Translations under genes and position numbers: made by a program
In this document: positions 1 to 64,000 of the stretch, piece by piece
Layout: every line of letters starts with the position of its first letter
How positions within the stretch are numbered: the first letter of the stretch is position 1
Assembly (NCBI GenBank): GCA_039799245.1
Contig: JBDLTB010000015.1
Location: 9,759 to 73,758 of the forward strand
Direction: 5' to 3'
Length of the DNA stretch: 64,000 nt
From: Cyanobacteriota bacterium
GTDB lineage: Bacteria; Cyanobacteriota; Cyanobacteriia; PCC-6307; Cyanobiaceae
Notes under the pieces: generated by a model
Databases searched by the model: none
Told to the model about the DNA's origin: nothing
What the model saw: the letters and a program-made list of their open reading frames with translations, nothing else

Positions 1-37
1 ATGGGGGGAAATAGTGCTGTCCATGGCCGGTTAATTC

Positions 38-856
38 TTAGGCGGTGACGGGAGCAGGGGTGTTGTCAGTGAGCCATTGCTCGTAGGCTTCGCGCCCATG
101 GACCACAATTGAAGTGTGCATTGCGCCATGGTAAAGACCACAGAGCTCTGCACAAACAATTGGGTAGGTGCCAGGACGATTGGCGGTGAAAGAAAGCACG
201 GTGGGTTGCCCAGGAATAATGTCTTGCTTCAGCCGAAACTGGGGCACCCAGAAGGCATGAATAACATCATTAGCTTGCATATTTAGTTGCACCAGCTGAC
301 CCTCTGGCACATGCAATTCTCCACTGATGATATTGCTATCGGGGTAGCGAAAAATAAAGGCAAATTGCATTGCAGTTACATCGACCGAAACCGCTGGGGT
401 TAGCCCTGGGGCGCTGCCGATACCCGCCCAAACCCGATCACTGTCGCTCTTCTCCTCCATGGCCCCCATGGCATGCATCGAGCCATGGTCATTGAGGGGA
501 ACCATGCCCCCCATGCGTTCGTAGATGTTGTAGCTGTATAACCCCACAAACAGCACTACGACGGCTGGAATTGCCGTCCAAACGATCTCCAAGGGCAAGT
601 TTCCTTCAATGGCAGCGCCATCGCCAAGATCCCCCTCGGTGCGCCGAAAACGCACCATGGCGTAAATCAGCAGCCCAAGTACACCAAGGAACAGCATCGT
701 GCCGATGCTGAACAACACTTGAAATAGTTCGTCATAAACCGGGGCATTGATGCTGGCCTGAAGGGGGAGCAAATCAACATTTTCGCCCACCCACAGACCC
801 GCCAGTACCAGCAGGACGCTCACCAGAGCGATGGAAAAAGCAAGACGTACGGACAA
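38..856 (-). CDS. ctaC: cytochrome c oxidase subunit II (CtaC/CoxB)
   Basis: 272-aa ORF with N-terminal TM helices followed by the CuA-centre signature HAFWVPQF...CAELCGLYHGAM. TTG start at 856. A probable ctaD start (ATG at 24, minus strand) lies 13 nt downstream and runs off the window. Confidence 0.9.
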   Translation of the reverse strand: MSVRLAFSIALVSVLLVLAGLWVGENVDLLPLQASINAPVYDELFQVLFSIGTMLFLGVLGLLIYAMVRFRRTEGDLGDGAAIEGNLPLEIVWTAIPAVVVLFVGLYSYNIYERMGGMVPLNDHGSMHAMGAMEEKSDSDRVWAGIGSAPGLTPAVSVDVTAMQFAFIFRYPDSNIISGELHVPEGQLVQLNMQANDVIHAFWVPQFRLKQDIIPGQPTVLSFTANRPGTYPIVCAELCGLYHGAMHTSIVVHGREAYEQWLTDNTPAPVTA

Positions 857-970
857 GGTTCCCTAAATGAACCTTCAACACCCTATGGAGAAGCGATCGT
901 CCCGGTTGAACAACGCTCTAAATATGTTGAAGGCCAGATCAAACTTGGCCCTGCGGCCCGCGGGCTCCGT

Positions 971-1066
971 TCAGCCCCCGGCGGCAAAGGTGCCCAGCAC
1001 TAGCACAGAGATCAGCATGCCGGGGAGCAGCAGCTCCACCAGCAAGCCCAGGTCATGGGGGGTCAT
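971..1066 (-). CDS. candidate 31-codon hydrophobic micro-ORF upstream of ctaC (MTPHDLGLLVELLLPGMLISVLVLGTFAAGG)
   Basis: This is the internal ATG of the 971..1162 ORF. From this ATG onward about 26/30 codons end in G/C, as in real genes here, whereas the upstream part of the ORF is A/T-ending. It has one predicted TM helix and I recognise no homology. Confidence 0.25.
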   Translation of the reverse strand: MTPHDLGLLVELLLPGMLISVLVLGTFAAGG

Positions 1067-1228
1067 GGGCAAATTTTTGGGGGATTTGCCCAGGCTAAGC
1101 AGCGCCTGCCCTCCAATCCCGGGTGGGCTTAAGAACAGATGTTTAATTCCTGGCCCAAACAAGCCAATCGTTCCTTAGCTAAGGAGGTTCCCCCTCGGCC
1201 CCCAACCCGCTAGCCACCCCTTTTCCCC

Positions 1229-1492
1229 ATGGAACGCCCCCAGGCCTATCAACTGCGCTGCACCCTCACCTTTGGAGACATTTATGGCCAAATCCTGATC
1301 TGGATGCTGGTGATCTTCGTGAGCTTGGCGGCTGGTATGGCCCTGATGGGTGCCCGCAGTCCAATTTTCGCTCTGATCGTGGTGGGCATGATTTTGGTGC
1401 TTTCGTTGCCGTTTTTACTATTTGCCTTCACCACCACCCTGCTCAACCACATCGCCCTAGACCCTTCACCAAATCCGGCCCAAAGTGCCTGA
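1229..1492 (+). CDS. hypothetical small membrane protein (2 predicted TM helices)
   Basis: 87-aa ORF with an ATG start, genome-typical GC3-rich codons and two long hydrophobic stretches. I recognise no family. Confidence 0.5.
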   Translation: MERPQAYQLRCTLTFGDIYGQILIWMLVIFVSLAAGMALMGARSPIFALIVVGMILVLSLPFLLFAFTTTLLNHIALDPSPNPAQSA

Positions 1493-1548
1493 GCGGCTAA
1501 CTGGCCCTTAAGATCCATTCACCCCTGCGCGGGCGGCGGCCGCTCCCC

Positions 1549-1968
1549 ATGGCACCAATCACATTCGGTAAAGGGGAAGGGTCAAGTACAGCCAATCAGT
1601 TAGACGTCATCCGCATCTCTGGCTTCCGTTGCTACGGCTACACGGGTTACTTTCCCGAAGAAAATGTTCTCGGCCAGTGGTTTGAGCTCGACCTAAGCAT
1701 CTGGCTAGATTTGTCTATCACCGCCGCAAACGATCAGCTCGAGCACACGCTCAACTACGCCGAAGTGGTGGAACGGGTGAAGACATTAGTTGAAAACTCT
1801 CGCTTTAAAACGATCGAACGGCTCAACTCCGCTGTTGCTGAATCAATACTTGCCTTCCCCCCCGTTTCCAAAGTGCATACCCGGCTGGTGAAGTTGTCGC
1901 CGCCGATTCCGGGCTTTGGGGGCCAGATCGCCATCGAGATGACCCGCTCGAAAGGCGAGCTTCCCTAA
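1549..1968 (+). CDS. folB: dihydroneopterin aldolase
   Basis: FolB-like core IRISGFRCYGYTGYFPEENVLGQWFELDL...LNYAEVVERV. It sits immediately upstream of folK. Confidence 0.85.
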   Translation: MAPITFGKGEGSSTANQLDVIRISGFRCYGYTGYFPEENVLGQWFELDLSIWLDLSITAANDQLEHTLNYAEVVERVKTLVENSRFKTIERLNSAVAESILAFPPVSKVHTRLVKLSPPIPGFGGQIAIEMTRSKGELP

Positions 1969-1983
1969 CCTTTCAGCAACTAA

Positions 1984-2517
1984 ATGGAGCTCCCCCAGGA
2001 ACCGCCCCCGGCACCGCTGCCCCAAGCCGCCATTGCCCTCGGCAGCAACCTGGGCGACTCCCTAAGCACCCTGGAGCAGGCCCTAGAGCTACTCCACCAA
2101 AGTCCCGGGGTGCGGCTGCTCTGCCGCTCCAGTTGGTATCGAACCGCCCCCATCGGCCCTATCCAACCGGACTACATCAACGGCTGTGCCCTCCTGGAGG
2201 TAACCCTGGCGCCCGCCGCCCTGCTCAGCCGTTTACTCGCCACCGAAAACCACTTTGGCCGCGTTAGGGGCGAGCGCTGGGGTCCCCGCACCCTCGACCT
2301 CGATCTGATCCTCTACGGCCAGCTCAGCCTCCACACAGCGGAGTTGCAACTGCCCCATCCGCGCATGGGGGAGCGCGCCTTCGTGCTCACACCCCTGGCG
2401 GAGATAGCTCCAGCCTGGATCCACCCAGGATTTGGCCGCCCGGTGCAGGATCTGGCCAGGGAGTTGGCGGGGGAGGGGGTGCTCGAACGGCTGGAGGAAA
2501 GACCGGCCCATAGATAA
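1984..2517 (+). CDS. folK: 2-amino-4-hydroxy-6-hydroxymethyldihydropteridine diphosphokinase
   Basis: HPPK motifs AIALGSNLGD, WGPRTLDLDLILYG and LPHPRMGERAFVLTPL. Confidence 0.9.
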   Translation: MELPQEPPPAPLPQAAIALGSNLGDSLSTLEQALELLHQSPGVRLLCRSSWYRTAPIGPIQPDYINGCALLEVTLAPAALLSRLLATENHFGRVRGERWGPRTLDLDLILYGQLSLHTAELQLPHPRMGERAFVLTPLAEIAPAWIHPGFGRPVQDLARELAGEGVLERLEERPAHR

Positions 2518-4347
2518 GTGGCATGGGAAACTCACCCCTTGATCCCCGGTACCCCCATGCGCAGCCACTCCTGCGGCGACCTGCGCAGCGAAGCGATCGA
2601 CACCAGCGTGCTGTTGAGCGGCTGGGTGGACCGGCGCCGCGACCATGGCGGCGTGATTTTCATTGACCTGCGCGACCGCAGCGGCACCGTGCAGATCACC
2701 GTGGACCCTGACCTGGGGGCCGAAGCCTTTGCCGCGGCCGAACACCTGCGCAATGAAACAGTGCTGCAGGTGAAAGGGGTGGTGAGGGCCAGGCCCGCGG
2801 AAGCATTAAACGATCGCCTCGCCACCGGGGCGGTGGAGGTGTTGGCGGAAACGCTGCTGGTGCTCAATGCCCCCCGGCGCCCCCTGCCCTTCCAGGTGTC
2901 GGTGCACGACGAGGAGCCGGTGCGGGAGGAACTGCGCCTACGCCACCGCTACCTCGACCTGCGCCGCGAACGCATGCGCCGCAACCTCAGCCTGCGGCAC
3001 CTCACGATCCAAACCGCCCGCCGCTTCCTGGAGGATGAGGGCTTCATCGAGGTGGAAACCCCGGTGCTCACCCGTTCCACCCCGGAGGGGGCCCGCGATT
3101 ACCTGGTGCCCTCGCGGGTGTGTGGCGGCGAGTGGTTTGCCCTGCCCCAGTCCCCCCAGCTGTTCAAGCAGCTGCTGATGGTGGGCGGCCTGGAGCGTTA
3201 TTACCAGGTGGCCCGCTGTTTCCGCGATGAGGACCTGCGGGCCGACCGCCAGCCGGAATTCACCCAGCTGGACCTGGAAATGAGCTTCCTGGGCCAGGAA
3301 GAAATCCTCGAGCTAAACGAACGGCTAATCGCCGCCATCTGGAAGCGGGTGAAGGGCATTGAGCTGCCCCTGCCCCTACCGCGGCTCACCTGGCATGAGG
3401 CCATGGAGCGCTACGGCTGCGACCGGCCCGACACCCGCTATGGCATGGAGCTCACCAACGTGAGCGACCTGGTGGCCGCCATGGGCTTCAAGGTGTTCTC
3501 CGGCGCCGTGGCCAGCGGTGGGTCGGTGAAATGCATTGCCGTGCCCGGTGGCAACGACGCCGTGAGCAACGTGCGGATCAAGCCGGGGGGCGATGTGTTT
3601 AGCCAGGCCCAGGCGGCGGGGGCCGGCGGGCTGGCCTTCATCCGGGTGCGGGAAAACGGCGAGATCGACACGATTGGCGCCATCAAGGACAACCTGAGCG
3701 AGGCCAAAAAAGCCGAGTTACTAGAACGCACCGGCGCAGTTCCCGGCACGCTGCTGCTATTTGGCGCCGGCGATACGGCCACGGTGAACAAAGCGCTTGA
3801 TCGGGTGCGCCAGTACCTGGCCAAGGAGTTGGGTCTTATTCCGGAGGGGGCCTGGAACTTCCTCTGGGTGGTGGATTTCCCGATGTTTGAGTTCAACTCC
3901 GACGAAAACCGGCTCGAAGCCCTCCACCATCCCTTCTGCGCCCCCAACCCCGAGGACGCCCACGACCTGGCCACGGCCCGGGCCCAGGCCTACGACCTGG
4001 TGCTCAACGGCCTGGAGCTAGGGGGCGGCTCCCTGCGCATCCATGACTCCGAGCTGCAACGCCAGGTGCTCCAAACCATCGGCCTGCCCCAGGAGGAAGC
4101 CGAAAAACAGTTCGGTTTCCTGCTGGAGGCCCTGGAGATGGGGGCTCCCCCCCACGGCGGCATCGCCTTCGGCGTTGATCGTTTGGTGATGTTGCTGGCC
4201 GGGGAGGATTCTATCCGCGACACAATTGCCTTCCCCAAGACCCAACAGGCCCGCTGCCTGATGACCGGTGCCCCCGGCGGCGCCAGCGATGCCCAGCTGG
4301 AGGAACTGCATGTGGCCAGCACCTGGGTGCCACCGGAAGAGAACTAA
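2518..4347 (+). CDS. aspS: aspartate--tRNA ligase
   Basis: Class II aaRS motifs [26 protein letters not shown] and [12 protein letters not shown], with an N-terminal OB-fold region. GTG at 2518; an alternative ATG at 2557 ([10 protein letters not shown]) is at least as likely. Confidence 0.95.
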
Positions 4348-4390
4348 GCAGACGGAGAAGTAACTGAAGTAAGCCAGAGGAGAACTGCAG

Positions 4391-4450
4391 GGCACAGCCG
4401 CTAAAAGGCACAGCTGCTGAAGGGCAAAGCTGCTAGGGGCACAGCAATAG
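4391..4450. repeat. degenerate 16-nt tandem repeat (about 3.7 units, GGCACAGCYGCTRARR)
   Basis: Read directly: ggcacagccgctaaaa / ggcacagctgctgaag / ggcaaagctgctaggg / gcacagcaatag. Confidence 0.8.
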
Positions 4451-4531
4451 TTTTCAGGCCTAGTTTTTAGGCAGGACTTTTAGGCTTATGCCTGGCTTTT
4501 AGGCGTGGCTTTTGAGTGTGGCTTTGGGGCC
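4451..4531. repeat. degenerate tandem repeat of about 13 nt with a TTTTAGGC core (5-6 units)
   Basis: Read directly: ttttcaggcctag / tttttaggcaggac / ttttaggcttatgcctggc / ttttaggcgtggc / ttttgagtgtggc / tttggggcc. Confidence 0.8.
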
Positions 4532-4547
4532 AGAACCCCTAGGCCAA

Positions 4548-4602
4548 GACCCCTATGGAAATGACTAGGGTTAGATGACTAGGGTCATTTTCCATAGGGG
4601 TC
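4548..4602. repeat. 55-nt near-perfect inverted repeat (18/19-nt arms, 18-nt spacer)
   Basis: gacccctatggaaatgac ... gtcattttccataggggtc; the arms differ only by one A in an A-run. The 10-mer atgactaggg occurs twice (4561..4570 and 4575..4584). Confidence 0.8.
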
Positions 4603-4791
4603 TGGCTAGGTAGTGATTAAAACTGCCCATCCCTTTATCAGGGGAAATCCATTGGCCAAGTTCCAATTTCCAAGTTCAAGGGGCCCACTGGCGAGACTGT
4701 TCTGATCGGGAAATCCCCTTGCCGGAACGCCCCCGCAAGGGCCAGGATTAAGCAGGATCAGTTACGAACCCCCCCCCCGAGAGCAATAGCC

Positions 4792-7553
<2,762 letters not shown>

Positions 7554-7557
<4 letters not shown>

Positions 7558-8054
7558 CGCAGCTGGGCCGCTTGGCTGCTGTTTTCGGCTTTCCAGAGGC
7601 GATAGCGCACCGTGAAGCCGTCGGGGGCGTACACCACGATCGGCAGGCTGGCATTGAAGGGCAGCACAAAGGGCCTATCGCCCAGGGGCACAAATTGCTT
7701 GCTGGGGGGCTGCCCAGGGCAGGCCCTACGGGTGGAGACCATTGGTCCGGGTTGTTCCACCCGGTAAACGCTGTAGCCAAGGCCCGGCAGCCGTTCAGAG
7801 CGCAGGCGACCGGTGACCCGGTGCTGGTTGCAATCCAGCTCCAACTCCTGGCCCACCAACAGCTGCACCCGCCAATCGGCCGGGTTGTTGGAAATGCTGG
7901 CATCGGCTGAGGGCCGCAGCAGGGGGTTGAGCTGGATCACCCAGCGTTGTTCCCCCGCCCCAGGGGCCGGATAGGGCTTGAGGTCCAGCAGTGGGATCGC
8001 CCCGGCGGGGGCGGCCGCCAGGGTCAAAACAGCAAACAGGGCAACGCTGCGCAC
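7554..8054 (-). CDS. eco: ecotin-family periplasmic serine-protease inhibitor
   Basis: Alignable by eye along its whole length to E. coli ecotin: YPxP..., [19 protein letters not shown] vs [24 protein letters not shown] vs [30 protein letters not shown] vs [21 protein letters not shown]. Both disulfide Cys are conserved. Signal peptide [19 protein letters not shown]; GTG start. Confidence 0.8.
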
Positions 8055-8092
8055 AGGTCTTGTATCAAAGTGGTAACCATCCTGGCCCCCCC

Positions 8093-8770
8093 ATGGCTTC
8101 CCGAGCAGCCACCGCCGTTGCCCTGCTTTCCGGCGGCCTTGATTCCGCCACCGCTGCGGCCCTGGCCCAAGAGGCCGGCCTGCGGGTGATTGGTCTCTCC
8201 TTTGACTACGGCCAGCGGCACCGGCGCGAACTCCAGGCCGCCACTGCCATGGCCCAGCACCTGGGCCTAGCTGAACACCACACCATGGCCGTGAACCTGG
8301 CCGCCTGGGGGGGCTCGTCGCTCACCGATCTGCAGCAGGCCGTCCCCAGCGATGGGGTGGTGGAGGGGCTAATCCCCAGCACCTATGTGCCCGGGCGCAA
8401 CACCGTGTTCATCGCCCTGGGCCTGGGCCTGGCCGAGGCCCGGGGGGCCGAACGGCTGGTGTTAGGCGTAAATGCCGTGGATTATTCGGGCTACCCCGAC
8501 TGCCGACCCGATTACCTACAAGCCTTCCAACAGCTGGCCGATCTGGCCAGCAAGAGTGGCCGGGAGGGCCATGGGGCCCAGCTCTGGGCGCCGCTGGTGC
8601 ATTGGAGCAAAACCAGGATCGTGGCCGAGGCCCTGCGGCTGGAGCTACCCATCGAGCTCACCTGGAGCTGTTACTCCGGTGCGGATAAACCCTGTGGCCG
8701 CTGCGACAGCTGCCGGATCCGCGATGCCGCCCTAAGGGAGGCCGGCCGGCCGGATCTGGCCGGTCGATGA
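8093..8770 (+). CDS. queC: 7-cyano-7-deazaguanine synthase
   Basis: PP-loop ALLSGGLDS and C-terminal Zn Cys cluster [13 protein letters not shown] at 8093; the ORF-track extension to 7991 overlaps eco. Confidence 0.9.
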
Positions 8771-10065
8771 CGCCGCTGCCCTGGTGGGAACCCAGCTGCC
8801 TGGCGGCCGCCCTGGCCCGCAGCTTTGGCCAGGAGGGGCTGGTGTGGCTGGATGGTGATGGCAGCCCCCTGGGGCGGCATGGGCTGTTGGCGGTGGCCCC
8901 TGAGCAACAACTGCGCTGTGCTGGCCTGCCCGGCGACCCCGGCAGCCGTGACCCGTTTGAGGCCTTGGAGGAGCTGAGCCAAGACCGCCGTGGCACCTGG
9001 TTGGGCTGGCTGGCCTACGAGGCCGGCGCCTGGGTGGAACCAGGCCCCCATTGGCAACGGCCCGACATGGCCATGCTCTGGGCCGGCCGTTATGGGGCGG
9101 TGGTGCAGCTGGATCTGGAAAAGCGCCAGCTCAGGGTGAGCGGTGAAGGTAAGCAGCGCCAGGCCCTGGAGGCCTTGATTCGCTCCGGGCCAGGGGAGGC
9201 GGCGGCCCCGCTGGAAAGCCCCACCGGCCTGGCCCTAGACCAATGGCAGTGGCACACCCCCCCGGCCAGCTTTCAGCAACAGCTGCAAGAGGTGCAGGCC
9301 TGGATCAGCGCCGGGGACCTCTTCCAGGCAAATCTCACCGCCTGTGCCGAACAGAACCTGGCCACCGCCGTTGATCCCCTTGCCCTTTACCAACGGCTAC
9401 GGCGCCACTGCCCGGCCCCCTTTGCTGGGCTGATGGTGGCCAACGCCCAAGAGGCGGTGCTCAGTGCTTCCCCAGAACGCTTCCTGCAACTGCAACCCTC
9501 TGGCCAGGTGGAAACCCGACCAATCAAAGGCACCCGACCCCGCCACCAGGAGCCAAGCCTGGATGCCGATGCCGCCGCCGAACTAATTACCAGCGCCAAG
9601 GACCGGGCCGAAAACGTGATGATCGTGGACCTAATGCGCAATGACCTGGGCCGGGTTTGTGAACCGGGCAGCATCGATGTGCCCCAGCTCTTGGGCCTCG
9701 AGAGCTATGCCCAGGTGCATCACCTCACCTCGGTGGTTACCGGCAAGTTGCGGAAAAACCAAGACCTGGTGGCCCTGCTGCGGGCCTGCTGGCCCGGCGG
9801 TTCGATCACTGGCGCCCCCAAGATCCGGGCTTGCCAGCGCTTAAACCAGCTGGAACCAGTGGCCCGGGGCCCCTACTGCGGCAGTTTCTTCCGGCTGGAT
9901 AGCGATGGCAGCTTCGATAGCAACCTCTTAATCCGCAGCATCATGGTGCGCGGCAAACGCCTGCGGGTGCATGGGGGCTGCGGCATTGTTGCCGATTCCG
10001 ACCCTGGCCAGGAGGCGGCGGAACTGGGCTGGAAGGTGCAACCGCTGTTGCAGGCCCTGGGGTGA
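8767..10065 (+). CDS. pabB: aminodeoxychorismate synthase component I (chorismate-binding enzyme family)
   Basis: [37 protein letters not shown] and GAPKIRA motifs. ATGA overlap with queC, and followed by pabC. Confidence 0.8.
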
Positions 10066-10877
10066 CGGCAGCCATCGCCTGGGTAGGTGATCAATGGGGC
10101 CCCCCAAACCAGCTGGGGGTGCCCCTCGATGACCGGGGCCTGACCCTGGCCGATGGGGTATTCGAAACCGTACTGGTGCGCCAGGGGCAACCGCAGCTGC
10201 TGGCGGAGCACCTGGAGCGCTGGCAACGGGGGGCCTCCCTGCTAGGGCTAGCGTCGCCGCCGCCGTTGGCGGCCGTGCAAAACCTGGCCGCCAGCGCCGT
10301 GGAACGCAGTGGCATTCATGCGGGCGCCCTGCGGCTCAACTGGAGCCGCGGCAGTGGCGGCCGCGGGTTGAGCTGCCCTGAACCCCCCGGCCCCGGCCGC
10401 TGCTGGGGCAGCCTTTATCCCCACCAGCCGGGGTTTCAACCCCTAAGGGTGCAGGTGAGCCGGCTGTTGACCCGGTCCGCCAGCAGCCCCCTGAGCCAAT
10501 GCAAAAGCTTTGCTTACACCGAGCTGGTGTTGGCCCGGCGCCAGGCCCAATCAGCCGGCTTTGACGACGCCCTGCTGCTGAGCAGCGCCGGTGGGCTCTG
10601 CTGCGGCACAGCCGCCAACCTGCTGGTGCTGCGGGGGGGGTGCTGGCTCACCCCAGGCCAAGCCAGTGGTTGTTTACCAGGGGTGATGCGGGGCCGGGCC
10701 CTGGCCCTGGGCCTCGCCGCTGAGGCGCCATTGGGCAACGAGCTGGCCCCTGGGGAGGCGGCTGTGTTGCTAAATAGTCTTGATTGCCGACCTCTAAATG
10801 CCAGCGCAGCCCCCTTAGCAAAGGCGCTATTTGAACAGCTTCTGGAAAATTCAACTGCCAGAGAAAATCATAAATAG
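10062..10877 (+). CDS. pabC: aminodeoxychorismate lyase (class IV aminotransferase fold)
   Basis: N-terminal DDRGLTLADGVFETVLV motif. GTGA overlap with the pabB stop. Confidence 0.7.
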   Translation: MTAAIAWVGDQWGPPNQLGVPLDDRGLTLADGVFETVLVRQGQPQLLAEHLERWQRGASLLGLASPPPLAAVQNLAASAVERSGIHAGALRLNWSRGSGGRGLSCPEPPGPGRCWGSLYPHQPGFQPLRVQVSRLLTRSASSPLSQCKSFAYTELVLARRQAQSAGFDDALLLSSAGGLCCGTAANLLVLRGGCWLTPGQASGCLPGVMRGRALALGLAAEAPLGNELAPGEAAVLLNSLDCRPLNASAAPLAKALFEQLLENSTARENHK

Positions 10878-10980
10878 CGAACAAAATCTGAATTTCCCAG
10901 GGCAAATGGCGATTCCGTGACGATTGCCACCGTTATGAACGGCGAACCATGACTTGATGAGAAGACTTGGAACAGCCGCC

Positions 10981-11259
10981 ATGGCTCAACGCACCTGCAG
11001 CTATCGCAATGGCCTAGACAGAATGGTAATTTTGCGTTGCTTTGGCAGCGAGCAGTATTACCTAGAGCGGGTGGTGTTTCCGTTTGAATTGCTCAATTTC
11101 AGCGCCCCGGCCGATGGGGAGGTGGAGATCTGGAGCCATGGCCTGGGCGGCCCCGAACTGGTGGAAACCTTTCCGATTCGCGAATTGATTAGCGAAGCAG
11201 AGAGTGTAGATAATTCAGAAGCGCTTGACCAGGCCGAATCCCTAGCCTTAAGCCATTAA
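10981..11259 (+). CDS. DUF1830-family cyanobacterial protein
   Basis: CSYRNGLDRMVILRCFG...YYLERVVFPFELLNFSAP...VEIW matches my recollection of the DUF1830 pattern (CxYxN ... ERVVFPG). The ORF opens at 10954 (TTG/ATG); ATG 10981 is preferred. Confidence 0.6.
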   Translation: MAQRTCSYRNGLDRMVILRCFGSEQYYLERVVFPFELLNFSAPADGEVEIWSHGLGGPELVETFPIRELISEAESVDNSEALDQAESLALSH

Positions 11260-11286
11260 AACAAGGGCTAATGGCCCTTCATTAAA

Positions 11287-11338
11287 GCCTAAATCTATGG
11301 CCTAAACCTGTGGCTTAAGTCTGTGACCTAAATTTACT
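11287..11338. repeat. 13-nt tandem repeat x4 (GCCTAAAYCTRTG), reverse complement of the TTTAGGC core seen at 4451..4531
   Basis: Read directly: gcctaaatctatg / gcctaaacctgtg / gcttaagtctgtg / acctaaatttact. It lies between the convergent DUF1830 gene and urtE. Confidence 0.8.
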
Positions 11339-11434
11339 ACCTTTATATGACAACATTGACCCTTAGGCCTGCCCCAAAATCATAGCCTTATCCACGGCAC
11401 ACTCCACTCCCTTGGCTTACAGCCTGCAACCCAT

Positions 11435-12142
11435 CTATACGCTTAGAAATTTATTAACCACTTCCTTGCTGAGTTCAGCAGTGGGGCCACTGGCCACCAT
11501 GCCCCCCTTCTGCATGGCGTAATACCAATCGGCTTGGCGTACAAAGTGAAGATGCTGCTCCACCAGCAACACACTGATCCCAGTGCTAACAATAATCCGC
11601 CGCACGGCCCGTTCGATATCAAGCACCACTGAAGGTTGAATGCCTTCCGTAGGTTCATCAAGCAACAACAACTTGGGTTTACCGAGCAGGGCCCGGGCAA
11701 TGGCCAACTGCTGTTGTTGACCACCACTGAGGTCACCCCCCTGGCGATTAAGAAAACCCTCAAGCACCGGGAACAACTCAAAAACCAAAGGATCTATGTG
11801 CCTCTGCCGACCCAAGCCCCCAGGCAGAGCCTCCAAGCCCAGCAGCAGATTTTCACGAACCGTGAGCTGGGGAATGATTTCGCGGCCCTGGGGCACATAG
11901 GCGATGCCACGGCGGGCCCGCTGGTGGGGGGGCATGCTGCTAATTGATTCCCCTAGCAACTCAAGCGAACCGCTGCGTTGCTTCAGCAAGCCGATCACAG
12001 TTTTGAGCAGGGTGGTTTTACCGACCCCATTGCGTCCAATCAAACAAACCATCTGACCGGGGCGCACGGTGAGATCCACATCCCGCAGGATATGGCTCTG
12101 GCCGTAAAAGACATTGAGCCCGCGCACATCAAGCACAGCCAT
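11435..12142 (-). CDS. urtE: urea ABC transporter ATP-binding protein UrtE
   Basis: LivF-like ATPase with Walker A GRNGVGKTT and signature LSGGQQQ. Last gene of the urtABCDE order; ATGA overlap with urtD. Confidence 0.9.
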   Translation of the reverse strand: MAVLDVRGLNVFYGQSHILRDVDLTVRPGQMVCLIGRNGVGKTTLLKTVIGLLKQRSGSLELLGESISSMPPHQRARRGIAYVPQGREIIPQLTVRENLLLGLEALPGGLGRQRHIDPLVFELFPVLEGFLNRQGGDLSGGQQQQLAIARALLGKPKLLLLDEPTEGIQPSVVLDIERAVRRIIVSTGISVLLVEQHLHFVRQADWYYAMQKGGMVASGPTAELSKEVVNKFLSV

Positions 12143-12915
12143 CAGTGGTCCTCCATGGTCTCAAGATCAGCATCACTGCCGAGATAAACCTCAATCACCC
12201 TCGGATCATTTTGCACCTGGTCCATGGGGCCCTCACAGAGCACATGGCCCTCGTGCAAAACCGTTACCGGTGCCTGCAAATTGCGGATGAATTCCATGTC
12301 GTGTTCAATCACCAGCACCGTGTGCTCTCCCGCCAAGCGCTTTAGCAAATCAGCAGTTAATTCTGTCTCGGCATCACTGAGCCCCGCCACCGGCTCATCC
12401 ACCAGCAGCAGATCAGGGTTTTGGGCCACGAGCATGGCAATTTCCAGCCACTGCTTCTGTCCATGGGAAAGCCCCCCCGCAAGAAGATGGGCCTGCTGCT
12501 CCAAGCCCACCACCGCCAGCAGATGTTGCACACGATCCCTGGCAGCTTGATCAAGACCACCAAACAACATCTGCAGCGGTGTGCTCTGGCCGCTAATCGC
12601 CAACTCGAGATTACGGCGGGGGCTGAGATTTTGATACACCCGTGGGGTTTGGAACTTGCGGCCAATGCCGAGGCGGGCAATCTGATTTTCAGATTGCCCC
12701 AGCAGCGACCTACCCCGGAAGAAAACATTACCCCTCTGGGGCTTTAGTTTGCCGGTGATCACATCAAGAAAAGTAGTTTTTCCGGCCCCATTTGGCCCAA
12801 TCACTGCCCGCAATTCCCCTGGCCGCAGGCTGAGATTTAAGTCTTTGAGGGCCCAAAAGCCATCAAAGCTCACACTCACATCACGCAGCTCTAGCAATGG
12901 CTTTAGCTCTGTCAT
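12142..12915 (-). CDS. urtD: urea ABC transporter ATP-binding protein UrtD
   Basis: LivG-like ATPase with GPNGAGKTT and LSHGQKQ. ATG at 12915 forms an ATGA overlap with the urtC stop. Confidence 0.9.
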   Translation of the reverse strand: MTELKPLLELRDVSVSFDGFWALKDLNLSLRPGELRAVIGPNGAGKTTFLDVITGKLKPQRGNVFFRGRSLLGQSENQIARLGIGRKFQTPRVYQNLSPRRNLELAISGQSTPLQMLFGGLDQAARDRVQHLLAVVGLEQQAHLLAGGLSHGQKQWLEIAMLVAQNPDLLLVDEPVAGLSDAETELTADLLKRLAGEHTVLVIEHDMEFIRNLQAPVTVLHEGHVLCEGPMDQVQNDPRVIEVYLGSDADLETMEDH

Positions 12916-13952
12916 GGCTTCAGCTCCCGGCGCCACCAACGGCCCAGCAAACCATCGGGCAGGGCGGTAACCACTAGTAGGAACAGCCCCCCCTGGATAA
13001 ACAACCAGGTTTCCGGCAACTGTTCGCTCACCAGGCTCTTGGCAAAGTTAATTAATACCGCCCCAAGTACTGCCCCTACCAGGGTGCCGCGTCCGCCCAC
13101 GGCCACCCAAATAACCATCTCAATTGAGAAAGGCACAGCCATGAATTGGGGACTAACAATGCCGGATTGCACCGTGTAAAGGGCACCACTGATGCCGGCC
13201 AGGGCCCCGGCCACGGCAAACACCAGGGTCTTGTAGCTAGTGGTGTTGTAGCCAGTGAAGCGTAACCTCGGTTCGTCGTCTCGAATGGCCACGAGCACAT
13301 CACCAAAGCGGCCACGGGTAAGCCACCGGCAAAGCCACCAGGCCGCCACCACTAGCACCACGGTGAGCCAGAACAACTCCTTTTGGACAAGATCACTACC
13401 TACCAGGTCACCAAACACCTTGGCCGTATCTGTTTTAAGGCCATTGGTGCCATTGATCAACTTCTGCTGGCCATTGAAGAAATTGAAAAATACCAACAGG
13501 GCAGCCTGGGTAAGAATTGAGAAATAAACCCCTTTAATGCGATTACGGAAAACCAGATAACCAAGCAACCATGCCACCAGGGCAGGCACTATCCATATGG
13601 CAAAAAAGGTAAAGATCGGTGATTCAAAAGGTTGCCAAAAGCCAGGCAAGCTTTTGACGCCATAGAGGCTAAAAAACTCCGGCAACTGCCCAGGCTCCAG
13701 GGAACCCAGCTGCAAATGCATACCAAGGGCATAGCCGCCTAGCGCGAAGAAAATACCTTGGCCAAGGCTGAGCAAGCCGGTGTAACCCCAAATAAGATCA
13801 ATGCCCAGGGCAACTATGCCCAAGGAAAGGAAACGACCAAGCAGATTTAAACGAAAGGGAGGCAGCACGATGGGCAGAATCAGCGCAGCCGCCACCACCA
13901 ATAGCCAGGGCAACCACCGACGCCAGGCCTGAAGCAAAGAAAAATTGTTCAT
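12912..13952 (-). CDS. urtC: urea ABC transporter permease UrtC
   Basis: LivM-like polytopic permease. ATGA overlap with urtB. Confidence 0.9.
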   Translation of the reverse strand: MNNFSLLQAWRRWLPWLLVVAAALILPIVLPPFRLNLLGRFLSLGIVALGIDLIWGYTGLLSLGQGIFFALGGYALGMHLQLGSLEPGQLPEFFSLYGVKSLPGFWQPFESPIFTFFAIWIVPALVAWLLGYLVFRNRIKGVYFSILTQAALLVFFNFFNGQQKLINGTNGLKTDTAKVFGDLVGSDLVQKELFWLTVVLVVAAWWLCRWLTRGRFGDVLVAIRDDEPRLRFTGYNTTSYKTLVFAVAGALAGISGALYTVQSGIVSPQFMAVPFSIEMVIWVAVGGRGTLVGAVLGAVLINFAKSLVSEQLPETWLFIQGGLFLLVVTALPDGLLGRWWRRELKP

Positions 13953-15109
13953 CAGGCCTCCACCATCCGCCCCTTAGGCGGAAACAAACCGGCAGGTCGC
14001 ACCTGCAAAAATAGAACTATCAGGGCAAACACCAATACCTTGGCCATCGAAGTGGTGGCAAAGAAGGTGATCAGTTCATTTAAGCCTGGCGGCATTGAAG
14101 GCCAGATCAATAGCAATGAGCCAGAACCCACCACATAACTGATCACACCAATGCCCAGGGCTGCGAGCACAGTGCCAAGCAATTTGCCCACGCCACCTAG
14201 CACCACCACCATGAAGCAATCAACTATGTAATTACCCCCAAGATTGGGACCAACAGACCCCAGCAGGGTTACAGCCACGCCAGCCACCCCAGCCAAGCCA
14301 GAACCGATAAGGAAGGTGAGCGCATCGACGGTTTCGGTGGGAATACCGAGGCAATCACTCATACTGCGATTTTGGGTAACGGCCCTTATCCGGATACCCC
14401 ACACACTCTTTTGGAGAAACCAAGTAACACCCCAAAGGGCCAATATCGTAAGGGCAATTATAAATAATCTTGCCGTTGGCATCGTTACGCCACCTAGATC
14501 AATCGACCCCCGCAACCAAGTGGGCGCCGTTACATCAATATTGCGGGCACTAAACCAGGGTTGATCAAGGCTGCGTTCCTGCCCCAACAAGGAAGCAACC
14601 CCTATGCCTACTAAACCGGAGGCAATCCAACTAATTGTGCCCTGGAGACCAGCCCAGCGGGGGGCTAGCGGCACCCTACCCAGCAGCCGAGGCAGGAAAA
14701 GACCAAGGGCGACAGCCAGCAGCAGGCCAATCACAAAAGCACTGGAAACAGACCGCACAAACTGTTGAAGAATCAGGCTTACCCCCCAGGTGGCCAATAG
14801 GGTTTCCAAGGGCCGACCGTATAGGCGCCGCACAACAGTTTTTTCCAACAACAAACCGGCCAAGCCGCTTACCAAAAAGGCAAAGGGAATCGCCACAAGG
14901 ATGTAGATGGGGAAAATACTCTCCGGCAAAACAGCCTTGAATACGTTCTGCACCACAAAGGTGGTGTAGGCCCCTAACATCATCAACTCGCCATGGGCCA
15001 TGTTGATCACACCCATCAAACCAAATACCACCGCCAAACCAAGGGCAGCAAGTACCAGCACTGAGCCAATCGCTAAACCGTTAAATAGGGTGTCGTAGAA
15101 AAGATTCAT
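13952..15109 (-). CDS. urtB: urea ABC transporter permease UrtB
   Basis: LivH-like permease with FNGLAIGSVLVLAALGLAVVFGLMGVINMAHGE. ATG 15109 is preferred over TTG 15127. Confidence 0.9.
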   Translation of the reverse strand: MNLFYDTLFNGLAIGSVLVLAALGLAVVFGLMGVINMAHGELMMLGAYTTFVVQNVFKAVLPESIFPIYILVAIPFAFLVSGLAGLLLEKTVVRRLYGRPLETLLATWGVSLILQQFVRSVSSAFVIGLLLAVALGLFLPRLLGRVPLAPRWAGLQGTISWIASGLVGIGVASLLGQERSLDQPWFSARNIDVTAPTWLRGSIDLGGVTMPTARLFIIALTILALWGVTWFLQKSVWGIRIRAVTQNRSMSDCLGIPTETVDALTFLIGSGLAGVAGVAVTLLGSVGPNLGGNYIVDCFMVVVLGGVGKLLGTVLAALGIGVISYVVGSGSLLLIWPSMPPGLNELITFFATTSMAKVLVFALIVLFLQVRPAGLFPPKGRMVEA

Positions 15110-15170
15110 ACCCTCCCGCAGGGACAAATGATGGGAGAAAGAAATATCAAATTAAAATAAATATTTTCGA

Positions 15171-15198
15171 GCAAAAACGGGGAGCCCAAGGCCCCCCG
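15171..15198 (-). terminator. intrinsic terminator/attenuator hairpin after urtA
   Basis: The minus strand reads GGGGGGCC-TTGG-GCTCCCC followed by GTTTTTGC, in an AT-rich spacer. This is typical of a partial terminator after a binding-protein gene. Confidence 0.5.
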
Positions 15199-15228
15199 CC
15201 AATTCAGATCAACGGCCTAGGGCGCTGA

Positions 15229-16524
15229 TCACATCTTGAACTTGCCAGCGTCAGGGCGCTTCTGGGTCCAGTCACAGGTATAGCCCTTGGTCTCAGGCAC
15301 GAACTGGTTCCAGGCCACCGGCTTAACGATCCCCTTGTTCTCAAGGATCTTGAACATGCCATCCTTTTGAACTTCACCAATCAACACCAGTTTGGAGAGG
15401 TGGTGATTGGGTTCCACGGTGACCTTACCCTCTGGGGCATCAAAACTCACACCCACCAAGGCTTCCCGCACCTTGTTGTCGTCAACACTTTTTGCCTTTT
15501 CAGCGGCCTTGGCCCAGAGGTAAACCATGTCGTAAGCAGCTTCAGCCGGGTCGCTGGTGACCCGCTTCTCGCCATACTTGGCCTTGAAGTCTGCGGTGAA
15601 CTTCTTGGAGGCTGGGGTATCTAGGCTCTGGAAGTAATTCCAGGCGGCATAGGTGCCCTCCAGGTACTCAGGACCAATGGCGGCGATCTCCTCTTCGGCG
15701 ATCGAGAAGCTCATGATCGAGTAGCCATTGGCAGGAGTGATGCCGGCAGCCTTCATTTGCTTGAAGAAAGCCACATTGCTGTCGCCGTTGAGGGTGTTAA
15801 CAATCACACCACCCTTGGGCAGGGCCTGCTTAATCTTGGCGATAATCGGAGCCACCTCGGTGTTACCCAAAGGCAAGTAGTCCTCACCAACAACCTTGCC
15901 GCCCTCAGCCTTGAGTTGCTCCTTCATGATTGTATTCGCAGTGCGCGGATACACATAGTCGGAACCGACCAGGAAGAAGTCTTTGCCCTTGTTCTTAAGC
16001 AGCCACTGCACCGCAGGCTCTGCCTGTTGGTTGGGGGCAGCTCCGCTGTAGAAGATGTTCTTGGAACACTCCTGGCCTTCGTACTGAATCGGATAGAAGA
16101 GGAAGTGATCCTTGGCTTCAAACACCGGCAACATCGCCTTGCGGCTGGCGGAGGTCCAACCACCGAAGACCACGGCCACCTTGTCTTGGTCAATCAACTT
16201 CTTGGATTTTTCCGCGAAGGTGGGCCAATCAGAGGCACCGTCCTCCTCCACGGGAACAATTTTGAGCCGCTTGCCATCTACCAGCACACCACCGGCCTTG
16301 TTGATCTCATCAATGGCCATCAACTCCGCTTCAGCCACGGTGTTTTCAGAGATCGCCATGGTGCCACTGCGGGAATGGAGGATGCCCACCTTCACTTCGC
16401 CGTCGAAGGCACCGCCCTCACTCTTTTTCTCACCGCCACAGGCCACCAGGGATAGGGAAGCCGCCAGGGCGGTGGCTCCGCTCAGGAGGCGAAATGAAGT
16501 TTTCTGCAAAGGAGCGGGCACCAT
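15229..16524 (-). CDS. urtA: urea ABC transporter substrate-binding protein UrtA
   Basis: Amide/urea-binding LivK-like protein with lipoprotein signal ...ASLSLVACGG. ATG at 16524 is preceded by GGAGG 8 nt upstream. Confidence 0.9.
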   Translation of the reverse strand: MVPAPLQKTSFRLLSGATALAASLSLVACGGEKKSEGGAFDGEVKVGILHSRSGTMAISENTVAEAELMAIDEINKAGGVLVDGKRLKIVPVEEDGASDWPTFAEKSKKLIDQDKVAVVFGGWTSASRKAMLPVFEAKDHFLFYPIQYEGQECSKNIFYSGAAPNQQAEPAVQWLLKNKGKDFFLVGSDYVYPRTANTIMKEQLKAEGGKVVGEDYLPLGNTEVAPIIAKIKQALPKGGVIVNTLNGDSNVAFFKQMKAAGITPANGYSIMSFSIAEEEIAAIGPEYLEGTYAAWNYFQSLDTPASKKFTADFKAKYGEKRVTSDPAEAAYDMVYLWAKAAEKAKSVDDNKVREALVGVSFDAPEGKVTVEPNHHLSKLVLIGEVQKDGMFKILENKGIVKPVAWNQFVPETKGYTCDWTQKRPDAGKFKM

Positions 16525-16597
16525 GAACAAAATCCTCCGGATGTAGATCCGCTTCGCAGCGGTGGGGGGACCGTATGGGCGAACTGGCCTGGCTTTA

Positions 16598-16611
16598 GTA
16601 GCAGAACTAAC
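16598..16611 (-). promoter_or_regulatory. candidate NtcA box for urtA (GTT-N8-TAC on the minus strand)
   Basis: GTTAGTTCTGCTAC is one mismatch from GTA-N8-TAC. A TAN3T element (TACGGT) begins 23 nt downstream, i.e. 22 nt of spacer. The box overlaps the ureG stop codon. Confidence 0.35.
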
Positions 16612-17218
16612 AGTTGGAAGCGTTTGGTAGCTGTTGCAACAAAAACTGCTCCACCTGATCTACACCTTCGCCGCTGCGCAGGTTGGTGAAGCACCAGGGC
16701 CGCTCCCCCCGCATGCGCTTGGTGTCGCGCTCCATCACCGCCAAGCTCGCCCCCACGAAGGGAGCCAAATCGATCTTGTTAATCACCAACAAATCGGAAC
16801 GGGTGATGCCCGGCCCCCCCTTGCGGGGAATCTTGTCGCCGGCGGCCACATCGATCACATAGATGCAGAGGTCCACCAGCTCAGGGCTAAAGCTGGCGGC
16901 CAGGTTGTCGCCACCGCTCTCCACCAGTACCAGGTCGAGGTCTGGGAAGGCCAGCTCCAGCTCCTCCACCGCCGCCCGGTTGATCGAGCAGTCTTCGCGG
17001 ATGGCGGTGTGGGGACAGCCGCCGGTTTCCACCCCCCGGATCCGCTCCGGAGCCAGGGCGCCCACACGGGTGAGGAACTGGGCATCCTCCTGGGTATAAA
17101 TGTCGTTAGTAACCACCGCCAACTGCAGGCGGTCGCGCAGCCGGCGGCAGAGCACCTCCACCAGGGCGGTTTTGCCGGAACCCACGGGCCCGGCCACCCC
17201 TAAGCGCAGCCGACTCAT
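16607..17218 (-). CDS. ureG: urease accessory GTPase UreG
   Basis: P-loop [10 protein letters not shown] plus CPHTAIRED and ESGGDNL motifs. ATGA overlap with the upstream ABC substrate-binding gene. Confidence 0.95.
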
Positions 17219-18228
17219 CCCACCACTTTGTTGGCTTCCTTGAGCAACGCCTCCGGCAGGGTTACACCAAGCGCCTTGGCGGTGGTTTTACTGAGCAGCA
17301 ATTCGGTTTTAGTAAGCGGTTCAAAGGCCAACTTCGCCGGCGATTCACCCTTCAGCACCCGCACCGCCAGCTCCCCAGCGGCATAGCCATCGTCGTAATA
17401 GCTCCAGCCAATCACCCCCAGGCAGCCGGGCAAATCGATGTCTGGGGGATCAACGGAAAACACCGGGATTTTGCGCTCCAGGCCCACCTTGCAGATGGAA
17501 CCAAAGGCCTGGATGGTGGCGTAATCACCGATTTTGACAAAGGCACCCACCTTTTTCTCCGCCAGGGCCTGGGCCGCCTGCAACACCTCACCAGAATTAG
17601 CCACCGCCTGCTCTTCCACCCCAATGCCCCGCTGGGCAGCCTCTTGCTTGAGCAGCTTTGCTTCGAATTCGGAGTTGGGCTCGCCTGGGTTATAGATGAG
17701 GCCCACGGTTTTGAGGCCGGGATCCAACTGGCGGGCCAGGTCGAGTTCCTTACCCACCGGGTTTGTGCCCACGGTGCCCACCACATTGGCCCGGTGTTGA
17801 CCAACGCCGCCGGGGGGGGTGCCAGCGCCAGCCCCCCAGGGGTTAGAGCAATAGCAAAACACCACTGGCAGGGAGGCGGGGGCCGCCTGCATCGCCGCCT
17901 GCAACGGCGGCGTGCCGATCGCCAGAATCATCGACACGTCATCGCCAACAAATTGCTTAACCACGAGGCTGGTGTTGGGCAGTTCACCGGCGGCGTCTTT
18001 TTGGAGGAAATTGACGGTTTTGCCCTGGGCGTAACCGGCCTTAGCTAAGGCCGCCACAAAGCCCTGGCGCACGGCATTTGGCGGGGCCGCATCCACAAAC
18101 TGGAGCATGCCAATGGTGGGCCCCTTCACCCGTTTGGCCCCACCGAATTTGCCGCAGGCGGCCAGCACCAGGCTGCTGCCAAGCCCTGCGCTCACCAAAC
18201 CAAGGAAGCTGCGGCGGGGCAGGGCCAT
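17215..18228 (-). CDS. ABC transporter substrate-binding protein (COG2984 / PF04392, TrpXYZ-type family)
   Basis: Twin-arginine/lipobox leader [11 protein letters not shown]...LAAC. Overall pattern [11 protein letters not shown]...GTPP...VVGT...VGLIYNPGE...VD is typical of this family. An alternative TTG start lies at 18237. Confidence 0.8.
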
Positions 18229-18233
18229 TGAAA

Positions 18234-19028
18234 TCAAGATTGCGATGGCGGCACTTTGGCAGAGCCATAGAGCGACCTCAAGTAATCAGCAGTGAGCCCC
18301 TGGCGTTCGGGCCCTGCCCAATCCCGCAGCAGCTGGCCGTCCTGCAGCATCACCAACCGGTCCCCATGGCCCAGGGCCTGGTCGAGGTTGTGGGTCACCA
18401 TCAGGGCCGTACTGCCCAGTTCCCGCACCAGGCGATCGGTGAGGGCCATCACCGTGGCTTCCGCCTTGGGATCCAGGGCAGCGGTGTGCTCATCAAGTAA
18501 AAGCAGCTGCGGTTCCCCCAGGGTGGCCATTACCAGGCTGATCGTTTGCCGTTGGCCACCGGAGAGTTGACCCACCGGCGTATCAATGCGATCGGCCAAG
18601 GGCAAGCCCAGGTTTTCCAGTAGCGCCCGATAGCGGCGGCGGTCGGCAGCACTGGGGTGCAGCCCCAGCAGCCCGCGCCAGCCAAACGGTGAACGGCGGC
18701 GCCGTTCCGCCAGGCGCAGGTTTTCAGCAATGGTGAGCCCCGGGGCGGTGCCATCGAGGGGGTTTTGCATCACCCGGCCGATCCAGCGGGCCCGGCGGTG
18801 GTCTGGCTGCTGCCCCAGGGCCCGGCCCTCCAGCTCGATGCGCCCCTGCTGGGCCCGAAGGGTGCCAGCCACCAGGTTGAGCAGGGTCGATTTACCAGAG
18901 CCATTGCTGCCGATCACCACTAAAAACTGACCGCTGGGGCAACTCAGCTCAAAGTTGCTAAACAGCTGGCGCCAACCGCCGCCGGGTTGGCTGTGGCCCC
19001 AGCCCAGGCCGCTCACCTGCAGGCTCAT
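18234..19028 (-). CDS. ABC transporter ATP-binding protein (COG1101-like)
   Basis: Walker A GSNGSGKST, signature LSGGQRQ and Walker B LLLLDEHTAALD. ATGA overlap with the permease gene. Confidence 0.85.
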   Translation of the reverse strand: MSLQVSGLGWGHSQPGGGWRQLFSNFELSCPSGQFLVVIGSNGSGKSTLLNLVAGTLRAQQGRIELEGRALGQQPDHRRARWIGRVMQNPLDGTAPGLTIAENLRLAERRRRSPFGWRGLLGLHPSAADRRRYRALLENLGLPLADRIDTPVGQLSGGQRQTISLVMATLGEPQLLLLDEHTAALDPKAEATVMALTDRLVRELGSTALMVTHNLDQALGHGDRLVMLQDGQLLRDWAGPERQGLTADYLRSLYGSAKVPPSQS

Positions 19029-19909
19029 GGGCTGTTACCGCCATCGGAAACCCCCGGCAGCCGCAGGCGCCCCAGGGCCAGGGCCGCCAGCAGCAACAGG
19101 GCAGTTACCAACTTGAGGTCCACCGGCTCCAGCCCCAACTGCAGGGCCACGGCGATCATCAGCCGGAACAGGATCGAACCCAGCACCACCGCCAGCAGCG
19201 CCATCGGAATCGTGCGGGGCCGCAGCACCGATTCACCAACGATCACCGCACCGAGGCCAAGGATCAAGGAGCCGATGCCCATGGTTACGTCGGCGAAACC
19301 CTGGTATAGCCCCACCAGGGCACCGGCCAGGGCCACCAGGGCATTGCCGGCGGCGATACCAAGGGTGAGGCCGGTGCGGCCACTGATGCCATTGGCCCGG
19401 GCCATGGTGGGGTTATTGCCCAGGGCCCGCAGGGCCAGGCCCAGGTCGGTGGAAAGCAACAGCGCCAGCAGGCCAATCAAGCCAGCCACCACCAGGGTGA
19501 GGGCAATGGCCCAATCGCCATCGGAACCTGTGCCGAAATCAGGCAGGGGCCCCAAGCCCAGGTTCAGGTCGGTGAGAGGAATGTTGGAGCGACCCATCAA
19601 CCGCAGGGTTATCGAATAAAGGCCTGTGGTGGTGAGGATGCCAGCAAACAGATCATTCACCCCCAGGCGGGTGTGAATCAAGGCAGTTACACAACCCGCC
19701 AAGCCCCCAAGGATCACCGCCGCCAGCAGGCCGAGGCTCGGGGCCACGCCATTGCTTATCAGCATCGCCGCGGTGCCGCCGCCCAGGGCGAAGGAACCAT
19801 CCACGGTGATGTCGGCGAAATTAAGCACCCGCAGGGTGAGATAAACGCCCAGGGCTAGGCCGGCATAGGCCAGACCCTGGTCGTAGGCACCGAGCCATAG
19901 AGAAAGCAT
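19025..19909 (-). CDS. ABC transporter permease (COG4120-like)
   Basis: 294-aa polytopic protein. First gene of the permease-ATPase-SBP-ureG string. Confidence 0.8.
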   Translation of the reverse strand: MLSLWLGAYDQGLAYAGLALGVYLTLRVLNFADITVDGSFALGGGTAAMLISNGVAPSLGLLAAVILGGLAGCVTALIHTRLGVNDLFAGILTTTGLYSITLRLMGRSNIPLTDLNLGLGPLPDFGTGSDGDWAIALTLVVAGLIGLLALLLSTDLGLALRALGNNPTMARANGISGRTGLTLGIAAGNALVALAGALVGLYQGFADVTMGIGSLILGLGAVIVGESVLRPRTIPMALLAVVLGSILFRLMIAVALQLGLEPVDLKLVTALLLLAALALGRLRLPGVSDGGNSP

Positions 19910-20040
19910 GGCGAGATTTTTGCACCCCTTAGCGTGTTGATGGCTGCTGGCAACCGATCGAAGTTCTGGACCTACTGCTGCTGATCAGTTGTGGGCTGCT
20001 GGGGGGCTTCATCAACACGATTGCGGCCAGCGGTGCCACG

Positions 20041-20766
20041 GTGACCTTGCCCTCCATGATCGCCATGGGCCTGGAGCCCGGGGTGGCCAATGGCACCAAC
20101 CGGCTGGCGGCCGTGGCAGGGCTGGCCACCGCCACCTGGCGCTTCCAGCAGGCGGGGGCAATTCCCTGGCGGCTCACGCTGCTGGCCACGGTGCCCATGC
20201 TGATCGGCGCCACCGTTGGCTCCCTGGGGGCCACCGCCGTGGGGGACCAGTGGATCAACTTGGCGATCGCCGTGTCGTTGTTATTTGTGCTGGTGACGCT
20301 GGTCAGCCAGCCGGGGCGCCTGCTCAAAGACAGCGAAGTGGCGCTGGAGGACCTGCGCCTAAGCCCACTCTTCTACTTATTGATGGGCTTCACCGGCCTC
20401 TGGGCCGGCTTCATCTCCCTGGGCTCCGGGGTGATGACCCTGCTGGTGCTGGTGCTAGCTGGAAAGATTCCGCTTAAAACCGCCAACATCCTCAAGTGTT
20501 TCGTGCGGCTTAGTTCCAGCCTGATTGCCCTGCTGGTGTTTGGCCTGCGCGGTGAAATCAACTGGCTCTGGGCCCTACCCCTGGCCCTGGCCAGCATGGT
20601 GGGCGCCAACCTGGCCGCCAAGCTGGCCCTGGGCCCCCAGGCCACCCAACTGATCTTTCGCTTTTTATTGGTGGTGGTGGGCCTCGAGGTGGCGGCCTTC
20701 ATTTGGCGGCTGGGGCTAGGAAATGCCGCCCTGACTTGGCTTCAGCACGGGCCCTTGGTCAGCTGA
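20041..20766 (+). CDS. TauE/SafE (TSUP, DUF81) family membrane transporter
   Basis: Multi-TM protein with the repeated G-rich TSUP pattern. The conserved first TM (LLLLISCGLLGGFINTIAASGATVTLP) is encoded in frame upstream of the first canonical start (see findings). Confidence 0.75.
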   Translation: MTLPSMIAMGLEPGVANGTNRLAAVAGLATATWRFQQAGAIPWRLTLLATVPMLIGATVGSLGATAVGDQWINLAIAVSLLFVLVTLVSQPGRLLKDSEVALEDLRLSPLFYLLMGFTGLWAGFISLGSGVMTLLVLVLAGKIPLKTANILKCFVRLSSSLIALLVFGLRGEINWLWALPLALASMVGANLAAKLALGPQATQLIFRFLLVVVGLEVAAFIWRLGLGNAALTWLQHGPLVS

Positions 20767-20769
20767 AGT

Positions 20770-21459
20770 TCAACTGCGAAACAGGCGCGAATACAAGCTG
20801 CCATGCTGCAGCTGGGCCAACCCCGCCCCCACGGCGCCACTCCAGAGCTGGCGCGGATCAGCCCCCACCAACTGCTCCGCCCGCCGCCGCAGCACTGGCG
20901 CCAGCTCCAGTTGCAAGCGTTGGCCAGTGGTGGCCCCCAGGGGCACGAGCCGCACCGCCGCACTCAACTGGTTGGCCAGCCAGCCATATAGATAAGCCTC
21001 CAACAATTCCAACTGGGGCAACTCCAGGCAGTGGCCAGCCCAGGCCCAGGCCGCCGGCCAGCCCAGGTCACAAACCCCGCCGGGCAGGGGCCAGCCCAGC
21101 TCCGCCAAGAGCTGCAGCAGCGAGCGGCCCATCTGGCGCTGTTGGGCCCGCAGTTCCGGCGCCTCCCGCTGGGCCAGCAACCAGCCATCCAGGTCGCGCA
21201 GCTGCGCTTCGCCGGTACCACCGGAATCCGCCTGCCAGGCCCCAAGCGCCAGACCCAGGGGCCCCAGAGCCGCCGCCTCCATCGCCACCGCCCCCCTCTC
21301 CAGTTCAGCTTGCAGCCAAGCCTTCAGGGGGCCAGGGCCAGCGATGCTGCCCTGTTGCACCAGCACCTCGAGCCCCTCCGAATAGCTGAAGGCCCCCACC
21401 GGCAGGGCCGGACTCACCAGTTGCAACAGATGCAGGCGCTGCAGCTGGGGGCCGCTCAC
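20770..21459 (-). CDS. ureF: urease accessory protein UreF
   Basis: LLQLVSPALPVGAFSYSEGLE N-terminal UreF motif. GTGA overlap with ureE. Confidence 0.85.
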   Translation of the reverse strand: MSGPQLQRLHLLQLVSPALPVGAFSYSEGLEVLVQQGSIAGPGPLKAWLQAELERGAVAMEAAALGPLGLALGAWQADSGGTGEAQLRDLDGWLLAQREAPELRAQQRQMGRSLLQLLAELGWPLPGGVCDLGWPAAWAWAGHCLELPQLELLEAYLYGWLANQLSAAVRLVPLGATTGQRLQLELAPVLRRRAEQLVGADPRQLWSGAVGAGLAQLQHGSLYSRLFRS

Positions 21460-21923
21460 GGGTGATGCCCCCCATAGGCCCCCGCCTCCGGCTGGAAGGG
21501 GGCCTCCAGGGTTTCAACCCCTAGGCCCCGATGGCGCAGCAGATCGGCCAGCACGCTGTCGGCCAGCAGGCGCAGCTCGCCGCAGTGCAACTCCAGGGCC
21601 ACATGGCGATTGCCCAGGTGATAAGCCGCCTGCAACAGCTCCAGGGGCTCCCCAGCGGTGACCCGCAGCAAGCTCTCCGGCGCCGCCTGCACCAGCACCA
21701 CAGGCAAGCCGTCTGCCATCGCCAGCCATTCCCCGGGCCGCAGGGCCGCCCCCCGGGGCAACTGCAACAGCAACGGCTGGCCGCAGGCGCTATGGCGCCG
21801 GCCCCGTAACACCGTGCGTTCGGCCGCCGTCAATGGCAGGCAGAGGCTGGGGCCAAGCTGAGGGGCTGGGGCCGCCAACCGCCGCTCGAGCACCAGTGGT
21901 GCCAACTTCCCATCCGCCATCAA
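21456..21923 (-). CDS. ureE: urease accessory protein UreE
   Basis: Position between ureF and the divergent ureD, UreE-like size, GNRH motif (AYHLGNRHVALE) and His-containing C-terminus. TTG at 21923 and ATG at 21920. Confidence 0.8.
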   Translation of the reverse strand: MMADGKLAPLVLERRLAAPAPQLGPSLCLPLTAAERTVLRGRRHSACGQPLLLQLPRGAALRPGEWLAMADGLPVVLVQAAPESLLRVTAGEPLELLQAAYHLGNRHVALELHCGELRLLADSVLADLLRHRGLGVETLEAPFQPEAGAYGGHHP

Positions 21924-21975
21924 CGCTTATCCCCCTTGCCCTGCCCCAGCCTCCTGGCCGAAGCCAAGGGAAAAG

Positions 21976-21989
21976 GTGATGGTTGCTAC
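21976..21989. promoter_or_regulatory. NtcA-like palindrome GTG-N8-TAC in the ureE/ureD divergent spacer
   Basis: gtgatggttgctac. No convincing -10 element at the canonical spacing in either direction. Confidence 0.25.
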
Positions 21990-22023
21990 CAAGTTTCAGG
22001 GGCCAGGGGAGAAGCATCCCCCC

Positions 22024-22887
22024 ATGGTCAATGCATCCCCCTGGCAGGGCAGGGCTGAACTGAGCTTTGCCCTAGGTTCCGCTGGCACCACTGGTTTCCA
22101 AGGGGGCAGCACGGCCCCCCTGCGGCTGCAGCGCAGTTTCTGCCGGGGCGATGGCCGCTGCGAGCTGCCATTGCTGCACACCGCCGGCGGCCTAGTGGGG
22201 GGCGATGAGCTCTGGGTGGAGGCAAAACTGGCGGCGGGTAGCCGTGCCCTAATTACCACCGTGGCGGCCCAGAAGGTGTATGGCACCAGGGGCCGTTCCC
22301 GCCAGCAACCCCAGGGCCGCTGGGCCCGCCAACAGCTGCACTTTCAGCTGGAAACAGAGGCAGACCTCGAATGGCTCCCCCAGGAAACCGTGGTGTTTAG
22401 CGGGGGGTTGCTGGAGCAACACTGCCGGGTGCAACTGGCGGCCGATGCCCACTGGCTCGGCGCTGAAGTGGTGCGGCTGGGACGCACGGCCAGCGGTGAA
22501 AGCCTTGGCTGCGGCCAATGGCGCAGCCACTTGGAAATCCAGAGGCAGGGCCAGTGGGAGCTGGTGGACCGGCTGGAACTGGGGGGCGAAGCCCTAACGG
22601 CGCCCCACGGCATGGACGGCCAGCCGGTGTTTGGCAGCCTCGTTTGGGCCAGCCCGGGGGCCGTGGCCGCCGAATTGCTGGAGCTCTGCCGCGCCGACAG
22701 CGCTGGCTTGCCCGGCAGCCTGGCCTGCGGCGCCCTCGAGCGGGGCTTGATCGCCCGTTACCGGGGGCCCTCCAGCCAGGCCGCCCGCTTCTGGTTCACC
22801 CGCATCTGGGCCCGGATCCGCCAGCAGCGGGGACTAGCGGCGGCGGAACTACCGCGGGTTTGGCCCTTCCAGGAGGCTCCCCTTTAA
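22024..22887 (+). CDS. ureD: urease accessory protein UreD (UreH)
   Basis: WQGRAELSF...PLRLQRSF...LLHTAGGLVGGD UreD pattern. ATG 22024 is preferred; the ORF opens at GTG 21976. Confidence 0.85.
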   Translation: MVNASPWQGRAELSFALGSAGTTGFQGGSTAPLRLQRSFCRGDGRCELPLLHTAGGLVGGDELWVEAKLAAGSRALITTVAAQKVYGTRGRSRQQPQGRWARQQLHFQLETEADLEWLPQETVVFSGGLLEQHCRVQLAADAHWLGAEVVRLGRTASGESLGCGQWRSHLEIQRQGQWELVDRLELGGEALTAPHGMDGQPVFGSLVWASPGAVAAELLELCRADSAGLPGSLACGALERGLIARYRGPSSQAARFWFTRIWARIRQQRGLAAAELPRVWPFQEAPL

Positions 22888-24332
22888 AGCGCCAGGGCAC
22901 GAATGGCCCGGCGGCGTACTTCGATCACCTCACCAATGTCCTGGGCAACGCGGGGCTGCACTTCAAGCAGATGGTGCAGGGTGTCAGCATCAATCAGCAA
23001 CACACTGAGATCCTCGGTTGCCAATACCATCGTATCGATACATTGCTCGGTAAGTAATGATGCATTCTCACCAAAGTACTCCCCGGCCGCAAGCACCCCA
23101 ATCGTAAACATTCGCCCCTCAGCATCTATCACATTCAAGCTTGCCCGGCCCTCCATAATCACAAATAAGCCAGGCAGACGCTCCCCTTGGCGCAATACCA
23201 ACTCCTGGCCGGCATAGCGCTGCTGTTCACATACAGCCAAGACAGATTCCAACTCAGCAGCGGGCAATGTTGCAAAGCAAGCCACCCGCTGCAACCCCTG
23301 GAGCTGCAAACGCCGCCGCTGTTCACCCGTGGGCCCAGGGGGACGGTGCGCCATCACCTGCTGGATTGGATAGGGCATCGTGAGCCCATGGCGCTTGGCG
23401 GCATACCAGATGCGCAGCTTAAAATCATCAAGCGCATCAAAGGCTTCTTCGATGCCATCTGAATAGAAACGAATCGAATAACTAATCGCCGAATCGCCAT
23501 ACTCATATAGAGACACATCGGGGCGGGGTCGCTCAAGTACGTCATTAATATTAGCCAAGAGATCTCGGATCACCTTAATCACCTTGTTGGGGGGATCATC
23601 GTAGGAGAACGAAAGTAACAGCCGTTCATTGTGCAGCCTGCGCGGCCTGCTGAGATTGGAAAATGTTTCTTTTGCCAATACAGAATTAGGCACCACCGTG
23701 AGGTCTGTAAAGCGGGTAACCAAGTGCACAGAGCGCCAGTTTATCTCCACCACCTTTCCAAATTTATCGCCAATACGAATCCAATCCCCCAGGCTAAATG
23801 GCCGTTCAGATAAAAGCGAAATCCCCGAAAAAATATTACCAAGACTGTCCTGCAGGGCTAGGCCCACCACCAGCGAACCCACCCCCAGGGCAGTGAGCAG
23901 GCCGCCAAGATTGGCGCCCCACACCGAAGACAATACAAAAGCAGATCCGATGCACACCAGCACGAAACGGCCCAGATCCCGCAATATCTGGGGGATTTTG
24001 GCTTGCCAGCCAGCACTGCCAGCCCGCTCAAACAGCAGCACATTCAGCAGCGTTAAGGCTGCATAGATCAAGGTGATCCAAAGGAAGGTTTCCGCCAGCC
24101 GCACAAAGATCGCGCCGGCCGGCCATTGCAACACCTGCCGCAGCAGCACAAAAGCCGCCGCCAGGGGCAGGCTCCCCTGACGCAAAATTGCCAAGGGTTG
24201 AGCCAGGGGTTGTTGACGCCGCTCCAGCCGCAGCTGCAGCTCCCCCAGCAGCAACATCAACAGGGGAAAGCCCAACACCAGGCCCAGGGTCCAGCCGAGG
24301 GCCCAGCCCTGGATCGCTACGCCAGTGGCCAT
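22884..24332 (-). CDS. MscS-family mechanosensitive channel with C-terminal CAP/cNMP-binding-like domain (bCNG-type architecture)
   Basis: MscS TM3/beta-domain core GVGSLVVGLALQDSLGNIFSGISLLSERPFSLGDWIRIGDKFGKVVEINWRSVHL, followed by a CNB-like beta-roll ...GEYFGENASLL.... Low GC. Confidence 0.85.
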   Translation of the reverse strand: MATGVAIQGWALGWTLGLVLGFPLLMLLLGELQLRLERRQQPLAQPLAILRQGSLPLAAAFVLLRQVLQWPAGAIFVRLAETFLWITLIYAALTLLNVLLFERAGSAGWQAKIPQILRDLGRFVLVCIGSAFVLSSVWGANLGGLLTALGVGSLVVGLALQDSLGNIFSGISLLSERPFSLGDWIRIGDKFGKVVEINWRSVHLVTRFTDLTVVPNSVLAKETFSNLSRPRRLHNERLLLSFSYDDPPNKVIKVIRDLLANINDVLERPRPDVSLYEYGDSAISYSIRFYSDGIEEAFDALDDFKLRIWYAAKRHGLTMPYPIQQVMAHRPPGPTGEQRRRLQLQGLQRVACFATLPAAELESVLAVCEQQRYAGQELVLRQGERLPGLFVIMEGRASLNVIDAEGRMFTIGVLAAGEYFGENASLLTEQCIDTMVLATEDLSVLLIDADTLHHLLEVQPRVAQDIGEVIEVRRRAIRALAL

Positions 24333-24334
24333 GG

Positions 24335-26425
24335 CTAACTCACCCGCCAGATCGGCAGTTCAGCACTGCCTTGCTCAGCAACTAGCTCGAAACTGTAGAG
24401 GCCCTGGAGGGCCTCATAAACCGACTGGCTTACATGGATCTGATTCTGACCGGGGGATTCATGGATCTGCTTGGCGATGTTGATTGTTTCCCCCCAAACC
24501 TCGTAATTAAATCTGGTTTTACCCACCACCCCCGCCGAAACTGGCCCACTGTGGATGCCAATATCCAGGCCAAGATCAAGGCCCTCCTTGCGGTTGAAAC
24601 GCCGAATAATATTGATCATCGCCAGGGCAAAATCCACCATCCGCTTGGCGTGGTCTACCCGCGGTATCGACAAACCGCAAACAGCAACATAAATAGAACC
24701 CATACTGCGAATCTTCTCAACGCTAAAGCGCTCAGCCGCCTCATCAAAGGCATCATTCAATTGGTTCAATAGTTGATATGCATGCTCCTCCGAAAGACTG
24801 GCCGAAAGCGAATCAACTCCATCAACATTCACATAAAGCACTGTCACATTTGGAAAACTATCGGAAATATCCTGCTCACCACTCTTGAGCCGCTCCGCCG
24901 CCCCAGGGGGCAAGATCGTGAGCAGCAAGCGATCGTTCTCCTGCATGTGGGCTTGAATTGCCTGTTCTTTTCCATGCAAGGCCTTGGCCATGGCATTGAA
25001 GGATTGGGTGAGCTCCCCAAACTCATCCTGGGAGACCACCGGAATCTGCACCTCACTATTGCCGCGTTCAATCTCGTGGGTTCCGGCAATCAAGCGGCGA
25101 ATCGGCGTAAGAAAAGTTTTAGCCACCGCCCCAGAAACCAGGGTGATCAAAGGCATCATGATCGCCGCGGTTATCAGCATGTTGCGGGTAAGCGTATGCA
25201 TACCACTAAATATTTCAGCCTGGTCAATCTCGACCACTAAAGCCCAGTCAAAATCACCTAACTTAATTGGAGAATAGGCTCCAAGTACAGGCACGCCCCG
25301 ATAGTCGTTATAGGAAGCCAAACCGGATTTGCCAGCCAAGCCCGCTAGGGCTCCCTTTGATTTGACCTGCTGGATAAGAATTGAAGACTGGGCGGATTTA
25401 ATCAGGCCAATCTGCTTAGTAGCCACCCCCTGGGCTTCGAGGGCCTTGTAATAGCCCTTGGGATCCTCGAAGAGGAAACGACTGGAGGAACGCATCCGCT
25501 GGTCTGGCCCCACCAGATAGGTTTCTCCTGACTCACCAAGGCCCACCTGCTGCCAGCGTTTGTCCACATTCATAATCTGATCAATGCGGTGGGAAGGCAC
25601 CTCAAGCACCAACACACCGATAAATTTATCTTTATCAAAAACCGTCGTACTTACAAAGGCAGAGGGCACTCCATAGCCAGGCTTATAGTGTTCAAAGTCT
25701 GTTATACCTACGAAATCTGGATCCCGCGATTGACGGGCCATCTCAAAGGCTTTAGCGAGGGAACTACCCGCAAAGGGACCATCGGCAATGTTGCCACCAA
25801 AATCAATCTTCTTTGCCACTGAATATAAAATATTGCCTTTAGCATCAATCAAATAAAGGTCTGGATAACCAAATTCCTCGGCAATCACCCTAAAGCGCTT
25901 ATGCACGGCCCCATGCAGCTCACTATATTCACTACCATCCCCAGCCTTTAGCAACTGAGCGCGATTTTTGGGGTAGGGATTTGCCACCGTATAGTGGTAA
26001 GTAAGATACTTATCCGCCGCAGAAATGGGCAAATAAGTGGCCAGCGCTGGATCGCCCTCAATATTCTTTTTTAATTTCGGCAGGAAGTCTTTGGCATAGA
26101 AATTCCTCAACTTCTCCGTCTGCTCGGCTGTGATTTGACTGCTGTTTAACCTATTGATTGCCGGTCCAAGGCTATTAATGGCATTCACAGCCATCTGCTG
26201 ATAGCCCAAGGTGAGGGCATGGGCCTTCAAGCCCTTGAAATAGCTCTCGATCGCCTGGGAACGGGAATTGCGCAGGCCGAGCAGCTGGGCATCGGCAGCA
26301 GCCATCAGGGCCTGGCGGCTACTGCTGTAGCTCACAAAACCAGTGAGCAGCAGGGTGAACAAACTCACCGCCAGCACCAGAGCCAGCAGCTTCGATTGGA
26401 TCCCCAGCTTGCTGAAAACAGTCAT
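24335..26425 (-). CDS. membrane sensor protein: extracytoplasmic Cache-like domain - HAMP - class III cyclase-homology domain
   Basis: TM1, an extracytoplasmic region of about 380 aa (GETYLVGPDQ, YNDYRGVPVLGAY...WALVVEIDQAE), TM2, HAMP (PIRRLIAGTHEIERGN...DEFGELTQSFNAMA), then the cyclase-homology domain (VTVLYVNVDG...GIHSGPVSAGVVG...YEVWGETINIA). ATG 26425 is preferred; the ORF opens at 26464. Confidence 0.85.
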   Translation of the reverse strand: MTVFSKLGIQSKLLALVLAVSLFTLLLTGFVSYSSSRQALMAAADAQLLGLRNSRSQAIESYFKGLKAHALTLGYQQMAVNAINSLGPAINRLNSSQITAEQTEKLRNFYAKDFLPKLKKNIEGDPALATYLPISAADKYLTYHYTVANPYPKNRAQLLKAGDGSEYSELHGAVHKRFRVIAEEFGYPDLYLIDAKGNILYSVAKKIDFGGNIADGPFAGSSLAKAFEMARQSRDPDFVGITDFEHYKPGYGVPSAFVSTTVFDKDKFIGVLVLEVPSHRIDQIMNVDKRWQQVGLGESGETYLVGPDQRMRSSSRFLFEDPKGYYKALEAQGVATKQIGLIKSAQSSILIQQVKSKGALAGLAGKSGLASYNDYRGVPVLGAYSPIKLGDFDWALVVEIDQAEIFSGMHTLTRNMLITAAIMMPLITLVSGAVAKTFLTPIRRLIAGTHEIERGNSEVQIPVVSQDEFGELTQSFNAMAKALHGKEQAIQAHMQENDRLLLTILPPGAAERLKSGEQDISDSFPNVTVLYVNVDGVDSLSASLSEEHAYQLLNQLNDAFDEAAERFSVEKIRSMGSIYVAVCGLSIPRVDHAKRMVDFALAMINIIRRFNRKEGLDLGLDIGIHSGPVSAGVVGKTRFNYEVWGETINIAKQIHESPGQNQIHVSQSVYEALQGLYSFELVAEQGSAELPIWRVS

Positions 26426-26504
26426 TGACGAAGGCTCAGCCGAGGGGCGAGGCAATCGGTGCATTCACGCAGGCAGAACCACGCTTCTCGGCAAGCGAGC
26501 TTAA

Positions 26505-26528
26505 CTGAACTGTTCAGCCCGAACGTTC
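26505..26528. promoter_or_regulatory. adjacent palindromes CTGAAC-T-GTTCAG and GAACGTTC in the sensor/ureA divergent spacer
   Basis: Read directly. They are part of a cluster of eight GAAC/GTTC tetramers in 26476..26586. Confidence 0.35.
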
Positions 26529-26587
26529 CGCCTGAACCATCCGGCCCTAACCAGAGCTGGCAAAGTGCCTGTTCCCTGGACTGAACC

Positions 26588-26893
26588 ATGCACCTGTCCC
26601 CCCAGGAGAAAGACAAACTGCTGGTGGTGACCGCTGCCCTTCTGGCGGAGCGCCGCCTGCAGCGGGGCCTAAGGCTCAACCATCCGGAGGCGGTGGCCTG
26701 GCTCAGCTTCCAGATCCTGGAGGGGGCCCGCGATGGCCAAACCGTGGCCGCCCTCATGCAAGCGGGCAGCACCTGGCTGCGGCGCGACCAGGTGATGGAA
26801 GGGGTGCCGGAACTGATCCCAGAAGTTCAGATGGAAGCCACCTTCCCCGATGGCACCAAGCTCGTGACCCTGCACCAACCAATCCGATGCTGA
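26588..26893 (+). CDS. ureA: urease subunit gamma
   Basis: [37 protein letters not shown]... is a canonical UreA sequence. Confidence 0.95.
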
Positions 26894-27195
26894 TCCCAGG
26901 CGAACTATTCCCCGTAGCAGGCAGCATTGAGCTCAATGCTGGCCGCCCGGTAACCCAAATCACTGTGGCCAACAGTGGTGATCGCCCCGTGCAGGTGGGC
27001 TCCCATTTTCATTTCATGGAAGCCAACGCTGCCCTGCTCTTTGACCGGGAGGCCGCCCGGGGCCAGCGGCTAGACATCCCCGCCGGCACCGCCATCCGGT
27101 TTGAACCTGGCGACAGCCGCGAGGTGCAGCTGGTGCCCTTTGCCGGGGCCAGGCGGGTGGTGGGTTTCAACGGCCTAATCAACGGAGAGCTCTGA
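26887..27195 (+). CDS. ureB: urease subunit beta
   Basis: IPGE...[28 protein letters not shown] is a canonical UreB sequence. Confidence 0.95.
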
Positions 27196-28904
27196 TGCCT
27201 TACCAGATGGACCGTCGGGCCTACGCCGAAACCTATGGCCCCACCCGCGGCGATCGCCTGCGCCTGGCCGACACCGAGTTGATCCTGGAGGTGGAAAAAG
27301 ACTTCACCAGCTACGGCGATGAGGTGAAATTCGGCGGCGGCAAGGTGATCCGCGATGGCATGGGCCAAGGGCAAACATCCAGGGCCGCAGGGGCCGTAGA
27401 CACGGTGATCACCAATGCGCTGATCCTCGATTGGTGGGGGATTGTGAAGGCAGACATCGGCCTGCGCGATGGCCGCATCTGGGCCATCGGTAAGGCCGGC
27501 AACCCCGACATCAGCGACAACATCGACGTGCTGATTGGCCCTGGCACCGAGGTGATTGCCGGCGAAGGCCAGATCGTTACCGCCGGTGCCATCGACACCC
27601 ACATCCACTTCATCTGCCCCCAGCAGATCGAAACAGCCCTGGCCTCCGGCGTTACCACCATGCTCGGTGGCGGCACGGGCCCAGCCACTGGCAGCAATGC
27701 CACCACCTGCACCCCGGGGGCCTTCCACCTGGCCCGCATGTTGCAGGCCGCCGATGGCTTTCCGATCAACCTGGGCTTCTTCGGCAAGGGCAACGCCAGC
27801 AGCCCCGAGGCCCTAGCGGAACAGATCCGGGCCGGGGCCTGCGGGCTCAAGTTGCACGAGGACTGGGGCACCACCCCCGCCGCCATCGATTGCTGCCTAG
27901 GGGTAGCTGACCGCTTCGATGTCCAGGTGTGCATCCACACCGACACCCTCAATGAAGCCGGGTTTGTGGAAGACACGATCCGCGCCATTGCCGGGCGCAC
28001 CATCCACACCTTCCATACTGAGGGGGCCGGCGGCGGCCATGCCCCCGACATCATCAAGATCTGCGGGGAAGCGAATGTGCTGCCCAGTTCCACAAACCCC
28101 ACCCGCCCCTACACCCGCAACACCCTGGAGGAACACCTAGACATGTTGATGGTGTGCCATCACCTCGACGCGGGCATTCCCGAGGATGTGGCCTTTGCTG
28201 AATCACGCATTCGCCGCGAAACTATCGCCGCCGAAGACATCCTCCACGACCTCGGGGCCTTCAGCATCATCGCCAGTGATTCCCAGGCCATGGGTCGGGT
28301 GGGGGAAGTGATCACCCGCACCTTCCAAACGGCCCACAAAATGAAAGTGCAACGGGGAGCTTTGCCGGGGGACAGCAGCCGCAACGACAACCAGCGGATC
28401 AAGCGCTACGTGGCCAAATTCACGATCAATCCGGCTATTGCCCATGGCATCGACAGCCAGGTGGGCTCCGTGGAGGTGGGCAAGCTGGCCGACCTGGTGC
28501 TTTGGAAGCCGGGGTTCTTTGGGGTAAAGCCTGAATTGGTAATCAAGGGGGGCATGATCGCCTGGGCCCAGATGGGCGATGCCAATGCCTCGATTCCCAC
28601 CCCCGGCCCGGTGCACGGCCGACCGATGTTTGCTGGCTTTGGCGGCGCCACCGCCCCCAGCCGGCTCAGCTTCGTCTCCCAGGCGGCCCTAGACGCCGAC
28701 CTGCCCCGCCAGCTGGGGCTGCGGAGCCCCTGTGTGCCGGTGCAGAACACCCGCAGCATCGGCAAAACGGCGATGCGCAACAACAGCGCCATGCCAGCCA
28801 TGGAGGTGGATCCGGAAACCTATGAGGTGTATGCCGATGGCGAACTGCTCAGCTGTGAACCAGCCGAGGTGCTACCCATGGCCCAGCGCTACTTTCTGCT
28901 CTAA
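27195..28904 (+). CDS. ureC: urease subunit alpha
   Basis: [35 protein letters not shown] and MVCHHLD Ni-centre motifs. Confidence 0.97.
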
Positions 28905-28916
28905 GGCCCAAGCAGT

Positions 28917-29132
28917 ATGGGGACCCGCATCAGCAAGGAAACCTTTCTGGCCCGGGCAAAAGCCCGTTTTGGCGATCGCTATGACTACACCGAAATCCTG
29001 TACAAGAGCTATCGAACGCCGATAAAAATCCGCTGCCACCAGCATCCTGTTGCCCAGATCGTTATCACCCCAGAAAGACACTTGATCACCACCGGGGGCT
29101 GCCGCTTCTGCCTCAAGGAGCTGGGGCGCTAA
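28917..29132 (+). CDS. small conserved-motif protein (phage/homing-endonuclease-associated N-terminal module, stand-alone)
   Basis: FLARAKARFGDRYDYTEILYKSYRTPIKIRCHQHPVAQIVITPERHLITTGGCRFC fits the F..A...HG..YDYS...Y.....K..I.C..HG.F...P..HL.G.GC..C pattern I know from phage and giant-virus endonuclease-like proteins. No nuclease domain follows. Confidence 0.45.
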   Translation: MGTRISKETFLARAKARFGDRYDYTEILYKSYRTPIKIRCHQHPVAQIVITPERHLITTGGCRFCLKELGR

Positions 29133-29158
29133 CCACCGCCTCACCCGAGACTTCAACC

Positions 29159-30028
29159 ATGCCAAAATCAATCCATAAAAAAATCAAAGAAGACCCCTAC
29201 GAACCCTCGAACTTGCTGGAGGATCTAGCAGCAAATGATGACAAGCACTCAACAAAACTTGAGCGCAAAATATATGAAAAAGAATTAGCTAAATTACATA
29301 TAGAGCTGGTAAAAATGCAATATTGGGTTAAACATATTGGCTACCGCTTAATTGTTGTGTTTGAAGGCAGAGATGCGGCAGGCAAGGGGGGCACAATCAA
29401 GCGAATAACAGAACCCCTAAACCCCCGCGGTTGCCAAGTAATTGCCCTTGGCACCCCCTCAGACCACCAAAAAACCCAATGGTATTTTCAGCGCTACGTT
29501 GAACACTTTCCTTCGGCTGGTGAAATCATAATTTTCGATCGTAGTTGGTACAATCGAGCCGGCGTAGAGCGGGTGATGGGCTTCTGCAGCGAAGCCCAAA
29601 CCCAAGAGTTTCTCCACTCCTGCCCGGAATTTGAACGGATGCTTGTGCGGGCAGGCATTGTACTAATCAAATATTGGTTTTCCGTTAGCGATGAAGAACA
29701 GGAAATTCGCTTCCAATCACGCATCGACGACCCCACCCGCCGCTGGAAGCTAAGCCCCATGGACCTGGAATCAAGGCGCCGCTGGGTGGAATTTTCAAAG
29801 GCCAAAGATGAAATGTTTGCCCACACAAACATCCCAGAGGCCCCCTGGTTCACCGTGGCAGCCGACGACAAACGCCGGGCAAGGCTCAATTGCATTCATC
29901 ACCTACTAAGCAAAATTCCCTACGAAGACATGACCCCTGAAGCAATTAAGCTTCCCCCTCGCAAAAGCGGTGGTAAATACCAAAGGCCACCGATTAATGA
30001 GCAATTCTTTGTTCCTGAAATCTATTGA
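29159..30028 (+). CDS. ppk2: polyphosphate kinase 2 (single-domain PPK2)
   Basis: VVFEGRDAAGKGGTIKRI (Walker A), QWYFQRY and FDRSWYNRAGVERVMGF lid motif. Markedly low GC. Confidence 0.9.
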   Translation: MPKSIHKKIKEDPYEPSNLLEDLAANDDKHSTKLERKIYEKELAKLHIELVKMQYWVKHIGYRLIVVFEGRDAAGKGGTIKRITEPLNPRGCQVIALGTPSDHQKTQWYFQRYVEHFPSAGEIIIFDRSWYNRAGVERVMGFCSEAQTQEFLHSCPEFERMLVRAGIVLIKYWFSVSDEEQEIRFQSRIDDPTRRWKLSPMDLESRRRWVEFSKAKDEMFAHTNIPEAPWFTVAADDKRRARLNCIHHLLSKIPYEDMTPEAIKLPPRKSGGKYQRPPINEQFFVPEIY

Positions 30029-30152
30029 GGCTCAAATAAGTAGCAGAGGCAACAAAATTACTAGCTCCCAGGGCAAAGCGGGCATTTGGTAGCAATAGCA
30101 ACTCTATAAGGGCCCCCCAATTGCAGACCATTACCCCAGGAACGGGTTGCCC

Positions 30153-31592
30153 ATGTTTGAAAGCTATGCCCCAAACGGCGGTTTCGACGAATACATGAGT
30201 CCCACCCACACCCCCCGCCAGGCAATGGGGAACCTGATGGATCAGTTGGGGGCCCTGGGTCTTCCCCAGCTCAACCGCAACCACCAGGCCGCCGAAAAAC
30301 TCTTAAAGCGCCTAGGGGCCACCTTCCGGTTGAACAGTGGCTCCGAGGGGGCCAGCGAGCGGATTCTTCCCTTTGATCCCCTACCGCGCCTGATCGACCA
30401 TGACGATTGGCAGGTGCTGGAGGCGGGCCTGATCCAACGGCTCGAGGCCATTGATCTGTTCCTCGCCGATGTCTATGGCCCCCAACTCATCCTCAAGGAT
30501 GGGGTGATCCCCGCCGATGAGGTTTTCAGCAGCCATGGCTGGCGGCCGGAAATGGTGGGGGTGCTGCCCCCCCTGGGGCGTTGGTGTCAAATTTCAGGCC
30601 TAGATCTGATCCGCGATGGGGAAGGCACCTGGCGGGTGCTGGAAGACAACCTGCGCTGCCCCTCAGGGGTGGCCTACTTCCTGGAAAACCGCCGGGTGAT
30701 GAAGCAACTATTTGGGGGGCTGTTCAGCAGCCAACGGGTCACCCCCATCGATGACTACGCCTCCCAGTTGCTCCAAACCCTCCAGGACATGGCCCCCTGG
30801 AGTGGCAGCCCAAGGGTGGTGCTGCTAACCCCCGGGGTGCACAACAGCGCCTACTTCGAGCACAGCTACCTGGCGCGGCTGATGGGCATCCAGCTGGTGG
30901 AGGGCCAAGACCTGGTGTGCAGCGAAGGCAAGGTATGGATGCGCAGCACCACCGGCCTAGAGCGGGTCGATGTGATCTACCGCCGCATCGACGACGATTT
31001 CCTTGATCCCGAATGCTTCCGTGCCGACTCGATGTTGGGGGTGCGCGGCCTGATGGAGTGCTACCGCCAGGGCTCCATTGCCATTGCCAATGCCCCTGGC
31101 ACCGGCGTGGCCGACGACAAGCTGATTTATGCCTATGTGCCGGAAATGATCCGCTACTACCTACAACAGGAGCCGATCATTGAAAACGTCACCACCTACC
31201 TCTGCTCCCGCCCCAACGACCTCACCTACGTGCTGGAGCATCTGCCATCCCTGGTGGTGAAAGCGGTATCTGAGGCTGGCGGCTACGGGATGTTGATTGG
31301 CCCCCATGCCAGTGCCCAGGAATGTGCCGAGTTCCGCGAAAGGATCAAGGCTGATCCCCGCAATTACATCGCCCAACCAACCCTGCAGTTATCGACGGTG
31401 CCCTCCTTGAGCAATGGGGAGCTCTACCCCTGCCATGTGGACCTGCGGCCCTACATCCTGCGGGGTCGCCAGAGCTGGGTAACCCCCGGCGGTCTCACCC
31501 GGGTGGCACTCAAACGTGGTTCCCTGGTGGTGAACTCCTCCCAGGGCGGCGGTAGCAAAGACACCTGGGTGGTCTCATGCTCAGCCGTGTAG
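30153..31592 (+). CDS. circularly permuted ATP-grasp type 2 protein (COG2308, DUF404/DUF407)
   Basis: About 480 aa with the family-typical N-terminus (YDEY-like ...GFDEYMSP), VLEDNLRCPSGVAY, IANAPGTGVADDK and VVKAVSEAGGYGM motifs. Heads the COG2308-COG2307-COG1305 gene order. Confidence 0.85.
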   Translation: MFESYAPNGGFDEYMSPTHTPRQAMGNLMDQLGALGLPQLNRNHQAAEKLLKRLGATFRLNSGSEGASERILPFDPLPRLIDHDDWQVLEAGLIQRLEAIDLFLADVYGPQLILKDGVIPADEVFSSHGWRPEMVGVLPPLGRWCQISGLDLIRDGEGTWRVLEDNLRCPSGVAYFLENRRVMKQLFGGLFSSQRVTPIDDYASQLLQTLQDMAPWSGSPRVVLLTPGVHNSAYFEHSYLARLMGIQLVEGQDLVCSEGKVWMRSTTGLERVDVIYRRIDDDFLDPECFRADSMLGVRGLMECYRQGSIAIANAPGTGVADDKLIYAYVPEMIRYYLQQEPIIENVTTYLCSRPNDLTYVLEHLPSLVVKAVSEAGGYGMLIGPHASAQECAEFRERIKADPRNYIAQPTLQLSTVPSLSNGELYPCHVDLRPYILRGRQSWVTPGGLTRVALKRGSLVVNSSQGGGSKDTWVVSCSAV

Positions 31593-32539
31593 CCGAACAG
31601 CTGTACTGGATCTTCCGTTACGTGGAAAGGGCCGAAAATCTGGCGCGCTTCCTGGAGGTGAGCCAGTCCATGGCCCTAGACACCCCCATGGAAGGAAACG
31701 ATGTATGGCTGCCCCTGATTGATGTGTGCGCCGACCGCAGTCGTTTTGAGGAATTACATCCCGGGGGCGGCGCCAAGGAGGTGGGGGAATATCTATTGCG
31801 GGAGGCAGACAACCCCAATGCAATTCGCAATTGCCTAGCCATAGCCCGGGAAAATGCCCGCCAGATCCGCGAGGTGATTCCCAACGAATTTTTTGAAGAC
31901 CTCAATGCCCTTTACCTGGACCTGGAGGATGGCGAGCCCTTCTGGCAACTGCCAGAACAGGAACAACTCCAGCAGATCCGCAGCCGCTGCCAACAGCTCT
32001 ATGGCATCGCCGATTCCACCATGCGGCGGGATCTCAGCTGGCAATTTGCAAACCTAGGGCGGCTGATTGAACGGGCTGATAAAACCGCCAGAATTCTTGA
32101 TGTGAAGTACTTCTTGTTGCTGCCCAGCCTCGAAGATGTGGGGGGCGCCCTCGATGAACTCCAGTGGATCGCCCTGTTGCGTTGTGCCAGTGCCTATCAG
32201 GTGTTCCGCCAGCACACCCAACAACCGATCAGCCCCAGTGGGGTGGCTGCTTTCCTGCTACTGGACCCGGCCTTCCCCCGCTCGGTGCGCTACTGCCTCA
32301 ACGGCGTGGCAGAGGCCCTCAATGGCATCGACCAACGACCCCTAACGGAAGGGGCCGACGACCTGGCCCGCACCATGGGACTGCTCCAGGCCCACTGGAA
32401 CTACAGCCGGGTGGAAGAAGTGGTTAACCGGGGACTGCATGAGGTGATCGACACCCTGCAACAACAGTTAAACCAACTGCATCGTCTGATTGAAGAGCGA
32501 TACTTCATTAGTTCCCACGGTTCCATGGAAGCGATCTAG
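31577..32539 (+). CDS. alpha-E domain protein (COG2307, DUF403)
   Basis: Characteristic N-terminus MLSRVAEQLYWIFRYVERAENLARF. Overlaps the ATP-grasp gene by 16 nt. Confidence 0.8.
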   Translation: MLSRVAEQLYWIFRYVERAENLARFLEVSQSMALDTPMEGNDVWLPLIDVCADRSRFEELHPGGGAKEVGEYLLREADNPNAIRNCLAIARENARQIREVIPNEFFEDLNALYLDLEDGEPFWQLPEQEQLQQIRSRCQQLYGIADSTMRRDLSWQFANLGRLIERADKTARILDVKYFLLLPSLEDVGGALDELQWIALLRCASAYQVFRQHTQQPISPSGVAAFLLLDPAFPRSVRYCLNGVAEALNGIDQRPLTEGADDLARTMGLLQAHWNYSRVEEVVNRGLHEVIDTLQQQLNQLHRLIEERYFISSHGSMEAI

Positions 32540-32544
32540 GCGCC

Positions 32545-33414
32545 ATGCATGTTCGCCTGAGCCACCAGCTCACGTACTCCTACAGCAAACCGGTGCAACT
32601 AGGTCCGCACCGGCTGTGCCTAATGCCCCGGCCGTTGGGCTTCCAACGGCTGATCAGCCATCAACTGCACTTCACCCCGGAACCTTGCAACAAATTTCAA
32701 TTGATGGCGGCCGGCGGGGATCAGATTCTGCGCACCCGTTTCATCGGCAGCACCGACCGCTTTGAGATCCTTTCCATCTCCGAGCTAATCACTGAAACCC
32801 CTCCCCTGCTTGAACTTTGCCTAGAGGAACAGTCCCCCCGGCTCCCGTATCCAATCGGACGCCTAAATGGTGATCTGCTGAGCAATCTTCAGGGCTGGCT
32901 CCCCAACGGCCAGCACGACCCCGCCGCCGTGACCCTGGCCCAGGAGGCCCTAATCGGCAGCGACCACCATTGCCTCACCTTTCTGCAGCAACTGATGGAA
33001 ATGATCAAGGAAAGGGTTAGTTACACCAAACGCCACCAGGGGCCCCCCTGGCCCGCCGGCCGCACCCTGCGGGAACGGGTGGGCTCCTGCAGGGACCTGG
33101 CGGTATTGATGCTGGAGTGCTGCCGGTCCATTGGTCTACCCAGCCGTTTTGTGAGTGGTTACCACCTGGTGGAACCGGCCCCCAAGGCCTACGACCTCCA
33201 TGCCTGGACGGAGGTGTATCTGCCGGGGGCTGGCTGGCGCGGTTTTGACCCCAGCGGTGCTGGACCCGTGGATGAGCGTTACATCGCTGTGGCCAGTTCC
33301 TCAAATCCCGAACTCACCGCTGCTGTTAGTGGCAGCTTCAATGGGCCCCCTGGGGTGGAAAGCCGCCTGAGCTGGGACATCCGCGCCACGGAACTCAGCT
33401 TGATCACCCCATGA
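32545..33414 (+). CDS. transglutaminase-like cysteine peptidase family protein (Bact_transglu_N + core)
   Basis: N-terminal HQLTYSYSKPV...HRLCLMPR. Catalytic triad context GSCRDLAVLMLECCRSIGLPSRFVSGY / HAWTEVYLPGAGWRGFDPS. Confidence 0.85.
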   Translation: MHVRLSHQLTYSYSKPVQLGPHRLCLMPRPLGFQRLISHQLHFTPEPCNKFQLMAAGGDQILRTRFIGSTDRFEILSISELITETPPLLELCLEEQSPRLPYPIGRLNGDLLSNLQGWLPNGQHDPAAVTLAQEALIGSDHHCLTFLQQLMEMIKERVSYTKRHQGPPWPAGRTLRERVGSCRDLAVLMLECCRSIGLPSRFVSGYHLVEPAPKAYDLHAWTEVYLPGAGWRGFDPSGAGPVDERYIAVASSSNPELTAAVSGSFNGPPGVESRLSWDIRATELSLITP

Positions 33415-35447
33415 GCAGCTCCCCCCTGCCCGCCTGGATGACCACCGCGGCCAAGGAGGCCAGGGCCCGCTTCCAGGGGGCGGGCATGGCCCTCACCCTG
33501 GGGGGAGAACCCACCTACGTGCCCATCGATCCCCAGGGGCCGGAATGGACCGTGGCGGCCGATGGCCCCACAAAACTGCCCTTGGCCCGGGCCCTGGCCC
33601 GGGAACTGCAACGCACCAGCCTGCCCGGCAGCCTTTGTTTCTTCTGCCCCGGCAAGCACTACCCCGGCGAAACCAACCCCCGCTGGGCCCTGCGGCTGCT
33701 CTGCCAACGGGACCTCAGCCCCTTGGTGCCCTGGCCCGGGGCCGGCCCGCTAACTGAGCCGGCCCAAGGGCTGTTGAAAGCGATTGGGACGGCCTTGGGC
33801 CTGGGGCTGGAGCCAGTGGCACTCCAGGATCCCCTGGCGCCAGAACGGCAGGTGTGGGCTGTGCCGCTGTCCCACGATGGCTTCACTTGGGCCAGCTCCC
33901 CCTGGCCCCTGGAGGCGGCTGAACGGCTGTTGGTGGCCACGGAAGGGCCCCCGGGCTTGCGCTTGCCGCTTCAACAGCTGCCGGAGGGGGTGCCGCGCCA
34001 GGTGCTCACCCTTGATCAAACCAGCGAAGGCTGGGGCCTTTTTCTACCGCCCCTGGAACAGGACAGCTTTGAAGAACTGATCCGGGCGATTGCTGCCCTG
34101 CTGGCCAGCAAAGCGCTTACCGCCCCAAACCTAAGCGGGGTGGTGCCCTTTGACCTAGAGGCCCGCTGGACCGTGCTGGGCCTCGCCGCCGACCCGGGCG
34201 TGCTGGAGATAAATCTGCCGGTTTGTGCCACCTGGGAGAGCTATGCCCATTGGCTGTTGCAATTAGAGGCCGCCGCCGCCGAGGTGGGACTGCGCTCCTG
34301 GAAGCAAGACGCCGCCGGCAAAACCTGCGGCACCGGCGGTGGTAACCATCTGCTCTGGGGCGGACCGACCCTGGCGGAGAACCCCCTATTCCAGCGACCC
34401 AGCTGGCTGGTGGCGTTGCTACGCACCTGGCAGCACCACCCCAGCCTGTCCTATCTATTTGGCAGCGACCCGGTGGGTGCCGCCAGCCAGGCCCCCCGGG
34501 CGGATGCCATTGCCGGCGACCTGCTTGACCTGGAACTGGCGCTATCCAGCCTTGAACAACTACCAGAGGGGGACCATCGCCAGGCCATCGGCGAAACCAT
34601 GCGCCATCTCCAGGTGGATCGCAGCGGTAACTCCCACCGCAGTGAAATCAGTTTTGATAAATACTGGAACCCTGGCTCCATGGTGGGTTGCCAAGGCCTA
34701 TTGGAATTCAGAGCGCTAGAAACCCTGCCCCAGGCCCAATGGATGGCGGCCGTGGCCCTGCTCTGGAGTTGCCTGGGCGCCCAACTACTAGACCCCGAAC
34801 AAAGACCGACAAAACTGATGCCCCATGGCCAGCGGCTCCATGACCGCTACCTGCTGCCCACGGTGCTGTGGCAGGACCTGGAGGGGCTATTGCTGGAACT
34901 GGGGCTAAACGGCCTACGCCTCGACCCCGAGCTATACCACCGGATCTGGGCATGGCGCTTTCCCTTGTTGCTGCAATGGCAGGAGGGCAATTGTCGGCTG
35001 TGGATACGCCGGGCCCTGGAACCCTGGCCCCTGCTTTCCGACATGCCTGAACTGGGGGCCATCACCAGCCGCTTTGTGGACACCTCGATGGAACGGCTAG
35101 AAATCGGCTGCTCCGGCGGCTTCTTAGATCACTACCAACTGCGGCTCAATGGCCGCAGCCTGCCCTTGCAGCGGGGGGTGGTGATCCCTGAGGCGGCGGA
35201 AGCCCTAGGGGGCGTGCGCTACCGCCACAGTCACCTTTTTCCCTGCCTACATCCACAGTTGCCCGTGGATCTGCCCCTGCAACTGACCATCGAAAAGCGC
35301 AACGGCACCCCCGTGGCTTGCTTCGAGCGCCGGGCTGATCAGTCTGAGTTTGGGGTTGGCAGCAACGACCACTGGCCCCGACAAAATGATCAAGCCCTAA
35401 CCACCTGGCACCGGGATGACATTTGCGTGGACCTAAGGCTGAGCTAG
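33411..35447 (+). CDS. DUF2126 protein (predicted glutamine-synthetase-like amidoligase, usually fused to a transglutaminase)
   Basis: LTLGGEPTYVPID...PEW...GKHYPGETNPRWAL pattern of DUF2126. ATGA overlap with the preceding transglutaminase gene. Confidence 0.75.
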   Translation: MSSSPLPAWMTTAAKEARARFQGAGMALTLGGEPTYVPIDPQGPEWTVAADGPTKLPLARALARELQRTSLPGSLCFFCPGKHYPGETNPRWALRLLCQRDLSPLVPWPGAGPLTEPAQGLLKAIGTALGLGLEPVALQDPLAPERQVWAVPLSHDGFTWASSPWPLEAAERLLVATEGPPGLRLPLQQLPEGVPRQVLTLDQTSEGWGLFLPPLEQDSFEELIRAIAALLASKALTAPNLSGVVPFDLEARWTVLGLAADPGVLEINLPVCATWESYAHWLLQLEAAAAEVGLRSWKQDAAGKTCGTGGGNHLLWGGPTLAENPLFQRPSWLVALLRTWQHHPSLSYLFGSDPVGAASQAPRADAIAGDLLDLELALSSLEQLPEGDHRQAIGETMRHLQVDRSGNSHRSEISFDKYWNPGSMVGCQGLLEFRALETLPQAQWMAAVALLWSCLGAQLLDPEQRPTKLMPHGQRLHDRYLLPTVLWQDLEGLLLELGLNGLRLDPELYHRIWAWRFPLLLQWQEGNCRLWIRRALEPWPLLSDMPELGAITSRFVDTSMERLEIGCSGGFLDHYQLRLNGRSLPLQRGVVIPEAAEALGGVRYRHSHLFPCLHPQLPVDLPLQLTIEKRNGTPVACFERRADQSEFGVGSNDHWPRQNDQALTTWHRDDICVDLRLS

Positions 35448-35479
35448 ATCCAAACCCCAGGGCTCAGCACCAGCAACCC

Positions 35480-35965
35480 TCACCAACAACAGCCGTGCAA
35501 TTTCGGCAAGGGGGCCGTGCGATTGGTTACCGCAAACAGCCGGGGGATGTTGGCACTGTTGTAAACCCGGAACTCCCGCAACACATCGGCCCCCGGCTCC
35601 CGCACCGCCTGGTTCAACACCGTGGAGCCGTCGGGGTCAGAGATGGAGCGGTGGAAGGTGCCGGGGGGGATGCGCAGGATGTCGCCACCGGTTTCAAGCC
35701 GCACAATATGAAACGGATAATTCCAACCCAGATTCACCAGATAGAAAGTGCGTCCCCCATGCAGGGCTAGCAAATTGTCCTCCTGGTGGGGATGCAGATA
35801 AAACTGCCAGCTGCCAGCGCCGGCATCGGGGGGACTTACGGCCGACCCCCCATGGATCACTAAATCCCTGGCATTTGAGCCAGCCACAGTCACATCAAAA
35901 AAACGCACCGCAGGGGTGTCGCGGAAGCGTTCGTAAGGGATCAGCTCAAACATCGGCACGGCCAT
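35480..35965 (-). CDS. cupin-domain protein (metal-binding motifs intact)
   Basis: Cupin motif 1 FYLHPHQEDNLLALHGG and motif 2 GDILRIPPGTFHRSIS. ATG 35965 or 35953 is preferred over TTG 36046. Confidence 0.6.
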   Translation of the reverse strand: MAVPMFELIPYERFRDTPAVRFFDVTVAGSNARDLVIHGGSAVSPPDAGAGSWQFYLHPHQEDNLLALHGGRTFYLVNLGWNYPFHIVRLETGGDILRIPPGTFHRSISDPDGSTVLNQAVREPGADVLREFRVYNSANIPRLFAVTNRTAPLPKLHGCCW

Positions 35966-36220
35966 GGCATCAACGGGAAAGCGGGAATAGCTCCAGTCAG
36001 TCAAACAACCGGAGCCGCTGCTACTACAACCGCTACGGAATTCCAAATTGCCCCGTAAATACTCAGAACGGTGTCATCGATCACAATCGCCCCCCAGGCC
36101 AGCCCGCACACTGGTGCCCCGGCCTGAAAAGGTTGGGGCATGGGACAGGTGGGCGGTGTCTTAGGGCATCGCCTTTTTTATGGCAACCATGCTGCATCCC
36201 TGCCATCAGCTCAGCAACCC

Positions 36221-37093
36221 ATGCAGATAGCCATTGAGCACCGCCTCAGCTACGAATACGAGCGGCCGGTCTTCCTGGAACCCCACAGCTTGCGGCTAAG
36301 CCCCCGCCAAAACAGCAGCCAGCGCCTAATCAGCCACGGGCTTGAAATATCTCCCAGCCCCACCGGCTGTTGCAACGTTCTGGAACCAGACGGCAGTGAT
36401 GGCCAGGTGTTTTGGTTCAATGACCCCTGCGACCATCTCGAGATCAGGGTCTGCTCTGAACTAGAAACCCTGCGCAGTAACCCCTACGACTGGATCCTCA
36501 CCGAAACCACTGGCCAAACCCTTCCCTTCCCCTATGAGCCAAGCCTGGCGGCCAGCCTCCAGCCCTATCTGGTCAGCCTGGCCAGTGATGCGGTAACCGC
36601 CTGGGCTGCGGCCCAGGCGGCCGTAGTGGCCGGCGCCACTGCGGCCTTCCCCCAACAGCTGGCCGACGAAATCCACCACAACTTCGAGCACGGCAGCCGC
36701 CCCGAGGGGGAGCCCTTCAGCCCCCACGACACCCTCAGCCAGCGCAGCGGCGCCTGCCGTGACATGGCGATGTTATTTATTGCCGCCTGCCGCAGCCAGG
36801 GCCTGGCCGCCCGCTTTGTGAGCGGCTATTCGATCCACCATCCGCCGGAGGTAACCGAACAGGAGTTGCATGCCTGGGCGGAGGTGTACCTGCCCGGGGG
36901 CGGCTGGCGTGGCTACGACCCCAGCCTCGGCCTGGCGGTGGCCGATGGCCATGTGGCCCTAGTCAGCGCCCCAGACCATCGACTTGCCGCTCCGGTAAGC
37001 GGTAGCTACCGGGGCACCGGAGTACAGGCCCGGTTGAGCTATCAGGTAATAATCAGCAGCACTGAAGTGCAGCAGCAGCAAGCAATGGGCTAG
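36221..37093 (+). CDS. transglutaminase-like family protein (paralogue of 32545..33414)
   Basis: MQIAIEHRLSYEYERPV...HSLRLSPR, GACRDMAMLFIAACRSQGLAARFVSGY and HAWAEVYLPGGGWRGYDPS. ATG at 36221. Confidence 0.85.
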   Translation: MQIAIEHRLSYEYERPVFLEPHSLRLSPRQNSSQRLISHGLEISPSPTGCCNVLEPDGSDGQVFWFNDPCDHLEIRVCSELETLRSNPYDWILTETTGQTLPFPYEPSLAASLQPYLVSLASDAVTAWAAAQAAVVAGATAAFPQQLADEIHHNFEHGSRPEGEPFSPHDTLSQRSGACRDMAMLFIAACRSQGLAARFVSGYSIHHPPEVTEQELHAWAEVYLPGGGWRGYDPSLGLAVADGHVALVSAPDHRLAAPVSGSYRGTGVQARLSYQVIISSTEVQQQQAMG

Positions 37094-37887
37094 TCCCCCC
37101 GCAGGGGTTGGGGCATGGTCACGGGGGCAGGCAGGGGGGCGCAGGCCGGCACCCGCTCGGCCACCACCTGGCCGATCACCACAATGGCTGGCGCCCCAAA
37201 GCCCTGGGCCTCAGCTTCCTCAGCCAGGTCGGTGAGGCTGGCGATCAGTTGTTTTTGACCGCTAACGCTGCCCTGCTGAATAATCGCCGCCGGCGTCTGG
37301 GGGGCGAGGCCCCCAGCCAACAGCTCCTCACAGATGCGACGCAGGTTGTGCAATCCCATGTAAATCACCAAGCCATCGCTGCTGCGGGCTAGGCCGCGCC
37401 AATCCACCCCGGGCCGCCCCTTCTCAATCTCCTCATGGCCCGTCACAAAGGTCACCGATGAGCCAGCCTTGCGGTGGGTTACCGGAATACCGGCATAGGC
37501 GGGGGCCGCAATGCCGGCGGTGACGCCGGGCACCACCTCCACCGCCACGCCGTTTTCCACCAGAAAAGCCGCCTCCTCACCGCCCCGGCCAAACAAAAAG
37601 GGATCACCGCCCTTGAGCCGCACCACACAGCGATGCTGGCCGGCCAGCTGCACCAACAGGGCATTGGTGTCTGGTTGGGGCACCGAATGCTGACCGCGGC
37701 GCTTACCAACGGCGTGCAGTTCACAACCCTCCTTCAGGAGTTCCAACAACTCCAATGGCACCAGGGCGTCATACACCAGGGCATCACAACGCTGCAGGAG
37801 CCGATGGGCCCGCAACGTCAACAGTTCAGGGTCCCCAGGACCGGCGCCCACCAAATAAACAATTCCAGCTACGGTCCCAGAGGTCAT
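37090..37887 (-). CDS. cobA: uroporphyrinogen-III C-methyltransferase (SUMT)
   Basis: VYLVGAGPGDPELLTLRA, VVRLKGGDPFLFGRGGEE and GVTAGIAAPAYAGIP. ATG 37887 forms an ATGA overlap with the upstream gene's stop. Confidence 0.9.
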   Translation of the reverse strand: MTSGTVAGIVYLVGAGPGDPELLTLRAHRLLQRCDALVYDALVPLELLELLKEGCELHAVGKRRGQHSVPQPDTNALLVQLAGQHRCVVRLKGGDPFLFGRGGEEAAFLVENGVAVEVVPGVTAGIAAPAYAGIPVTHRKAGSSVTFVTGHEEIEKGRPGVDWRGLARSSDGLVIYMGLHNLRRICEELLAGGLAPQTPAAIIQQGSVSGQKQLIASLTDLAEEAEAQGFGAPAIVVIGQVVAERVPACAPLPAPVTMPQPLRGD

Positions 37888-39116
37888 GCCAACAAGAGGA
37901 GCTGCTCCAGCAGCAAACGGCGAAAACGGAGCTGTTGCAGCAGGGGCGGCCACACCTGTACCCCTGGGGGCCGATCCCAACGCTGCAGCGTCTCACTGAG
38001 TCGATTGGCCGCCACCGCCAACGGCACCAGTAAGGCAGGGCCGTCACTGTAAGCAGCCACGTCCCAGGGGCGGATGGGCACCCCCAGCCGCTGGGCCAAG
38101 GCCTGGGGATAGCGGGCCGCCAGGGTCCCCCCCAGGGGATGGTGAAGCAATTCAGGGCGCCAGCCCTCGGCCTGGGCCTCCCCCAGGGCCTCGGCCAGCC
38201 CCTGCTGCCAGCGGGGCCAGGCCCCAAGGAAAGGCAGGCGCCGCAGGGGCCAACCCCTGAGCCGCCACTGGGCGGCGATCGCCGGCAAATCCTGGCGCAC
38301 GTGGTGACCTGGCAGTTGAAACAGGGGCACCAGGGTGAGCGGAGCGGGCTCCAAAACCAAAGCCTGGTCCGCCGCCGCCGGATCGGTGAGCGGCTGCAGG
38401 ATCACCCGACAACCCCGTTGCTGCCGCAGCTCCTCCGCCAACTGCCACAACTCCTGGGGCACCACCCCGCCACTCCGGCCATGGATCAACAACAACAAAT
38501 CAGAGGGGGGAGCCGCCGCGCGGCGCCGGGCCAGCCGGGGCGCCAACAGGGGATCAACTCCCCGGGCCGCCACCGCAGAAAGTCCCTCCCTTGCCCAGGG
38601 CAGCCGGGCCAACAGGTCCATGGCCAGGGCCGCCAGCTGGGGGTCCAGATCAGCAGTTAGCTCCACCAAGAGCTGACGCAGGGGCCCCAGGGGCCAGCAG
38701 CTCAAGCCGCGAGCCAGCCCCTCGAGGGCCCCCCGCCGCAGGGCCAGGGGGCCGGGGTTAAGGGCCAGGGCCAGGAGCCGAGGAAAATCCTGGGGATCCC
38801 GCTGGTAACCCAGCAGGGGAAGCAGCACGGCCCCCAGGGCTGGATCTGGGCTGCCCCCCTGGGCTGGGCCAAGGGCCTGGCGCAGCAGGGCCGCCGCCGC
38901 CGCCCCCTGGGGCCGCCCCACCAAATCGGCAAACTGCCCCAGGCCTGAAGCCATCCCCCCGGTTAGGAGCTGCTCCAACCACCAGGCCAACAGGGCCAGG
39001 GCCTGGTCCGCACTGAGCTCGGCCAGGCGTTCGGCCAGGCCCTCCCTATCCAGGGTCAGCTCACCAGCCCGAAGGGCGGCCAGCCAGTCATCCGGGGCCA
39101 GATCCACGGTGGGCAA
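37884..39116 (-). CDS. CbiX/SirB-like chelatase domain protein with a Leu/Ala-rich helical N-terminal extension of about 200 aa
   Basis: The C-terminal half carries LLLLIHGRSGG... and LVPLFQLPGHHVRQDLPAI (compare CbiX lllvgHGS / P.fl..G.H...DiP). Sandwiched between nirA and cobA. The TTG start is uncertain. Confidence 0.55.
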   Translation of the reverse strand: MPTVDLAPDDWLAALRAGELTLDREGLAERLAELSADQALALLAWWLEQLLTGGMASGLGQFADLVGRPQGAAAAALLRQALGPAQGGSPDPALGAVLLPLLGYQRDPQDFPRLLALALNPGPLALRRGALEGLARGLSCWPLGPLRQLLVELTADLDPQLAALAMDLLARLPWAREGLSAVAARGVDPLLAPRLARRRAAAPPSDLLLLIHGRSGGVVPQELWQLAEELRQQRGCRVILQPLTDPAAADQALVLEPAPLTLVPLFQLPGHHVRQDLPAIAAQWRLRGWPLRRLPFLGAWPRWQQGLAEALGEAQAEGWRPELLHHPLGGTLAARYPQALAQRLGVPIRPWDVAAYSDGPALLVPLAVAANRLSETLQRWDRPPGVQVWPPLLQQLRFRRLLLEQLLLLA

Positions 39117-39169
39117 CAGCTCCTCTCAACTTCGCACTGCGGCTAGCCCAACATTGATCACTGCACCGA

Positions 39170-40699
39170 TCACTGCACCGGCTGGGGCCGGCGCCGGGCC
39201 CCAAAGCGATCCAGCAAGAGCTGTTCCAGCACACCAACCAGCTCCCCCAGGGGTACGGCCTTTTCATGGAGTTGGGCCAGCTGCGGATCTACGCCAAGGG
39301 AACCGCCCAAAAAGATCTTGGCGGCCTCCACCATCTCACCGTTATGGCGGGCCTTGGCCCCCATCAAGCCAATCTCACCCATGTAGGGCTGGCCACAGGC
39401 ATTGGAGCAACCGGTCCAGTGGCTTCGCAAGGGCTTGGGCAGCTCCAGGCGCCGCTCCAACTCATCAATGGCCGCTTGGGCCGTGGTCTTGGTGGGGATC
39501 AAGGCAAAACTGCAATAGCGGCTTCCGGTGCAACTCACCGCCTCCGCCTGCAGGGGCCCAGGGTCAGGACGGAACCGCTGCAGTAGCGGTTCCGCTAACA
39601 ATGCCGGTAGCAGCCCCGTGGGCACATCAGTGATCAGCAGATTTTGGGCCTCCGTTAGCCGCAGCTCCCCCTGGCCATAGGTGCGTGCCAACTGGGCTAA
39701 GGCCAGCATCGACTCCCCATCGAGCCTGCCCATCGGCACATGTAAGCCAACCCAGTGGAGCCCGGGCTGGGCCTGGCCATGAACCCCCAGGCAGGAGCGG
39801 GGCGCCCGATCCACCAGGTGGCTGCCATTGTGGGCCACTACCGCTTCGCCATAACTGGCCAACAGCTGCTCCCGGTAGCCATCGAGCCCCAATTCCTCGA
39901 TTAGGTACATCAAACGGCTCCTGTTGCGCGCCGAACGATTTCCCTTGCGCTCGAAATGAAGTAGCAGGGCCAGGGTAAAACCGGCCAGCTGATCAGGCCT
40001 CAGCCAGATCCCCAAAGGTATCGCCAACTCATTGCGCTGGGCTGAGAAAAAGCCCCCCACCATCACGGTGAAGCCCAGGTTCCCCTCCAATCGGGCAGGC
40101 AAAAAGGCGAGGTCGTTGTGGAGCAAAAAGCTGTCGGGGGCCCCACCCACCGCCACGTTGAACTTGCGGGGCAAGTTGCGGGGACCATCAGGCCCCAACA
40201 ACAGCGCTTGGATAGCCGATGCCAGGGGTCGGGTGTCGATGAACTCCTCGGGATCAATGCCAGCCAGGGGATTGCCGGTGATGTTGCGGGGGTTGTCGTG
40301 ACCCGACTGGCGACTGGTAAGCCCCACCGCCCCCATCAACTTGAGCAGCGGTGCCATGTCTTCGAATAGGAGGCCCCTCAGTTGCAGGTTCTGGCGGGTG
40401 GTGAGGTCAGCACTGCCCTCAGCCCCACAGCGGTCCACCGCCTCGGCCAGCACCGTCAACTGCTCGGCATTAATCACCCCATTGGGCAAGCGCAGCCGCA
40501 GCATGAACCGCCCAGGGCTCACTGGACGAAAGAAAATCCCCAACCACTTGAGCTGAATGGTGAGCTCCGCCTCGCTCAGCTCTCCCCAACCCCGCCGCGC
40601 CAAACTCTCAAGCTCCGGCTCTAAAGCCAACCCACACCGCTCAGCCTTGGCCTGCTCGATCTTGCTCAGGGCGGCGCTCGTCATCGGGGAAGCGATCAA
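39170..40699 (-). CDS. nirA: ferredoxin--nitrite reductase
   Basis: Siroheme/4Fe-4S Cys clusters SCTGSRYCSFA and HWTGCSNACGQPYMGEIGLMG. An alternative start lies at ATG 40684. Confidence 0.93.
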   Translation of the reverse strand: MIASPMTSAALSKIEQAKAERCGLALEPELESLARRGWGELSEAELTIQLKWLGIFFRPVSPGRFMLRLRLPNGVINAEQLTVLAEAVDRCGAEGSADLTTRQNLQLRGLLFEDMAPLLKLMGAVGLTSRQSGHDNPRNITGNPLAGIDPEEFIDTRPLASAIQALLLGPDGPRNLPRKFNVAVGGAPDSFLLHNDLAFLPARLEGNLGFTVMVGGFFSAQRNELAIPLGIWLRPDQLAGFTLALLLHFERKGNRSARNRSRLMYLIEELGLDGYREQLLASYGEAVVAHNGSHLVDRAPRSCLGVHGQAQPGLHWVGLHVPMGRLDGESMLALAQLARTYGQGELRLTEAQNLLITDVPTGLLPALLAEPLLQRFRPDPGPLQAEAVSCTGSRYCSFALIPTKTTAQAAIDELERRLELPKPLRSHWTGCSNACGQPYMGEIGLMGAKARHNGEMVEAAKIFLGGSLGVDPQLAQLHEKAVPLGELVGVLEQLLLDRFGARRRPQPVQ

Positions 40700-40736
40700 C
40701 GGGTCCCACTGTCCCTAGCCAACCCTGGCGACCCCT

Positions 40737-40750
40737 GTGCGATCCGCTAC
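40737..40750 (-). promoter_or_regulatory. candidate NtcA box upstream of nirA (GTA-N8-CAC on the minus strand)
   Basis: gtgcgatccgctac lies in the 70-nt nirA/TrpD2-like divergent spacer. It is one mismatch from GTA-N8-TAC and centred about 44-60 nt upstream of the two possible nirA starts. Confidence 0.35.
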
Positions 40751-40769
40751 CAAAAGTCGAGAAGCTTGA

Positions 40770-41864
40770 ATGGTTCCTTTATTACCTAGCCCCTTGGACC
40801 TGGCCAGCAACCGAGGCTCCCACCTGGCCCCGGCCCAGCAACGGTTCCGAGAACTAATCGCCAAGGTGGGCAGCGGCGAACACACCAGCAGCGGCCTCAG
40901 CCTGGCGGAAGCGCAAGAAGCCATGGACGCCATGCTGCTGGGCCAGGCCTCGGAAGCCCAAATGGGGGCCTTCCTGATCGCCCACCGGATCCGGCGGCCC
41001 GAACCCCAGGAGTTGGCAGGGATGCTCGCCAGCTATCGCAGCCATGGGCCGCTGCTGCATAGCCCGGGCCGGAGGGCCCTTTGTTTTGGGGTGCCCTACG
41101 ACGGCCGAAACCGTACGGCCCCCCTGCTGCCCCTCACGGCCTTGGGCCTGGTGGCAGCCGGTGAAACCGTAGTGCTCGCTGGCGGCAACCCGATGCCAGT
41201 GAAATTCGGCATCACCCTGGCGGAATTAATGGCCAGCATCGGCCTCGACTGGCGCCCCCTTGGGCTGGTCCAACTACAAACGCTGCTTAACCAGGAAGGC
41301 CTAGCGCTCTGCCACCAGCCCCAGCACTTCCCAGCCGCGGAAAGGCTCATACCGGTGCGCGATCAGATCGGCAAACGGCCGCCGGTGGCCAGCCTTGAGC
41401 TGCTGTGGACCCCCCACCAGGGGGAGCACCTGTTGATCAGTGGCTTCGTGCATCCCCCCACGGAGGTGCGCGCCTGGGCCGCCCTAGCCCTGGCTGGGGA
41501 GAACGATCTACTCACGGTGAAGGGCCTGGAGGGCTCCACCGATCTACCCCTAAGCCGGGCCTGCATCAGCGGTCGCGTCCATGGGGGCCAAAGCGAACGG
41601 CTAATCCTCCACCCGCGGGACCATGGTTTTACCGGGGCTGAACCCCCCTGGACCGACCTGGAAGCCTGGAGCAACCAGGCCCTGGCCGCCCTGGGGGGCA
41701 CCGGCCCCCTGGCCCAGGGCCTGCATTGGAACCTGGGTTCGCTGCTCTGGCTTAGCGGCCACCAGAGCAGCATCGAAAAGGGCCTTATTCAAGCCGCTGA
41801 GCTACTGCAAAGCGGAGCGGTGCTTAGCCAACTAGGGAAACTACGAAAGGCACTTGCCCCATGA
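40770..41864 (+). CDS. TrpD2/YbiB-like protein (glycosyl transferase family 3 fold, not a bona fide anthranilate PRTase)
   Basis: RELIAKVGSGEHTSSGLSLAEA and MGAFLIAHRIRRPEPQELAGM resemble E. coli YbiB (IIKEIGRGKNHARDL, LGGVLIALRIKGE). The GTGGD PRPP loop of TrpD is absent. Confidence 0.7.
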   Translation: MVPLLPSPLDLASNRGSHLAPAQQRFRELIAKVGSGEHTSSGLSLAEAQEAMDAMLLGQASEAQMGAFLIAHRIRRPEPQELAGMLASYRSHGPLLHSPGRRALCFGVPYDGRNRTAPLLPLTALGLVAAGETVVLAGGNPMPVKFGITLAELMASIGLDWRPLGLVQLQTLLNQEGLALCHQPQHFPAAERLIPVRDQIGKRPPVASLELLWTPHQGEHLLISGFVHPPTEVRAWAALALAGENDLLTVKGLEGSTDLPLSRACISGRVHGGQSERLILHPRDHGFTGAEPPWTDLEAWSNQALAALGGTGPLAQGLHWNLGSLLWLSGHQSSIEKGLIQAAELLQSGAVLSQLGKLRKALAP

Positions 41865-42370
41865 ATAGCGAAAGCACTGGTCCAGCCAGTTCGTCCCCCC
41901 TTAACCAACGCAGCCACTGCTTTGCATTTGAAGCAGAGTTCAGCAGCAACCTGCGTTGCATACCGATGGCAGTGCGACGCAAGCTTGACCTCTGCGGCCG
42001 CAAGCTGCGGTTGCAACACTGGCTTGAACTGCCAGAGGCCGAACGCACAACTCTGCTGCGCTGGGGTGATGGCCCTGAAGACCTGAGCAAACTGGCGGAA
42101 CGCTTGGGGGCCATCACCACTCCCCTAGCGCCGGCCAGCAACGAAAGTTGGCAACAGCTGGGCACCGTGCCCGCGCCCCTGGGGAAAGCCTGCCGCCAGA
42201 TCAACTGCCACCCCCCCAGCCTCCCCCAATGGCAGCACTTAGAAGAACTGGAACGCTTCGCCCTGGTGAAGCTCTCCCACCCCGGCCATGAACATCGAAA
42301 CCTGCCAGCGGCCTTGGCTGAAATCCTGGGCCGGCTTGATGCGGCCAGGGATCCGCTGGCCGATCGGTAG
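41861..42370 (+). CDS. narM: nitrate reductase-associated protein (NarM-like, TIGR02664-type)
   Basis: FAFEAEFSSNLRCIPMAVRRKLDLCGRKLRLQHWLELPEAER matches my recollection of this cyanobacterial family. ATGA overlap with the upstream gene; sits in the nitrate cluster. Confidence 0.6.
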   Translation: MNSESTGPASSSPLNQRSHCFAFEAEFSSNLRCIPMAVRRKLDLCGRKLRLQHWLELPEAERTTLLRWGDGPEDLSKLAERLGAITTPLAPASNESWQQLGTVPAPLGKACRQINCHPPSLPQWQHLEELERFALVKLSHPGHEHRNLPAALAEILGRLDAARDPLADR

Positions 42371-42493
42371 CAATTCGCACAATGCAACCACCCCCGGCCA
42401 TGGTGATCTACTTAGGCGGTCAGCAGTTGCGCCGCACCCCCTACCCGGCAGCACCTTTCTGACTCCGGGTTCCACTGAAACATTTTTTCTGTC

Positions 42494-43762
42494 ATGGGAC
42501 CACTTACCCGGCGTTTTGTTCTAAGAACGGCTGCCTTGAGCGCTGCCACGGTGCTGCTAGCTCCCTTGGTCGCCCAAGCCGGCCCGGGCAAACCGGAAAC
42601 CACCGACGTGGAGCTGGGCTTCATTGCTCTCACCGACGCTGCCCCCCTGATTATCGCCAAGGAAAAGGGCTTCTTTGACAAGCAGGGCATGCCTGGGGTG
42701 AAGCTAATGAAGCAAACATCTTGGGCAGTAACCCGCGACAACCTGGAACTTGGTGGCGAAAAAGGTGGCATCGATGGTGCCCATATTCTTTCGCCGATGC
42801 CCTATTTGCTAACCACTGGAGCCATCAGCAAAAGCCGTCAGCCCGTACCAATGGTGCTGCTTGCCCGACTGAACACCCAGGGCCAAGCCATTTCCAGCTC
42901 AAAAGAATTCCTGGCCGACAAGTTCAAGGTGAAGTCACCAAACCTTGAATCGGCAATTGAGAAAAAAAACAAAACCAGCGATAAGTTCAAGGCAGCAGTA
43001 ACATTTCCCGGCGGCACCCACGACCTCTGGATGCGCTATTGGATGGCAGCCAATGGCGTTGATCCCAACAAAGATGCCGACCTAGTGGTGATCCCACCTC
43101 CGCAGATGGTGGCGAACATGCAGTCTGGCACCATGGATGTCTTCTGCGTTGGTGAACCCTGGAACGAGCGCCTAGTCAACAAAAAGCTCGGCTATACCGT
43201 TACCCAAACCGGTGAAATCTGGAAAGAACACCCCGAGAAAGCTTTCTCGATGCGGGCCGATTGGGTAAAGAAAAATCCCAACGCCACCCTACGGCTGCTG
43301 ATGGCTGTGCAGCAGGCCCAACAGTGGGCAGACAACCCAGCCAACACAAAAGAACTGGCTGAAATTCTATCCGAAGACAAATATGTGAAGGCCAGCGTAG
43401 ATGACCTGCTGCCCCGCCTGCAAGGGGATGTGGACTATGGCGATGGCCGCAAAGTGAGCAATAGCCCCTACAAAATGCTGTTCTTCAAGAACAATGCCTC
43501 CTTTCCCTACAAAAGCCACGACACCTGGTTTGTCACGGAAGATATTCGCTGGGGCTATCTACCTAAAAGCACAAATATTAAGGCCCTTGTAGACAAGGTT
43601 AATCGCTCAGATCTGTGGCGTGCTGCCGCCAAGGCCAATGGCATCAAAGCAATTCCCGCCACCGATTCCCGCGGGGTAGAGGTCTTCTTTGATGGGGTTA
43701 AATTTGATCCCAAAAACCCCATGGGCTACCTCAACAGCCTAAAGATCAAAGCCGTTAAATAA
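42494..43762 (+). CDS. nrtA: nitrate/nitrite ABC transporter substrate-binding protein
   Basis: Tat-type leader TRRFVLRTAAL and the NrtA/CmpA signature ELGFIALTDAAPLIIAKEKGFF. Context with nrtBCD, narB and nirA. Confidence 0.85.
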   Translation: MGPLTRRFVLRTAALSAATVLLAPLVAQAGPGKPETTDVELGFIALTDAAPLIIAKEKGFFDKQGMPGVKLMKQTSWAVTRDNLELGGEKGGIDGAHILSPMPYLLTTGAISKSRQPVPMVLLARLNTQGQAISSSKEFLADKFKVKSPNLESAIEKKNKTSDKFKAAVTFPGGTHDLWMRYWMAANGVDPNKDADLVVIPPPQMVANMQSGTMDVFCVGEPWNERLVNKKLGYTVTQTGEIWKEHPEKAFSMRADWVKKNPNATLRLLMAVQQAQQWADNPANTKELAEILSEDKYVKASVDDLLPRLQGDVDYGDGRKVSNSPYKMLFFKNNASFPYKSHDTWFVTEDIRWGYLPKSTNIKALVDKVNRSDLWRAAAKANGIKAIPATDSRGVEVFFDGVKFDPKNPMGYLNSLKIKAVK

Positions 43763-43848
43763 TTTAAAAGACTGCGGTGAGGTCCTTAATCCCCGGGGGG
43801 GCCTAGTGCCTCCCCTTGCTTTTCCCATTATCTAAATCCAGCCTCGCC

Positions 43849-44637
43849 ATGACCAACTCCCTGATGCGGCAGATAAAGCCCCCCCTTATCTGCACCGCAG
43901 CAATACTGCTGATTTGGCAACTGCTTTGCAGTGGCACCAACAGTGATTTTCCTGGACCGATCCAGGTGATCACTCAAACCTGGAATCCATACATCGTTAA
44001 ACCCTTCTATGACGACGGCGGCACCGCCAAGGGCCTCGGCTGGCAAATCCTGATCTCATTACAACGGGTCGCAGTGGGTTACAGCCTGGCCGCAGTGGTG
44101 GGCATCTCCTGCGGCCTCGCCCTGGGCCTTAACCGCTTCGTTCGTCGCGGTTTTGACCCAGTGATCCAGGTACTACGCACGGTGCCCCCCCTGGCCTGGC
44201 TGCCCATCTCACTACTGCTATTTCAGCAGGCCGACGCCGCAGCCATTTTTGTGATCTTTATCACAGCCATCTGGCCAATTGTGATAAATACAGCCATGGG
44301 CATCCGCGAAATTCCCCAGGACTATCGCAACGTAGCCCGGGTATTACGGCTGCGGAAGCGCAGCTTTCTTTGGGACATCGTGGTGCCATCAACGGCCCCC
44401 TATGTGTTCACCGGCCTCCGCATTGCCATTGGCTTGGCCTGGTTGGCCATCGTGGCCGCGGAAATGCTCAAAGCCGATGGTGGCATTGGCTTCTTCATCT
44501 GGGATGCCTACAACGCCGGAGGCGACTCCAGCACCAGCCAAATTCTGCTGGCCATCCTCTATGTGGGGGTAGTGGGTTTACTCCTCGACCGACTGGTGGC
44601 CTGGGTTGGTGACCGGGTTAGTGGTCCCCAACGCTAA
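43849..44637 (+). CDS. nrtB: nitrate/nitrite ABC transporter permease
   Basis: NitT/TauT-family permease. ATG 43849 is preferred over TTG 43816. Confidence 0.85.
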   Translation: MTNSLMRQIKPPLICTAAILLIWQLLCSGTNSDFPGPIQVITQTWNPYIVKPFYDDGGTAKGLGWQILISLQRVAVGYSLAAVVGISCGLALGLNRFVRRGFDPVIQVLRTVPPLAWLPISLLLFQQADAAAIFVIFITAIWPIVINTAMGIREIPQDYRNVARVLRLRKRSFLWDIVVPSTAPYVFTGLRIAIGLAWLAIVAAEMLKADGGIGFFIWDAYNAGGDSSTSQILLAILYVGVVGLLLDRLVAWVGDRVSGPQR

Positions 44638-44677
44638 AAGCAAAATTCCCCACCCACGGCACCCCTAAGGCAATTCC

Positions 44678-46663
44678 ATGGCGAGTTTTTTGCAACTGGA
44701 TTCGGTGGAGCAAAACTTCACCCGAGCCGATGGCACGGTGCTTGAGGCGCTGAGTACCATCAATCTTGAAATCAGCAAAGGAGAATTTGTTTCCCTAGTG
44801 GGCCACTCCGGCTGTGGCAAATCAACACTGCTAAATATCCTGGCCGGTCTTAGCCAACCCAGCCGTGGGGGGGTGATCCTTGAGGGTCGCCAGGTCACCG
44901 AACCAGGCCCAGAAAGGATGGTGGTGTTTCAAAACTATTCGCTATTGCCCTGGCGCAGCGTGCGCCAGAACGTCGCCCTGGCCCTGCGGGAAGTTAAACG
45001 CGAGCTAAGTGCATCGGAACGGGCCGAACGCACCGAAGCGGCCTTGGCCATGGTGAATCTCGACAAGGTGGCTGAGCGGATGCCGGGCCAACTGTCTGGG
45101 GGCATGCGCCAACGGGTAGCCATCGCCAGGGCCCTGGCCCTCGAACCCAAGCTGCTGTTACTGGATGAACCCTTCGGCGCCCTCGATGCCCTCACCCGGG
45201 GCCATCTGCAAGAGCAATTAATGCAACTCTGCCAAAAGGCAGGCATCACAACGGTGATGGTCACCCACGACGTTGATGAGGCGTTGCTACTAAGTGATCG
45301 AGTGGTGTTGCTCACCAATGGGCCAAAGGCCCATATCGGCCGCATCGTGGCGGTACCTTTCGAGCGGCCCCGCTGCCGTAAGGCGGTGCTCAAACATCCC
45401 GATTACTACAAACTACGCAACGAATTACTCGAGTTCCTCCACGACCAACGCCGGTTGTCAAACCGAAAACCGGCCCCACCAAAACCGGCAGCGGAGCTGC
45501 CAACCGCCGTAGCCAGCAGCCCAAGCCCCAAGCCCATCCGCCTCGGCTACCTGCCGGGCCTGGATGCCGCCCCCCTACTGGTGGCCCGCCAAAAGCAACT
45601 TTTCGAAAAACAGGGGCTGCGGGTCGAGCTATTGGGCTGCCAGAGCTGGGAGGAAATTGACGACTTATTACGGATAGAAAGACTGGACGGCGCTGCCCTT
45701 AGTGCCGCCCAGCCCCTAACCATGGCCGCCGGTGCCATGGGCAGCATACCGCTACCCATGGTGGTTACCCAAACCCTCAGCCGCAATGGCAACGCCCTAG
45801 TGCTGGGCACCCAGCTCTCGATCAGCTCCAGCGACGGCCTGTTACTCCACCTGCGCCAGGGCCGTCCCCTACGGCTGGGGGTGCCCGATCGGCTCTCCAT
45901 GGCGGAATTATTACTGCGCCATTGGTTGGCCCGCCAAGGGGTGGATCCAGCCCAGGTGAGCTGGCAACGGCGCAGCCCCATGGGTCTGCTTGCCGCCCTG
46001 GAAGGGGGGCTGATTGATGGCTTTGCCGCCGGGAAATTAAGGGCCTGCCTGGCCCAGCATCGACGGAGTGGCCGGGTGGTACTCACGGACGCCGCCATCT
46101 GGCCTAACCATGTCGAGAAGGTGCTTGCCCTACGCGAATCCTGGGTAGATGCCCACAGCAATCAAACCAACAATGATGCCGTTGGCCTCACCGCAGCCGT
46201 GCTTGAGGCCGCCGCCTTTTGTGACCAAAACAGCCATCGCCAGGAACTTCTGGAGGTGTTAACGGAACCCCAAGCCTTCGGCCCCCAGTTGCTCGCCCCG
46301 CTGCAGGAGGGCCTAGGCGAATCAAGCCTGGCCAACGACCTCAACCAGGCCACCAGCCTGCTGCGTTTCAACCGTTTCTTCCTGGGCCAGGCCAGTTACC
46401 CAGACCCCGCTGAGGGCCTATGGGTACTCACCCAGTTAGCCCGCTGGGGCATGGCTGAATGGCCGAGCCATCGCCAAGAGCTGCTTGAACGGGTCTATGG
46501 CCGACGCCTGTTCCTGGAGGCCTGCGGACGTCTGGGCATGATTGACCAAGAACCCACCCAGCGGAGATACCAACTAGCCGAGGGTGAATATTTCGACCTG
46601 GACGAACCCCTGCGCTACGCCAGCAACTTGCCCTTTTCCACCCTCAGCCCTTGCCTGCCATGA
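44678..46663 (+). CDS. nrtC: nitrate/nitrite ABC transporter ATP-binding protein with C-terminal NrtA-like regulatory domain
   Basis: 661 aa: an N-terminal ATPase (GHSGCGKST, LSGGMRQR) plus a C-terminal solute-binding-like domain of about 380 aa, diagnostic of NrtC/CmpC. Confidence 0.85.
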   Translation: MASFLQLDSVEQNFTRADGTVLEALSTINLEISKGEFVSLVGHSGCGKSTLLNILAGLSQPSRGGVILEGRQVTEPGPERMVVFQNYSLLPWRSVRQNVALALREVKRELSASERAERTEAALAMVNLDKVAERMPGQLSGGMRQRVAIARALALEPKLLLLDEPFGALDALTRGHLQEQLMQLCQKAGITTVMVTHDVDEALLLSDRVVLLTNGPKAHIGRIVAVPFERPRCRKAVLKHPDYYKLRNELLEFLHDQRRLSNRKPAPPKPAAELPTAVASSPSPKPIRLGYLPGLDAAPLLVARQKQLFEKQGLRVELLGCQSWEEIDDLLRIERLDGAALSAAQPLTMAAGAMGSIPLPMVVTQTLSRNGNALVLGTQLSISSSDGLLLHLRQGRPLRLGVPDRLSMAELLLRHWLARQGVDPAQVSWQRRSPMGLLAALEGGLIDGFAAGKLRACLAQHRRSGRVVLTDAAIWPNHVEKVLALRESWVDAHSNQTNNDAVGLTAAVLEAAAFCDQNSHRQELLEVLTEPQAFGPQLLAPLQEGLGESSLANDLNQATSLLRFNRFFLGQASYPDPAEGLWVLTQLARWGMAEWPSHRQELLERVYGRRLFLEACGRLGMIDQEPTQRRYQLAEGEYFDLDEPLRYASNLPFSTLSPCLP

Positions 46664-47457
46664 CTATTTCCGAACGCCGCGGCCGCCGGGTCGAATTCAA
46701 TGCTCTTGGCAAAAGCTTTCCCTCTGATTCCGGCAGTGTAGAGGTACTACAAGGGGTGAATCTAAGTGTGGCAGCCGGTGAGTTTGTTTGCGTGATCGGC
46801 CACTCCGGCTGTGGCAAATCCACCCTGCTAAATACCCTTTCGGGCTTTGAAACCCCAAGCAGTGGCAGCGTGCTGGTTGAAGGGGAGCCGGTGGCAGGAC
46901 CCGGCCCAGACCGCATGGTGGTGTTCCAGAACTACGCCCTACTGCCATGGAAAACGGCCCTCGAGAATGTGGTCTTGGGCCTGCGGTCAATCCGCCGGAG
47001 GGAACCGCGGGAGCTATTGGTGGCAGAGGCCAAAGCCATGCTTGAAACCGTTGGCCTAGGTGACGCCCTTGACTGTCACCCGGGCGAATTGTCCGGTGGC
47101 ATGCGCCAGAGGGTCGCGATTGCCAGGGCCATGGCGATGAAGCCACCGGTGTTAATCCTAGACGAACCCTTCGGGGCCCTAGATCCAATCACTAAGGAGG
47201 AATTACAAGAGGAACTGCTTACCCTTTGGCGCCAGCAGCGCTGCACGGTGTTAATGATCACCCACGACATTGATGAGGCCCTATTTCTCTCCGATCGGGT
47301 GGTAATGCTCACCAATGGCCCCTCCGCCAGCATTGGCGAAATCCTTTCAATTCCCTTTAATCGCCCCCGCAACCGCGATTCCCTGCTGCACGACCAGCGT
47401 TACGGAGAACTGCGCAACCGCGCCCTCGAGTTTCTCTACGAACGCCAGGGGGGCTAA
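46651..47457 (+). CDS. nrtD: nitrate/nitrite ABC transporter ATP-binding protein
   Basis: GHSGCGKST and LSGGMRQR. Overlaps nrtC by 13 nt. Confidence 0.85.
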   Translation: MPAMTISERRGRRVEFNALGKSFPSDSGSVEVLQGVNLSVAAGEFVCVIGHSGCGKSTLLNTLSGFETPSSGSVLVEGEPVAGPGPDRMVVFQNYALLPWKTALENVVLGLRSIRRREPRELLVAEAKAMLETVGLGDALDCHPGELSGGMRQRVAIARAMAMKPPVLILDEPFGALDPITKEELQEELLTLWRQQRCTVLMITHDIDEALFLSDRVVMLTNGPSASIGEILSIPFNRPRNRDSLLHDQRYGELRNRALEFLYERQGG

Positions 47458-47465
47458 AAACCCAG

Positions 47466-49601
47466 TTACCCGCCCTGGGGCCATGGCGTCAGCCTCACCG
47501 CTGCCCCCTTCAACTCCGGCTGCTTGGAGTGGGGACAAGCGAGCTCATGCATCAGGCGATTGGCCTCACAGGGATTGGGCTGGGAAGCACCCCAATGCAT
47601 CGGCAAAAACACGGTGCCAGGACGGATCAAATCAGTTATATGCACCCTTGCGCTGATCGCCCCCCGCCGCGAGCGCACCTCGGCCCAGCCCCCATCAATT
47701 AGTCCATGGCTGGCGCCATCGCGGGGATGCACCTCCAGCAACGCCTCCGGATGCTGCTTAAGCAACCTTGGCACCTGGGCCGTGCGGGTCATGGTGTGCC
47801 AATGGCCCAAGTAACGGCCAACGCTGAGCACCAGGGGATACGAGTCACAGGGGGGTTCCGCCAGACCAAAGGGCTGGTCGCACTGGAATAGAGCCCGACC
47901 GCTCGCCGTTGGGAAGCGGTGGTCGAGGTAAAGCCGGGCCGTGCCAGCGCCCGGAGCGGTGCCTTCGCTGAAGGGCCATTGCTGGGGGCCATGGTCAGCA
48001 AGGAGCTGATGGCTAAGGCCAGCCATGTCGCAAACACGACCAGCGGTTATCGCCACAAACTCGGCGAACACCTCACTGCTATCGGCATAGCTAAAGGCCT
48101 CGCCAAATCCCAGCCTTCGCCCCAACTCCGCAAAGATCGCCCAATCGGCCTTGGCTTCACCGGGGGCTGGTCGGAACTGGGTGCAGAGGGTGACCCGCCT
48201 TTCCGAATTGGTCATCACCCCCTGCTTTTCACTCCACTGGGCAGCCGGCAATAAAAGGTGGGCCACCGCAGCGGTTTCCGTGCCGGCATAGGCCTCACTG
48301 AGCACCACCAGGGGGCAATTCTGGGCCGCGGCCCGCACCCGATCGAGGGAAGGCAGGCTCACCAGCGGATTGGTGGCGGCCACCCACCAAAGACCCAACT
48401 CACCGCGCTCCATGGCCTCCACCTGGGCCCACACATCGAAGCCAGGCTCCGCAGCGATCGAACCCCCAGGCAGGCCCCAGTGGCGTTCCAGCTCAACCCG
48501 GTGGTCGGCAACAGCGACGCTGCGATACCCAGGCAGCAGCTGGGCCAAGCCCCCCGCCTCGCGGCCACCCATGGCATTGGGCTGGCCAGTGAGCGAGAAG
48601 GGACCGGCACCAGCCCTGCCAATCTGACCAGTTAGCAGGTGCAAATTAACGATGGCACTCACCGTGGCACTGCCTTCCTGCGACTGGTTCACCCCCATCG
48701 ACCAGCCACTGAGCACCGCTGGGCTGTGGCCCCAGGCCCGGGCCACGGCCTCCAACTCCGTGGCGTCAATACCGCAGATATCACTAACCCGCTGCGGCGT
48801 CCAAGCCTGCAACAGCTCTTTGTAGGCGTCAAACCCTTCGGTGTGGTCGGCGATAAAGCCAAGGTCAAGGTTGTTGCCTTGCATGAGCAAATGGCCAAGG
48901 CCATGGAGCAGGGCCAGATCCGTACCGGGTCGAATCGCCAGGTGCCAGTCCGCAGCTGCGGCAGTGGCGGTGCGCCTGGGATCCACCACCACCAGGCGAA
49001 GACTTTCTGGGTCCCGGCGTTTGCGCTTAAGTAAGCGCTGCCAAAGCACCGGATGGCAATCAGCCGTATTAGTGCCAATCAGAAACACTAAACTGGCGCC
49101 ATCAAGGTCGTCATAACAACAAGGGGGGCCATCGGAGCCAAGGCTGCGGGCATAACCCGCCACCGCTGAACTCATGCAAAGCCGAGAGTTAGCATCGAAG
49201 TTATTTGTACCCAAAAAACCCTTAAATAATTTCTGGGCCAGGTAATAGTCCTCCGTGAGAAATTGCCCAGAGCCATACACAGCCAAGCCCTTAGGCCCCT
49301 GGTGCGCCACGGTTGCTTTGATCTGGTCCCCAAGGCGCCCAAGGGCCTCATCCCAACTAATCGGCCTAAAGTCTTGATCAAGTTGATCGCGCCAAAGGGG
49401 TTGGCTGAGGCGATTTTTATCCAAGGTTTCGCCAACCGTGGCCCCCTTCACGCACACCTGACCCAGGGAGGAAGGGTGCTGGCGATCGCCCCTGGCGGTC
49501 CAAACCAGCCCCTGCTTCGGCGGCAAAAGTTCTAGGCCACAGCCCACCCCGCAGTAGGGGCATTGGGCCCGGGCAGAGGCCGCCGGAGTTTCTAATACCA
49601 T
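47466..49601 (-). CDS. narB: assimilatory ferredoxin-nitrate reductase (molybdopterin oxidoreductase)
   Basis: N-terminal 4Fe-4S motif CPYCGVGCG with MopB-family length. ATG 49601 is preferred over TTG 49616. Confidence 0.9.
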   Translation of the reverse strand: MVLETPAASARAQCPYCGVGCGLELLPPKQGLVWTARGDRQHPSSLGQVCVKGATVGETLDKNRLSQPLWRDQLDQDFRPISWDEALGRLGDQIKATVAHQGPKGLAVYGSGQFLTEDYYLAQKLFKGFLGTNNFDANSRLCMSSAVAGYARSLGSDGPPCCYDDLDGASLVFLIGTNTADCHPVLWQRLLKRKRRDPESLRLVVVDPRRTATAAAADWHLAIRPGTDLALLHGLGHLLMQGNNLDLGFIADHTEGFDAYKELLQAWTPQRVSDICGIDATELEAVARAWGHSPAVLSGWSMGVNQSQEGSATVSAIVNLHLLTGQIGRAGAGPFSLTGQPNAMGGREAGGLAQLLPGYRSVAVADHRVELERHWGLPGGSIAAEPGFDVWAQVEAMERGELGLWWVAATNPLVSLPSLDRVRAAAQNCPLVVLSEAYAGTETAAVAHLLLPAAQWSEKQGVMTNSERRVTLCTQFRPAPGEAKADWAIFAELGRRLGFGEAFSYADSSEVFAEFVAITAGRVCDMAGLSHQLLADHGPQQWPFSEGTAPGAGTARLYLDHRFPTASGRALFQCDQPFGLAEPPCDSYPLVLSVGRYLGHWHTMTRTAQVPRLLKQHPEALLEVHPRDGASHGLIDGGWAEVRSRRGAISARVHITDLIRPGTVFLPMHWGASQPNPCEANRLMHELACPHSKQPELKGAAVRLTPWPQGG

Positions 49602-49621
49602 CGGCGGGTAAGCCAACTAGC

Positions 49622-50074
49622 TCACCATTTCCCGTAGGGCAAAAACTTACCGTTCATCGTCACCACCACCCGATCCCCCTTGGGATCAGCTTGACGATCC
49701 ACATTGAGGCTGAAGTCTATGGCCGACATTATTCCGTCTCCAAACTTCTCCTGAATCACATCCTTAAGCGGTAGTCCGTACACCTGCAGGATTTCGTAGA
49801 AGCGATAGAGCAGGGGATCGGTGGGAATAACTGGATCGAGAGCCCCCTTTACCGGATAAATAGTGAGCTGCTTAGCCAGCTCGGCGCCTTCCCCCTCCAG
49901 CCCCAGGGCCGCCACCAGGGCCTCCACCTGCCCTGGGCTGGCCGTGGCTTGGCCATAGATCAGGCTTGCCACCCACACCTCATCGGCCCCAAGCCGCTGG
50001 CCCAGATCAGCGAAGCTGAGCCCCATGCTGCGCTTGGCTGTGAGCAGTAGGGCCGTGAGGGGTGAGAGGGCCAT
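49622..50074 (-). CDS. cynS: cyanase (cyanate hydratase)
   Basis: 150 aa with an N-terminal HTH-like region and a cyanase C-terminal domain ...[14 protein letters not shown]. Lies directly upstream of narB. Confidence 0.9.
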
Positions 50075-50159
50075 GGGGCAGCAAGCAAATACGGGAGGTG
50101 CAGCGGACCATAAGGATCAGTGGTTACCCGGATGGCGGCAACCGCTACAAAATGAGCTG

Positions 50160-50777
50160 GTGCCACCGGCCCTGCGCTGCTGCTTACTCAGCGGTGGCGC
50201 CAGCCGCCGCATGGGCCGCGACAAGGCCTTGCTACCCCACCCGGAGGGGGGCACCTGGTTGGAACGCAGCCTGAGGTTGGCCAGTGGCAGCGGCCTACCG
50301 CTAAGCCTTTGCAGTGGCCATCCCCAGCACCTAGAGCTGGCGGCAACCTTGGCCCCCCAGTTGCCCGTGGACCTTGATCTACTGGAGGAACCAGCCCCCT
50401 GGGAGGGTCCCCTGCGGGCCCTAGGTCGACTGATGAATCAACACCCTGGCGAGGATCTACTGCTCCTGGCCATAGACCTTCCGTTACTGCAACCCGAACA
50501 TCTGCAGCAACTATTGGCAACCTGGCATCCCCTAAGGAGCCTGTTGGTTGTTAGTAGCGAAGGCCGGCGCCAACCCCTCACAGCCATCTATCCAGCGGAG
50601 CTGGCCCCAAAGCTCGAAGCATCCCTAAGCAACGGCGAACGTAGCCTTAACCGCTTCATCGCCACTCAACCGCACCGTTGCCTCCCCATGGAGCCTCGGG
50701 CCCTAAGCAACTGCAACCGTCCCGAGGACTGGCCCTGGGACCCTGCTTCGCTAATCATTAATGTCAGCCAGCCCTAG
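50160..50777 (+). CDS. mobA: molybdenum cofactor guanylyltransferase
   Basis: LLSGGASRRMGRDKALL motif near the N-terminus. GTG 50160 is preferred, because the ORF-track start at 50025 would overlap the divergent cynS. Confidence 0.7.
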   Translation: MPPALRCCLLSGGASRRMGRDKALLPHPEGGTWLERSLRLASGSGLPLSLCSGHPQHLELAATLAPQLPVDLDLLEEPAPWEGPLRALGRLMNQHPGEDLLLLAIDLPLLQPEHLQQLLATWHPLRSLLVVSSEGRRQPLTAIYPAELAPKLEASLSNGERSLNRFIATQPHRCLPMEPRALSNCNRPEDWPWDPASLIINVSQP

Positions 50778-50788
50778 GCCAGCCAGAA

Positions 50789-53299
50789 TTAAGCAGGCGC
50801 CAGCGGGTCCTCCGGCCAGCGGTGTTTCGGATAACGACCGCGCAGGTCCTTGCGCACCAGTGGATAGCCCTGCTGCCAGAAGCTGGCCAGATCCCGCGTT
50901 ACTGCTGCCGGCCGCCCCGCCGGCGAAAGCAGATGCACCAACACCGCATGGCGCCCCTCCGCCAGCCGCGGGGTGGCGGTGAGCCCAAAAAAGTCCTGCA
51001 GCCTGCTGCTCAACACCGGCTCTTCACCGGTGTAGTCGATCCGGCCGGCACGACCCGTGGGTAAGGGCCAACGCAGGGGGGCCAGGACGTCCAATTGGCT
51101 GCGCTGGCGCCAGTCGAGTCGATCCAGCAGGGCTGCCCCCACATCCAAGCGCTGCAGCTCCCCCAGGCTGCGCACCCCCCCCAGGGCCGGCCCCAACCAA
51201 AGCTCCAGCTCCGCCAGCAAGCTGGTGTCGTCCACCGCCGGCCATAGTTCGGGCTCCAGCCGCTGCAAAAAGCCCAGTCGCCCGCGCAGCTGTTGCCGTT
51301 CCGGCGTCCAGGCCAACTGCTGTAGACCCCCCCGGCGCAGCTGTTCAAGCACGCAGGCCCGCAGCAGCTCTGGATCGGGATTAGCCAGGGGTTCATCGTT
51401 CAACAGCAGGGCCCCCAAGCAGCGTTGGCGTCGGGCCTGCACCAGCTGTTTGTTGTCGTCCCACTGCACCAGGTCTCTGCTTTGGAGCTGATCCGCTTGC
51501 AACAGCTCCAAAGCCGCCAACGGCAGGGCTGCCGCCAGCCAGATCCGGGCCTGGCGCCGGTCCCCATCCAGGTGGGCCACCACCAGGGCAGCACTGGCCG
51601 CCAGGGGATCATTGGGCCCCAGGGCCGCCCCGCGGCCACTGGCCAACAGAAATACCCCGGGCCGTTCCGCCGCCCGCGGCAAGCCCAGCCGGTCGGGGTA
51701 GGCCAGGGCCAACAGCACCCCCACCCAGGCGGGCCAGCCCTCGGGCAGCAGCGGCAGATCCCGGGGTAAGCGCAGCTGCCGCCGCAGTTGTTGGGTGAGC
51801 TGCCGCAGCAGCGGCCAGCCATCGCCCCGCCCCCGTTCCAAGCGATCCAGCCGCAGGCAGAGGTCCGCCCCCAGGCTGACCGCCCCCTGGCGCAGGGGAT
51901 CCCGTTCCCCCAGCAGGGCCGCCAGGGCACAGGCCAAGGCCTGCCGTTCCGGGGCCCCCCAGGCGGGCAGGCCCAACTCCGCCGGCAGCTGCAACTCCCC
52001 CGCCGCCAGCAGCATTGCCCCCAGGCGCGGATGCAAGCCCAACTGCCCCAGGGCCCGCCCCCGCTTAGTGGGCTGGCCTTGGGCATCGAGGCCCCCCAAC
52101 TCCGTGAGCAGCTGGCGGGCCTGCTCAAGCGGCACCGCCGGCGGCGGATCCAAAAAGGCGAGCCCCTCGCCGCTGCCCGCCCCCCACAGGGCCAACTCCA
52201 GGGCCAGCGGAGCCGGGTCACAACCAAGGATTTCCGGCTGGGGCTGGGCCGGCCGCCGCTGCTGGTCGATGGCAGTCCAGAGCCGATAACAAACCCCTGG
52301 GCCCAGGCGGCCGGCCCGGCCCCGGCGCTGGTCGGCCTGGGCCAGCGAGGCCTTTTCAGTGAGCAGCCGAGCCAGGCCCGTGGCGGGATCAAAGCGAGAC
52401 ACCCGACTCCAACCGGCATCCACCACCACGCTGATGCCCTCGATGGTGAGGCTGCTCTCCGCCAGGGCCGTGGCCAGCACCAGCTTGCGCCGGCCCGCCG
52501 CCGCTGGGACCACCGCCGCATCCTGGGCCCGGCCATCGAGGTCGCCATAGAGGGGGGTGAGCTCCACCTCCTCTGGCAGATCCTGCAACTGCTCCCCCAA
52601 GCGCCGGATCTCCGCCTGCCCCGGCAGGAACACCAGCACACTGCCCCGCTGCTCCGCCAGGGCCCGCCGGATCGCCGGCCGCACCTGGTCGGCGATGGCC
52701 GCCACGGTGGGTTGGTCCGGGGCCGGCCGGTCGGCATAGATCGTTTGCACCGGATAGGCCTGGCCGCTGCTGCTCAGCACCGGCGCCCCCCCCAGCAGCT
52801 GGGCCAGGGGTTCGGCATCGAGGGTGGCAGACATGGCCAGCAGGGCCAGATCAGGCACCAGCAATTGTTTGGCCTGCCAGGTGAGCGCCAGGGCCAGGTC
52901 GCAGCCCACCCCCCGTTCATGCACCTCGTCAAACAGCACGGCAGTCACCCCCGTGAGGGCCGGGTCCTCCTGGAGCAGGCGCAGAAACAAACCGTCGGTG
53001 AGCAGCTCGATGCGGGTGCGGGGCCCCACGCAACTGTCGAGCCGCACCCGATAGCCCACGGTTTCCCCCACCGCTTCGCCAAGGCTGCGGGCCATCTGCC
53101 GGGCCGCCAGCTTGGCCGCCAGCCGCCGCGGTTCCAGCACCAAAATCTTGCCTTGGCCCCAGGGCTCGGCCGCCGCCAAGGCCAAGGGCACCCGGGTGGT
53201 TTTACCGGCCCCGGGCGGCGCCTGCAGCACCAAGCATCCGTGCTGCCTCAGGCTGGCCAGCAGTGCCGGCAGCAGGGGCTCGATGGGCAGGGCCGTCAT
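50789..53299 (-). CDS. hrpB: ATP-dependent RNA helicase HrpB
   Basis: Starts MTALPIEPLLPAL, with APPGAGKTT and DEVHER (DEAH) motifs. 836 aa, as is typical for HrpB. The ORF-track extension to 53830 is antisense to the deaminase gene. Confidence 0.85.
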   Translation of the reverse strand: MTALPIEPLLPALLASLRQHGCLVLQAPPGAGKTTRVPLALAAAEPWGQGKILVLEPRRLAAKLAARQMARSLGEAVGETVGYRVRLDSCVGPRTRIELLTDGLFLRLLQEDPALTGVTAVLFDEVHERGVGCDLALALTWQAKQLLVPDLALLAMSATLDAEPLAQLLGGAPVLSSSGQAYPVQTIYADRPAPDQPTVAAIADQVRPAIRRALAEQRGSVLVFLPGQAEIRRLGEQLQDLPEEVELTPLYGDLDGRAQDAAVVPAAAGRRKLVLATALAESSLTIEGISVVVDAGWSRVSRFDPATGLARLLTEKASLAQADQRRGRAGRLGPGVCYRLWTAIDQQRRPAQPQPEILGCDPAPLALELALWGAGSGEGLAFLDPPPAVPLEQARQLLTELGGLDAQGQPTKRGRALGQLGLHPRLGAMLLAAGELQLPAELGLPAWGAPERQALACALAALLGERDPLRQGAVSLGADLCLRLDRLERGRGDGWPLLRQLTQQLRRQLRLPRDLPLLPEGWPAWVGVLLALAYPDRLGLPRAAERPGVFLLASGRGAALGPNDPLAASAALVVAHLDGDRRQARIWLAAALPLAALELLQADQLQSRDLVQWDDNKQLVQARRQRCLGALLLNDEPLANPDPELLRACVLEQLRRGGLQQLAWTPERQQLRGRLGFLQRLEPELWPAVDDTSLLAELELWLGPALGGVRSLGELQRLDVGAALLDRLDWRQRSQLDVLAPLRWPLPTGRAGRIDYTGEEPVLSSRLQDFFGLTATPRLAEGRHAVLVHLLSPAGRPAAVTRDLASFWQQGYPLVRKDLRGRYPKHRWPEDPLAPA

Positions 53300-53371
53300 G
53301 GGGGCGAAGGGGGCAAACAACCCCGGGCCGGAGGCGCATGCAGCAAGCTTGCGACACCGGCGCCCCCAGCC

Positions 53372-53872
53372 ATGAGCCCCGCCCCAAACCACTCCAGTTT
53401 TATGGCCCTGGCCATAGCTGAAATGCAGCGCACCGCCCTGGAGGACCGCAGCGGGGAACCCTTTGGCGCCGTGGTGGTGAAGAACAACAGGGTGGTGGCC
53501 AGCGCCGGCAACAGCGTGGCCCGCCACAACGACCCCACTGCCCATGCGGAGGTAAATGCCATCCGCGCCGCCTGCCAGGCGCTGGGGAGCTGGGATCTCA
53601 CGGGCTGTGTGCTTTACACCAGCTGCCAGTGCTGCCCCATGTGTTACGCCGCAGCCGCCTGGGCCGGCATTGGCAAGATCTATTACGCCGCCGGCTGGGA
53701 CGACTACAACGACATCTACGACGACCAAGCCATCGCCCGGGACCTGCTGCAGCCCAATCCCCAAAAGAGCCTTGCCCCGGAACAACTGCTGCGGGATGAG
53801 GCCGTTGCCGTGTGGAAGGCCGTGCGCCAAGACCGGGGGATCACGAGCAAACCCGCCAGAGTCCAGCTTTAG
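53372..53872 (+). CDS. CMP/dCMP-type zinc deaminase (nucleoside or guanine deaminase family)
   Basis: HAEVNAI and CxxCPMC zinc motifs, 166 aa. Only the last 167 codons of the 51788..53872 ORF look real. Confidence 0.8.
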   Translation: MSPAPNHSSFMALAIAEMQRTALEDRSGEPFGAVVVKNNRVVASAGNSVARHNDPTAHAEVNAIRAACQALGSWDLTGCVLYTSCQCCPMCYAAAAWAGIGKIYYAAGWDDYNDIYDDQAIARDLLQPNPQKSLAPEQLLRDEAVAVWKAVRQDRGITSKPARVQL

Positions 53873-53900
53873 CCACTGCCTGATGAAGTTAGGGCCTGAT

Positions 53901-54536
53901 TTAGCCAGCTCCAGCCAAGCGCCTTAGATAGGCGCCACTGTTGCCGGCGTTGATCCAGCCGGTGGCGATGGTTTTGCTATCGACATGGCTCACCCGACCC
54001 CGATGGATATGGGATAAACCCGCCGGAAAGATCAACAACTTGCCCCGCTCGGCCTCTTCGTGGTGGCCCTGCCAGTGGAATTCAGTGCCCCCCTCCGGCA
54101 GGTCATTGCAATAGAGAATCCAGGCCAACACCCGGTGCACCGGTTCGGTTGCCTCAGCGCCGATGGTCCAATCACAATGCCAACGCTTAAAACCTTCGCC
54201 AGGGGCATAGCGCTGCAGGTTGAAAATCGGGTTCACGAATAACTGTTGCTCTGGGCAGCAATCCCGGAACAGTGGCCGCTCCTCCAGGTAGCGGCCCAGC
54301 CCCGCCGTCACCCCCCGCACGATCACCTCGGCCAGGGCAAAGGCCTCCGGATCACTGCGGTCAAGCGCCACAAGGCTGATATCGGTGGAAACCTTGGCGG
54401 GTTCCGCCTCCGAGCCAGGGCCCGCACCAAAGGCCACCCCCCGGCTATGCAGATCGCTACGGCGGTCGAAAAAGGCCTGCACGCCATCGGCCAGGGCCCC
54501 ATAGCCGGCATTGCGATAGGAGGCAATTAGCTTCAT
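53901..54536 (-). CDS. 2OG-Fe(II) oxygenase superfamily protein
   Basis: HxD...H facial triad context (KRWHCDW ... LSHIHRGR) and a double-stranded beta-helix pattern. ATG 54536 is preferred, because 54623 would leave only 5 nt to the divergent MFS gene. Confidence 0.7.
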   Translation of the reverse strand: MKLIASYRNAGYGALADGVQAFFDRRSDLHSRGVAFGAGPGSEAEPAKVSTDISLVALDRSDPEAFALAEVIVRGVTAGLGRYLEERPLFRDCCPEQQLFVNPIFNLQRYAPGEGFKRWHCDWTIGAEATEPVHRVLAWILYCNDLPEGGTEFHWQGHHEEAERGKLLIFPAGLSHIHRGRVSHVDSKTIATGWINAGNSGAYLRRLAGAG

Positions 54537-54628
54537 AGGCCCAGGGGGGCGAATGCTTTCCCCCACTGAATCACGCCAACCCAACGGGGCCGGGTCAGTA
54601 GTTTCAGGAACCGCCGGGCCCACACCCC

Positions 54629-55843
54629 ATGAAACGGCCGTCCACGCTGCTTTGCGTGTTCGTGACCCTGCTAAACGACCGGGTGGGGGAAAGCCTGGTG
54701 TTCCCGCTGCTGCCCTTCCTGCTGGCCAGCTTCACCAGCAGTGGCACCACCCTGGGCTTGCTGGCCGGTAGCTATGCCTTGGCCCAGTTCCTAGCCACCC
54801 CCCTAATCGGCGCCCTCAGCGATCGCTTCGGCCGGCGGCCGGTGATCGCCGGCTGTGTGGCCGGCACGGTGCTGGGGCTCAGCCTGTTTGCCACCACCTT
54901 GGAAATCCCCTGGCCCGCAGGCAGTGGCTGGCCCTTGATTCTCTTATTTGCCGGTCGCCTGCTGGATGGCTTCAGCGGGGGCACCGCCGCCACCGCCGGG
55001 GCCGTGCTGGCCGACATCAGCAGCCCGGAAAATCGGGCGAAGGCCTTTGGCCTGATTGGGGTGGCCTTTGGCCTTGGCTTCATCCTTGGCCCAGCCCTAG
55101 CAGGGCTGCTGGCCCGCTGGAGTGTGACCCTGCCGGTGTGGATTTCCGTGGCGATTGCCGCCGTGAATTTGTTGCTGGTGCTTTGCCTGCTGCCAGAAAC
55201 CCATCCCCCTGAGCAGCGCCGGGCCCTGCCCCGCAAACGGGCCCTCAACCCCTTTGCCCAGCTGGCCAAGGTGTTTAGCAATCCCCAGGTGAGCAGCCTT
55301 TGCATTGGCTTCTTTCTGTTTTTCCTGGCCTTCAACGGCTTCACCGCCGTATTGGTGCTCTATTTCAAACAGGTGTTCGGCTGGGGTCCGGCCCTGGCCA
55401 CCACTGCCTTTTTGATCGTGGGGGTGGTGGCCACCGTGGTGCAGGGGGGCTTGATCGGGCCGCTGGTGAAACGTTTCGGTGAACAGCGGCTCACCCTAGT
55501 GGGCCTGGGCCTAGTGCTGGTGGGCTGCCTGCTGATCCCCATGGCGAGCGTCGCCAACGCCCAAGCGGTGGTGTTTAGCGCCGTGGCATTGCTCGCCACC
55601 GGCACCGGCCTCGTCACCCCCTGCCTGCGCAGCCTGGTGTCGCGGCGGCTTGATGGCGGTGGCCAGGGGGCAGCCCTGGGCAGCCTCCAGGGGCTCCAAA
55701 GCCTGGGCAGCTTCCTCGGACCACCGCTCATGGGCCTGAGCTATGAGCACTGGGGCCATGCCAGCCCCTTCCTGCTGGCGGCGGCCATTCTTTTTGCGGT
55801 TGCTCTTCTGAGTGTTAACAAAACCCTGAGGCCAGCGGGCTAA
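54629..55843 (+). CDS. MFS transporter (tetracycline-resistance/TCR-like subfamily)
   Basis: About 12 TM segments and MFS motif A GALSDRFGRRPV. Confidence 0.85.
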   Translation: MKRPSTLLCVFVTLLNDRVGESLVFPLLPFLLASFTSSGTTLGLLAGSYALAQFLATPLIGALSDRFGRRPVIAGCVAGTVLGLSLFATTLEIPWPAGSGWPLILLFAGRLLDGFSGGTAATAGAVLADISSPENRAKAFGLIGVAFGLGFILGPALAGLLARWSVTLPVWISVAIAAVNLLLVLCLLPETHPPEQRRALPRKRALNPFAQLAKVFSNPQVSSLCIGFFLFFLAFNGFTAVLVLYFKQVFGWGPALATTAFLIVGVVATVVQGGLIGPLVKRFGEQRLTLVGLGLVLVGCLLIPMASVANAQAVVFSAVALLATGTGLVTPCLRSLVSRRLDGGGQGAALGSLQGLQSLGSFLGPPLMGLSYEHWGHASPFLLAAAILFAVALLSVNKTLRPAG

Positions 55844-55873
55844 GGTCCGCCCCAATGGCTGTTTCAGCACCCC

Positions 55874-58009
55874 ATGGCCCCCGTCGCCCTTGCCCCCGAG
55901 CTCTACCTAAACCGAGAACTGGCCTGGATCGACTTCAACCAACGGGTACTGGCCCAGGCCCAGGATCAACGCACCCCATTGCTGGAACAGGCCAAGTTCA
56001 GCGCCATCTTCAGCAACAACCTCGATGAATTCTTCATGGTGCGCGTGGCGTCCCTGAAGTCCCAGGTGGAAGCAGGCATCGAAACCCTGAGCGTGGATGG
56101 CCTCACGCCCTTAAAACAACTGCAGGAAATCCAGGCCAAGCTGCGACCACTGCTGGAACAACAGCAGGAGCATTACCGGGCCCAGCTAAAGCCCCAACTG
56201 GCCCAGCAGGGGGTGCAAGTACTTGACTACGAGCAACTGAATGGCCCCCAGAGGGATTGGGTTAATAACCACTTCCGCAATGCAATATTTCCGGTTCTCA
56301 CCCCCCTGGCGGTGGATCCGGCCCACCCATTCCCTTTCATCAGCAATCTCAGCTTCAACATCGCCGCCCTTATCCGTGATCCGGAAACTGGCGAGCAACA
56401 ATTTGCCCGGGTAAAGGTTCCCCAAAAAAACCTACCCCGTTTCATCAAACTGCCCCTGGAACTGGCCGCCAGTGACCAGCCCCTGCTGTACACGGCAATC
56501 CCCCTGGAACAGGTGGTGGCGTTCAACCTCAGCCTGCTGTTCCCCGGCATGACCATTGAGGGCCATTACTTCTTCCGGGTAACCCGAGACGCCGACCTCG
56601 AACTGCGGGAACTGGAGGCCGATGACCTGATGTTGGCCCTGCAGGAGGGCCTACGCAAACGCAGGATGGGCGGTGAGGTGGTGCGTTTGGAGGTGGCCGA
56701 TGAGATGCCCCAAGACGTAATTGACCTATTGATGGAAGGCATGGCCGTAGAGGCGGAAGACCTTTATCAGATCAATGGACCCCTTGGCCTTGATGACCTA
56801 TTTGCGCTCACCGGCCTGCCCCTACCCCAGCTCAAAGATGAACCGCAGCTAGCCCGCATTGCTGCCCCCCTAGCCCGGGCCCAGAAGTCATTGCTGGCGG
56901 ATGGCTCAATCAAGCCTGAGGAATTCGAAAGCATATTTGATGTGCTCAAACGCGGGGATGTGCTGGTGCATCACCCCTACGACCTATTCAGCTCATCGGT
57001 GGAGGAATTCATCGCCCAGGCGGCCGATGATCCCGATGTGCTCGCCATCAAGATGACCCTATACCGGGTCTCTAAGGATTCGAAGGTGATCAGCGCCCTG
57101 ATCACTGCCGCTGAAAATGGCAAACAAGTGATGGCCCTGGTGGAACTCAAGGCCCGCTTTGACGAAGAAAACAACATCCAATGGGCCCGCCAATTGGAAA
57201 ATGCTGGTGTCCATGTGGTTTATGGGGTGATCGGCCTTAAGACCCACACCAAGGTGACCCTGGTGCTGCGACGCGAGCGGGAAGAGCTGCGCTCCTATGT
57301 GCATGTGGGCACTGGCAACTACAACTCGAAAACCTCGAGGCTCTACACCGATGTGGGCCTGCTCAGTGCCCGGCCGGAGCTGGGCCACGACCTGGTGGAA
57401 CTATTCAATTATTTAACCGGTTTCTCCAAGCAACAGAGTTTCCGCAAACTGCTGGTGGCCCCGGTGACCCTGCGGTCCGGCATGGAGGCCTTAATCCAAA
57501 GGGAGATTGACCATGCCCGCCAAGGCAGGGGCGGCAAAATTATTTGCAAGATGAACTCCCTGGTGGATCCCCGTCTGATATCGCTGCTCTATGAAGCCTC
57601 CCAGGCCGGAGTGCAGATCGACCTAATTATTCGTGGGGTTTGCAGCCTGCGGCCCGGCCTTGGGGGATACAGCGAAAATATTCGAGTGATTAGCGTCATT
57701 GGCCGCTTCCTTGAGCACTCCCGCATCTTCTGGTTCAGCAATAGCCAGCAACCGGAGGTATTTATCGGCAGCGCCGATTGGATGGGGCGCAACCTGGACC
57801 GGCGGGTGGAAGCTGTAACCCCGCTGGAGGATCCCCTACTGCGCACCCACCTGGAGGAACTGCTGCAGATTTACCTCAATGACAACCGTGGGGCCTGGGA
57901 CATGCACGTCGACGGTCACTTTGTGCTGCGTCAACCAGAGGGGGAAGTACACGATTCCCAACTCGAATTGATGAACCACTGGAACGCCGTACAGGGGCAA
58001 CCAGCCTGA
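55874..58009 (+). CDS. ppk: polyphosphate kinase 1
   Basis: 711 aa with YLNRELAWIDFNQRVL, FSNNLDEFFMVRV and GLKTHTKVTLVLRRE (phospho-His region). Confidence 0.95.
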   Translation: MAPVALAPELYLNRELAWIDFNQRVLAQAQDQRTPLLEQAKFSAIFSNNLDEFFMVRVASLKSQVEAGIETLSVDGLTPLKQLQEIQAKLRPLLEQQQEHYRAQLKPQLAQQGVQVLDYEQLNGPQRDWVNNHFRNAIFPVLTPLAVDPAHPFPFISNLSFNIAALIRDPETGEQQFARVKVPQKNLPRFIKLPLELAASDQPLLYTAIPLEQVVAFNLSLLFPGMTIEGHYFFRVTRDADLELRELEADDLMLALQEGLRKRRMGGEVVRLEVADEMPQDVIDLLMEGMAVEAEDLYQINGPLGLDDLFALTGLPLPQLKDEPQLARIAAPLARAQKSLLADGSIKPEEFESIFDVLKRGDVLVHHPYDLFSSSVEEFIAQAADDPDVLAIKMTLYRVSKDSKVISALITAAENGKQVMALVELKARFDEENNIQWARQLENAGVHVVYGVIGLKTHTKVTLVLRREREELRSYVHVGTGNYNSKTSRLYTDVGLLSARPELGHDLVELFNYLTGFSKQQSFRKLLVAPVTLRSGMEALIQREIDHARQGRGGKIICKMNSLVDPRLISLLYEASQAGVQIDLIIRGVCSLRPGLGGYSENIRVISVIGRFLEHSRIFWFSNSQQPEVFIGSADWMGRNLDRRVEAVTPLEDPLLRTHLEELLQIYLNDNRGAWDMHVDGHFVLRQPEGEVHDSQLELMNHWNAVQGQPA

Positions 58010-58275
58010 GCGCAAAAAACTTCATGTTTATCCTAATTTCGGGGGGCAATTTTTAGGGAATTAGAACCCCAACAGCTCCGCTCAACCAGTAAGCAAACTG
58101 ACCGGAGTTGTGCAAGCCAAGCGGGATTCAGCTGCCCCCCAGGGGCTTTCAATCCATCGGTTACCAAAAGCACCTTTATGGACTGGCTGTTCTGCGCGAT
58201 GTCTTCAAAATTACACCGGTTAAATTGACCGTGGGGCGCTAAACTCCGGCCAAATTAAACTTTGAGGAGGCCAGG

Positions 58276-59250
58276 GTGATGGGAACACCGCAGCGGGCCA
58301 GGCCCGAGGGGAAACAACCCCAGGTCCGCCCTGGGGTTGGCCGATCCAGCAACCGTGGGGGCGGCCGCCTCAGCACCGATTCAATCGGTTGGTACCTCAG
58401 TAATATCGGCAGGGTGCCGCTGCTCACTGCCGCCGAGGAAATTGAGCTGGCCCACCAGGTGCAGCAGATGAAGCGGCTGCAGGAAATTGCTGAAAACGAG
58501 CGCACGCCCCGCCAACGCCATCAGGTGCGCATGGGCTGTCGGGCCCGGGATCGCATGATGGCCGCCAACCTGCGCCTGGTGGTAAGCGTCGCTAAGAAAT
58601 ACCAAAACCAAGGCCTTGAGCTGCTGGATCTAGTGCAGGAAGGGGCCATCGGCCTGGAACGGGCCGTGGACAAATTTGACCCTGCCATGGGCTACAAGTT
58701 TTCCACCTATGCCTATTGGTGGATCCGCCAGGGCATGACCCGGGCCATAGACAACAGCGCCCGCACCATTCGCCTGCCGATTCACATCAGCGAAAAGCTG
58801 TCGAAGATGCGCCGCGTTACCCGGGAGCTCTCCCACCGCTTTGGTCGCCAACCCAACCGCCTAGAACTGGCCCATGCCCTGGGCATGGAACCCCAGGAAC
58901 TGGAAGAACTGCTGAGCCAGAGCGCCCCCTGCGCCTCCCTGGATGCCCACGCCCGCGGCGAGGAAGACCGCAGCACCCTCGGGGAACTGATCCCCGATCC
59001 GGTGAGCATGGAACCGATGGACCACATGGACCGTCGCATCCAGAAGGAACACCTGGGCACCTGGATCACCCAGCTCAACGAACGGGAGCAAAAAATTCTG
59101 AAGCTGCGCTTTGGCCTTGAGGGGGCCGAACCGCTCACCCTGGCTGAAATCGGCCGCCAGATCAACGTTTCCCGCGAACGGGTGCGCCAGCTGGAAGCCA
59201 AGGCGATCCTTAAATTGCGGCTAATCACCAGCCAACAGAACGCCGCCTGA
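58276..59250 (+). CDS. RNA polymerase sigma factor, group 2 (RpoD family)
   Basis: Region 2 (DLVQEGAIGLERAVDKFD, YAYWWIRQ), region 3, and region 4.2 (TLAEIGRQINVSRERVRQLEAKAILKLR). GAGGAGG lies upstream of the GTG/ATG start. Confidence 0.9.
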   Translation: MMGTPQRARPEGKQPQVRPGVGRSSNRGGGRLSTDSIGWYLSNIGRVPLLTAAEEIELAHQVQQMKRLQEIAENERTPRQRHQVRMGCRARDRMMAANLRLVVSVAKKYQNQGLELLDLVQEGAIGLERAVDKFDPAMGYKFSTYAYWWIRQGMTRAIDNSARTIRLPIHISEKLSKMRRVTRELSHRFGRQPNRLELAHALGMEPQELEELLSQSAPCASLDAHARGEEDRSTLGELIPDPVSMEPMDHMDRRIQKEHLGTWITQLNEREQKILKLRFGLEGAEPLTLAEIGRQINVSRERVRQLEAKAILKLRLITSQQNAA

Positions 59251-59252
59251 CC

Positions 59253-59903
59253 TTGCCCCTGCCTGGTGGTTTTCCCCTGCCTGGTGGTTTGGCCCTGGTG
59301 CTGCTCTGGCTGGCCCTGGTGCTTAGCGCCGCCGTGCTGGCCCGCCGCCTCTGGCCTGGCCAACGGGAACTAAGCCGCAAGCTGGTGCACATGGGGGCCG
59401 GCCTGGCCGTGCCGATCGCCTGGGCCACTGCCATCCCCCTGGCAATCGCCCTGCCCGCCGCCCTGGGGGCCACCCTGGTCACCGCCCTCAACCACCGGTT
59501 CCGGCTGCTGCCGGCGGTGGAGGACGTGGGTCGCCACAGCTGGGGCACGATCGCCTACGGCGCCTCAATTTCGCTGCTGTTGGCCTTTTATTGGCCAAGC
59601 CGCCCAGAGCTGGTAACGGCTGGGGTTTTGACCATGGCCCTGGGGGATGGGCTGGCCGGCCTGGTGGGGGCCAGCTTGCCTAGCTGGCGCTGGCGCCTGT
59701 GGGGCCAAACAAAATCCATGGGGGGCACCGCCGTGATGGCCAGCGTCACTGCCCTGGTGTTGCTGCTAATTCTGCCTGGCAGCCCCTGGGGGCTGCTGCT
59801 GGCGATTGCCGCCACTGCCACCGCCCTGGAACAGCTCTCCTGGGGGGGCCTCGACAACCTCAGCGTGCCGCTAGCTACCGCCTGGCTATGTAGCTGGCTG
59901 TAG
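59253..59903 (+). CDS. phytol kinase / polyprenol (CTP-dependent) kinase family membrane protein
   Basis: RKLVHMGAG motif (compare VTE5-type RKIVHIGTG) and multiple TM helices. The TTG start is uncertain. Confidence 0.65.
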   Translation: MPLPGGFPLPGGLALVLLWLALVLSAAVLARRLWPGQRELSRKLVHMGAGLAVPIAWATAIPLAIALPAALGATLVTALNHRFRLLPAVEDVGRHSWGTIAYGASISLLLAFYWPSRPELVTAGVLTMALGDGLAGLVGASLPSWRWRLWGQTKSMGGTAVMASVTALVLLLILPGSPWGLLLAIAATATALEQLSWGGLDNLSVPLATAWLCSWL

Positions 59904-59936
59904 GCCTAATCAGCAGTCTGAAAGCAGAAGTCTGAT

Positions 59937-61010
59937 TCAGACCGCCGCCACCGTCGCCCCAGCGGGCACCAGCACCGCCGCCGCCAACTGATCCAGCAGG
60001 GCTGCGGTGCTAGCCAGGTCGATGCAGGCATCGGTGATGCTCTGGCCGTAGGTGAGTTGCGAAAGATCCGCCGGCAACTTCTGGTTGCCCGCCACCAGAT
60101 GGCTTTCGATCATCACCCCCAACACAGCGCTGGAGCCGTCCCGCACCTGGGAAGCCACCGCCTCCAGCACCTCCCCCTGGCGGCGGTAATCCTTATTCGA
60201 ATTACCATGGCTGCAATCCACCATCACCCGATGCGGTAAACCCACGGCCGCCAACTGCTGGGCCGCCACGGCAATCGCCTCCGGGTGGTAGTTGGTGCCG
60301 CTGCCGCCCCCGCGCAACACCAGATGGCCATCGGGGTTGCCGGTGGTGGACACAATCGAAGCCTGGCCCTGGCCGTTGATGCCAAGGAAATGGTGGGGGC
60401 GGGCGGCGGCCTCCATGGCATTGATCGCAATGGCGACGCTGCCATCGGTGCCGTTCTTGTAACCAATGGGCATCGACAGGCCCGAGGCCATTTCCCGGTG
60501 GGTTTGGCTTTCGGTGGTGCGGGCGCCGATGGCGGTCCAGCTGATCAAATCAGCGATGTATTGGGGCACCACCGGATCCAGCAGTTCCGTGGCCGCCGGC
60601 AGCCCCCGTTCCGCCAGGTGCAACAACAAAGTACGGGCCCGGCGCAGGCCAGTGTTGATGTCGTAGCTGCCGTCGAGATGGGGGTCATTGATCAGCCCCT
60701 TCCAGCCCACGGTGGTGCGGGGTTTCTCGAAATAAACCCGCATCACCACCTCCAGCCGTTCCTGGTGGCGCTGCCGCAGCAGGGCCAGGGCATCGGCATA
60801 TTCCTCCGCCGCCGCCACGTCGTGCACTGAGCAGGGGCCCACGATCACCAACAGGCGCGGGTCTTCCCCCCGCAGAATCCGCTGGATCCGCTGGCGGGTG
60901 CTTCTTACGGTCTCCGCCGCCCGATCACTAAGGGGCAACTCAGCGTGGAGAATCGCAGGCGCCACCAGGGGCCGAGTTTCCACCACGTGCAAATCGGAGG
61001 TGGGAAGCAT
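59937..61010 (-). CDS. 3-deoxy-7-phosphoheptulonate (DAHP) synthase, class I alpha
   Basis: RLLVIVGPCSVHD, KPRTTVGWKGL and VMVDCSHGNS motifs. ATG 61010 gives 357 aa. Confidence 0.9.
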   Translation of the reverse strand: MLPTSDLHVVETRPLVAPAILHAELPLSDRAAETVRSTRQRIQRILRGEDPRLLVIVGPCSVHDVAAAEEYADALALLRQRHQERLEVVMRVYFEKPRTTVGWKGLINDPHLDGSYDINTGLRRARTLLLHLAERGLPAATELLDPVVPQYIADLISWTAIGARTTESQTHREMASGLSMPIGYKNGTDGSVAIAINAMEAAARPHHFLGINGQGQASIVSTTGNPDGHLVLRGGGSGTNYHPEAIAVAAQQLAAVGLPHRVMVDCSHGNSNKDYRRQGEVLEAVASQVRDGSSAVLGVMIESHLVAGNQKLPADLSQLTYGQSITDACIDLASTAALLDQLAAAVLVPAGATVAAV

Positions 61011-61093
61011 GCCCCTCAGCCAGACAGACACATTGGTCACAACCCTAGGCGGCGGGCCTGCGAGAACAATGGGTAGATCACTGATCGCTGTCG

Positions 61094-63694
61094 ATGCTCG
61101 CCGCTTACCGCCAGGCCGCCGCTGACCGGCAGGCCCTTGGCATCCCACCCCTGCCCCTAGGCGCCGCCCAGGTGGAAGCCCTGGTGGAACTGCTGGAACA
61201 GCCCCCCGCCGGCGAAGGGGCCTTCCTGCTGGAGCTGCTCAGCGAAAGGATCCCGCCTGGGGTGGATGAGGCCGCCTACGTGAAGGCCGGGTGGCTTAAG
61301 GCCGTGGCCCAGGGCAGCCTCAGCAGCCCGCTGCTCAGCCCCCTGGCCGCCACCCAGCTGCTGGCCACGATGATCGGTGGCTACAACGTGGGCGCCCTAA
61401 TCGAGCTGCTAGCCAGCAACGATCCGAGCATCGCCAGCGAGGCAGCCACCGGCCTGGGCCGCACCCTGCTGGTGTACGACGCCTACAACGATGTGCTTGA
61501 CCTGGCCAGCAGCAACGCCTACGCCCAGCGGGTGGTGGATAGCTGGGCCGCGGCCGAATGGTTCACCGCCCGGCCGGCCCTGCCCACCGAAATCACTGTC
61601 ACGGTGTTCAAGGTGGAGGGGGAAACCAACACCGACGACCTCTCCCCTGCCACCCACGCCACCACCCGGCCCGACATCCCCCTGCACGCCCTGGCCATGC
61701 TGGAAACCCGCATGGCCGGCGGCCTGGAGCTGATCAGCCAGCTGAAGGCCAAGGGCCATCCCGTGAGCTATGTGGGGGATGTGGTAGGCACCGGCAGTTC
61801 GCGTAAATCAGCGATCAATTCAGTGCTCTGGCACACGGGCAAAAACATTCCCCAGGTGCCTAATAAACGCGGCGGTGGGGTAATCCTGGGCGGCAAAATT
61901 GCGCCGATTTTCTTTAATACCGCTGAGGATTCCGGTGCCCTGCCGATCGAATGTGATGTGAGTGGGCTCAACTCCGGCGATGTAATCACGATTCGCCCCT
62001 ATGCCGGCACGGTGGAGTGGGCGGCGGGGGAAGCCAACGCCGGAGAAATCATTACCCGCTTTGACCTAAAACCCAGCACGATCAGCGACGAGGTGCGCGC
62101 CGGCGGCCGCATCCCCCTGCTCATTGGCCGTTCGCTCACCGATAAGGTGCGCGCCCACCTGGGGCTGCCCCCCAGCGAGCTATTCATCCGGCCCAGCAGC
62201 CCGGCCGAGAGCGCCCAGGGCTTCAGCTTGGCCCAGAAGCTGGTGGGTAAGGCCTGCGGCCTGGCGGGCATTCGCCCCGGCAGCAGCTGCGAACCCCTAA
62301 TGACCACGGTGGGCAGCCAAGACACCACCGGGCCCATGACCCGCGATGAGATGAAGGAGCTGGCCTGCCTGGGCTTTTCCGCTGATCTGGTGCTGCAGAG
62401 TTTCTGTCACACCGCCGCCTATCCCAAGCCGGTAGACGTAAAAACCCACGCCGAGCTACCTGATTTCATCAGCTCCCGCGGCGGTGTGGCCCTGCGCCCC
62501 GGCGACGGCATCATCCACAGCTGGCTGAATCGGATGCTGCTGCCCGACACGGTGGGCACCGGCGGCGACAGCCACACCCGCTTCCCCCTGGGCATCTCCT
62601 TCCCGGCCGGCTCGGGCCTGGTGGCCTTTGCCGCCGCCATCGGCGCCATGCCGCTCGACATGCCGGAATCGGTGCTGGTGCGTTTCACCGGGGAGCTGCA
62701 GCCGGGGGTGACCCTGCGGGATGTGGTGAATGCGATCCCCTATGTGGCGATCCAGCAGGGACTACTCACGGTGGAGAAGGCCAACAAGAAAAACGTGTTC
62801 TCCGGCCGGATCATGGAGATCGAAGGGCTGCCTGATCTAAAGCTGGAGCAGGCCTTCGAGCTCACCGACGCCTCGGCGGAAAGGTCTTGCGCCGGCTGCA
62901 CGATCAAGCTTTCAGAGGCCACCGTGGCCGAATACCTCCGCAGCAATGTGGCGCTGCTACACAACATGATTGCCCGCGGTTATCAAGATCCCCGCACCCT
63001 GGCGCGGCGGATCAAGGAAATGGAAGCCTGGCTGGCTAATCCAGTGCTGCTCAGTGCCGATGCCGACGCGGAGTATGCCGCTGTGATTGATATCAACCTT
63101 GATGAACTCACAGAACCAATCCTGGCCTGCCCCAATGATCCAGACAACGTGAAGCTACTAAGTGAAGTGGCCGGTGCACATATTGATGAGGTATTCATCG
63201 GTTCCTGCATGACCAACATCGGCCATTACCGGGCGGCGGCCAAGGTGCTGGAGGGCATTAGCGCCAGTGGCGCCACCCTTTGGGTGTGTCCGCCCACGCG
63301 CATGGATGAGGAAACCCTCAAGACCGAGGGCTATTACGCCAGCTTTGAAAGTTTTGGCGCCCGGCTGGAGCTGCCCGGCTGTTCGCTGTGCATGGGCAAC
63401 CAGGCGCGGGTGGCCGATAACGCCGTGGTCTTCTCCACCAGCACCCGCAACTTCAACAATCGCCTCGGCAATGGCGCCCAGGTGTATCTAGGCAGCGCCG
63501 AACTGGCGGCGGTGTGCGCCCAACTGGGCCGCATTCCCACCCAGCAGGAATACCAAGCCATCGCCGCCGAACGCATTGCACCCCTGGCCAGCGAGCTCTA
63601 TCGCTATTTAAACTTCGATCAAATCGAAGATTTCAGCGATAGTGGCCGGGTGGTTAGTAGTGCTGAGCATAGGGAGTTGCTGAACCAAAGCTAG
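61094..63694 (+). CDS. acnB: bifunctional aconitate hydratase 2 / 2-methylisocitrate dehydratase
   Basis: 866 aa with the AcnB-type N-terminal HEAT-like and swivel domains followed by the catalytic core ([19 protein letters not shown]). Confidence 0.95.
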
Positions 63695-64000
63695 GAGATA
63701 CCGCAGACAGGCTTCTACGTCACAAAGCTGATTCCACAAAGCCCGATCCAAACCCTCCCTATCGGGATCTTCGTCGTAGCGGCGTAGCGGCGTAGTACGG
63801 CAAAGAAAGTGAAGCGGCCTAGCGGCGAGAAGGGGTCAACGGCGGCATCTTTATCCCGCAGCATCTGGAACAACAGCCTGAGATTATGACTAAAGGGAGG
63901 TTATTCGGGAGCTAACAACAGAAGCCAAGCTTTTAATGCCTTCTCAGGGGCCTGCTGAAGATGAAATCCCCAGGACTCCTCCCCAAAGGCGAAAGAATCC

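Follow-up and report, generated by a model that had tools for sequence, protein, structure and literature searches.

A complete ABC importer with a PF04392 substrate-binding protein (SBP) is built into the urease cluster of a freshwater MAG of the Synechococcus lacustris group. Its genes, in the order permease, ATPase, SBP, run directly into the urease accessory gene ureG and form with it one tight, co-oriented string on the minus strand, followed by urtABCDE, in the 64,000-nt stretch of DNA analyzed here (the window). In our estimate the chances are even that this is an intact importer of a lineage inserted among the ure genes, co-expressed with urease maturation and carrying a non-aromatic, plausibly nitrogenous cargo. 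Picocyanobacteria of fresh waters rank among the major primary producers, and in lakes urea serves as a key source of nitrogen; a conserved SBP wired into urease maturation genes, with or without its own translocator, suggests a flow of substrate or cofactor that current models of cyanobacterial urea use omit. The arrangement was not described in the literature consulted on PF04392/COG2984/K01989, on picocyanobacterial ureG and urtA, and on S. lacustris urease.

The importer genes are coupled to ureG and separate it from ureEF

The string starts with an ABC permease of 294 amino acids (19025-19909, minus strand; BPD_transp_2, PF02653, 66.4 bits), which is of the single-gene type, presumably a homodimer, and whose translation is intact. 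It continues with an ATPase of 264 amino acids (18234-19028, minus strand; PF00005, 102.5 bits) in which all motifs are intact (Walker A GSNGSGKST, signature LSGGQRQ, Walker B LLLLDEH, and H-loop VTHN), and with the SBP, a lipoprotein of 337 amino acids (17215-18228, minus strand; PF04392, 172.9 bits against a gathering cut-off of 25.9, profile positions 2-293 of 293). The distal gene encodes the urease accessory GTPase UreG (16607-17218, minus strand; TIGR00101, 330.7 bits against a cut-off of 204.2). The importer is complete: its SBP carries an export signal, its permease is a membrane protein, and its ATPase has all four motifs.

The preliminary description had treated the four genes as one coupled minus-strand unit, and re-reading of the open reading frames and junctions, with which the profile matches agreed, bore this out. 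Both ATGA overlaps that it reported are present in the sequence: the ATPase ATG overlaps the permease stop codon, and the SBP stop codon overlaps the start of ureG. For the ATPase/SBP junction, two alternatives had been left standing. Since the N-termini of the orthologues agree, with the twin-arginine signal M-x-L-x-RR-x-F-L opening 17 of 17 and a lipobox cysteine after it (Cys25 in the window), the SBP start is best set at the ATG at 18228, which leaves a 5-nt gap to the ATPase; the TTG at 18237, which would have given a TTGA overlap, is disfavored. The GC content of the three ABC genes is host-like, as had also been stated (62-66% compared to 61.4% for the genome, between the 45th and 79th percentiles when the genome is cut into 1-kb windows). 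A recent horizontal insertion was considered and ruled out by this GC content and by conservation throughout the genus.

The separation of ureG from ureE and ureF was likewise seen again. Between the string and ureF (20770-21459, minus strand) and ureE (21456-21923, minus strand), two genes assigned with the same profile set (PF01730, PF05194, PF02814, and NF009756 at 155 bits), lies a TSUP/TauE-family membrane protein gene on the opposite strand (about 19933-20766, plus strand; PF01925, 103.3 bits), which occupies the same spot between permease and ureF in all members of the genus. The locus thereby departs from the canonical picocyanobacterial layout, in which ureG follows ureF, as it does directly in six relatives with gaps of 2 to 12 nt; here, 3.5 kb and four genes, one of them on the opposite strand, lie between the two. 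Because of the opposite-strand gene, the ureE promoter cannot serve ureG, whose transcripts must either come through the ABC genes or start at a promoter within these.

Directly downstream, in agreement with the preliminary description, lies the canonical urea ABC transporter operon urtABCDE (11435-16530, minus strand), with urtA to urtE all exceeding their NCBIfam cut-offs (TIGR03407, 573 bits; TIGR03409, 367; TIGR03408, 436; TIGR03411, 365; TIGR03410, 323). The ureG-urtA spacer (16531-16606, minus strand) is likely a separate urtA promoter, judging from an NtcA-like box upstream of urtA (GTT-N8-TAC with one mismatch, 16598-16611), a 22-nt spacer, and TACGGT.

The association with ureF and ureG is old

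The layout is present in seven of seven genomes of the window's genus, and the ATGA overlap between SBP and ureG is retained at 80% protein identity; the arrangement is not due to chance. Across the wider family, 7 of 64 genera have this SBP lineage, and our searches found the PF04392 lineage of the window SBP only in freshwater and brackish Cyanobiaceae. Three settings were observed: the full importer occurs either in the ureF-ureG interval or at the carB locus, and the SBP also occurs alone in the ureF-ureG interval. A survey of SBP-orthologue neighborhoods for ure association, as proposed in the preliminary description, covered 80 species-level loci; in 33 of them the SBP lies within the ure cluster, between ureF and ureG (29 with the full cassette and 4 with a lone SBP), while the carB-locus importer was found in at least 34 species. 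Permease orthologues (74-98% identity) were always accompanied by ATPase and SBP, and ure-embedded SBP/ureG pairs were always followed by urtBCDE.

Three deep SBP clades (42-100% identity) all retain the ureF-ureG position; clade C SBPs, at only 42-49% identity, are likewise placed after ureF. Decayed remnants adjoin ureG in three genomes, and in the SBP tree location is strongly clustered, with several basal branches formed by ure-located clades. The ureF-ureG association is thus old and recurrent across genera, and the ure position of the SBP was probably ancestral. The cassette, or at least the SBP, would have entered ureEFG between ureF and ureG in the ancestor of several genera, and would since have stayed co-oriented with, and tightly joined to, ureG. 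The nearest non-cyanobacterial SBP relatives (36-39% identity) had gene contexts without ure genes, so the ure link is lineage-specific. Three genomes that yielded no ureC, ureG, or urtA keep a close orthologue (74-77% identity) at the carB locus; because orthologues persist where urease was not found, the transporter does not depend biochemically on urease. The ureF-ureG junction has also received unrelated insertions, namely TSUP, which alone occupies the interval in another genus, and an opposite-strand pair of an MlaD-like (PF02470) and a weakly MlaE-like gene, and the position of the SBP taken alone may therefore reflect a permissive site.

Nine genomes carry a ure-embedded SBP and gave no permease match at E ≤ 1e-10, a search in which the positive control scored 2e-125; of the orphan-SBP genomes that are 99-100% complete, four are single contigs or nearly so. 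The orphan SBPs have no internal stops and show dN/dS values of 0.09 (clade B) and 0.31 (clade C), indicating purifying selection. In clade B they are joined to ureG through a 1-nt overlap, and the pocket residues are identical in orphan and non-orphan copies. The orphans are a poor fit to a simple model in which the SBP serves its own importer, and in this respect they count against our main explanation.

The binding protein has a remodeled pocket

The AF2 model of the SBP (pLDDT 91.5) has a class I (cluster B) two-lobe fold, for which 3LKV was the best PDB match (TMt 0.96, rmsd 1.5 Å), together with 3LFT (TMt 0.93) and 6HNI (TMt 0.92). The best sequence matches were CD0873 (6HNI) and VC_1101 (3LKV), with E values of 1.9e-40 and 1.6e-37. 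The SBP had been described as TrpXYZ-type. Its membership in PF04392, a family in which the proteins of solved structure are binders of Trp, Tyr, or Phe, stands, but it does not qualify as the TrpX equivalog, scoring 153.4 bits against the NF041285 cut-off of 390. The profile searches agree with the earlier statement that the Urt, Nik, and Cbi types do not apply to this system: the SBP did not match TIGR03407 or PF13433, and its only Pfam and NCBIfam assignments were PF04392/PF13407, with PF02653 alone for the permease.

Pocket positions were mapped via HMMER alignment to 3LKV and 6HNI; beyond the two published specificity residues of aromatic amino-acid binders (PMC6816091), their assignment follows from alignment and analogy with class I binding proteins. 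At the two published positions, the window SBP has Asp260/Tyr277, compared to Ala or Glu and Tyr or Gln in the aromatic binders. The aromatic-binder motifs E-H-P-x-x-D, T/S-D-P, S-D, and D-N read D-A-A-P-P-N, S-N-P-W, V-G, and D-Y in the window SBP. A conserved His and three Asp are replaced in 75-91 of 91 lineage sequences (Ala47, Asn51, Asn129, Gly154, and Tyr236 in the window SBP), while five outgroups retain Asp at positions 51 and 129. Conversely, Tyr126, Trp131, Asp260, Trp275, and Asp280 are specific to the lineage: each is shared by 89-91 of its 91 sequences, and the outgroups have other residues there. Asp235, found throughout the family, is present. The score far below the NF041285 cut-off and the remodeled pocket make tryptophan an unlikely cargo, and the lost Asp/His together with the new bulky and acidic residues argue against an aromatic amino acid and for a smaller polar or cationic ligand. 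As far as a ligand class can be inferred from the sequence, a small nitrogenous solute is most likely, and nickel is possible but disfavored. Among the cysteines, only the pair 127/269 is conserved, and it varies jointly, as CC or TT, which would fit a disulfide or packing contact and not a metal site.

Expression and regulation of the locus

Contigs from RNA libraries bridge each of the three junctions in the string, and the SBP is present in lake RNA-library assemblies. Such contigs carry neither strand nor transcript ends, may include DNA carry-over, and cannot prove a single transcript; they are compatible with co-transcription of the ABC genes and ureG, which may occur. Contig depth and uncovered parts were kept out of the evidence, and metatranscriptome shares below 0.2 were not used for habitat. 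The word depth of urtA contigs was far above that of SBP contigs in the RNA-library runs, but since contig depth cannot rank genes, this is no evidence on expression level.

No perfect NtcA box (GTA-N8-TAC) was found within the window. Relaxed NtcA-like boxes preceded urtA at 22 of 29 related loci but the permease at only 3 of 74, and at that rarity direct NtcA control of the ABC operon is unsupported. The lack of such boxes speaks against an importer of the classic nitrogen-scavenging kind. A sigma-70 scan of 15000-22500 gave no sites. An alignment of the permease upstream region from the genus members revealed no block of conserved non-coding sequence, the last 60-70 nt being poorly conserved, and we propose no promoter there. 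An Rfam search of 15000-23000 gave no match at E ≤ 1 except a chance miRNA, and at six related loci nothing reached the gathering score beside the transporter (T-box, guanidine, and NiCo riboswitches and others). In the arrangement that we propose, termination of SBP translation would couple to translation of ureG through the ATGA overlap, and the downstream urtABCDE would run from its own NtcA-type promoter. The most plausible meaning of the link to urease is that the importer is co-expressed with the genes for urease maturation and urea uptake; in the window's genus, expression of ureG would, with co-transcription, depend on a transporter operon.

Alternative explanations

The position among nickel-insertion genes, coupled to ureG, raises the question of whether the cargo is Ni(II) or a Ni-chelate destined for the maturation of urease (and hydrogenase). 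Nickel supply would explain both the place beside ureG and a low-level, non-NtcA type of expression, the ABC operon having no NtcA box, unlike urtA, and other bacteria, some of which carry nickel transporters in their ure clusters, would offer a parallel. A search of the window's genome gave no NiCoT, and a NiFe hydrogenase and a HypB-like gene occur in three of the four urease-less genomes that keep the importer. However, metal transport is not known for class I (cluster B) SBPs paired with a BPD_transp_2 permease, the genome already has two HupE/UreJ genes elsewhere, the NiCo riboswitch was absent from this locus as from the six related ones, and the Cys127/269 pair does not behave like a metal site. 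Ni-SOD is missing from freshwater picocyanobacteria (PMC9361551), so urease and hydrogenase would be their main nickel users. Yet one 99% complete genome keeps the importer, and urease, NiFe hydrogenase, and Ni-SOD were not found there; the Ni-SOD search, which had no positive control and gave no match, was used only alongside the published statement. Taken together, we consider nickel supply improbable. A TrpXYZ-like importer of aromatic or other amino acids, sitting unlinked in a permissive ure gap with its coupling to ureG an accident of compaction, is also unlikely. Every solved family member binds aromatic amino acids, Asp235 is retained, the junction tolerates other insertions, and the carB locus hosts the same importer in many species and also in urease-less genomes. 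Against this stand the low NF041285 score, the replacement of the His and three Asp that are conserved in outgroups and PDB structures, and the ureF-ureG position, which is held by all three deep clades and where even the orphans are under purifying selection.

The orphans bear most directly on the reading that the SBP is a true part of the urease cluster without a permease of its own, passing a second substrate on to UrtBCDE or acting as a periplasmic sensor or chaperone, with permease and ATPase an optional extra. The intact, selected orphans and their overlap with ureG favor it, as does the constant presence of urtBCDE, likewise of the BPD_transp_2 type, and distant relatives show the use of several SBPs by one translocator. 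Docking of a PF04392 protein to UrtBC is not known, though, orphan and non-orphan pockets are the same, and in the window's genus the full importer is intact and conserved, so that a simple importer reading suffices there; as an account of the locus, we find this reading doubtful. Because the SBP keeps its spot even without the rest of the importer, it may nevertheless have a urease-linked role not yet described. In a form to which we give a modest but real chance, the SBP would be an unrecognized component of the urease/urea module, acting without its own permease as a second substrate route to UrtBCDE or as a periplasmic sensor or carrier, and the S. lacustris importer would be the ancestral or expanded state. 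Whether as importer or as module component, the full, orphan, relocated, and decayed forms offer a natural experiment on SBPs that outlive their transporters.

Comparison with known systems

The nickel transporters known from ure clusters of other bacteria (UreH, UreJ/HupE, NixA, UreMQO, and Ynt/Nik) likewise lie among urease accessory genes, but none is of the PF04392/BPD_transp_2 type. UrtABCDE shares cluster and strand with the ABC genes, and both systems use class I SBPs and BPD_transp_2 permeases; in contrast, UrtA is a PF13433/TIGR03407 protein, Urt has two permeases and two ATPases where the window importer has one of each, and only urtA has an NtcA-like box. CD0873 of C. difficile, which binds tyrosine, and VC_1101 of V. 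cholerae, solved with Phe bound, are the best sequence and structure matches. The window's Asp260/Tyr277 comes closest to the tyrosine binder, which has a Glu/Tyr pair, whereas the presumed alpha-amino-acid site is changed (at the five replaced positions listed above) and Trp131 and Trp275 add bulk. TrpXYZ (Streptococcus suis TrpX; S. pneumoniae SP1069, 3LFT) has the same make-up, with a PF04392 SBP, a single BPD_transp_2 permease, and a single ATPase, and its SBP folds into the same two closed lobes (Foldseek TMt 0.93). The window SBP is 27-30% identical to these proteins, falls below NF041285, and has the His/Asp of the amino-acid binders replaced, and the tRNA-Trp T-box leader of the TrpXYZ operon was not found at the window locus; the order here is permease-ATPase-SBP, within a urease cluster.

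ureG ends an importer gene string

The ORF list and reading of the sequence gave four consecutive minus-strand genes, encoding an ABC permease (19025-19909; PF02653), an ABC ATPase with the full set of catalytic motifs (18234-19028; PF00005), a substrate-binding protein (SBP; 17215 to 18237 or 18228; PF04392, 172.9 bits) and UreG (16607-17218; TIGR00101, 330.7 bits against a cut-off of 204). Together with the Pfam and NCBIfam matches, this bore out the single string of the preliminary description, and its ATGA overlaps at the permease/ATPase and SBP/ureG junctions were confirmed by sequence reading. For the ATPase/SBP junction, that description had offered either a TTGA overlap from TTG 18237 or a 5-nt gap from ATG 18228. 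All 17 SBP orthologues extracted share the N-terminus M-x-L-x-RR-x-F-L, after which come a hydrophobic segment and a lipobox Cys; the start was therefore set at ATG 18228, which leaves the 5-nt gap and removes the overlap.

The separation of ureG from ureEF was also upheld. A plus-strand TSUP/TauE gene (19933-20766; PF01925) lies between the permease gene and ureF, with ureE and ureF at 20770-21923, and since it intervenes on the opposite strand no common transcript of ureEF and ureG is possible. In this gene, the first transmembrane helix precedes every ATG, GTG and TTG codon, the earliest being GTG 20041. As had been noted, urtABCDE follows directly downstream of ureG on the same strand, with all five genes above their NCBIfam cut-offs, and the GC content of the ABC genes (62-66%) is ordinary for the genome (61.4%). 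Between ureD and ureABC, the window also carries lower-GC genes for an MscS-cNMP channel and a dCache-HAMP-cyclase (22884-26464, minus strand); the close relative G005 has neither, and its ureA directly follows ureD. Elsewhere, the window genome encodes two agmatinase-family ureohydrolases, which are internal sources of urea (contigs C15:5295-6065 and C73:25795-26619; both above the TIGR01230 cut-off), one of them about 4 kb ahead of the window.

Among public records, the closest belong to the Synechococcus lacustris group and comprise both MAGs and isolates (UW140, Tous, Lanier, Cruz), and the DNA runs containing the window stretch are freshwater metagenomes. In each of the other six genomes of the genus, an opposite-strand TauE gene is followed by permease, ATPase, SBP, ureG and urtA, and the SBP/ureG ATGA overlap persists down to 80% protein identity. 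It is well supported that the genus has long carried an intact importer, with ureG wired to it.

No perfect NtcA box occurs within the window. A GTT-N8-TAC NtcA-like box (16598-16611, minus strand), which precedes urtA and overlaps the stop codon of ureG, is correctly spaced (22 nt) from a TACGGT motif, and the two likely form a urtA promoter. NtcA-like boxes precede urtA in 22 of 29 related loci but the permease gene in only 3 of 74. A promoter scan and an alignment of the genus upstream regions defined no promoter upstream of the permease gene, and an Rfam search of the window region and related loci found no riboswitch at the importer operon. Separate lake metatranscriptome contigs span the permease/ATPase, ATPase/SBP and SBP/ureG junctions, which is weak evidence compatible with a polycistronic RNA.

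The SBP lineage recurs at the ureF-ureG junction

Across 401 genomes of the family, from 64 genera, the SBP lineage was present in 95 genomes of 7 genera, and ureG in 309 genomes. In other genera, the canonical arrangement has ureD-A-B-C running divergently to ureE-ureF-ureG-urtABCDE, and ureF and ureG are just 2-12 nt apart. The full permease-ATPase-SBP cassette lies between ureF and ureG at 29 of 80 species-level loci, among them those of Vulcanococcus limneticus and of several Cyanobium and Synechococcus strains. At least 34 loci, among them those of Cyanobium usitatum and C. gracile, have the cassette flanked by DUF3386/carB and an opposite-strand ABC exporter. In a third setting the SBP stands alone after ureF. 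In clade B (66-68% identity) this SBP is joined to ureG; in clade C (42-49% identity, alignment A1) an opposite-strand MlaD-like/MlaE-like gene pair comes next, with ureG after it. Such a pair separates the ure-embedded SBP from ureG in many Cyanobium and Vulcanococcus genomes (loci L045 7928-9282, L051 6578-8136 and L052 4644-6129); it consists of an MlaD-like gene (PF02470) and a gene whose MlaE match (PF02405) is weak and below cut-off.

Decayed cassette remnants adjoin ureG in genomes G016, G168 and G202, those of G016, which contain a frameshift, covering residues 1-55 of the permease and 228-339 of the SBP. On an ML tree of 91 lineage members and five outgroups, genomic location was strongly clustered; several basal branches are ure-located clades, and clade B is nested in one. 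The ure position is likely ancestral, a grade held at that level because the tree was quick and midpoint-rooted with unresolved deep nodes. The tie of the lineage to the ureF-ureG junction is well supported as old and recurrent. The TSUP gene may itself be a recurrent guest of ure clusters, as in another genus (G045; L163 4706-5389) a 75%-identical copy is the only gene separating ureF from ureG, again on the opposite strand.

By gene content, several MAG records (L071, L083, L087, L092, L100, L110, L116, L128) are clearly from picocyanobacteria, but they bear unrelated organism names, e.g., Chitinophaga, Rhizobium, Bifidobacterium, Bordetella, Klebsiella and Asaia. The Rfam family 5_ureB_sRNA, a Helicobacter antisense RNA, matched the strand opposite the 5' region of cyanobacterial ureC with 123-153 bits (L044 13646-13932, L045 19293-19583, L050 17015-17301), probably reflecting conserved coding sequence, not an sRNA.

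Orphan SBPs and candidate cargo

No permease match at E<=1e-10 was obtained (positive control G322, 2e-125) in nine genomes, several of them closed or 99-100% complete, that carry a clade B or clade C SBP alone. Judged by their sequences, these orphan genes are maintained, with no internal stops and median dN/dS of 0.09 (clade B) and 0.31 (clade C); among the loose ends, they stand out as the most interesting.

Our best guess for the cargo is a small nitrogenous solute. Urea itself is an unlikely cargo, since some genomes retain the cassette although no urease or Urt was found in them: three genomes, each 99% complete (G224, G175 and G105), keep the carB-locus cassette, and ureC, ureG and urtA were not found in them. 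Nickel is possible and would fit the position in the ure cluster, but it is disfavoured by the SBP type, by HupE/UreJ genes already in the genome and by G105, which keeps the cassette although neither urease nor NiFe hydrogenase was found there; G224 and G175 do have the hydrogenase. Aromatic amino acids appear unlikely, because pocket residues are changed.

A probably remodelled pocket in a known importer family

The only three PDB sequence matches of the SBP were 3LKV (Phe-bound), 6HNI-K (CD0873, Tyr-bound) and 3LFT (Trp-bound). Its AF2 model (pLDDT 91.5) superposed with closed forms at TMt 0.92-0.96. Assignment to the TrpX equivalog was rejected (153 bits against an NCBIfam cut-off of 390). 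The top-scoring matches in the representative library (P0002-P0025) were giant proteins of 950-1530 aa, each with a PF04392-like stretch repeated 3-5 times in tandem (about 30% identity).

In a HMMER alignment, the two specificity positions named in PMC6816091 correspond to Asp260 and Tyr277; of the 91 lineage members, 89 have Asp at position 260 and two have Glu. Tyr126, Asn129, Trp131, Thr152, Asp235, Tyr236, Trp275 and Asp280 are invariant in all 91. Cys127 and Cys269 (codons at about 17848-17850 and 17422-17424) covary perfectly among the 91 homologues (CC 74, TT 15, ST 2), which suggests a disulfide or tight packing contact near the hinge. From the alignment of these residues with those of the outgroups and PDB members, the pocket appears remodelled, more aromatic and acidic and probably smaller, and we infer that it would suit a small polar or cationic ligand.

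Literature searches found no description of this importer-ureG arrangement. In contrast to the SBP lineage, Asp occupies positions 51 and 129 in all five outgroups and in the PDB members. His at position 47 is shared by the PDB members and three of these outgroups, and conservation among outgroups and PDB members is only partial at positions 154 (Asp) and 236 (Asn). The ABC importer family is the known part of this system; its genomic role and a probably changed specificity are the new part.

Follow-up and report, generated by a model that had tools for sequence, protein, structure and literature searches.

A receptor gene and an MscS-family channel gene inserted between the urease genes ureD and ureA of one lake picocyanobacterium lineage are best explained as a self-contained two-gene signalling cassette, in which the receptor would control the channel and the position beside urease looks incidental; we consider this reading probable. 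The pair was analysed within a 64,000-nucleotide stretch of a Cyanobiaceae genome (contig JBDLTB010000015.1, positions 9,759 to 73,758; hereafter the window, with position 1 as its first letter). On the left it is flanked by ureD (21976–22887, plus strand), identified by a UreD profile match (E 2e-50), and on the right by ureA-ureB-ureC (26588–28904, plus strand; ureA at 26588–26893), identified by open reading frame (ORF) calls and Pfam. A first-pass annotation had filled the ureD-ureA gap with two same-direction minus-strand genes, a sensor and a channel, and ORF and Pfam calls agree with both the arrangement and the domain architectures. The receptor ORF (24335–26464) encodes 709 amino acids with dCache_1, HAMP and Guanylate_cyc domains, and the channel gene (22884–24332) encodes 482 amino acids. 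The stop codon of the receptor gene is followed after only 2 nt (24333–24334) by the ATG of the channel gene, consistent with translational coupling, and the stop codon of the channel gene overlaps convergently with that of ureD in the sequence TTAA (22884–22887), which leaves no terminator space between these two genes; both details had been read correctly before. Homolog N-termini and a 696-amino-acid database entry (P0144) suggest that the receptor likely starts at Met14 (position 26425) and comprises 696 amino acids. With this start the divergent spacer between receptor and ureA has the previously given length of 162 nt, whereas it measures 123 nt from the ORF start at 26464.

The pair is acquired, because the segment between the breakpoints comprises 3618 nt in the window (22887–26504) and 19 nt in the closest relative L004 (95–96% nucleotide identity), in which ureD and ureA are 105 nt apart and the pair is missing. 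Both genomes are colinear with 95.5–96.5% nucleotide identity on either side, and the alignment breaks at 22886|22887 and 26504|26505. Identical junctions in L005, L047 and L002, all of which carry the segment, point to a single insertion event in the window lineage, where the cassette sits between the ureD stop codon and a conserved ureA promoter element; the final channel codons may extend into the former host spacer. The earlier suggestion of an acquired block is thus borne out by the empty site, by the atypical composition and by the fact that homologs of the pair from other lineages do not exceed 62% identity. The two-gene block has a GC content of 51–56% and a GC3 of 0.57–0.62, compared to a GC content of 63–71% in the ure genes and a window average of 61.7% GC and 0.727 GC3 (sd 0.081). 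While the block is indeed poorer in GC than its ure flanks, it is not unique within the window, since equally low values occur in urtABCDE, PPK2 and two further ORFs. The label ‘S. lacustris’ of L005 is doubtful in view of the 52–53% GC of true S. lacustris (PMC9361551) compared to the value for the window.

A tRNA scan detected no tRNA, the insert is filled entirely by the two genes and the sole repeat at its edges is the 5-nt sequence AAGCG. This agrees with the initial impression that hallmarks of mobile elements are missing: beyond these 5 nt, the insert shows no integrase or transposase, tRNA target, target-site duplication or terminal repeats that would mark a mobile element or integrative island. 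Dating the pair relative to its flanks by synonymous divergence was abandoned, as the lower divergence at four-fold sites in the pair (11% versus 16.5–19.6%, p = 0.005 to 1e-5) conflicts with a Nei-Gojobori dS (0.13–0.18) similar to that of ureC. Due to this similarity, a gain followed by loss in L004 is indistinguishable from a spread by recombination. Presence and absence of the cassette vary among close relatives, and the insertion as originally posed is a fairly ordinary flexible-genome event.

The ureD-ureA junction represents a cargo slot in freshwater picocyanobacteria. The two genes are contiguous in nine relatives, in line with the expectation of the first-pass annotation for picocyanobacteria, but 17 relatives deviate from it and carry other genes over at least 1 kb in between, namely Coq4-like, beta-lactamase-family, DUF2207, LemA, TauE, MFS, Zn-ADH or TetR genes. 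In six relatives ureA was missing within the fetched flank; in L008 a SulP gene follows ureD, and ureA was not found within the fetched flank. Upstream of ureA, a dyad with the sequence GTTCAG-N3-GAACGTTC-N3-CTGAAC is located at 26512–26537, 48–87 nt from the receptor start, and its core GAACGTTCC-NN-CTGAAC is kept upstream of ureA in approximately 25 relatives. The dyad lies inside the 83 nt of ancestral ureA upstream region (26505–26587, plus strand) that were kept after the insertion and are common to the empty-site genome L004, and is consequently older than the insertion. Hence, a conserved promoter element belongs to ureABC itself, and the idea that its promoter had been relocated by the insertion finds no support. 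No NtcA box (GTAN8TAC) was found anywhere in the window, and scans for sigma-70 promoters and terminators between 21.8 and 27 kb gave no hits above those in shuffled sequence.

It could be argued that the pair responds to urea, ammonium or pH, shares its regulation with ureABC and vents solutes or ions during urea hydrolysis. It physically adjoins the ure genes, purifying selection maintains the arrangement in two or more sublineages, and the conserved dyad lies within the divergent 123–162-nt spacer, which is common to the receptor gene and ureA and could possibly impose joint regulation. We nevertheless regard this role as improbable. The closest relative has an intact ureD-ureA junction without the pair, the ureA element predates the insertion, and other genomes hold unrelated genes in the slot. 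Furthermore, residues of the periplasmic domain are invariant across the family whatever the genomic context, and among approximately 85 loci with related pairs ure neighbours occur only in the window, L005, L047 and L002, that is, in one lineage; in other freshwater Synechococcus homologous pairs reside at unrelated loci. A comparison of synteny, which the annotation had proposed, revealed no conserved linkage of pair and ure genes across the protein family. The proposed functional unit of pair and urease is therefore unsupported, and the pair lacks the synteny expected of an accessory or regulatory member of the urease cluster. Its place beside urease looks incidental, and the urease story itself is of little importance.

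What is conserved is the pair itself. Of 57 related loci, spanning Cyanobium to Leptolyngbya, 52 have the receptor gene as the immediate upstream neighbour of the channel gene, and the same order is seen in seven annotated contexts including Leptolyngbya ohadii. Most related pairs show a gap of −4 to +13 nt (at most 13 nt in approximately 43 of 58 pairs, with a 4-nt overlap in 20). The pair is thus a tightly coupled operon and, with no apparent link to urease, forms a cassette that is widespread among cyanobacteria. A conserved third gene was considered and rejected, as the largest neighbour cluster (8 loci) consists of generic ABC ATPases; PPK2 is found upstream of the cassette in only three distant loci. 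The sensor-MscS module had been thought to be undescribed, which is not the case: bacterial cyclic nucleotide-gated (bCNG) MscS homologues are known (Caldwell et al. 2010, Malcolm et al. 2012, as cited in PMC13591265), and Doré et al. (2020, PMC7522525) reported neighbouring cyclase and channel genes in islands of picocyanobacteria. The module in that report, Syn_GI122, is a genomic-island module of marine Synechococcus/Cyanobium; in contrast to the present work, the report deals with marine strains and other loci, and neither examines the catalytic and binding residues nor includes a urease context. Our comparison adds that bCNG-like channels are almost always co-encoded with a Cache-HAMP-cyclase homology domain (CHD) receptor.

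The receptor has the layout of class III membrane adenylyl cyclases, in which a transmembrane helix, an extracytoplasmic sensor, a second transmembrane helix, HAMP and the CHD follow each other; mycobacterial HAMP cyclases and cyanobacterial CyaA-type enzymes are class III membrane cyclases with a periplasmic sensor and HAMP. An AlphaFold model (pLDDT 92.7) shows the periplasmic domain between the two transmembrane helices as a dCache fold with a double PAS-like structure. PctA, DctB, CtaA and Tlp3 were the top Foldseek matches (E ~5e-9, 11–16% identity), and the Pfam match to dCache_1 stayed under the cut-off (37.5 versus 45 bits). The Foldseek search with the Cache-domain model identified no ligand class. 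The CHD fold is clear (PF00211, E 3.8e-38) and aligns to AC8/AC9/Rv1625c-type structures. The six canonical class III positions correspond to N546, S590, R586, E655, N662 and Q666, and according to the alignment to the C1 and C2 domains of AC8/AC9 and to the family only one of the six catalytic residues is retained. In contrast to class III cyclases, both metal-binding aspartates are replaced (N546 and S590), and the metal sites resemble the mammalian C2 domain. The substrate-specifying Lys and Asp are exchanged for R586 and E655, which conserve the charge and are non-canonical, while of the transition-state pair the Asn is retained (N662) and Q666, next to K665, takes the place of the Arg. 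CHD dimers devoid of the metal-binding Asp, such as the C2 homodimer, show no activity (PMC4174876), and the window receptor is probably a pseudo-cyclase when homodimeric. The window contains no second CHD or CNB (cyclic-nucleotide-binding) protein that could partner the degenerate domains.

In the family, the second metal site is Ser in 99 of 121 members, both metal Asp are present in only 19 of 63 paired cyclases, and the first metal position varies between N, H, T and D in the clade of the window. At position +2 relative to the first metal site, the family carries an acidic residue (E in 97 of 121 members, D548 here) that covaries with the absence of the second Asp; this residue might restore metal binding and allow a residual or altered cyclase activity. 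Fully canonical cyclases (6/6) occur in five related cassettes (L076, L086, L088, L098 and L113). Because of these, cAMP signalling is probably ancestral in the cassette family and may persist. The channels of these five cassettes also lack the Arg of the phosphate-binding cassette (PBC), and the case for a joint degeneration of both sites is thereby weakened.

The channel is an MscS-family protein with the Pfam domains MS_channel_2nd, MS_channel_3rd and cNMP_binding. It comprises the pore-lining helix plus beta and alpha-beta domains (PF00924, E 6.6e-19; PF21082, E 3e-9), and residues 109–330 align to YnaI/MscS structures. The C-terminus adopts a CNB fold (PF00027, E 5.1e-13) with matches to the CNB domains of PKG, CRP and SthK. 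In the bCNG channels and in the ‘Channel_Bact’ CNB subfamily of Kannan et al. (2007, PMC2246266), which are mostly cyanobacterial, the MscS pore and beta domains likewise precede a CNB-fold domain at the C-terminus. The window channel differs from these by a PBC without the canonical P-R-[ST]-A motif. Its PBC FGENASLLTEQCIDTMVLA (amino acids 420–438) retains Gly and Glu and lacks the canonical Arg; in GENASLLTEQCIDTMVLA, the Arg of PKG aligns to Ile432. At the P-R-[ST]-A position the window channel reads C-I-D-T and the family consensus P-S-P-[IV] or I-[AS]-[ED]-T, compared to the canonical MscS-linked PBC GEIALLTGGPRTATVRA, i.e. GE...GGPRTATVRA with Arg (PMC2246266). None of approximately 180 channel relatives contains the motif. 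As it is missing, binding of cyclic nucleotides by the channel cannot be assumed from its sequence. According to a 2026 review, the role of bCNG channels and their use of cyclic nucleotides are still unexplained (PMC13591265). The degenerate catalytic and ligand-binding motifs had been overlooked in the first-pass annotation.

A classical relay, in which the receptor is an active adenylyl or nucleotidyl cyclase and the cyclic nucleotide binds to the CNB domain of the channel and gates or modulates it, is in our view rather unlikely for the window pair. The architecture and the tight operon would fit, distant members carry all six canonical residues, and gating by cyclic nucleotides has been proposed for bCNG channels. 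Moreover, the exchanges K to R, D to E and R to K (the latter shifted by one position) keep the charge, the acidic +2 residue may compensate, and the PBC retains its Gly and Glu. On the other hand, N546 and S590 stand in place of the metal-binding Asp with only one canonical residue left, the variable first metal position suggests that there is no catalytic constraint, homodimers of this kind are inactive, and the channel PBC lacks its Arg.

Selection nevertheless acts on both proteins. The dN/dS is 0.10 for the receptor and 0.057 for its CHD, which is the best-conserved receptor domain across the clade, and 0.049 for the channel compared to L005. Both the CHD and the CNB-like domain of the channel are under strong purifying selection despite their degenerate motifs, and because of the low dN/dS (0.05–0.10) and the conservation of the CHD we consider both genes to be functional in place. 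A neutral or decaying hitch-hiker carried along with the ure cluster as non-functional DNA would be compatible with the degenerate motifs, with the split receptor gene in one relative (L042) and with the polymorphic presence of the pair. It is highly unlikely, given intact ORFs in four independent sequences, a dN/dS as low as that of ureC and a CHD that is the most conserved domain.

A Pycsar-like anti-phage module, in which a cyclase and a cyclic nucleotide-binding membrane effector collapse the membrane upon infection, has a similar two-gene logic of a cyclase-family protein followed by a transmembrane protein with a CNB domain; the variable, low-GC slot and weak PycC profile matches would also fit. 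Full-length matches to PycC and the effector were not obtained, and the PADLOC hits are weak and partial (E 1.5e-6 over 67 amino acids; effector E 0.006), which led us to reject membership. The pair here further differs by its extracytoplasmic Cache-HAMP input, which is foreign to Pycsar, by a complete MscS channel as effector and by the missing catalytic Asp. Some Cyanobium-type cassettes also have common chromosomal neighbours: L043 and L044, on two contigs, encode the same channel protein with identical gyrA-crtL-fibrillin genes upstream, and an Exo_endo_phos gene lies downstream in L043, L053 and L055. A defence function is accordingly very doubtful.

In the self-contained receptor-channel cassette that we favour, a small extracellular ligand would bind to the Cache domain, HAMP would relay the signal to the CHD dimer, which in turn would control the co-expressed channel through the C-terminal domain of the latter. 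Given that five of the six catalytic residues, among them both metal Asp, are exchanged and the PBC Arg is gone, the relay in the window lineage may well be something other than canonical cAMP synthesis, a proposal that we rate at somewhat under even probability. Control of the channel would then more likely occur by direct contact between CHD and channel, or by nucleotide binding without turnover. To our knowledge, there is no precedent for such a direct contact. KCNH (EAG/hERG) channels carry CNB-homology domains, in which a channel-attached CNB fold has lost the phosphate-binding Arg and cyclic nucleotides are not needed; these are eukaryotic voltage-gated K+ channels without evolutionary or operon relation to the window channel, and they serve as an analogy only. 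It is a speculative possibility that the pair forms a ligand-gated MscS system free of a second messenger, in which a pseudo-enzyme CHD directly binds the non-cyclic-nucleotide-binding CNB-homology domain of the channel.

Of modest interest, the degenerate pair is a variant of a cassette whose natural members span six to one of the six canonical residues. In most picocyanobacterial cassettes, catalytic residues are missing from the CHD, which is nonetheless the domain under the strongest constraint. The pair provides a testable hypothesis of receptor-controlled MscS gating, be it cAMP-dependent or not. If a system free of a second messenger were true, most picocyanobacterial members of the cassette would gate an MscS channel without a second messenger, and the enigmatic bCNG-like channels would gain a physiological logic.

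The first-pass annotation had described two minus-strand genes between ureD (21976-22887, plus strand) and ureA (26588-26893, plus strand), and both were recovered. The channel gene (22884-24332) encodes 482 aa with the Pfam domains MS_channel_2nd, MS_channel_3rd and cNMP_binding, and the receptor gene (24335-26464) encodes 709 aa with dCache_1 (below cut-off), HAMP and Guanylate_cyc; NCBIfam domain calls agree. The 2-nt gap between receptor and channel and the TTAA overlap of the channel and ureD stops were exact, while the 162-nt spacer between receptor and ureA is obtained if the receptor starts at Met14 (26425), the start suggested by homologue N-termini and a 696-aa database entry (P0144).

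To place the pair, species-representative genomes were scanned with UreD, which yielded 36 loci. The closest, L004, is 95.5-96.5% identical to the window at the nucleotide level over 8.9 kb to the left and 8.0 kb to the right, and its ureD and ureA are 105 nt apart. The alignment breaks at 22886/22887 and 26504/26505, hence the window has 3618 nt where L004 has 19 nt, and this empty site confirms the earlier view that the pair was acquired. Since identical junctions flank the pair in a MAG (L005) and two metagenome contigs (L002, L047), the sequences point to one insertion event, after which the pair became polymorphic for presence and absence; comparison of synonymous sites did not tell loss in L004 apart from recombinational spread at a later time. 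The label of L005, S. lacustris, is a poor fit to that species' published GC content of 52-53%, and four Cyanobium-like CALR... MAG contigs (L009, L012, L013, L032) are labelled implausibly, as Tabrizicola, Bordetella parapertussis, Rhizobium or Bradyrhizobium. No homologue above 62% identity was found outside the pair's own lineage among 5.8 billion proteins, the window contains no tRNA, and the insert has no edge repeats except AAGCG. The C-terminal tail of the channel is variable and terminates on the strand complementary to the ureD stop region; it may read into the former host spacer.

Base composition alone is a poor guide to this origin. The pair has 51-56% GC and a GC3 of 0.57-0.62 (window mean 0.727, sd 0.081), and GC is equally low in urtABCDE, PPK2 and two other ORFs of the window. 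Because the urtABCDE-like urea ABC transporter genes (11435-16530; GC 53-56%, GC3 0.58-0.71) also lie markedly below the adjacent ure genes, low GC by itself is no mark of foreign DNA in this genome. The lowest value in the window belongs to PPK2 (29159-30028; 47.6%, GC3 0.50), directly 3' of ureC, which differs from L005 at 39% of four-fold sites, far above the divergence of its neighbours between close relatives. Three distant cassettes (L078, L102, L105) also have a divergently oriented PPK2 homologue shortly 5' of the receptor gene, which may reflect weak linkage or chance. PPK2 is followed by an operon (30147-33414) that encodes a circularly permuted ATP-grasp protein, an Alpha-E protein and a transglutaminase-like protein; the first gene of this operon is found 3' of ureC in many relatives too.

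The ureD/ureA slot is generally variable. The two genes are contiguous (<150 nt) in nine relatives, and in 17 others they are separated by 1.0-5.9 kb of cargo (Coq4-like, beta-lactamase-family/DUF3471, DUF2207, LemA, TauE, MFS_2, Zn-ADH and TetR genes). In six, ureA fell outside the fetched flank, and one of these (L008) has a SulP gene after ureD. The urease accessory genes of the window (16607-21923) are interrupted as well: a three-gene ABC transporter (ABC_sub_bind, ATPase and BPD_transp_2 permease; 17215-19909) and a TauE-family gene (20041-20766) separate ureG (16607-17218) from ureF/ureE (20770-21923). TauE genes are ureD/ureA cargo in other genomes too.

About 25 Cyanobium/Synechococcus genomes (L004-L038) conserve the element GAACGTTCC-NN-CTGAAC approximately 55-70 nt 5' of the ureA ATG, followed by a CTGCCAGAGTG-like box. 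The window copy is part of a 26-bp dyad (26512-26537) within the 83 nt (26505-26587) shared with the empty site of L004. A relocated ureABC promoter is thus not supported; ureABC retained the control region that it had before the insertion, and cargo is inserted immediately 5' of this region. The element is probably an operator for some regulator of ureABC. No canonical NtcA box was found anywhere in the window.

Elsewhere, the same order, with the channel gene directly after the receptor gene, recurs among varying neighbours in seven annotated contexts that range from freshwater Synechococcus to Leptolyngbya ohadii. A metagenome scan added 80 loci, in which ure genes were nearby only in L047, a member of the window's lineage. 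Where enough sequence was available, the receptor was immediately upstream on the same strand (52/57 loci); the gap was ≤13 nt in approximately 43 of 58 pairs, with a 4-nt overlap in 20. No conserved third gene was found beside the cassette across the related loci. In one metagenome contig (L042, 5214-6997) the receptor is split into two predicted ORFs (Cache-HAMP, 419 aa; CHD, the cyclase-homology domain, 135 aa), the result of either pseudogenization or a frameshift in the assembly. The pair is therefore a conserved cassette without relation to urease, of a type already known. Bacterial cyclic nucleotide-gated MscS homologues (bCNG) have been described (PMC13591265), and adjacent cyclase and channel genes in picocyanobacterial genomic islands have been reported (Doré et al. 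2020, PMC7522525). The suggested functional unit with urease is not supported. A urease-linked valve is unlikely, because the closest relative has an empty site, many cassettes lie at other loci and the ureA element existed before the insertion.

We aligned the CHD with the C1 and C2 domains of mammalian AC8/AC9 and with 120 homologues. Only one of six canonical catalytic positions is kept (N662): the metal-binding Asp pair is replaced by N546 and S590, the substrate Lys by R586, the substrate Asp by E655 and the transition-state Arg by Q666, with K665 adjoining. Among 63 paired cyclases, five have all six residues, 35 have at most three, and both Asp are retained in only 19. An inactive C2 homodimer offers a counterpart for a CHD dimer without the metal-binding Asp (PMC4174876). 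In the channel, the phosphate-binding cassette (PBC) of the CNB-like domain reads FGENASLLTEQCIDTMVLA, with Ile (or Cys) aligned to the phosphate-binding Arg of PKG. The P-R-[ST]-A motif of the MscS-linked CNB subfamily of Kannan et al. (PMC2246266) is absent from the PBC of all channel relatives aligned, but the Arg is missing as well in channels partnered with fully canonical cyclases, which counts as a caveat to a non-canonical relay. A classical cAMP relay is doubtful in view of the single canonical CHD residue and the PBC lacking Arg, but keeps some plausibility: an acidic residue at +2 from the first metal site is conserved and covaries with absence of the second Asp, and it could restore metal binding.

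Both genes are under strong purifying selection in place. The dN/dS is 0.10 for the receptor (CHD 0.057) and 0.049 for the channel (CNB-like part 0.053), compared to 0.061 for ureC, and within the receptor, conservation is highest in the CHD (65-71% identity versus 54-58% for the Cache region). With values this low, a decaying passenger is unlikely; so is a Pycsar-like defence module, as PADLOC matches were weak and partial.

The periplasmic domain was modelled with confidence as a dCache fold, to which a helical part is added at the N-terminus. Its nearest structures (PctA, DctB, CtaA, Tlp3) share 11-16% identity, and no ligand class could be assigned from matches at this level. In the model, residues ~40-200 (window ~25865-26347) form a helical segment of ~160 residues ahead of the first PAS-like module, much larger than the one long helix usual in dCache domains, with many family-invariant aromatic and acidic residues.

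In the proposed mechanism, a ligand would bind the Cache domain and the signal would pass via HAMP to the CHD, which would hand it to the co-translated channel, in the window's lineage probably without canonical cAMP chemistry. With its degenerate cyclase and CNB sites kept under strong constraint, the cassette is a new variant that merits a biochemical test.

What the first reader, a model, noticed from the sequence alone, without database searches (positions are those of the whole stretch)
24467..24829. Cyclase-homology domain lacks both metal-binding Asp residues and the transition-state Arg
I aligned the C-terminal domain by hand to the class III cyclase consensus (residue numbers follow the 709-aa ORF from 26464).
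- Consensus VTVLFaDIvGFT reads VTVLYVNVDGVD here, so the first metal Asp is Asn546 (codon 24827..24829).
- Consensus vKTIGDaymAv reads IRSMGSIYVAV, so the second metal Asp is Ser590 (24695..24697) and the substrate Lys position is Arg.
- Consensus VNlAsR reads INIAKQ: Asn662 is kept but the Arg is Gln666 (24467..24469).
A homodimeric class III cyclase needs all of these residues, so this protein is probably not a conventional adenylate or guanylate cyclase. It may be a pseudo-cyclase used as a signalling or dimerisation output, or it may use non-canonical chemistry.
Basis: seen in the sequence. Interest (0 to 1): 0.75.

Follow-up and report, generated by a model that had tools for sequence, protein, structure and literature searches.

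The report
Pseudo-cyclase receptor paired with MscS channel
A membrane receptor of a freshwater Synechococcus has an adenylate-cyclase-like domain that has lost almost all its catalytic residues but is still tightly conserved, and its gene always sits next to an MscS-type ion channel gene whose cyclic-nucleotide-binding domain is also atypical, so the pair probably no longer signals through ordinary cAMP chemistry.

Summary
The 709-aa ORF (24335..26464, minus strand) is a dCache–HAMP–cyclase-homology-domain (CHD) receptor. Profile and structure-based comparisons place Asn546 and Ser590 at the two metal-binding Asp positions and Gln666 at the transition-state Arg. Further changes are Lys→Arg586, Asp→Glu655, GFT→GVD and the loss of the β7–β8 Lys. 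Only Asn662 is kept.

The domain is not decaying. Its dN/dS is 0.055, it has a confident class III fold, and the cyclase transducer element is the most conserved segment.

The main new result is the context. The gene is translationally coupled to an MscS + cNMP-binding channel (bCNG type) whose phosphate-binding cassette has no Arg. This gene pair is conserved across at least six phyla, in every context look-up, in both directions. In fetched loci, 23 of 26 channel-linked CHDs are degenerate, each in its own way. All 58 unlinked CHDs are fully canonical.

Among the degenerate relatives the chemistry residues vary freely, but the purine-specifying pair is retained.

Best reading: a catalytically dead pseudo-cyclase output domain that works with the channel. 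This is a new variant of known kinds. Direct, messenger-free coupling is inferred, not shown.

The parts
24335..26464 (-). Receptor gene: TM1 - periplasmic dCache - TM2 - HAMP - CTE - degenerate cyclase homology domain. The ORF is 709 aa. Gene callers in relatives start at Met14 (26425), giving 696 aa.
   Evidence: ORF list. Pfam dCache_1/HAMP/Guanylate_cyc. P0001 is 696 aa.
25193..26326 (-). Periplasmic sensor region (residues ~47-424), dCache_1-like. Ligand unknown.
   Evidence: Pfam PF02743, E 2.5e-9, 37.5 bits, below the gathering score of 45. No solved homologue by sequence. dN/dS 0.12.
24974..25126 (-). HAMP domain (residues 447-497).
   Evidence: Pfam PF00672, E 5.4e-14.
24872..24952 (-). 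Cyclase transducer element (residues 505-531, ...NDRLLLTILPPGAAERLKSG...), a helix-turn-helix that precedes the CHD.
   Evidence: Most conserved segment of the family (0.856). P519 is kept in 48/48 and L513 in 46/48 degenerate representatives. Helices 2-17 and 20-27 in the AF2 model. CTE concept: PMC5995499.
24377..24862 (-). Cyclase homology domain (residues 535-696): class III fold, catalytically degenerate.
   Evidence: Pfam E 3.8e-38. Foldseek TM up to 0.84 to Rv1625c. dN/dS 0.055.
24827..24829 (-). Asn546 at the first metal-binding Asp position. The following GFT motif reads GVD, with Asp551 at the Thr.
24695..24697 (-). Ser590 at the second metal-binding Asp position. Arg586 (24707..24709) is at the substrate-specifying Lys position.
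24467..24469 (-). Gln666 at the transition-state Arg position. Asn662 (24479..24481) is kept. Lys665 lies one residue before the missing Arg. Glu655 (24500..24502) is at the substrate Asp position.
24371..24373 (-). Gln698 at the first Lys of the beta7-beta8 'VKGKG' motif, which reads EQGSA here.
   Evidence: Alignment to unlinked canonical homologues. This loop is the low-pLDDT part of the model. The assignment to the phosphate-binding Lys of mammalian C2 is from memory.
22884..24332 (-). Partner gene: MscS-like channel with a C-terminal cNMP-binding domain (bCNG architecture), 482 aa. Its start lies 2 nt after the receptor's stop (TAG-CC-ATG).
   Evidence: Pfam MS_channel_2nd, MS_channel_3rd and cNMP_binding. 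Junction sequence.
23019..23072 (-). Phosphate-binding cassette of the cNMP-binding domain (G421-A438, GENASLLTEQCIDTMVLA). The position of the universal Arg is Cys431 or Ile432, followed by Asp433.
   Evidence: PKG/PKA/CAP alignments. None of 120 homologues has Arg at that column.
26465..26587 (.). Divergent intergenic region shared with ureA. It presumably holds the promoter of the pair and contains clustered CTGAAC/GTTCAG half-sites.
   Evidence: No sigma-70-like promoter match in the correct orientation and no NtcA box.

Best explanation
The C-terminal domain is a pseudo-cyclase. It is a correctly folded, dimer-forming class III cyclase domain that can no longer carry out two-metal-ion catalysis. 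It is kept as the conformational output of a periplasmic dCache - HAMP - CTE receptor.

The receptor works together with the co-translated MscS-like channel, whose cNMP-binding domain has also lost the canonical cyclic-phosphate contact. The ancestral 'ligand -> cAMP -> channel' relay has therefore been rewired so that ordinary cAMP synthesis and binding are no longer needed. The most likely replacement is direct receptor-channel communication. The dead active-site pockets may still bind a purine ligand.

Shown:
- Loss of catalytic residues.
- Intact fold.
- Strong purifying selection.
- Conserved transducer element.
- Obligate gene linkage.
- An Arg-less phosphate-binding cassette in the channel.
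- Recurrent erosion of catalytic residues confined to the linked family.

Inferred:
- Catalytic inactivity (my estimate ~0.85).
- Functional coupling to the channel (~0.8).
- Messenger-free direct coupling (~0.3).
For: (1) Catalytic positions. Six of seven are changed, with no carboxylate at either metal site (N546, S590). T551D places a negative charge where the triphosphate binds. The roles of these residues are as described for Rv1625c and mammalian AC. A C2 homodimer lacking the metal residues is inactive (PMC4174876).

(2) The domain is functional, not decaying.
- dN/dS against S. lacustris relatives is 0.055 for CTE+CHD, 0.12 for dCache and 0.065 for the cNMP-binding domain.
- The NSRENQ signature is unchanged in a 61%-identical orthologue with dS > 2.
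- The AF2 model has pLDDT 83, and Foldseek gives probability 1.0 to class III cyclases.

(3) The signalling path is kept. The CTE is the most conserved segment (0.856, against 0.805 for the CHD and 0.737 for dCache). It stays near-invariant in 48 degenerate 50%-identity representatives.

(4) Linkage.
- The stop and start codons are 2 nt apart.
- The pair recurs with unrelated flanking genes in all five look-ups that started from the CHD and in all three that started from the channel.
- It also recurs in about 19 GTDB genome loci from Cyanobacteria, Gammaproteobacteria, Planctomycetota, Verrucomicrobiota, Bdellovibrionota, Acidobacteriota and Actinomycetota.

(5) Association between linkage and degeneracy.
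- 58 of 58 unlinked CHDs are D,D,K,D,N,R. 13 of the 15 unlinked full-length homologues have at least 2 kb of downstream flank.
- 23 of 26 linked CHDs are degenerate.
- Among 68 single-CHD 50%-identity representatives nearest the query, 48 are degenerate, each with a different signature.

(6) An NJ tree interleaves canonical and degenerate linked members, which implies at least 5 independent erosions.

(7) In the 48 degenerate representatives the metal Asp positions are kept in 16 and 5, Asn in 18 and Arg in 12. K/R586 is kept in 42 and D/E655 in 45. Chemistry is dispensable, but the base-recognition positions are not.

(8) The channel's phosphate-binding cassette has no Arg in the query or in any of 120 homologues. 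Trypanosome PKA-R shows that a cNMP-binding domain without this Arg does not use cAMP (PMC10959531).
Against: - There is no biochemical assay, so inactivity is inferred from residues.
- Asn662 is kept, and R586/E655 are conservative replacements.
- A basic residue (K665, or R in relatives) is conserved one position before the missing Arg and might partly substitute for it.
- I could not scan the rest of the genome, so a canonical partner CHD, another cyclase class, or a true cAMP receptor elsewhere is not excluded.
- The Arg-less phosphate-binding cassette is also present where the linked CHD is fully canonical (L006, L032, L081), and in an unlinked Rhizobium plasmid homologue. It is therefore not a specific correlate of cyclase decay, and non-canonical cAMP binding remains possible.
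- Many Cyanobium-clade channels have an Arg two residues upstream of the canonical position.
- Support at the base of the linked clade is weak (52%).
- No physical interaction between the receptor and the channel has been shown.
- K586/D655 might be conserved for dimer stability rather than ligand binding.
Confidence: 0.6

Rival explanations
1. The dead active-site pockets are themselves the sensor. The CHD dimer binds ATP or another purine without turning it over, so the protein integrates a cytoplasmic nucleotide signal with the periplasmic dCache signal, or signals inside-out, before acting on the channel. This is a specific sub-variant of the pseudo-cyclase reading.
For: The purine-specifying positions are retained (K/R586 in 42/48 and D/E655 in 45/48) while the metal and transition-state residues drift. 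The inactive mammalian C2 homodimer keeps two ligand-binding pseudo-sites (PMC4174876). Degenerate GGDEF/EAL receptors such as LapD work this way (my own knowledge).
Against: T551D and the loss of the beta7-beta8 Lys remove triphosphate contacts, so ATP binding would be weak. The K/D pair could be conserved for structural reasons. No binding data exist.
Confidence: 0.15
2. The CHD is a C2-like regulatory half that heterodimerises with a canonical CHD protein encoded elsewhere in the genome, together forming one active site, as in mammalian C1/C2 or sGC alpha/beta.
For: The EKIRSMGSIYVAV and IGIHSGPVSAGVVG motifs closely resemble mammalian C2. No genome-wide scan was possible.
Against: A C2-like half must supply Lys, Asp, Asn, Arg and the beta7-beta8 Lys. 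Here the Arg and that Lys are lost, and in most relatives the Asn as well. Both sites of any heterodimer would therefore be crippled. The protein has its own complete sensor, TM, HAMP and CTE apparatus, which enforces homodimerisation. There is no second CHD in the 64-kb window or in any linked locus. The conserved partner is the channel, not another cyclase.
Confidence: 0.1
3. The domain is still an enzyme that uses non-canonical residues. It makes cAMP slowly, or makes a different nucleotide product that the Arg-less cNMP-binding domain of the channel recognises.
For: Asn662 is kept, along with a basic residue at 665 and the purine-specifying pair. The cNMP-binding domain keeps its Gly-Glu ribose contact. 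Linked members with all six residues canonical (L081, L006, L032) may be real cyclases.
Against: There is no acidic residue at either metal position in the query, or in 13 of the 48 degenerate representatives. The chemistry positions differ in almost every lineage, which is the pattern of relaxed constraint rather than of a new conserved active site. No class III cyclase lacking both Asp residues is known to be active (my own knowledge).
Confidence: 0.1
4. The CHD is a decaying relic with no function of its own, or the substitutions are assembly errors.
For: Many catalytic residues are lost. Position 546 varies (N/H/T/D) among the closest orthologues.
Against: dN/dS is 0.055, lower than in the sensor domain. 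The reading frame is intact in all relatives. The protein-level motifs are identical on 14 independent contigs. The fold prediction is confident. Glycines, the CTE and the WG motif are invariant in all degenerate representatives.
Confidence: 0.03

Closest known systems
Class IIIa receptor-type adenylate cyclases: Rv1625c/Cya of M. tuberculosis, HAMP-CHD cyclases, and the unlinked dCache-HAMP-CHD homologues of Reyranella, Enhydrobacter and Sinorhizobium
   Same: Same CHD fold (TM 0.84 to 5o5l) and the same CTE and HAMP. The Reyranella group has the same full architecture, at 33-35% identity over the whole length.
   Different: Those proteins have all of D,D,K,D,N,R, plus GFT and VKGKG, and they are not followed by an MscS-cNMP-binding gene. 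The query has lost all of these except Asn.
C2 domain of mammalian membrane adenylate cyclases, and the inactive C2 homodimer
   Same: Ser at the second metal position within an almost identical motif (EKIKTIGSTYMA against EKIRSMGSIYVA). No metal-binding Asp. Forms a wreath-like dimer with pseudo-sites.
   Different: C2 keeps Lys, Asp, Asn, Arg and the beta7-beta8 Lys, and is completed by C1. Here those residues are lost too, and there is no C1-like partner gene.
[quoted passage not shown] 2010; Malcolm et al. 2012)
   Same: The downstream gene has exactly this architecture. bCNG channels are described as occurring mostly in cyanobacteria. Their physiological role and the part cyclic nucleotides play in gating are still unknown (PMC13591265).
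   Different: The phosphate-binding cassette lacks the Arg. I found no description in the searchable literature of obligate linkage to a dCache-HAMP-CHD receptor or of that receptor's catalytic decay. The original bCNG papers are not held, so I could not check them.
Degenerate GGDEF/EAL receptors such as LapD, PelD and FimX (my own knowledge)
   Same: A nucleotide-cyclase-fold output domain that has lost catalysis but is kept, behind a periplasmic domain and HAMP, as a signalling or ligand-binding module.
   Different: A different superfamily branch (GGDEF, not CHD) and a different ligand (c-di-GMP). The partner is a protease, not a channel.
Trypanosomatid PKA regulatory subunit, a cNMP-binding domain that binds nucleosides
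   Same: A cNMP-binding domain in which the cassette Arg is replaced, so cAMP does not bind (PMC10959531).
   Different: Specificity there depends on an Ala-to-Glu change in the Gly-Glu-x-Ala motif. That position is Ala or Ser in the query's family, so the same nucleoside pocket is not implied.

Membership tests
Class III nucleotidyl cyclase homology domain (Pfam PF00211) | Sequence match above the gathering score, and the class III fold | tested here: met
   131.3 bits against a cut-off of 21.9, E 3.8e-38. Foldseek probability 1.0, TM 0.75-0.84.
Catalytically competent class III adenylate/guanylate cyclase | Two metal-binding Asp residues (Rv1625c D256/D300; AC C1 D396/D440) | tested here: not met
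   Asn546 and Ser590. Residue roles as in PMC4174876.
Catalytically competent class III adenylate/guanylate cyclase | Transition-state Asn and Arg (Rv1625c N372/R376) | tested here: not met
   Asn662 is present, but the Arg is Gln666.
Catalytically competent class III adenylate/guanylate cyclase | Substrate-specifying pair: Lys/Asp for ATP, or Glu/Cys-type for GTP | tested here: inconclusive
   Arg586 and Glu655 are conservative replacements that fit neither canonical pair. They are conserved as K/R and D/E across the family.
Catalytically competent class III adenylate/guanylate cyclase | Triphosphate contacts: the GFT motif and the beta7-beta8 Lys | tested here: not met
   GVD (T551D) and EQGSA in place of VKGKG.
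Catalytically competent class III adenylate/guanylate cyclase | Measured cNMP synthesis | not testable with these tools
   Needs an enzyme assay of the purified cytoplasmic domain.
Pseudoenzyme (pseudo-cyclase) | Homologous fold, catalytic residues missing, and still under purifying selection | tested here: met
   fold; residues; dN/dS 0.055.
HAMP-CTE-coupled receptor cyclase architecture | Two TM helices, an extracytoplasmic sensor, HAMP, and a cyclase transducer element before the CHD | tested here: met
   HAMP E 5.4e-14. dCache_1 E 2.5e-9, but below the Pfam gathering score. CTE conserved. The TM helices were judged by eye from the sequence.
bCNG channel (downstream gene) | MscS pore and beta-domain plus a C-terminal cNMP-binding domain | tested here: met
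   PF00924, PF21082 and PF00027.
bCNG channel (downstream gene) | A cNMP-competent phosphate-binding cassette (Gly-Glu ... Arg-Ser/Thr) | tested here: not met
   Gly-Glu is present. The Arg is Cys431/Ile432 and Ser/Thr is Ile/Asp. 0 of 120 homologues have the Arg in register.
bCNG channel (downstream gene) | Gating or binding by cAMP/cGMP | not testable with these tools
   Needs binding assays and electrophysiology.

The most novel reading that the evidence does not exclude
dCache-HAMP-pseudo-cyclase receptors and bCNG-type MscS channels form a widespread two-protein, chemoreceptor-gated ion channel, present in at least six phyla. In this system the cyclase-fold domain controls the channel's cNMP-binding-like domain by direct contact, with no diffusible second messenger. 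A cAMP relay would thus have been short-circuited into a protein-protein switch, repeatedly and independently. This would also explain why cyclic nucleotides have never been convincingly tied to the physiology of bCNG channels.
Probability: 0.3. Interest if true: 0.8.

Novelty: new variant of a known kind. Interest (0 to 1): 0.62.

Why it matters
Degenerate cyclase domains are known mainly as one half of eukaryotic pseudo-heterodimers (C1/C2, sGC). A homodimeric bacterial receptor whose cyclase domain has lost both halves of the active site, yet is more strongly conserved than its own sensor, is a clear case of a pseudo-cyclase.

The family pattern gives a natural experiment in how a second-messenger relay is rewired:
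- Catalytic erosion occurs only where an MscS-cNMP-binding channel gene is attached.
- It has arisen at least five times independently.
- The transducer element and the base-recognition residues are preserved.

It also gives bCNG channels an obvious, testable upstream partner. A 2026 review still describes their role and gating ligand as unknown.

For annotation, hundreds of picocyanobacterial proteins labelled 'adenylate/guanylate cyclase' or 'class 3 adenylate cyclase' are probably not cyclases.

Tried and rejected
- Second CHD as a heterodimer partner. tblastn of the CHD against the window found only the gene itself, and no second CHD appears in any linked locus.
- Sensor ligand. A PDB sequence search with the periplasmic domain found nothing.
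- Regulation. No sigma-70-like promoter match in the correct orientation and no above-background terminator signal were found. There is no NtcA box (GTA-N8-TAC) anywhere in the window, so nitrogen control through NtcA is not supported despite the position inside the urease cluster.
- Trypanosome-type nucleoside pocket in the cNMP-binding domain. Rejected, because the key Ala-to-Glu change is absent.
- Arg-less cassette as a specific correlate of cyclase decay. Rejected. The cassette is also Arg-less where the linked CHD is canonical, and in an unlinked Rhizobium plasmid homologue.
- Literature. The original bCNG papers and the Anabaena CyaA paper are not held. I could not verify whether the cyclase linkage was noted there, or whether canonical family members correspond to the experimentally active CyaA. 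Searches for pseudo-cyclase or for a cyclase + MscS operon returned nothing relevant.
A receptor-channel complex could not be modelled because only monomers can be predicted.
Full report
**The observation**

The ORF 24335..26464 (minus strand, 709 aa) is real. Pfam finds dCache_1 (E 2.5e-9, below the gathering score), HAMP (E 5.4e-14) and Guanylate_cyc (E 3.8e-38, residues 535-696).

phmmer alignments to solved cyclases, with high posterior probabilities, give the following equivalences:
- Asn546 and Ser590 align to the two metal-binding Asp residues of the AC8/AC9 C1 domain.
- Arg586 aligns to the substrate Lys of C2.
- Glu655 aligns to the substrate Asp.
- Asn662 aligns to the transition-state Asn.
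- Gln666 aligns to the transition-state Arg.

The roles of these residues, and the inactivity of a C2 homodimer that lacks the metal residues, are as described for Rv1625c and mammalian AC in PMC4174876.

An AF2 model of residues 501-709 has pLDDT 83. Foldseek matches it to Rv1625c, rhodopsin-guanylyl cyclase, AC5 C1 and sGC with probability 1.0 and TM 0.75-0.84.

- The GFT triphosphate motif reads GVD.
- The substrate Asp is Glu.
- The β7-β8 'VKGKG' motif reads EQGSA.

Only Asn662 survives.

**It is not decay or error**

- The nearest database cluster (P0001, 96% identical, named Synechococcus lacustris, seen on 14 contigs) has the same N546, S590 and Q666.
- A 61%-identical orthologue (L088, dS > 2) has the same six-residue signature, NSRENQ.
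- Against three S. lacustris contigs, dN/dS is 0.055 for CTE+CHD, 0.12 for the dCache region, 0.05 for the MscS part of the neighbouring gene and 0.065 for its cNMP-binding domain.
- The segment between HAMP and the CHD is the cyclase transducer element (concept: PMC5995499). It is the most conserved part of the family, with a mean commonest-residue fraction of 0.856, against 0.805 for the CHD, 0.778 for HAMP and 0.737 for dCache. Its key residues persist in 48 degenerate 50%-identity representatives: P519 in 48/48, L513 in 46/48 and G529 in 46/48.

The domain is therefore still being driven by the receptor and still does something that selection sees.

**Context**

Two nucleotides after the stop codon (TAG-CC-ATG) begins a 482-aa gene (22884..24332, minus strand). 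It encodes an MscS β-domain, the MscS C-terminal domain and a cNMP-binding domain, which is the bCNG architecture. Its phosphate-binding cassette reads GENASLLTEQCIDTMVLA. Alignments to PKG, PKA and CAP put Cys431 or Ile432 at the universally conserved Arg, followed by Asp433. None of 120 homologues has Arg in that column, where the counts are S70/A42/T4/I3/G1. Many Cyanobium-clade members have an Arg two residues upstream, but the query has Gln there.

**The pair is a conserved module**

A GTDB scan with a family alignment returned 80 loci. The dCache-HAMP-CHD gene is directly followed, often with overlap, by an MscS-cNMP-binding gene in Cyanobacteria, a gammaproteobacterium, Planctomycetota, Chthoniobacterales, Bdellovibrionota, Terriglobales and Actinomycetota.

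Five context look-ups starting from CHD homologues and three starting from channel homologues all found the pair. The flanking genes were unrelated, and the intergenic distances were -4, -1, 2, 2, 3, 8, 10 and 98 nt.

**Linkage predicts degeneracy**

| Set | Result |
|---|---|
| CHDs with no MscS-cNMP-binding gene in the flanks | 58 of 58 canonical (D,D,K,D,N,R) |
| CHDs linked to a channel gene | 23 of 26 degenerate, 3 canonical (L006, L032, L081) |
| Single-CHD 50%-identity representatives nearest the query | 48 of 68 degenerate, all with different signatures |

The 58 unlinked CHDs include 14 full-length homologues from Reyranella, Enhydrobacter, Sinorhizobium and Bryobacteraceae. Of the 15 unlinked full-length homologues checked, 13 have at least 2 kb of downstream flank. 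These unlinked CHDs also keep intact GFT and VKGKG motifs.

The linked, degenerate signatures include DSKDNR, DSKDNQ, DSRDTA, NSRENQ, DDKDNA, DDKDND, DDKDKG, IDKDDE, EGRDTK, EGKDTK, EAKDNK, DQRDSR, ENKDNA and EEKETA. Even the three 'canonical' linked members lack VKGKG, and two of them have DLHRFT instead of DLxGFT.

An NJ tree of full-length proteins places the linked proteins in one clade, although base support is only 52%. Inside it, canonical and degenerate members are interleaved with 64-100% support. This implies at least five independent erosions, and a stepwise path (DSKDNR, then ..., then NSRENQ) on the query's lineage.

**What is kept**

In the 48 degenerate representatives:

| Position | Retained in (of 48) |
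|---|---|
| First metal Asp | 16 |
| Second metal Asp | 5 |
| Transition-state Asn | 18 |
| Transition-state Arg | 12 |
| Lys or Arg at 586 | 42 |
| Asp or Glu at 655 | 45 |

Residues needed for chemistry are free to vary. The two that read the purine base are not. This fits a ligand-binding or purely conformational pseudoenzyme, though a structural role for that pair cannot be excluded.

**Mechanism, with shown and inferred steps**

- Shown: a periplasmic sensor, HAMP and CTE remain coupled to a well-folded CHD that lacks both metal ligands. The gene is translationally coupled to, and co-inherited with, a channel whose cNMP-binding domain lacks the cyclic-phosphate Arg.
- Inferred: the CHD cannot make cAMP or cGMP (my estimate 0.85). 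The receptor and the channel act in one pathway (0.8). The coupling is direct rather than through a diffusible nucleotide (0.3).

The rivals are a purine-sensing dead site, a C2-like subunit for a distant partner, residual or novel catalysis, and decay. They are weighed in the rival explanations section. Decay is contradicted by the selection data. The heterodimer idea fails because the C2-type residues are also missing.

**Known relatives and novelty**

- The CHD is class IIIa-like. Its closest structures are Rv1625c and the mammalian C1/C2 domains, and it resembles an even more degenerate C2.
- The partner has the bCNG architecture. A 2026 review states that the physiological role of bCNG channels, and the part cyclic nucleotides play in their gating, are unknown and that no structure exists (PMC13591265).
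- A cNMP-binding domain without the cassette Arg that ignores cAMP is documented in trypanosome PKA (PMC10959531). The residue that defines that pocket is not present here, however.
- I found no paper describing the receptor-channel linkage or this family of pseudo-cyclases. The original bCNG papers are not in the library, so prior mention cannot be ruled out.

I rate this a new variant of known kinds: a pseudoenzyme form of a class III receptor cyclase, in a fixed partnership with a bCNG-type channel.

**Caveats**

- There are no biochemical data.
- The genome outside the window was not searched for other cyclases or cAMP receptors.
- The Arg-less cassette is also found with canonical linked CHDs and in an unlinked Rhizobium plasmid homologue, so it predates the catalytic erosion and is broader than it.
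- Lys665, one residue before the missing Arg, is conserved as K/R/H in many members and might have a residual role.
- The counts of linked and unlinked loci are not phylogenetically independent.

Noticed in passing
window 22884..26464, flanked by 20770..22887 (ureF, ureE, ureD) and 26588..28904 (ureA, ureB, ureC): The receptor-channel pair sits inside the urease gene cluster, between ureD and ureA. It has clearly lower GC3 (0.57 and 0.62) than the ure genes (0.72-0.83), which suggests a horizontally acquired two-gene island. In other genomes the pair has entirely different neighbours.
   Followed up: partly
window 26505..26589 (intergenic region between the receptor gene and ureA): There is a cluster of CTGAAC/GTTCAG half-sites. 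It includes a near-perfect palindrome, CTGAAC-T-GTTCAG, at 26505..26517, a 13-nt inverted repeat at 26512..26537, and CTGAACCAT repeated at 26532 and 26581. This may be an operator in the shared divergent promoter region. No NtcA box occurs anywhere in the window.
   Followed up: partly
window 26425 versus 26464: The ORF begins at an ATG at 26464 (709 aa), but gene callers in close relatives start at the Met14 ATG (26425, 696 aa).
   Followed up: partly
window 22884..22887: The channel gene and the convergent ureD gene (21976..22887, plus strand) overlap by 4 nt at their 3' ends. No convincing intrinsic terminator lies between them.
   Followed up: no
window 29159..30028: A PPK2 (polyphosphate kinase 2) gene has very low GC (0.48, GC3 0.50) compared with the window mean of 0.62. 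It is another compositionally foreign gene next to the urease cluster, and it is followed by a CP_ATPgrasp / Alpha-E / transglutaminase / DUF2126 cluster (30147..35447, by synteny with L085).
   Followed up: no
L083 13848..22024 (Cyanobium-clade relative): In this relative the pair lies in a defence/toxin-antitoxin island. The island contains PIN/PhdYeFM and RES/Xre modules, a reverse transcriptase, a Cap4 nuclease, an MmeI-type restriction enzyme and an SNF2 helicase. This is consistent with the pair travelling in variable genomic islands.
   Followed up: no
L093 4776..6296 (Rhizobium leguminosarum plasmid pR132502): Rhizobium and Sinorhizobium plasmids carry a distant MscS-cNMP-binding homologue (~30% identity, 345 plasmid records). 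It has no adjacent cyclase gene, and its cassette (GESGLLIGVGEAASLRA) also lacks the Arg. Arg-less cNMP-binding domains may therefore be common in bCNG-type channels generally.
   Followed up: partly
L086 15874..16890 and L087 10443..11468 (S. lacustris relatives): Next to the urease accessory genes, some S. lacustris strains carry a stand-alone 338-341-aa dCache_1 protein beside an SBP_bac_1 solute-binding protein. The window and L085 have a TauE gene and an ABC transporter at that place instead. This indicates strain-level variation in sensor content around the urease locus.
   Followed up: no
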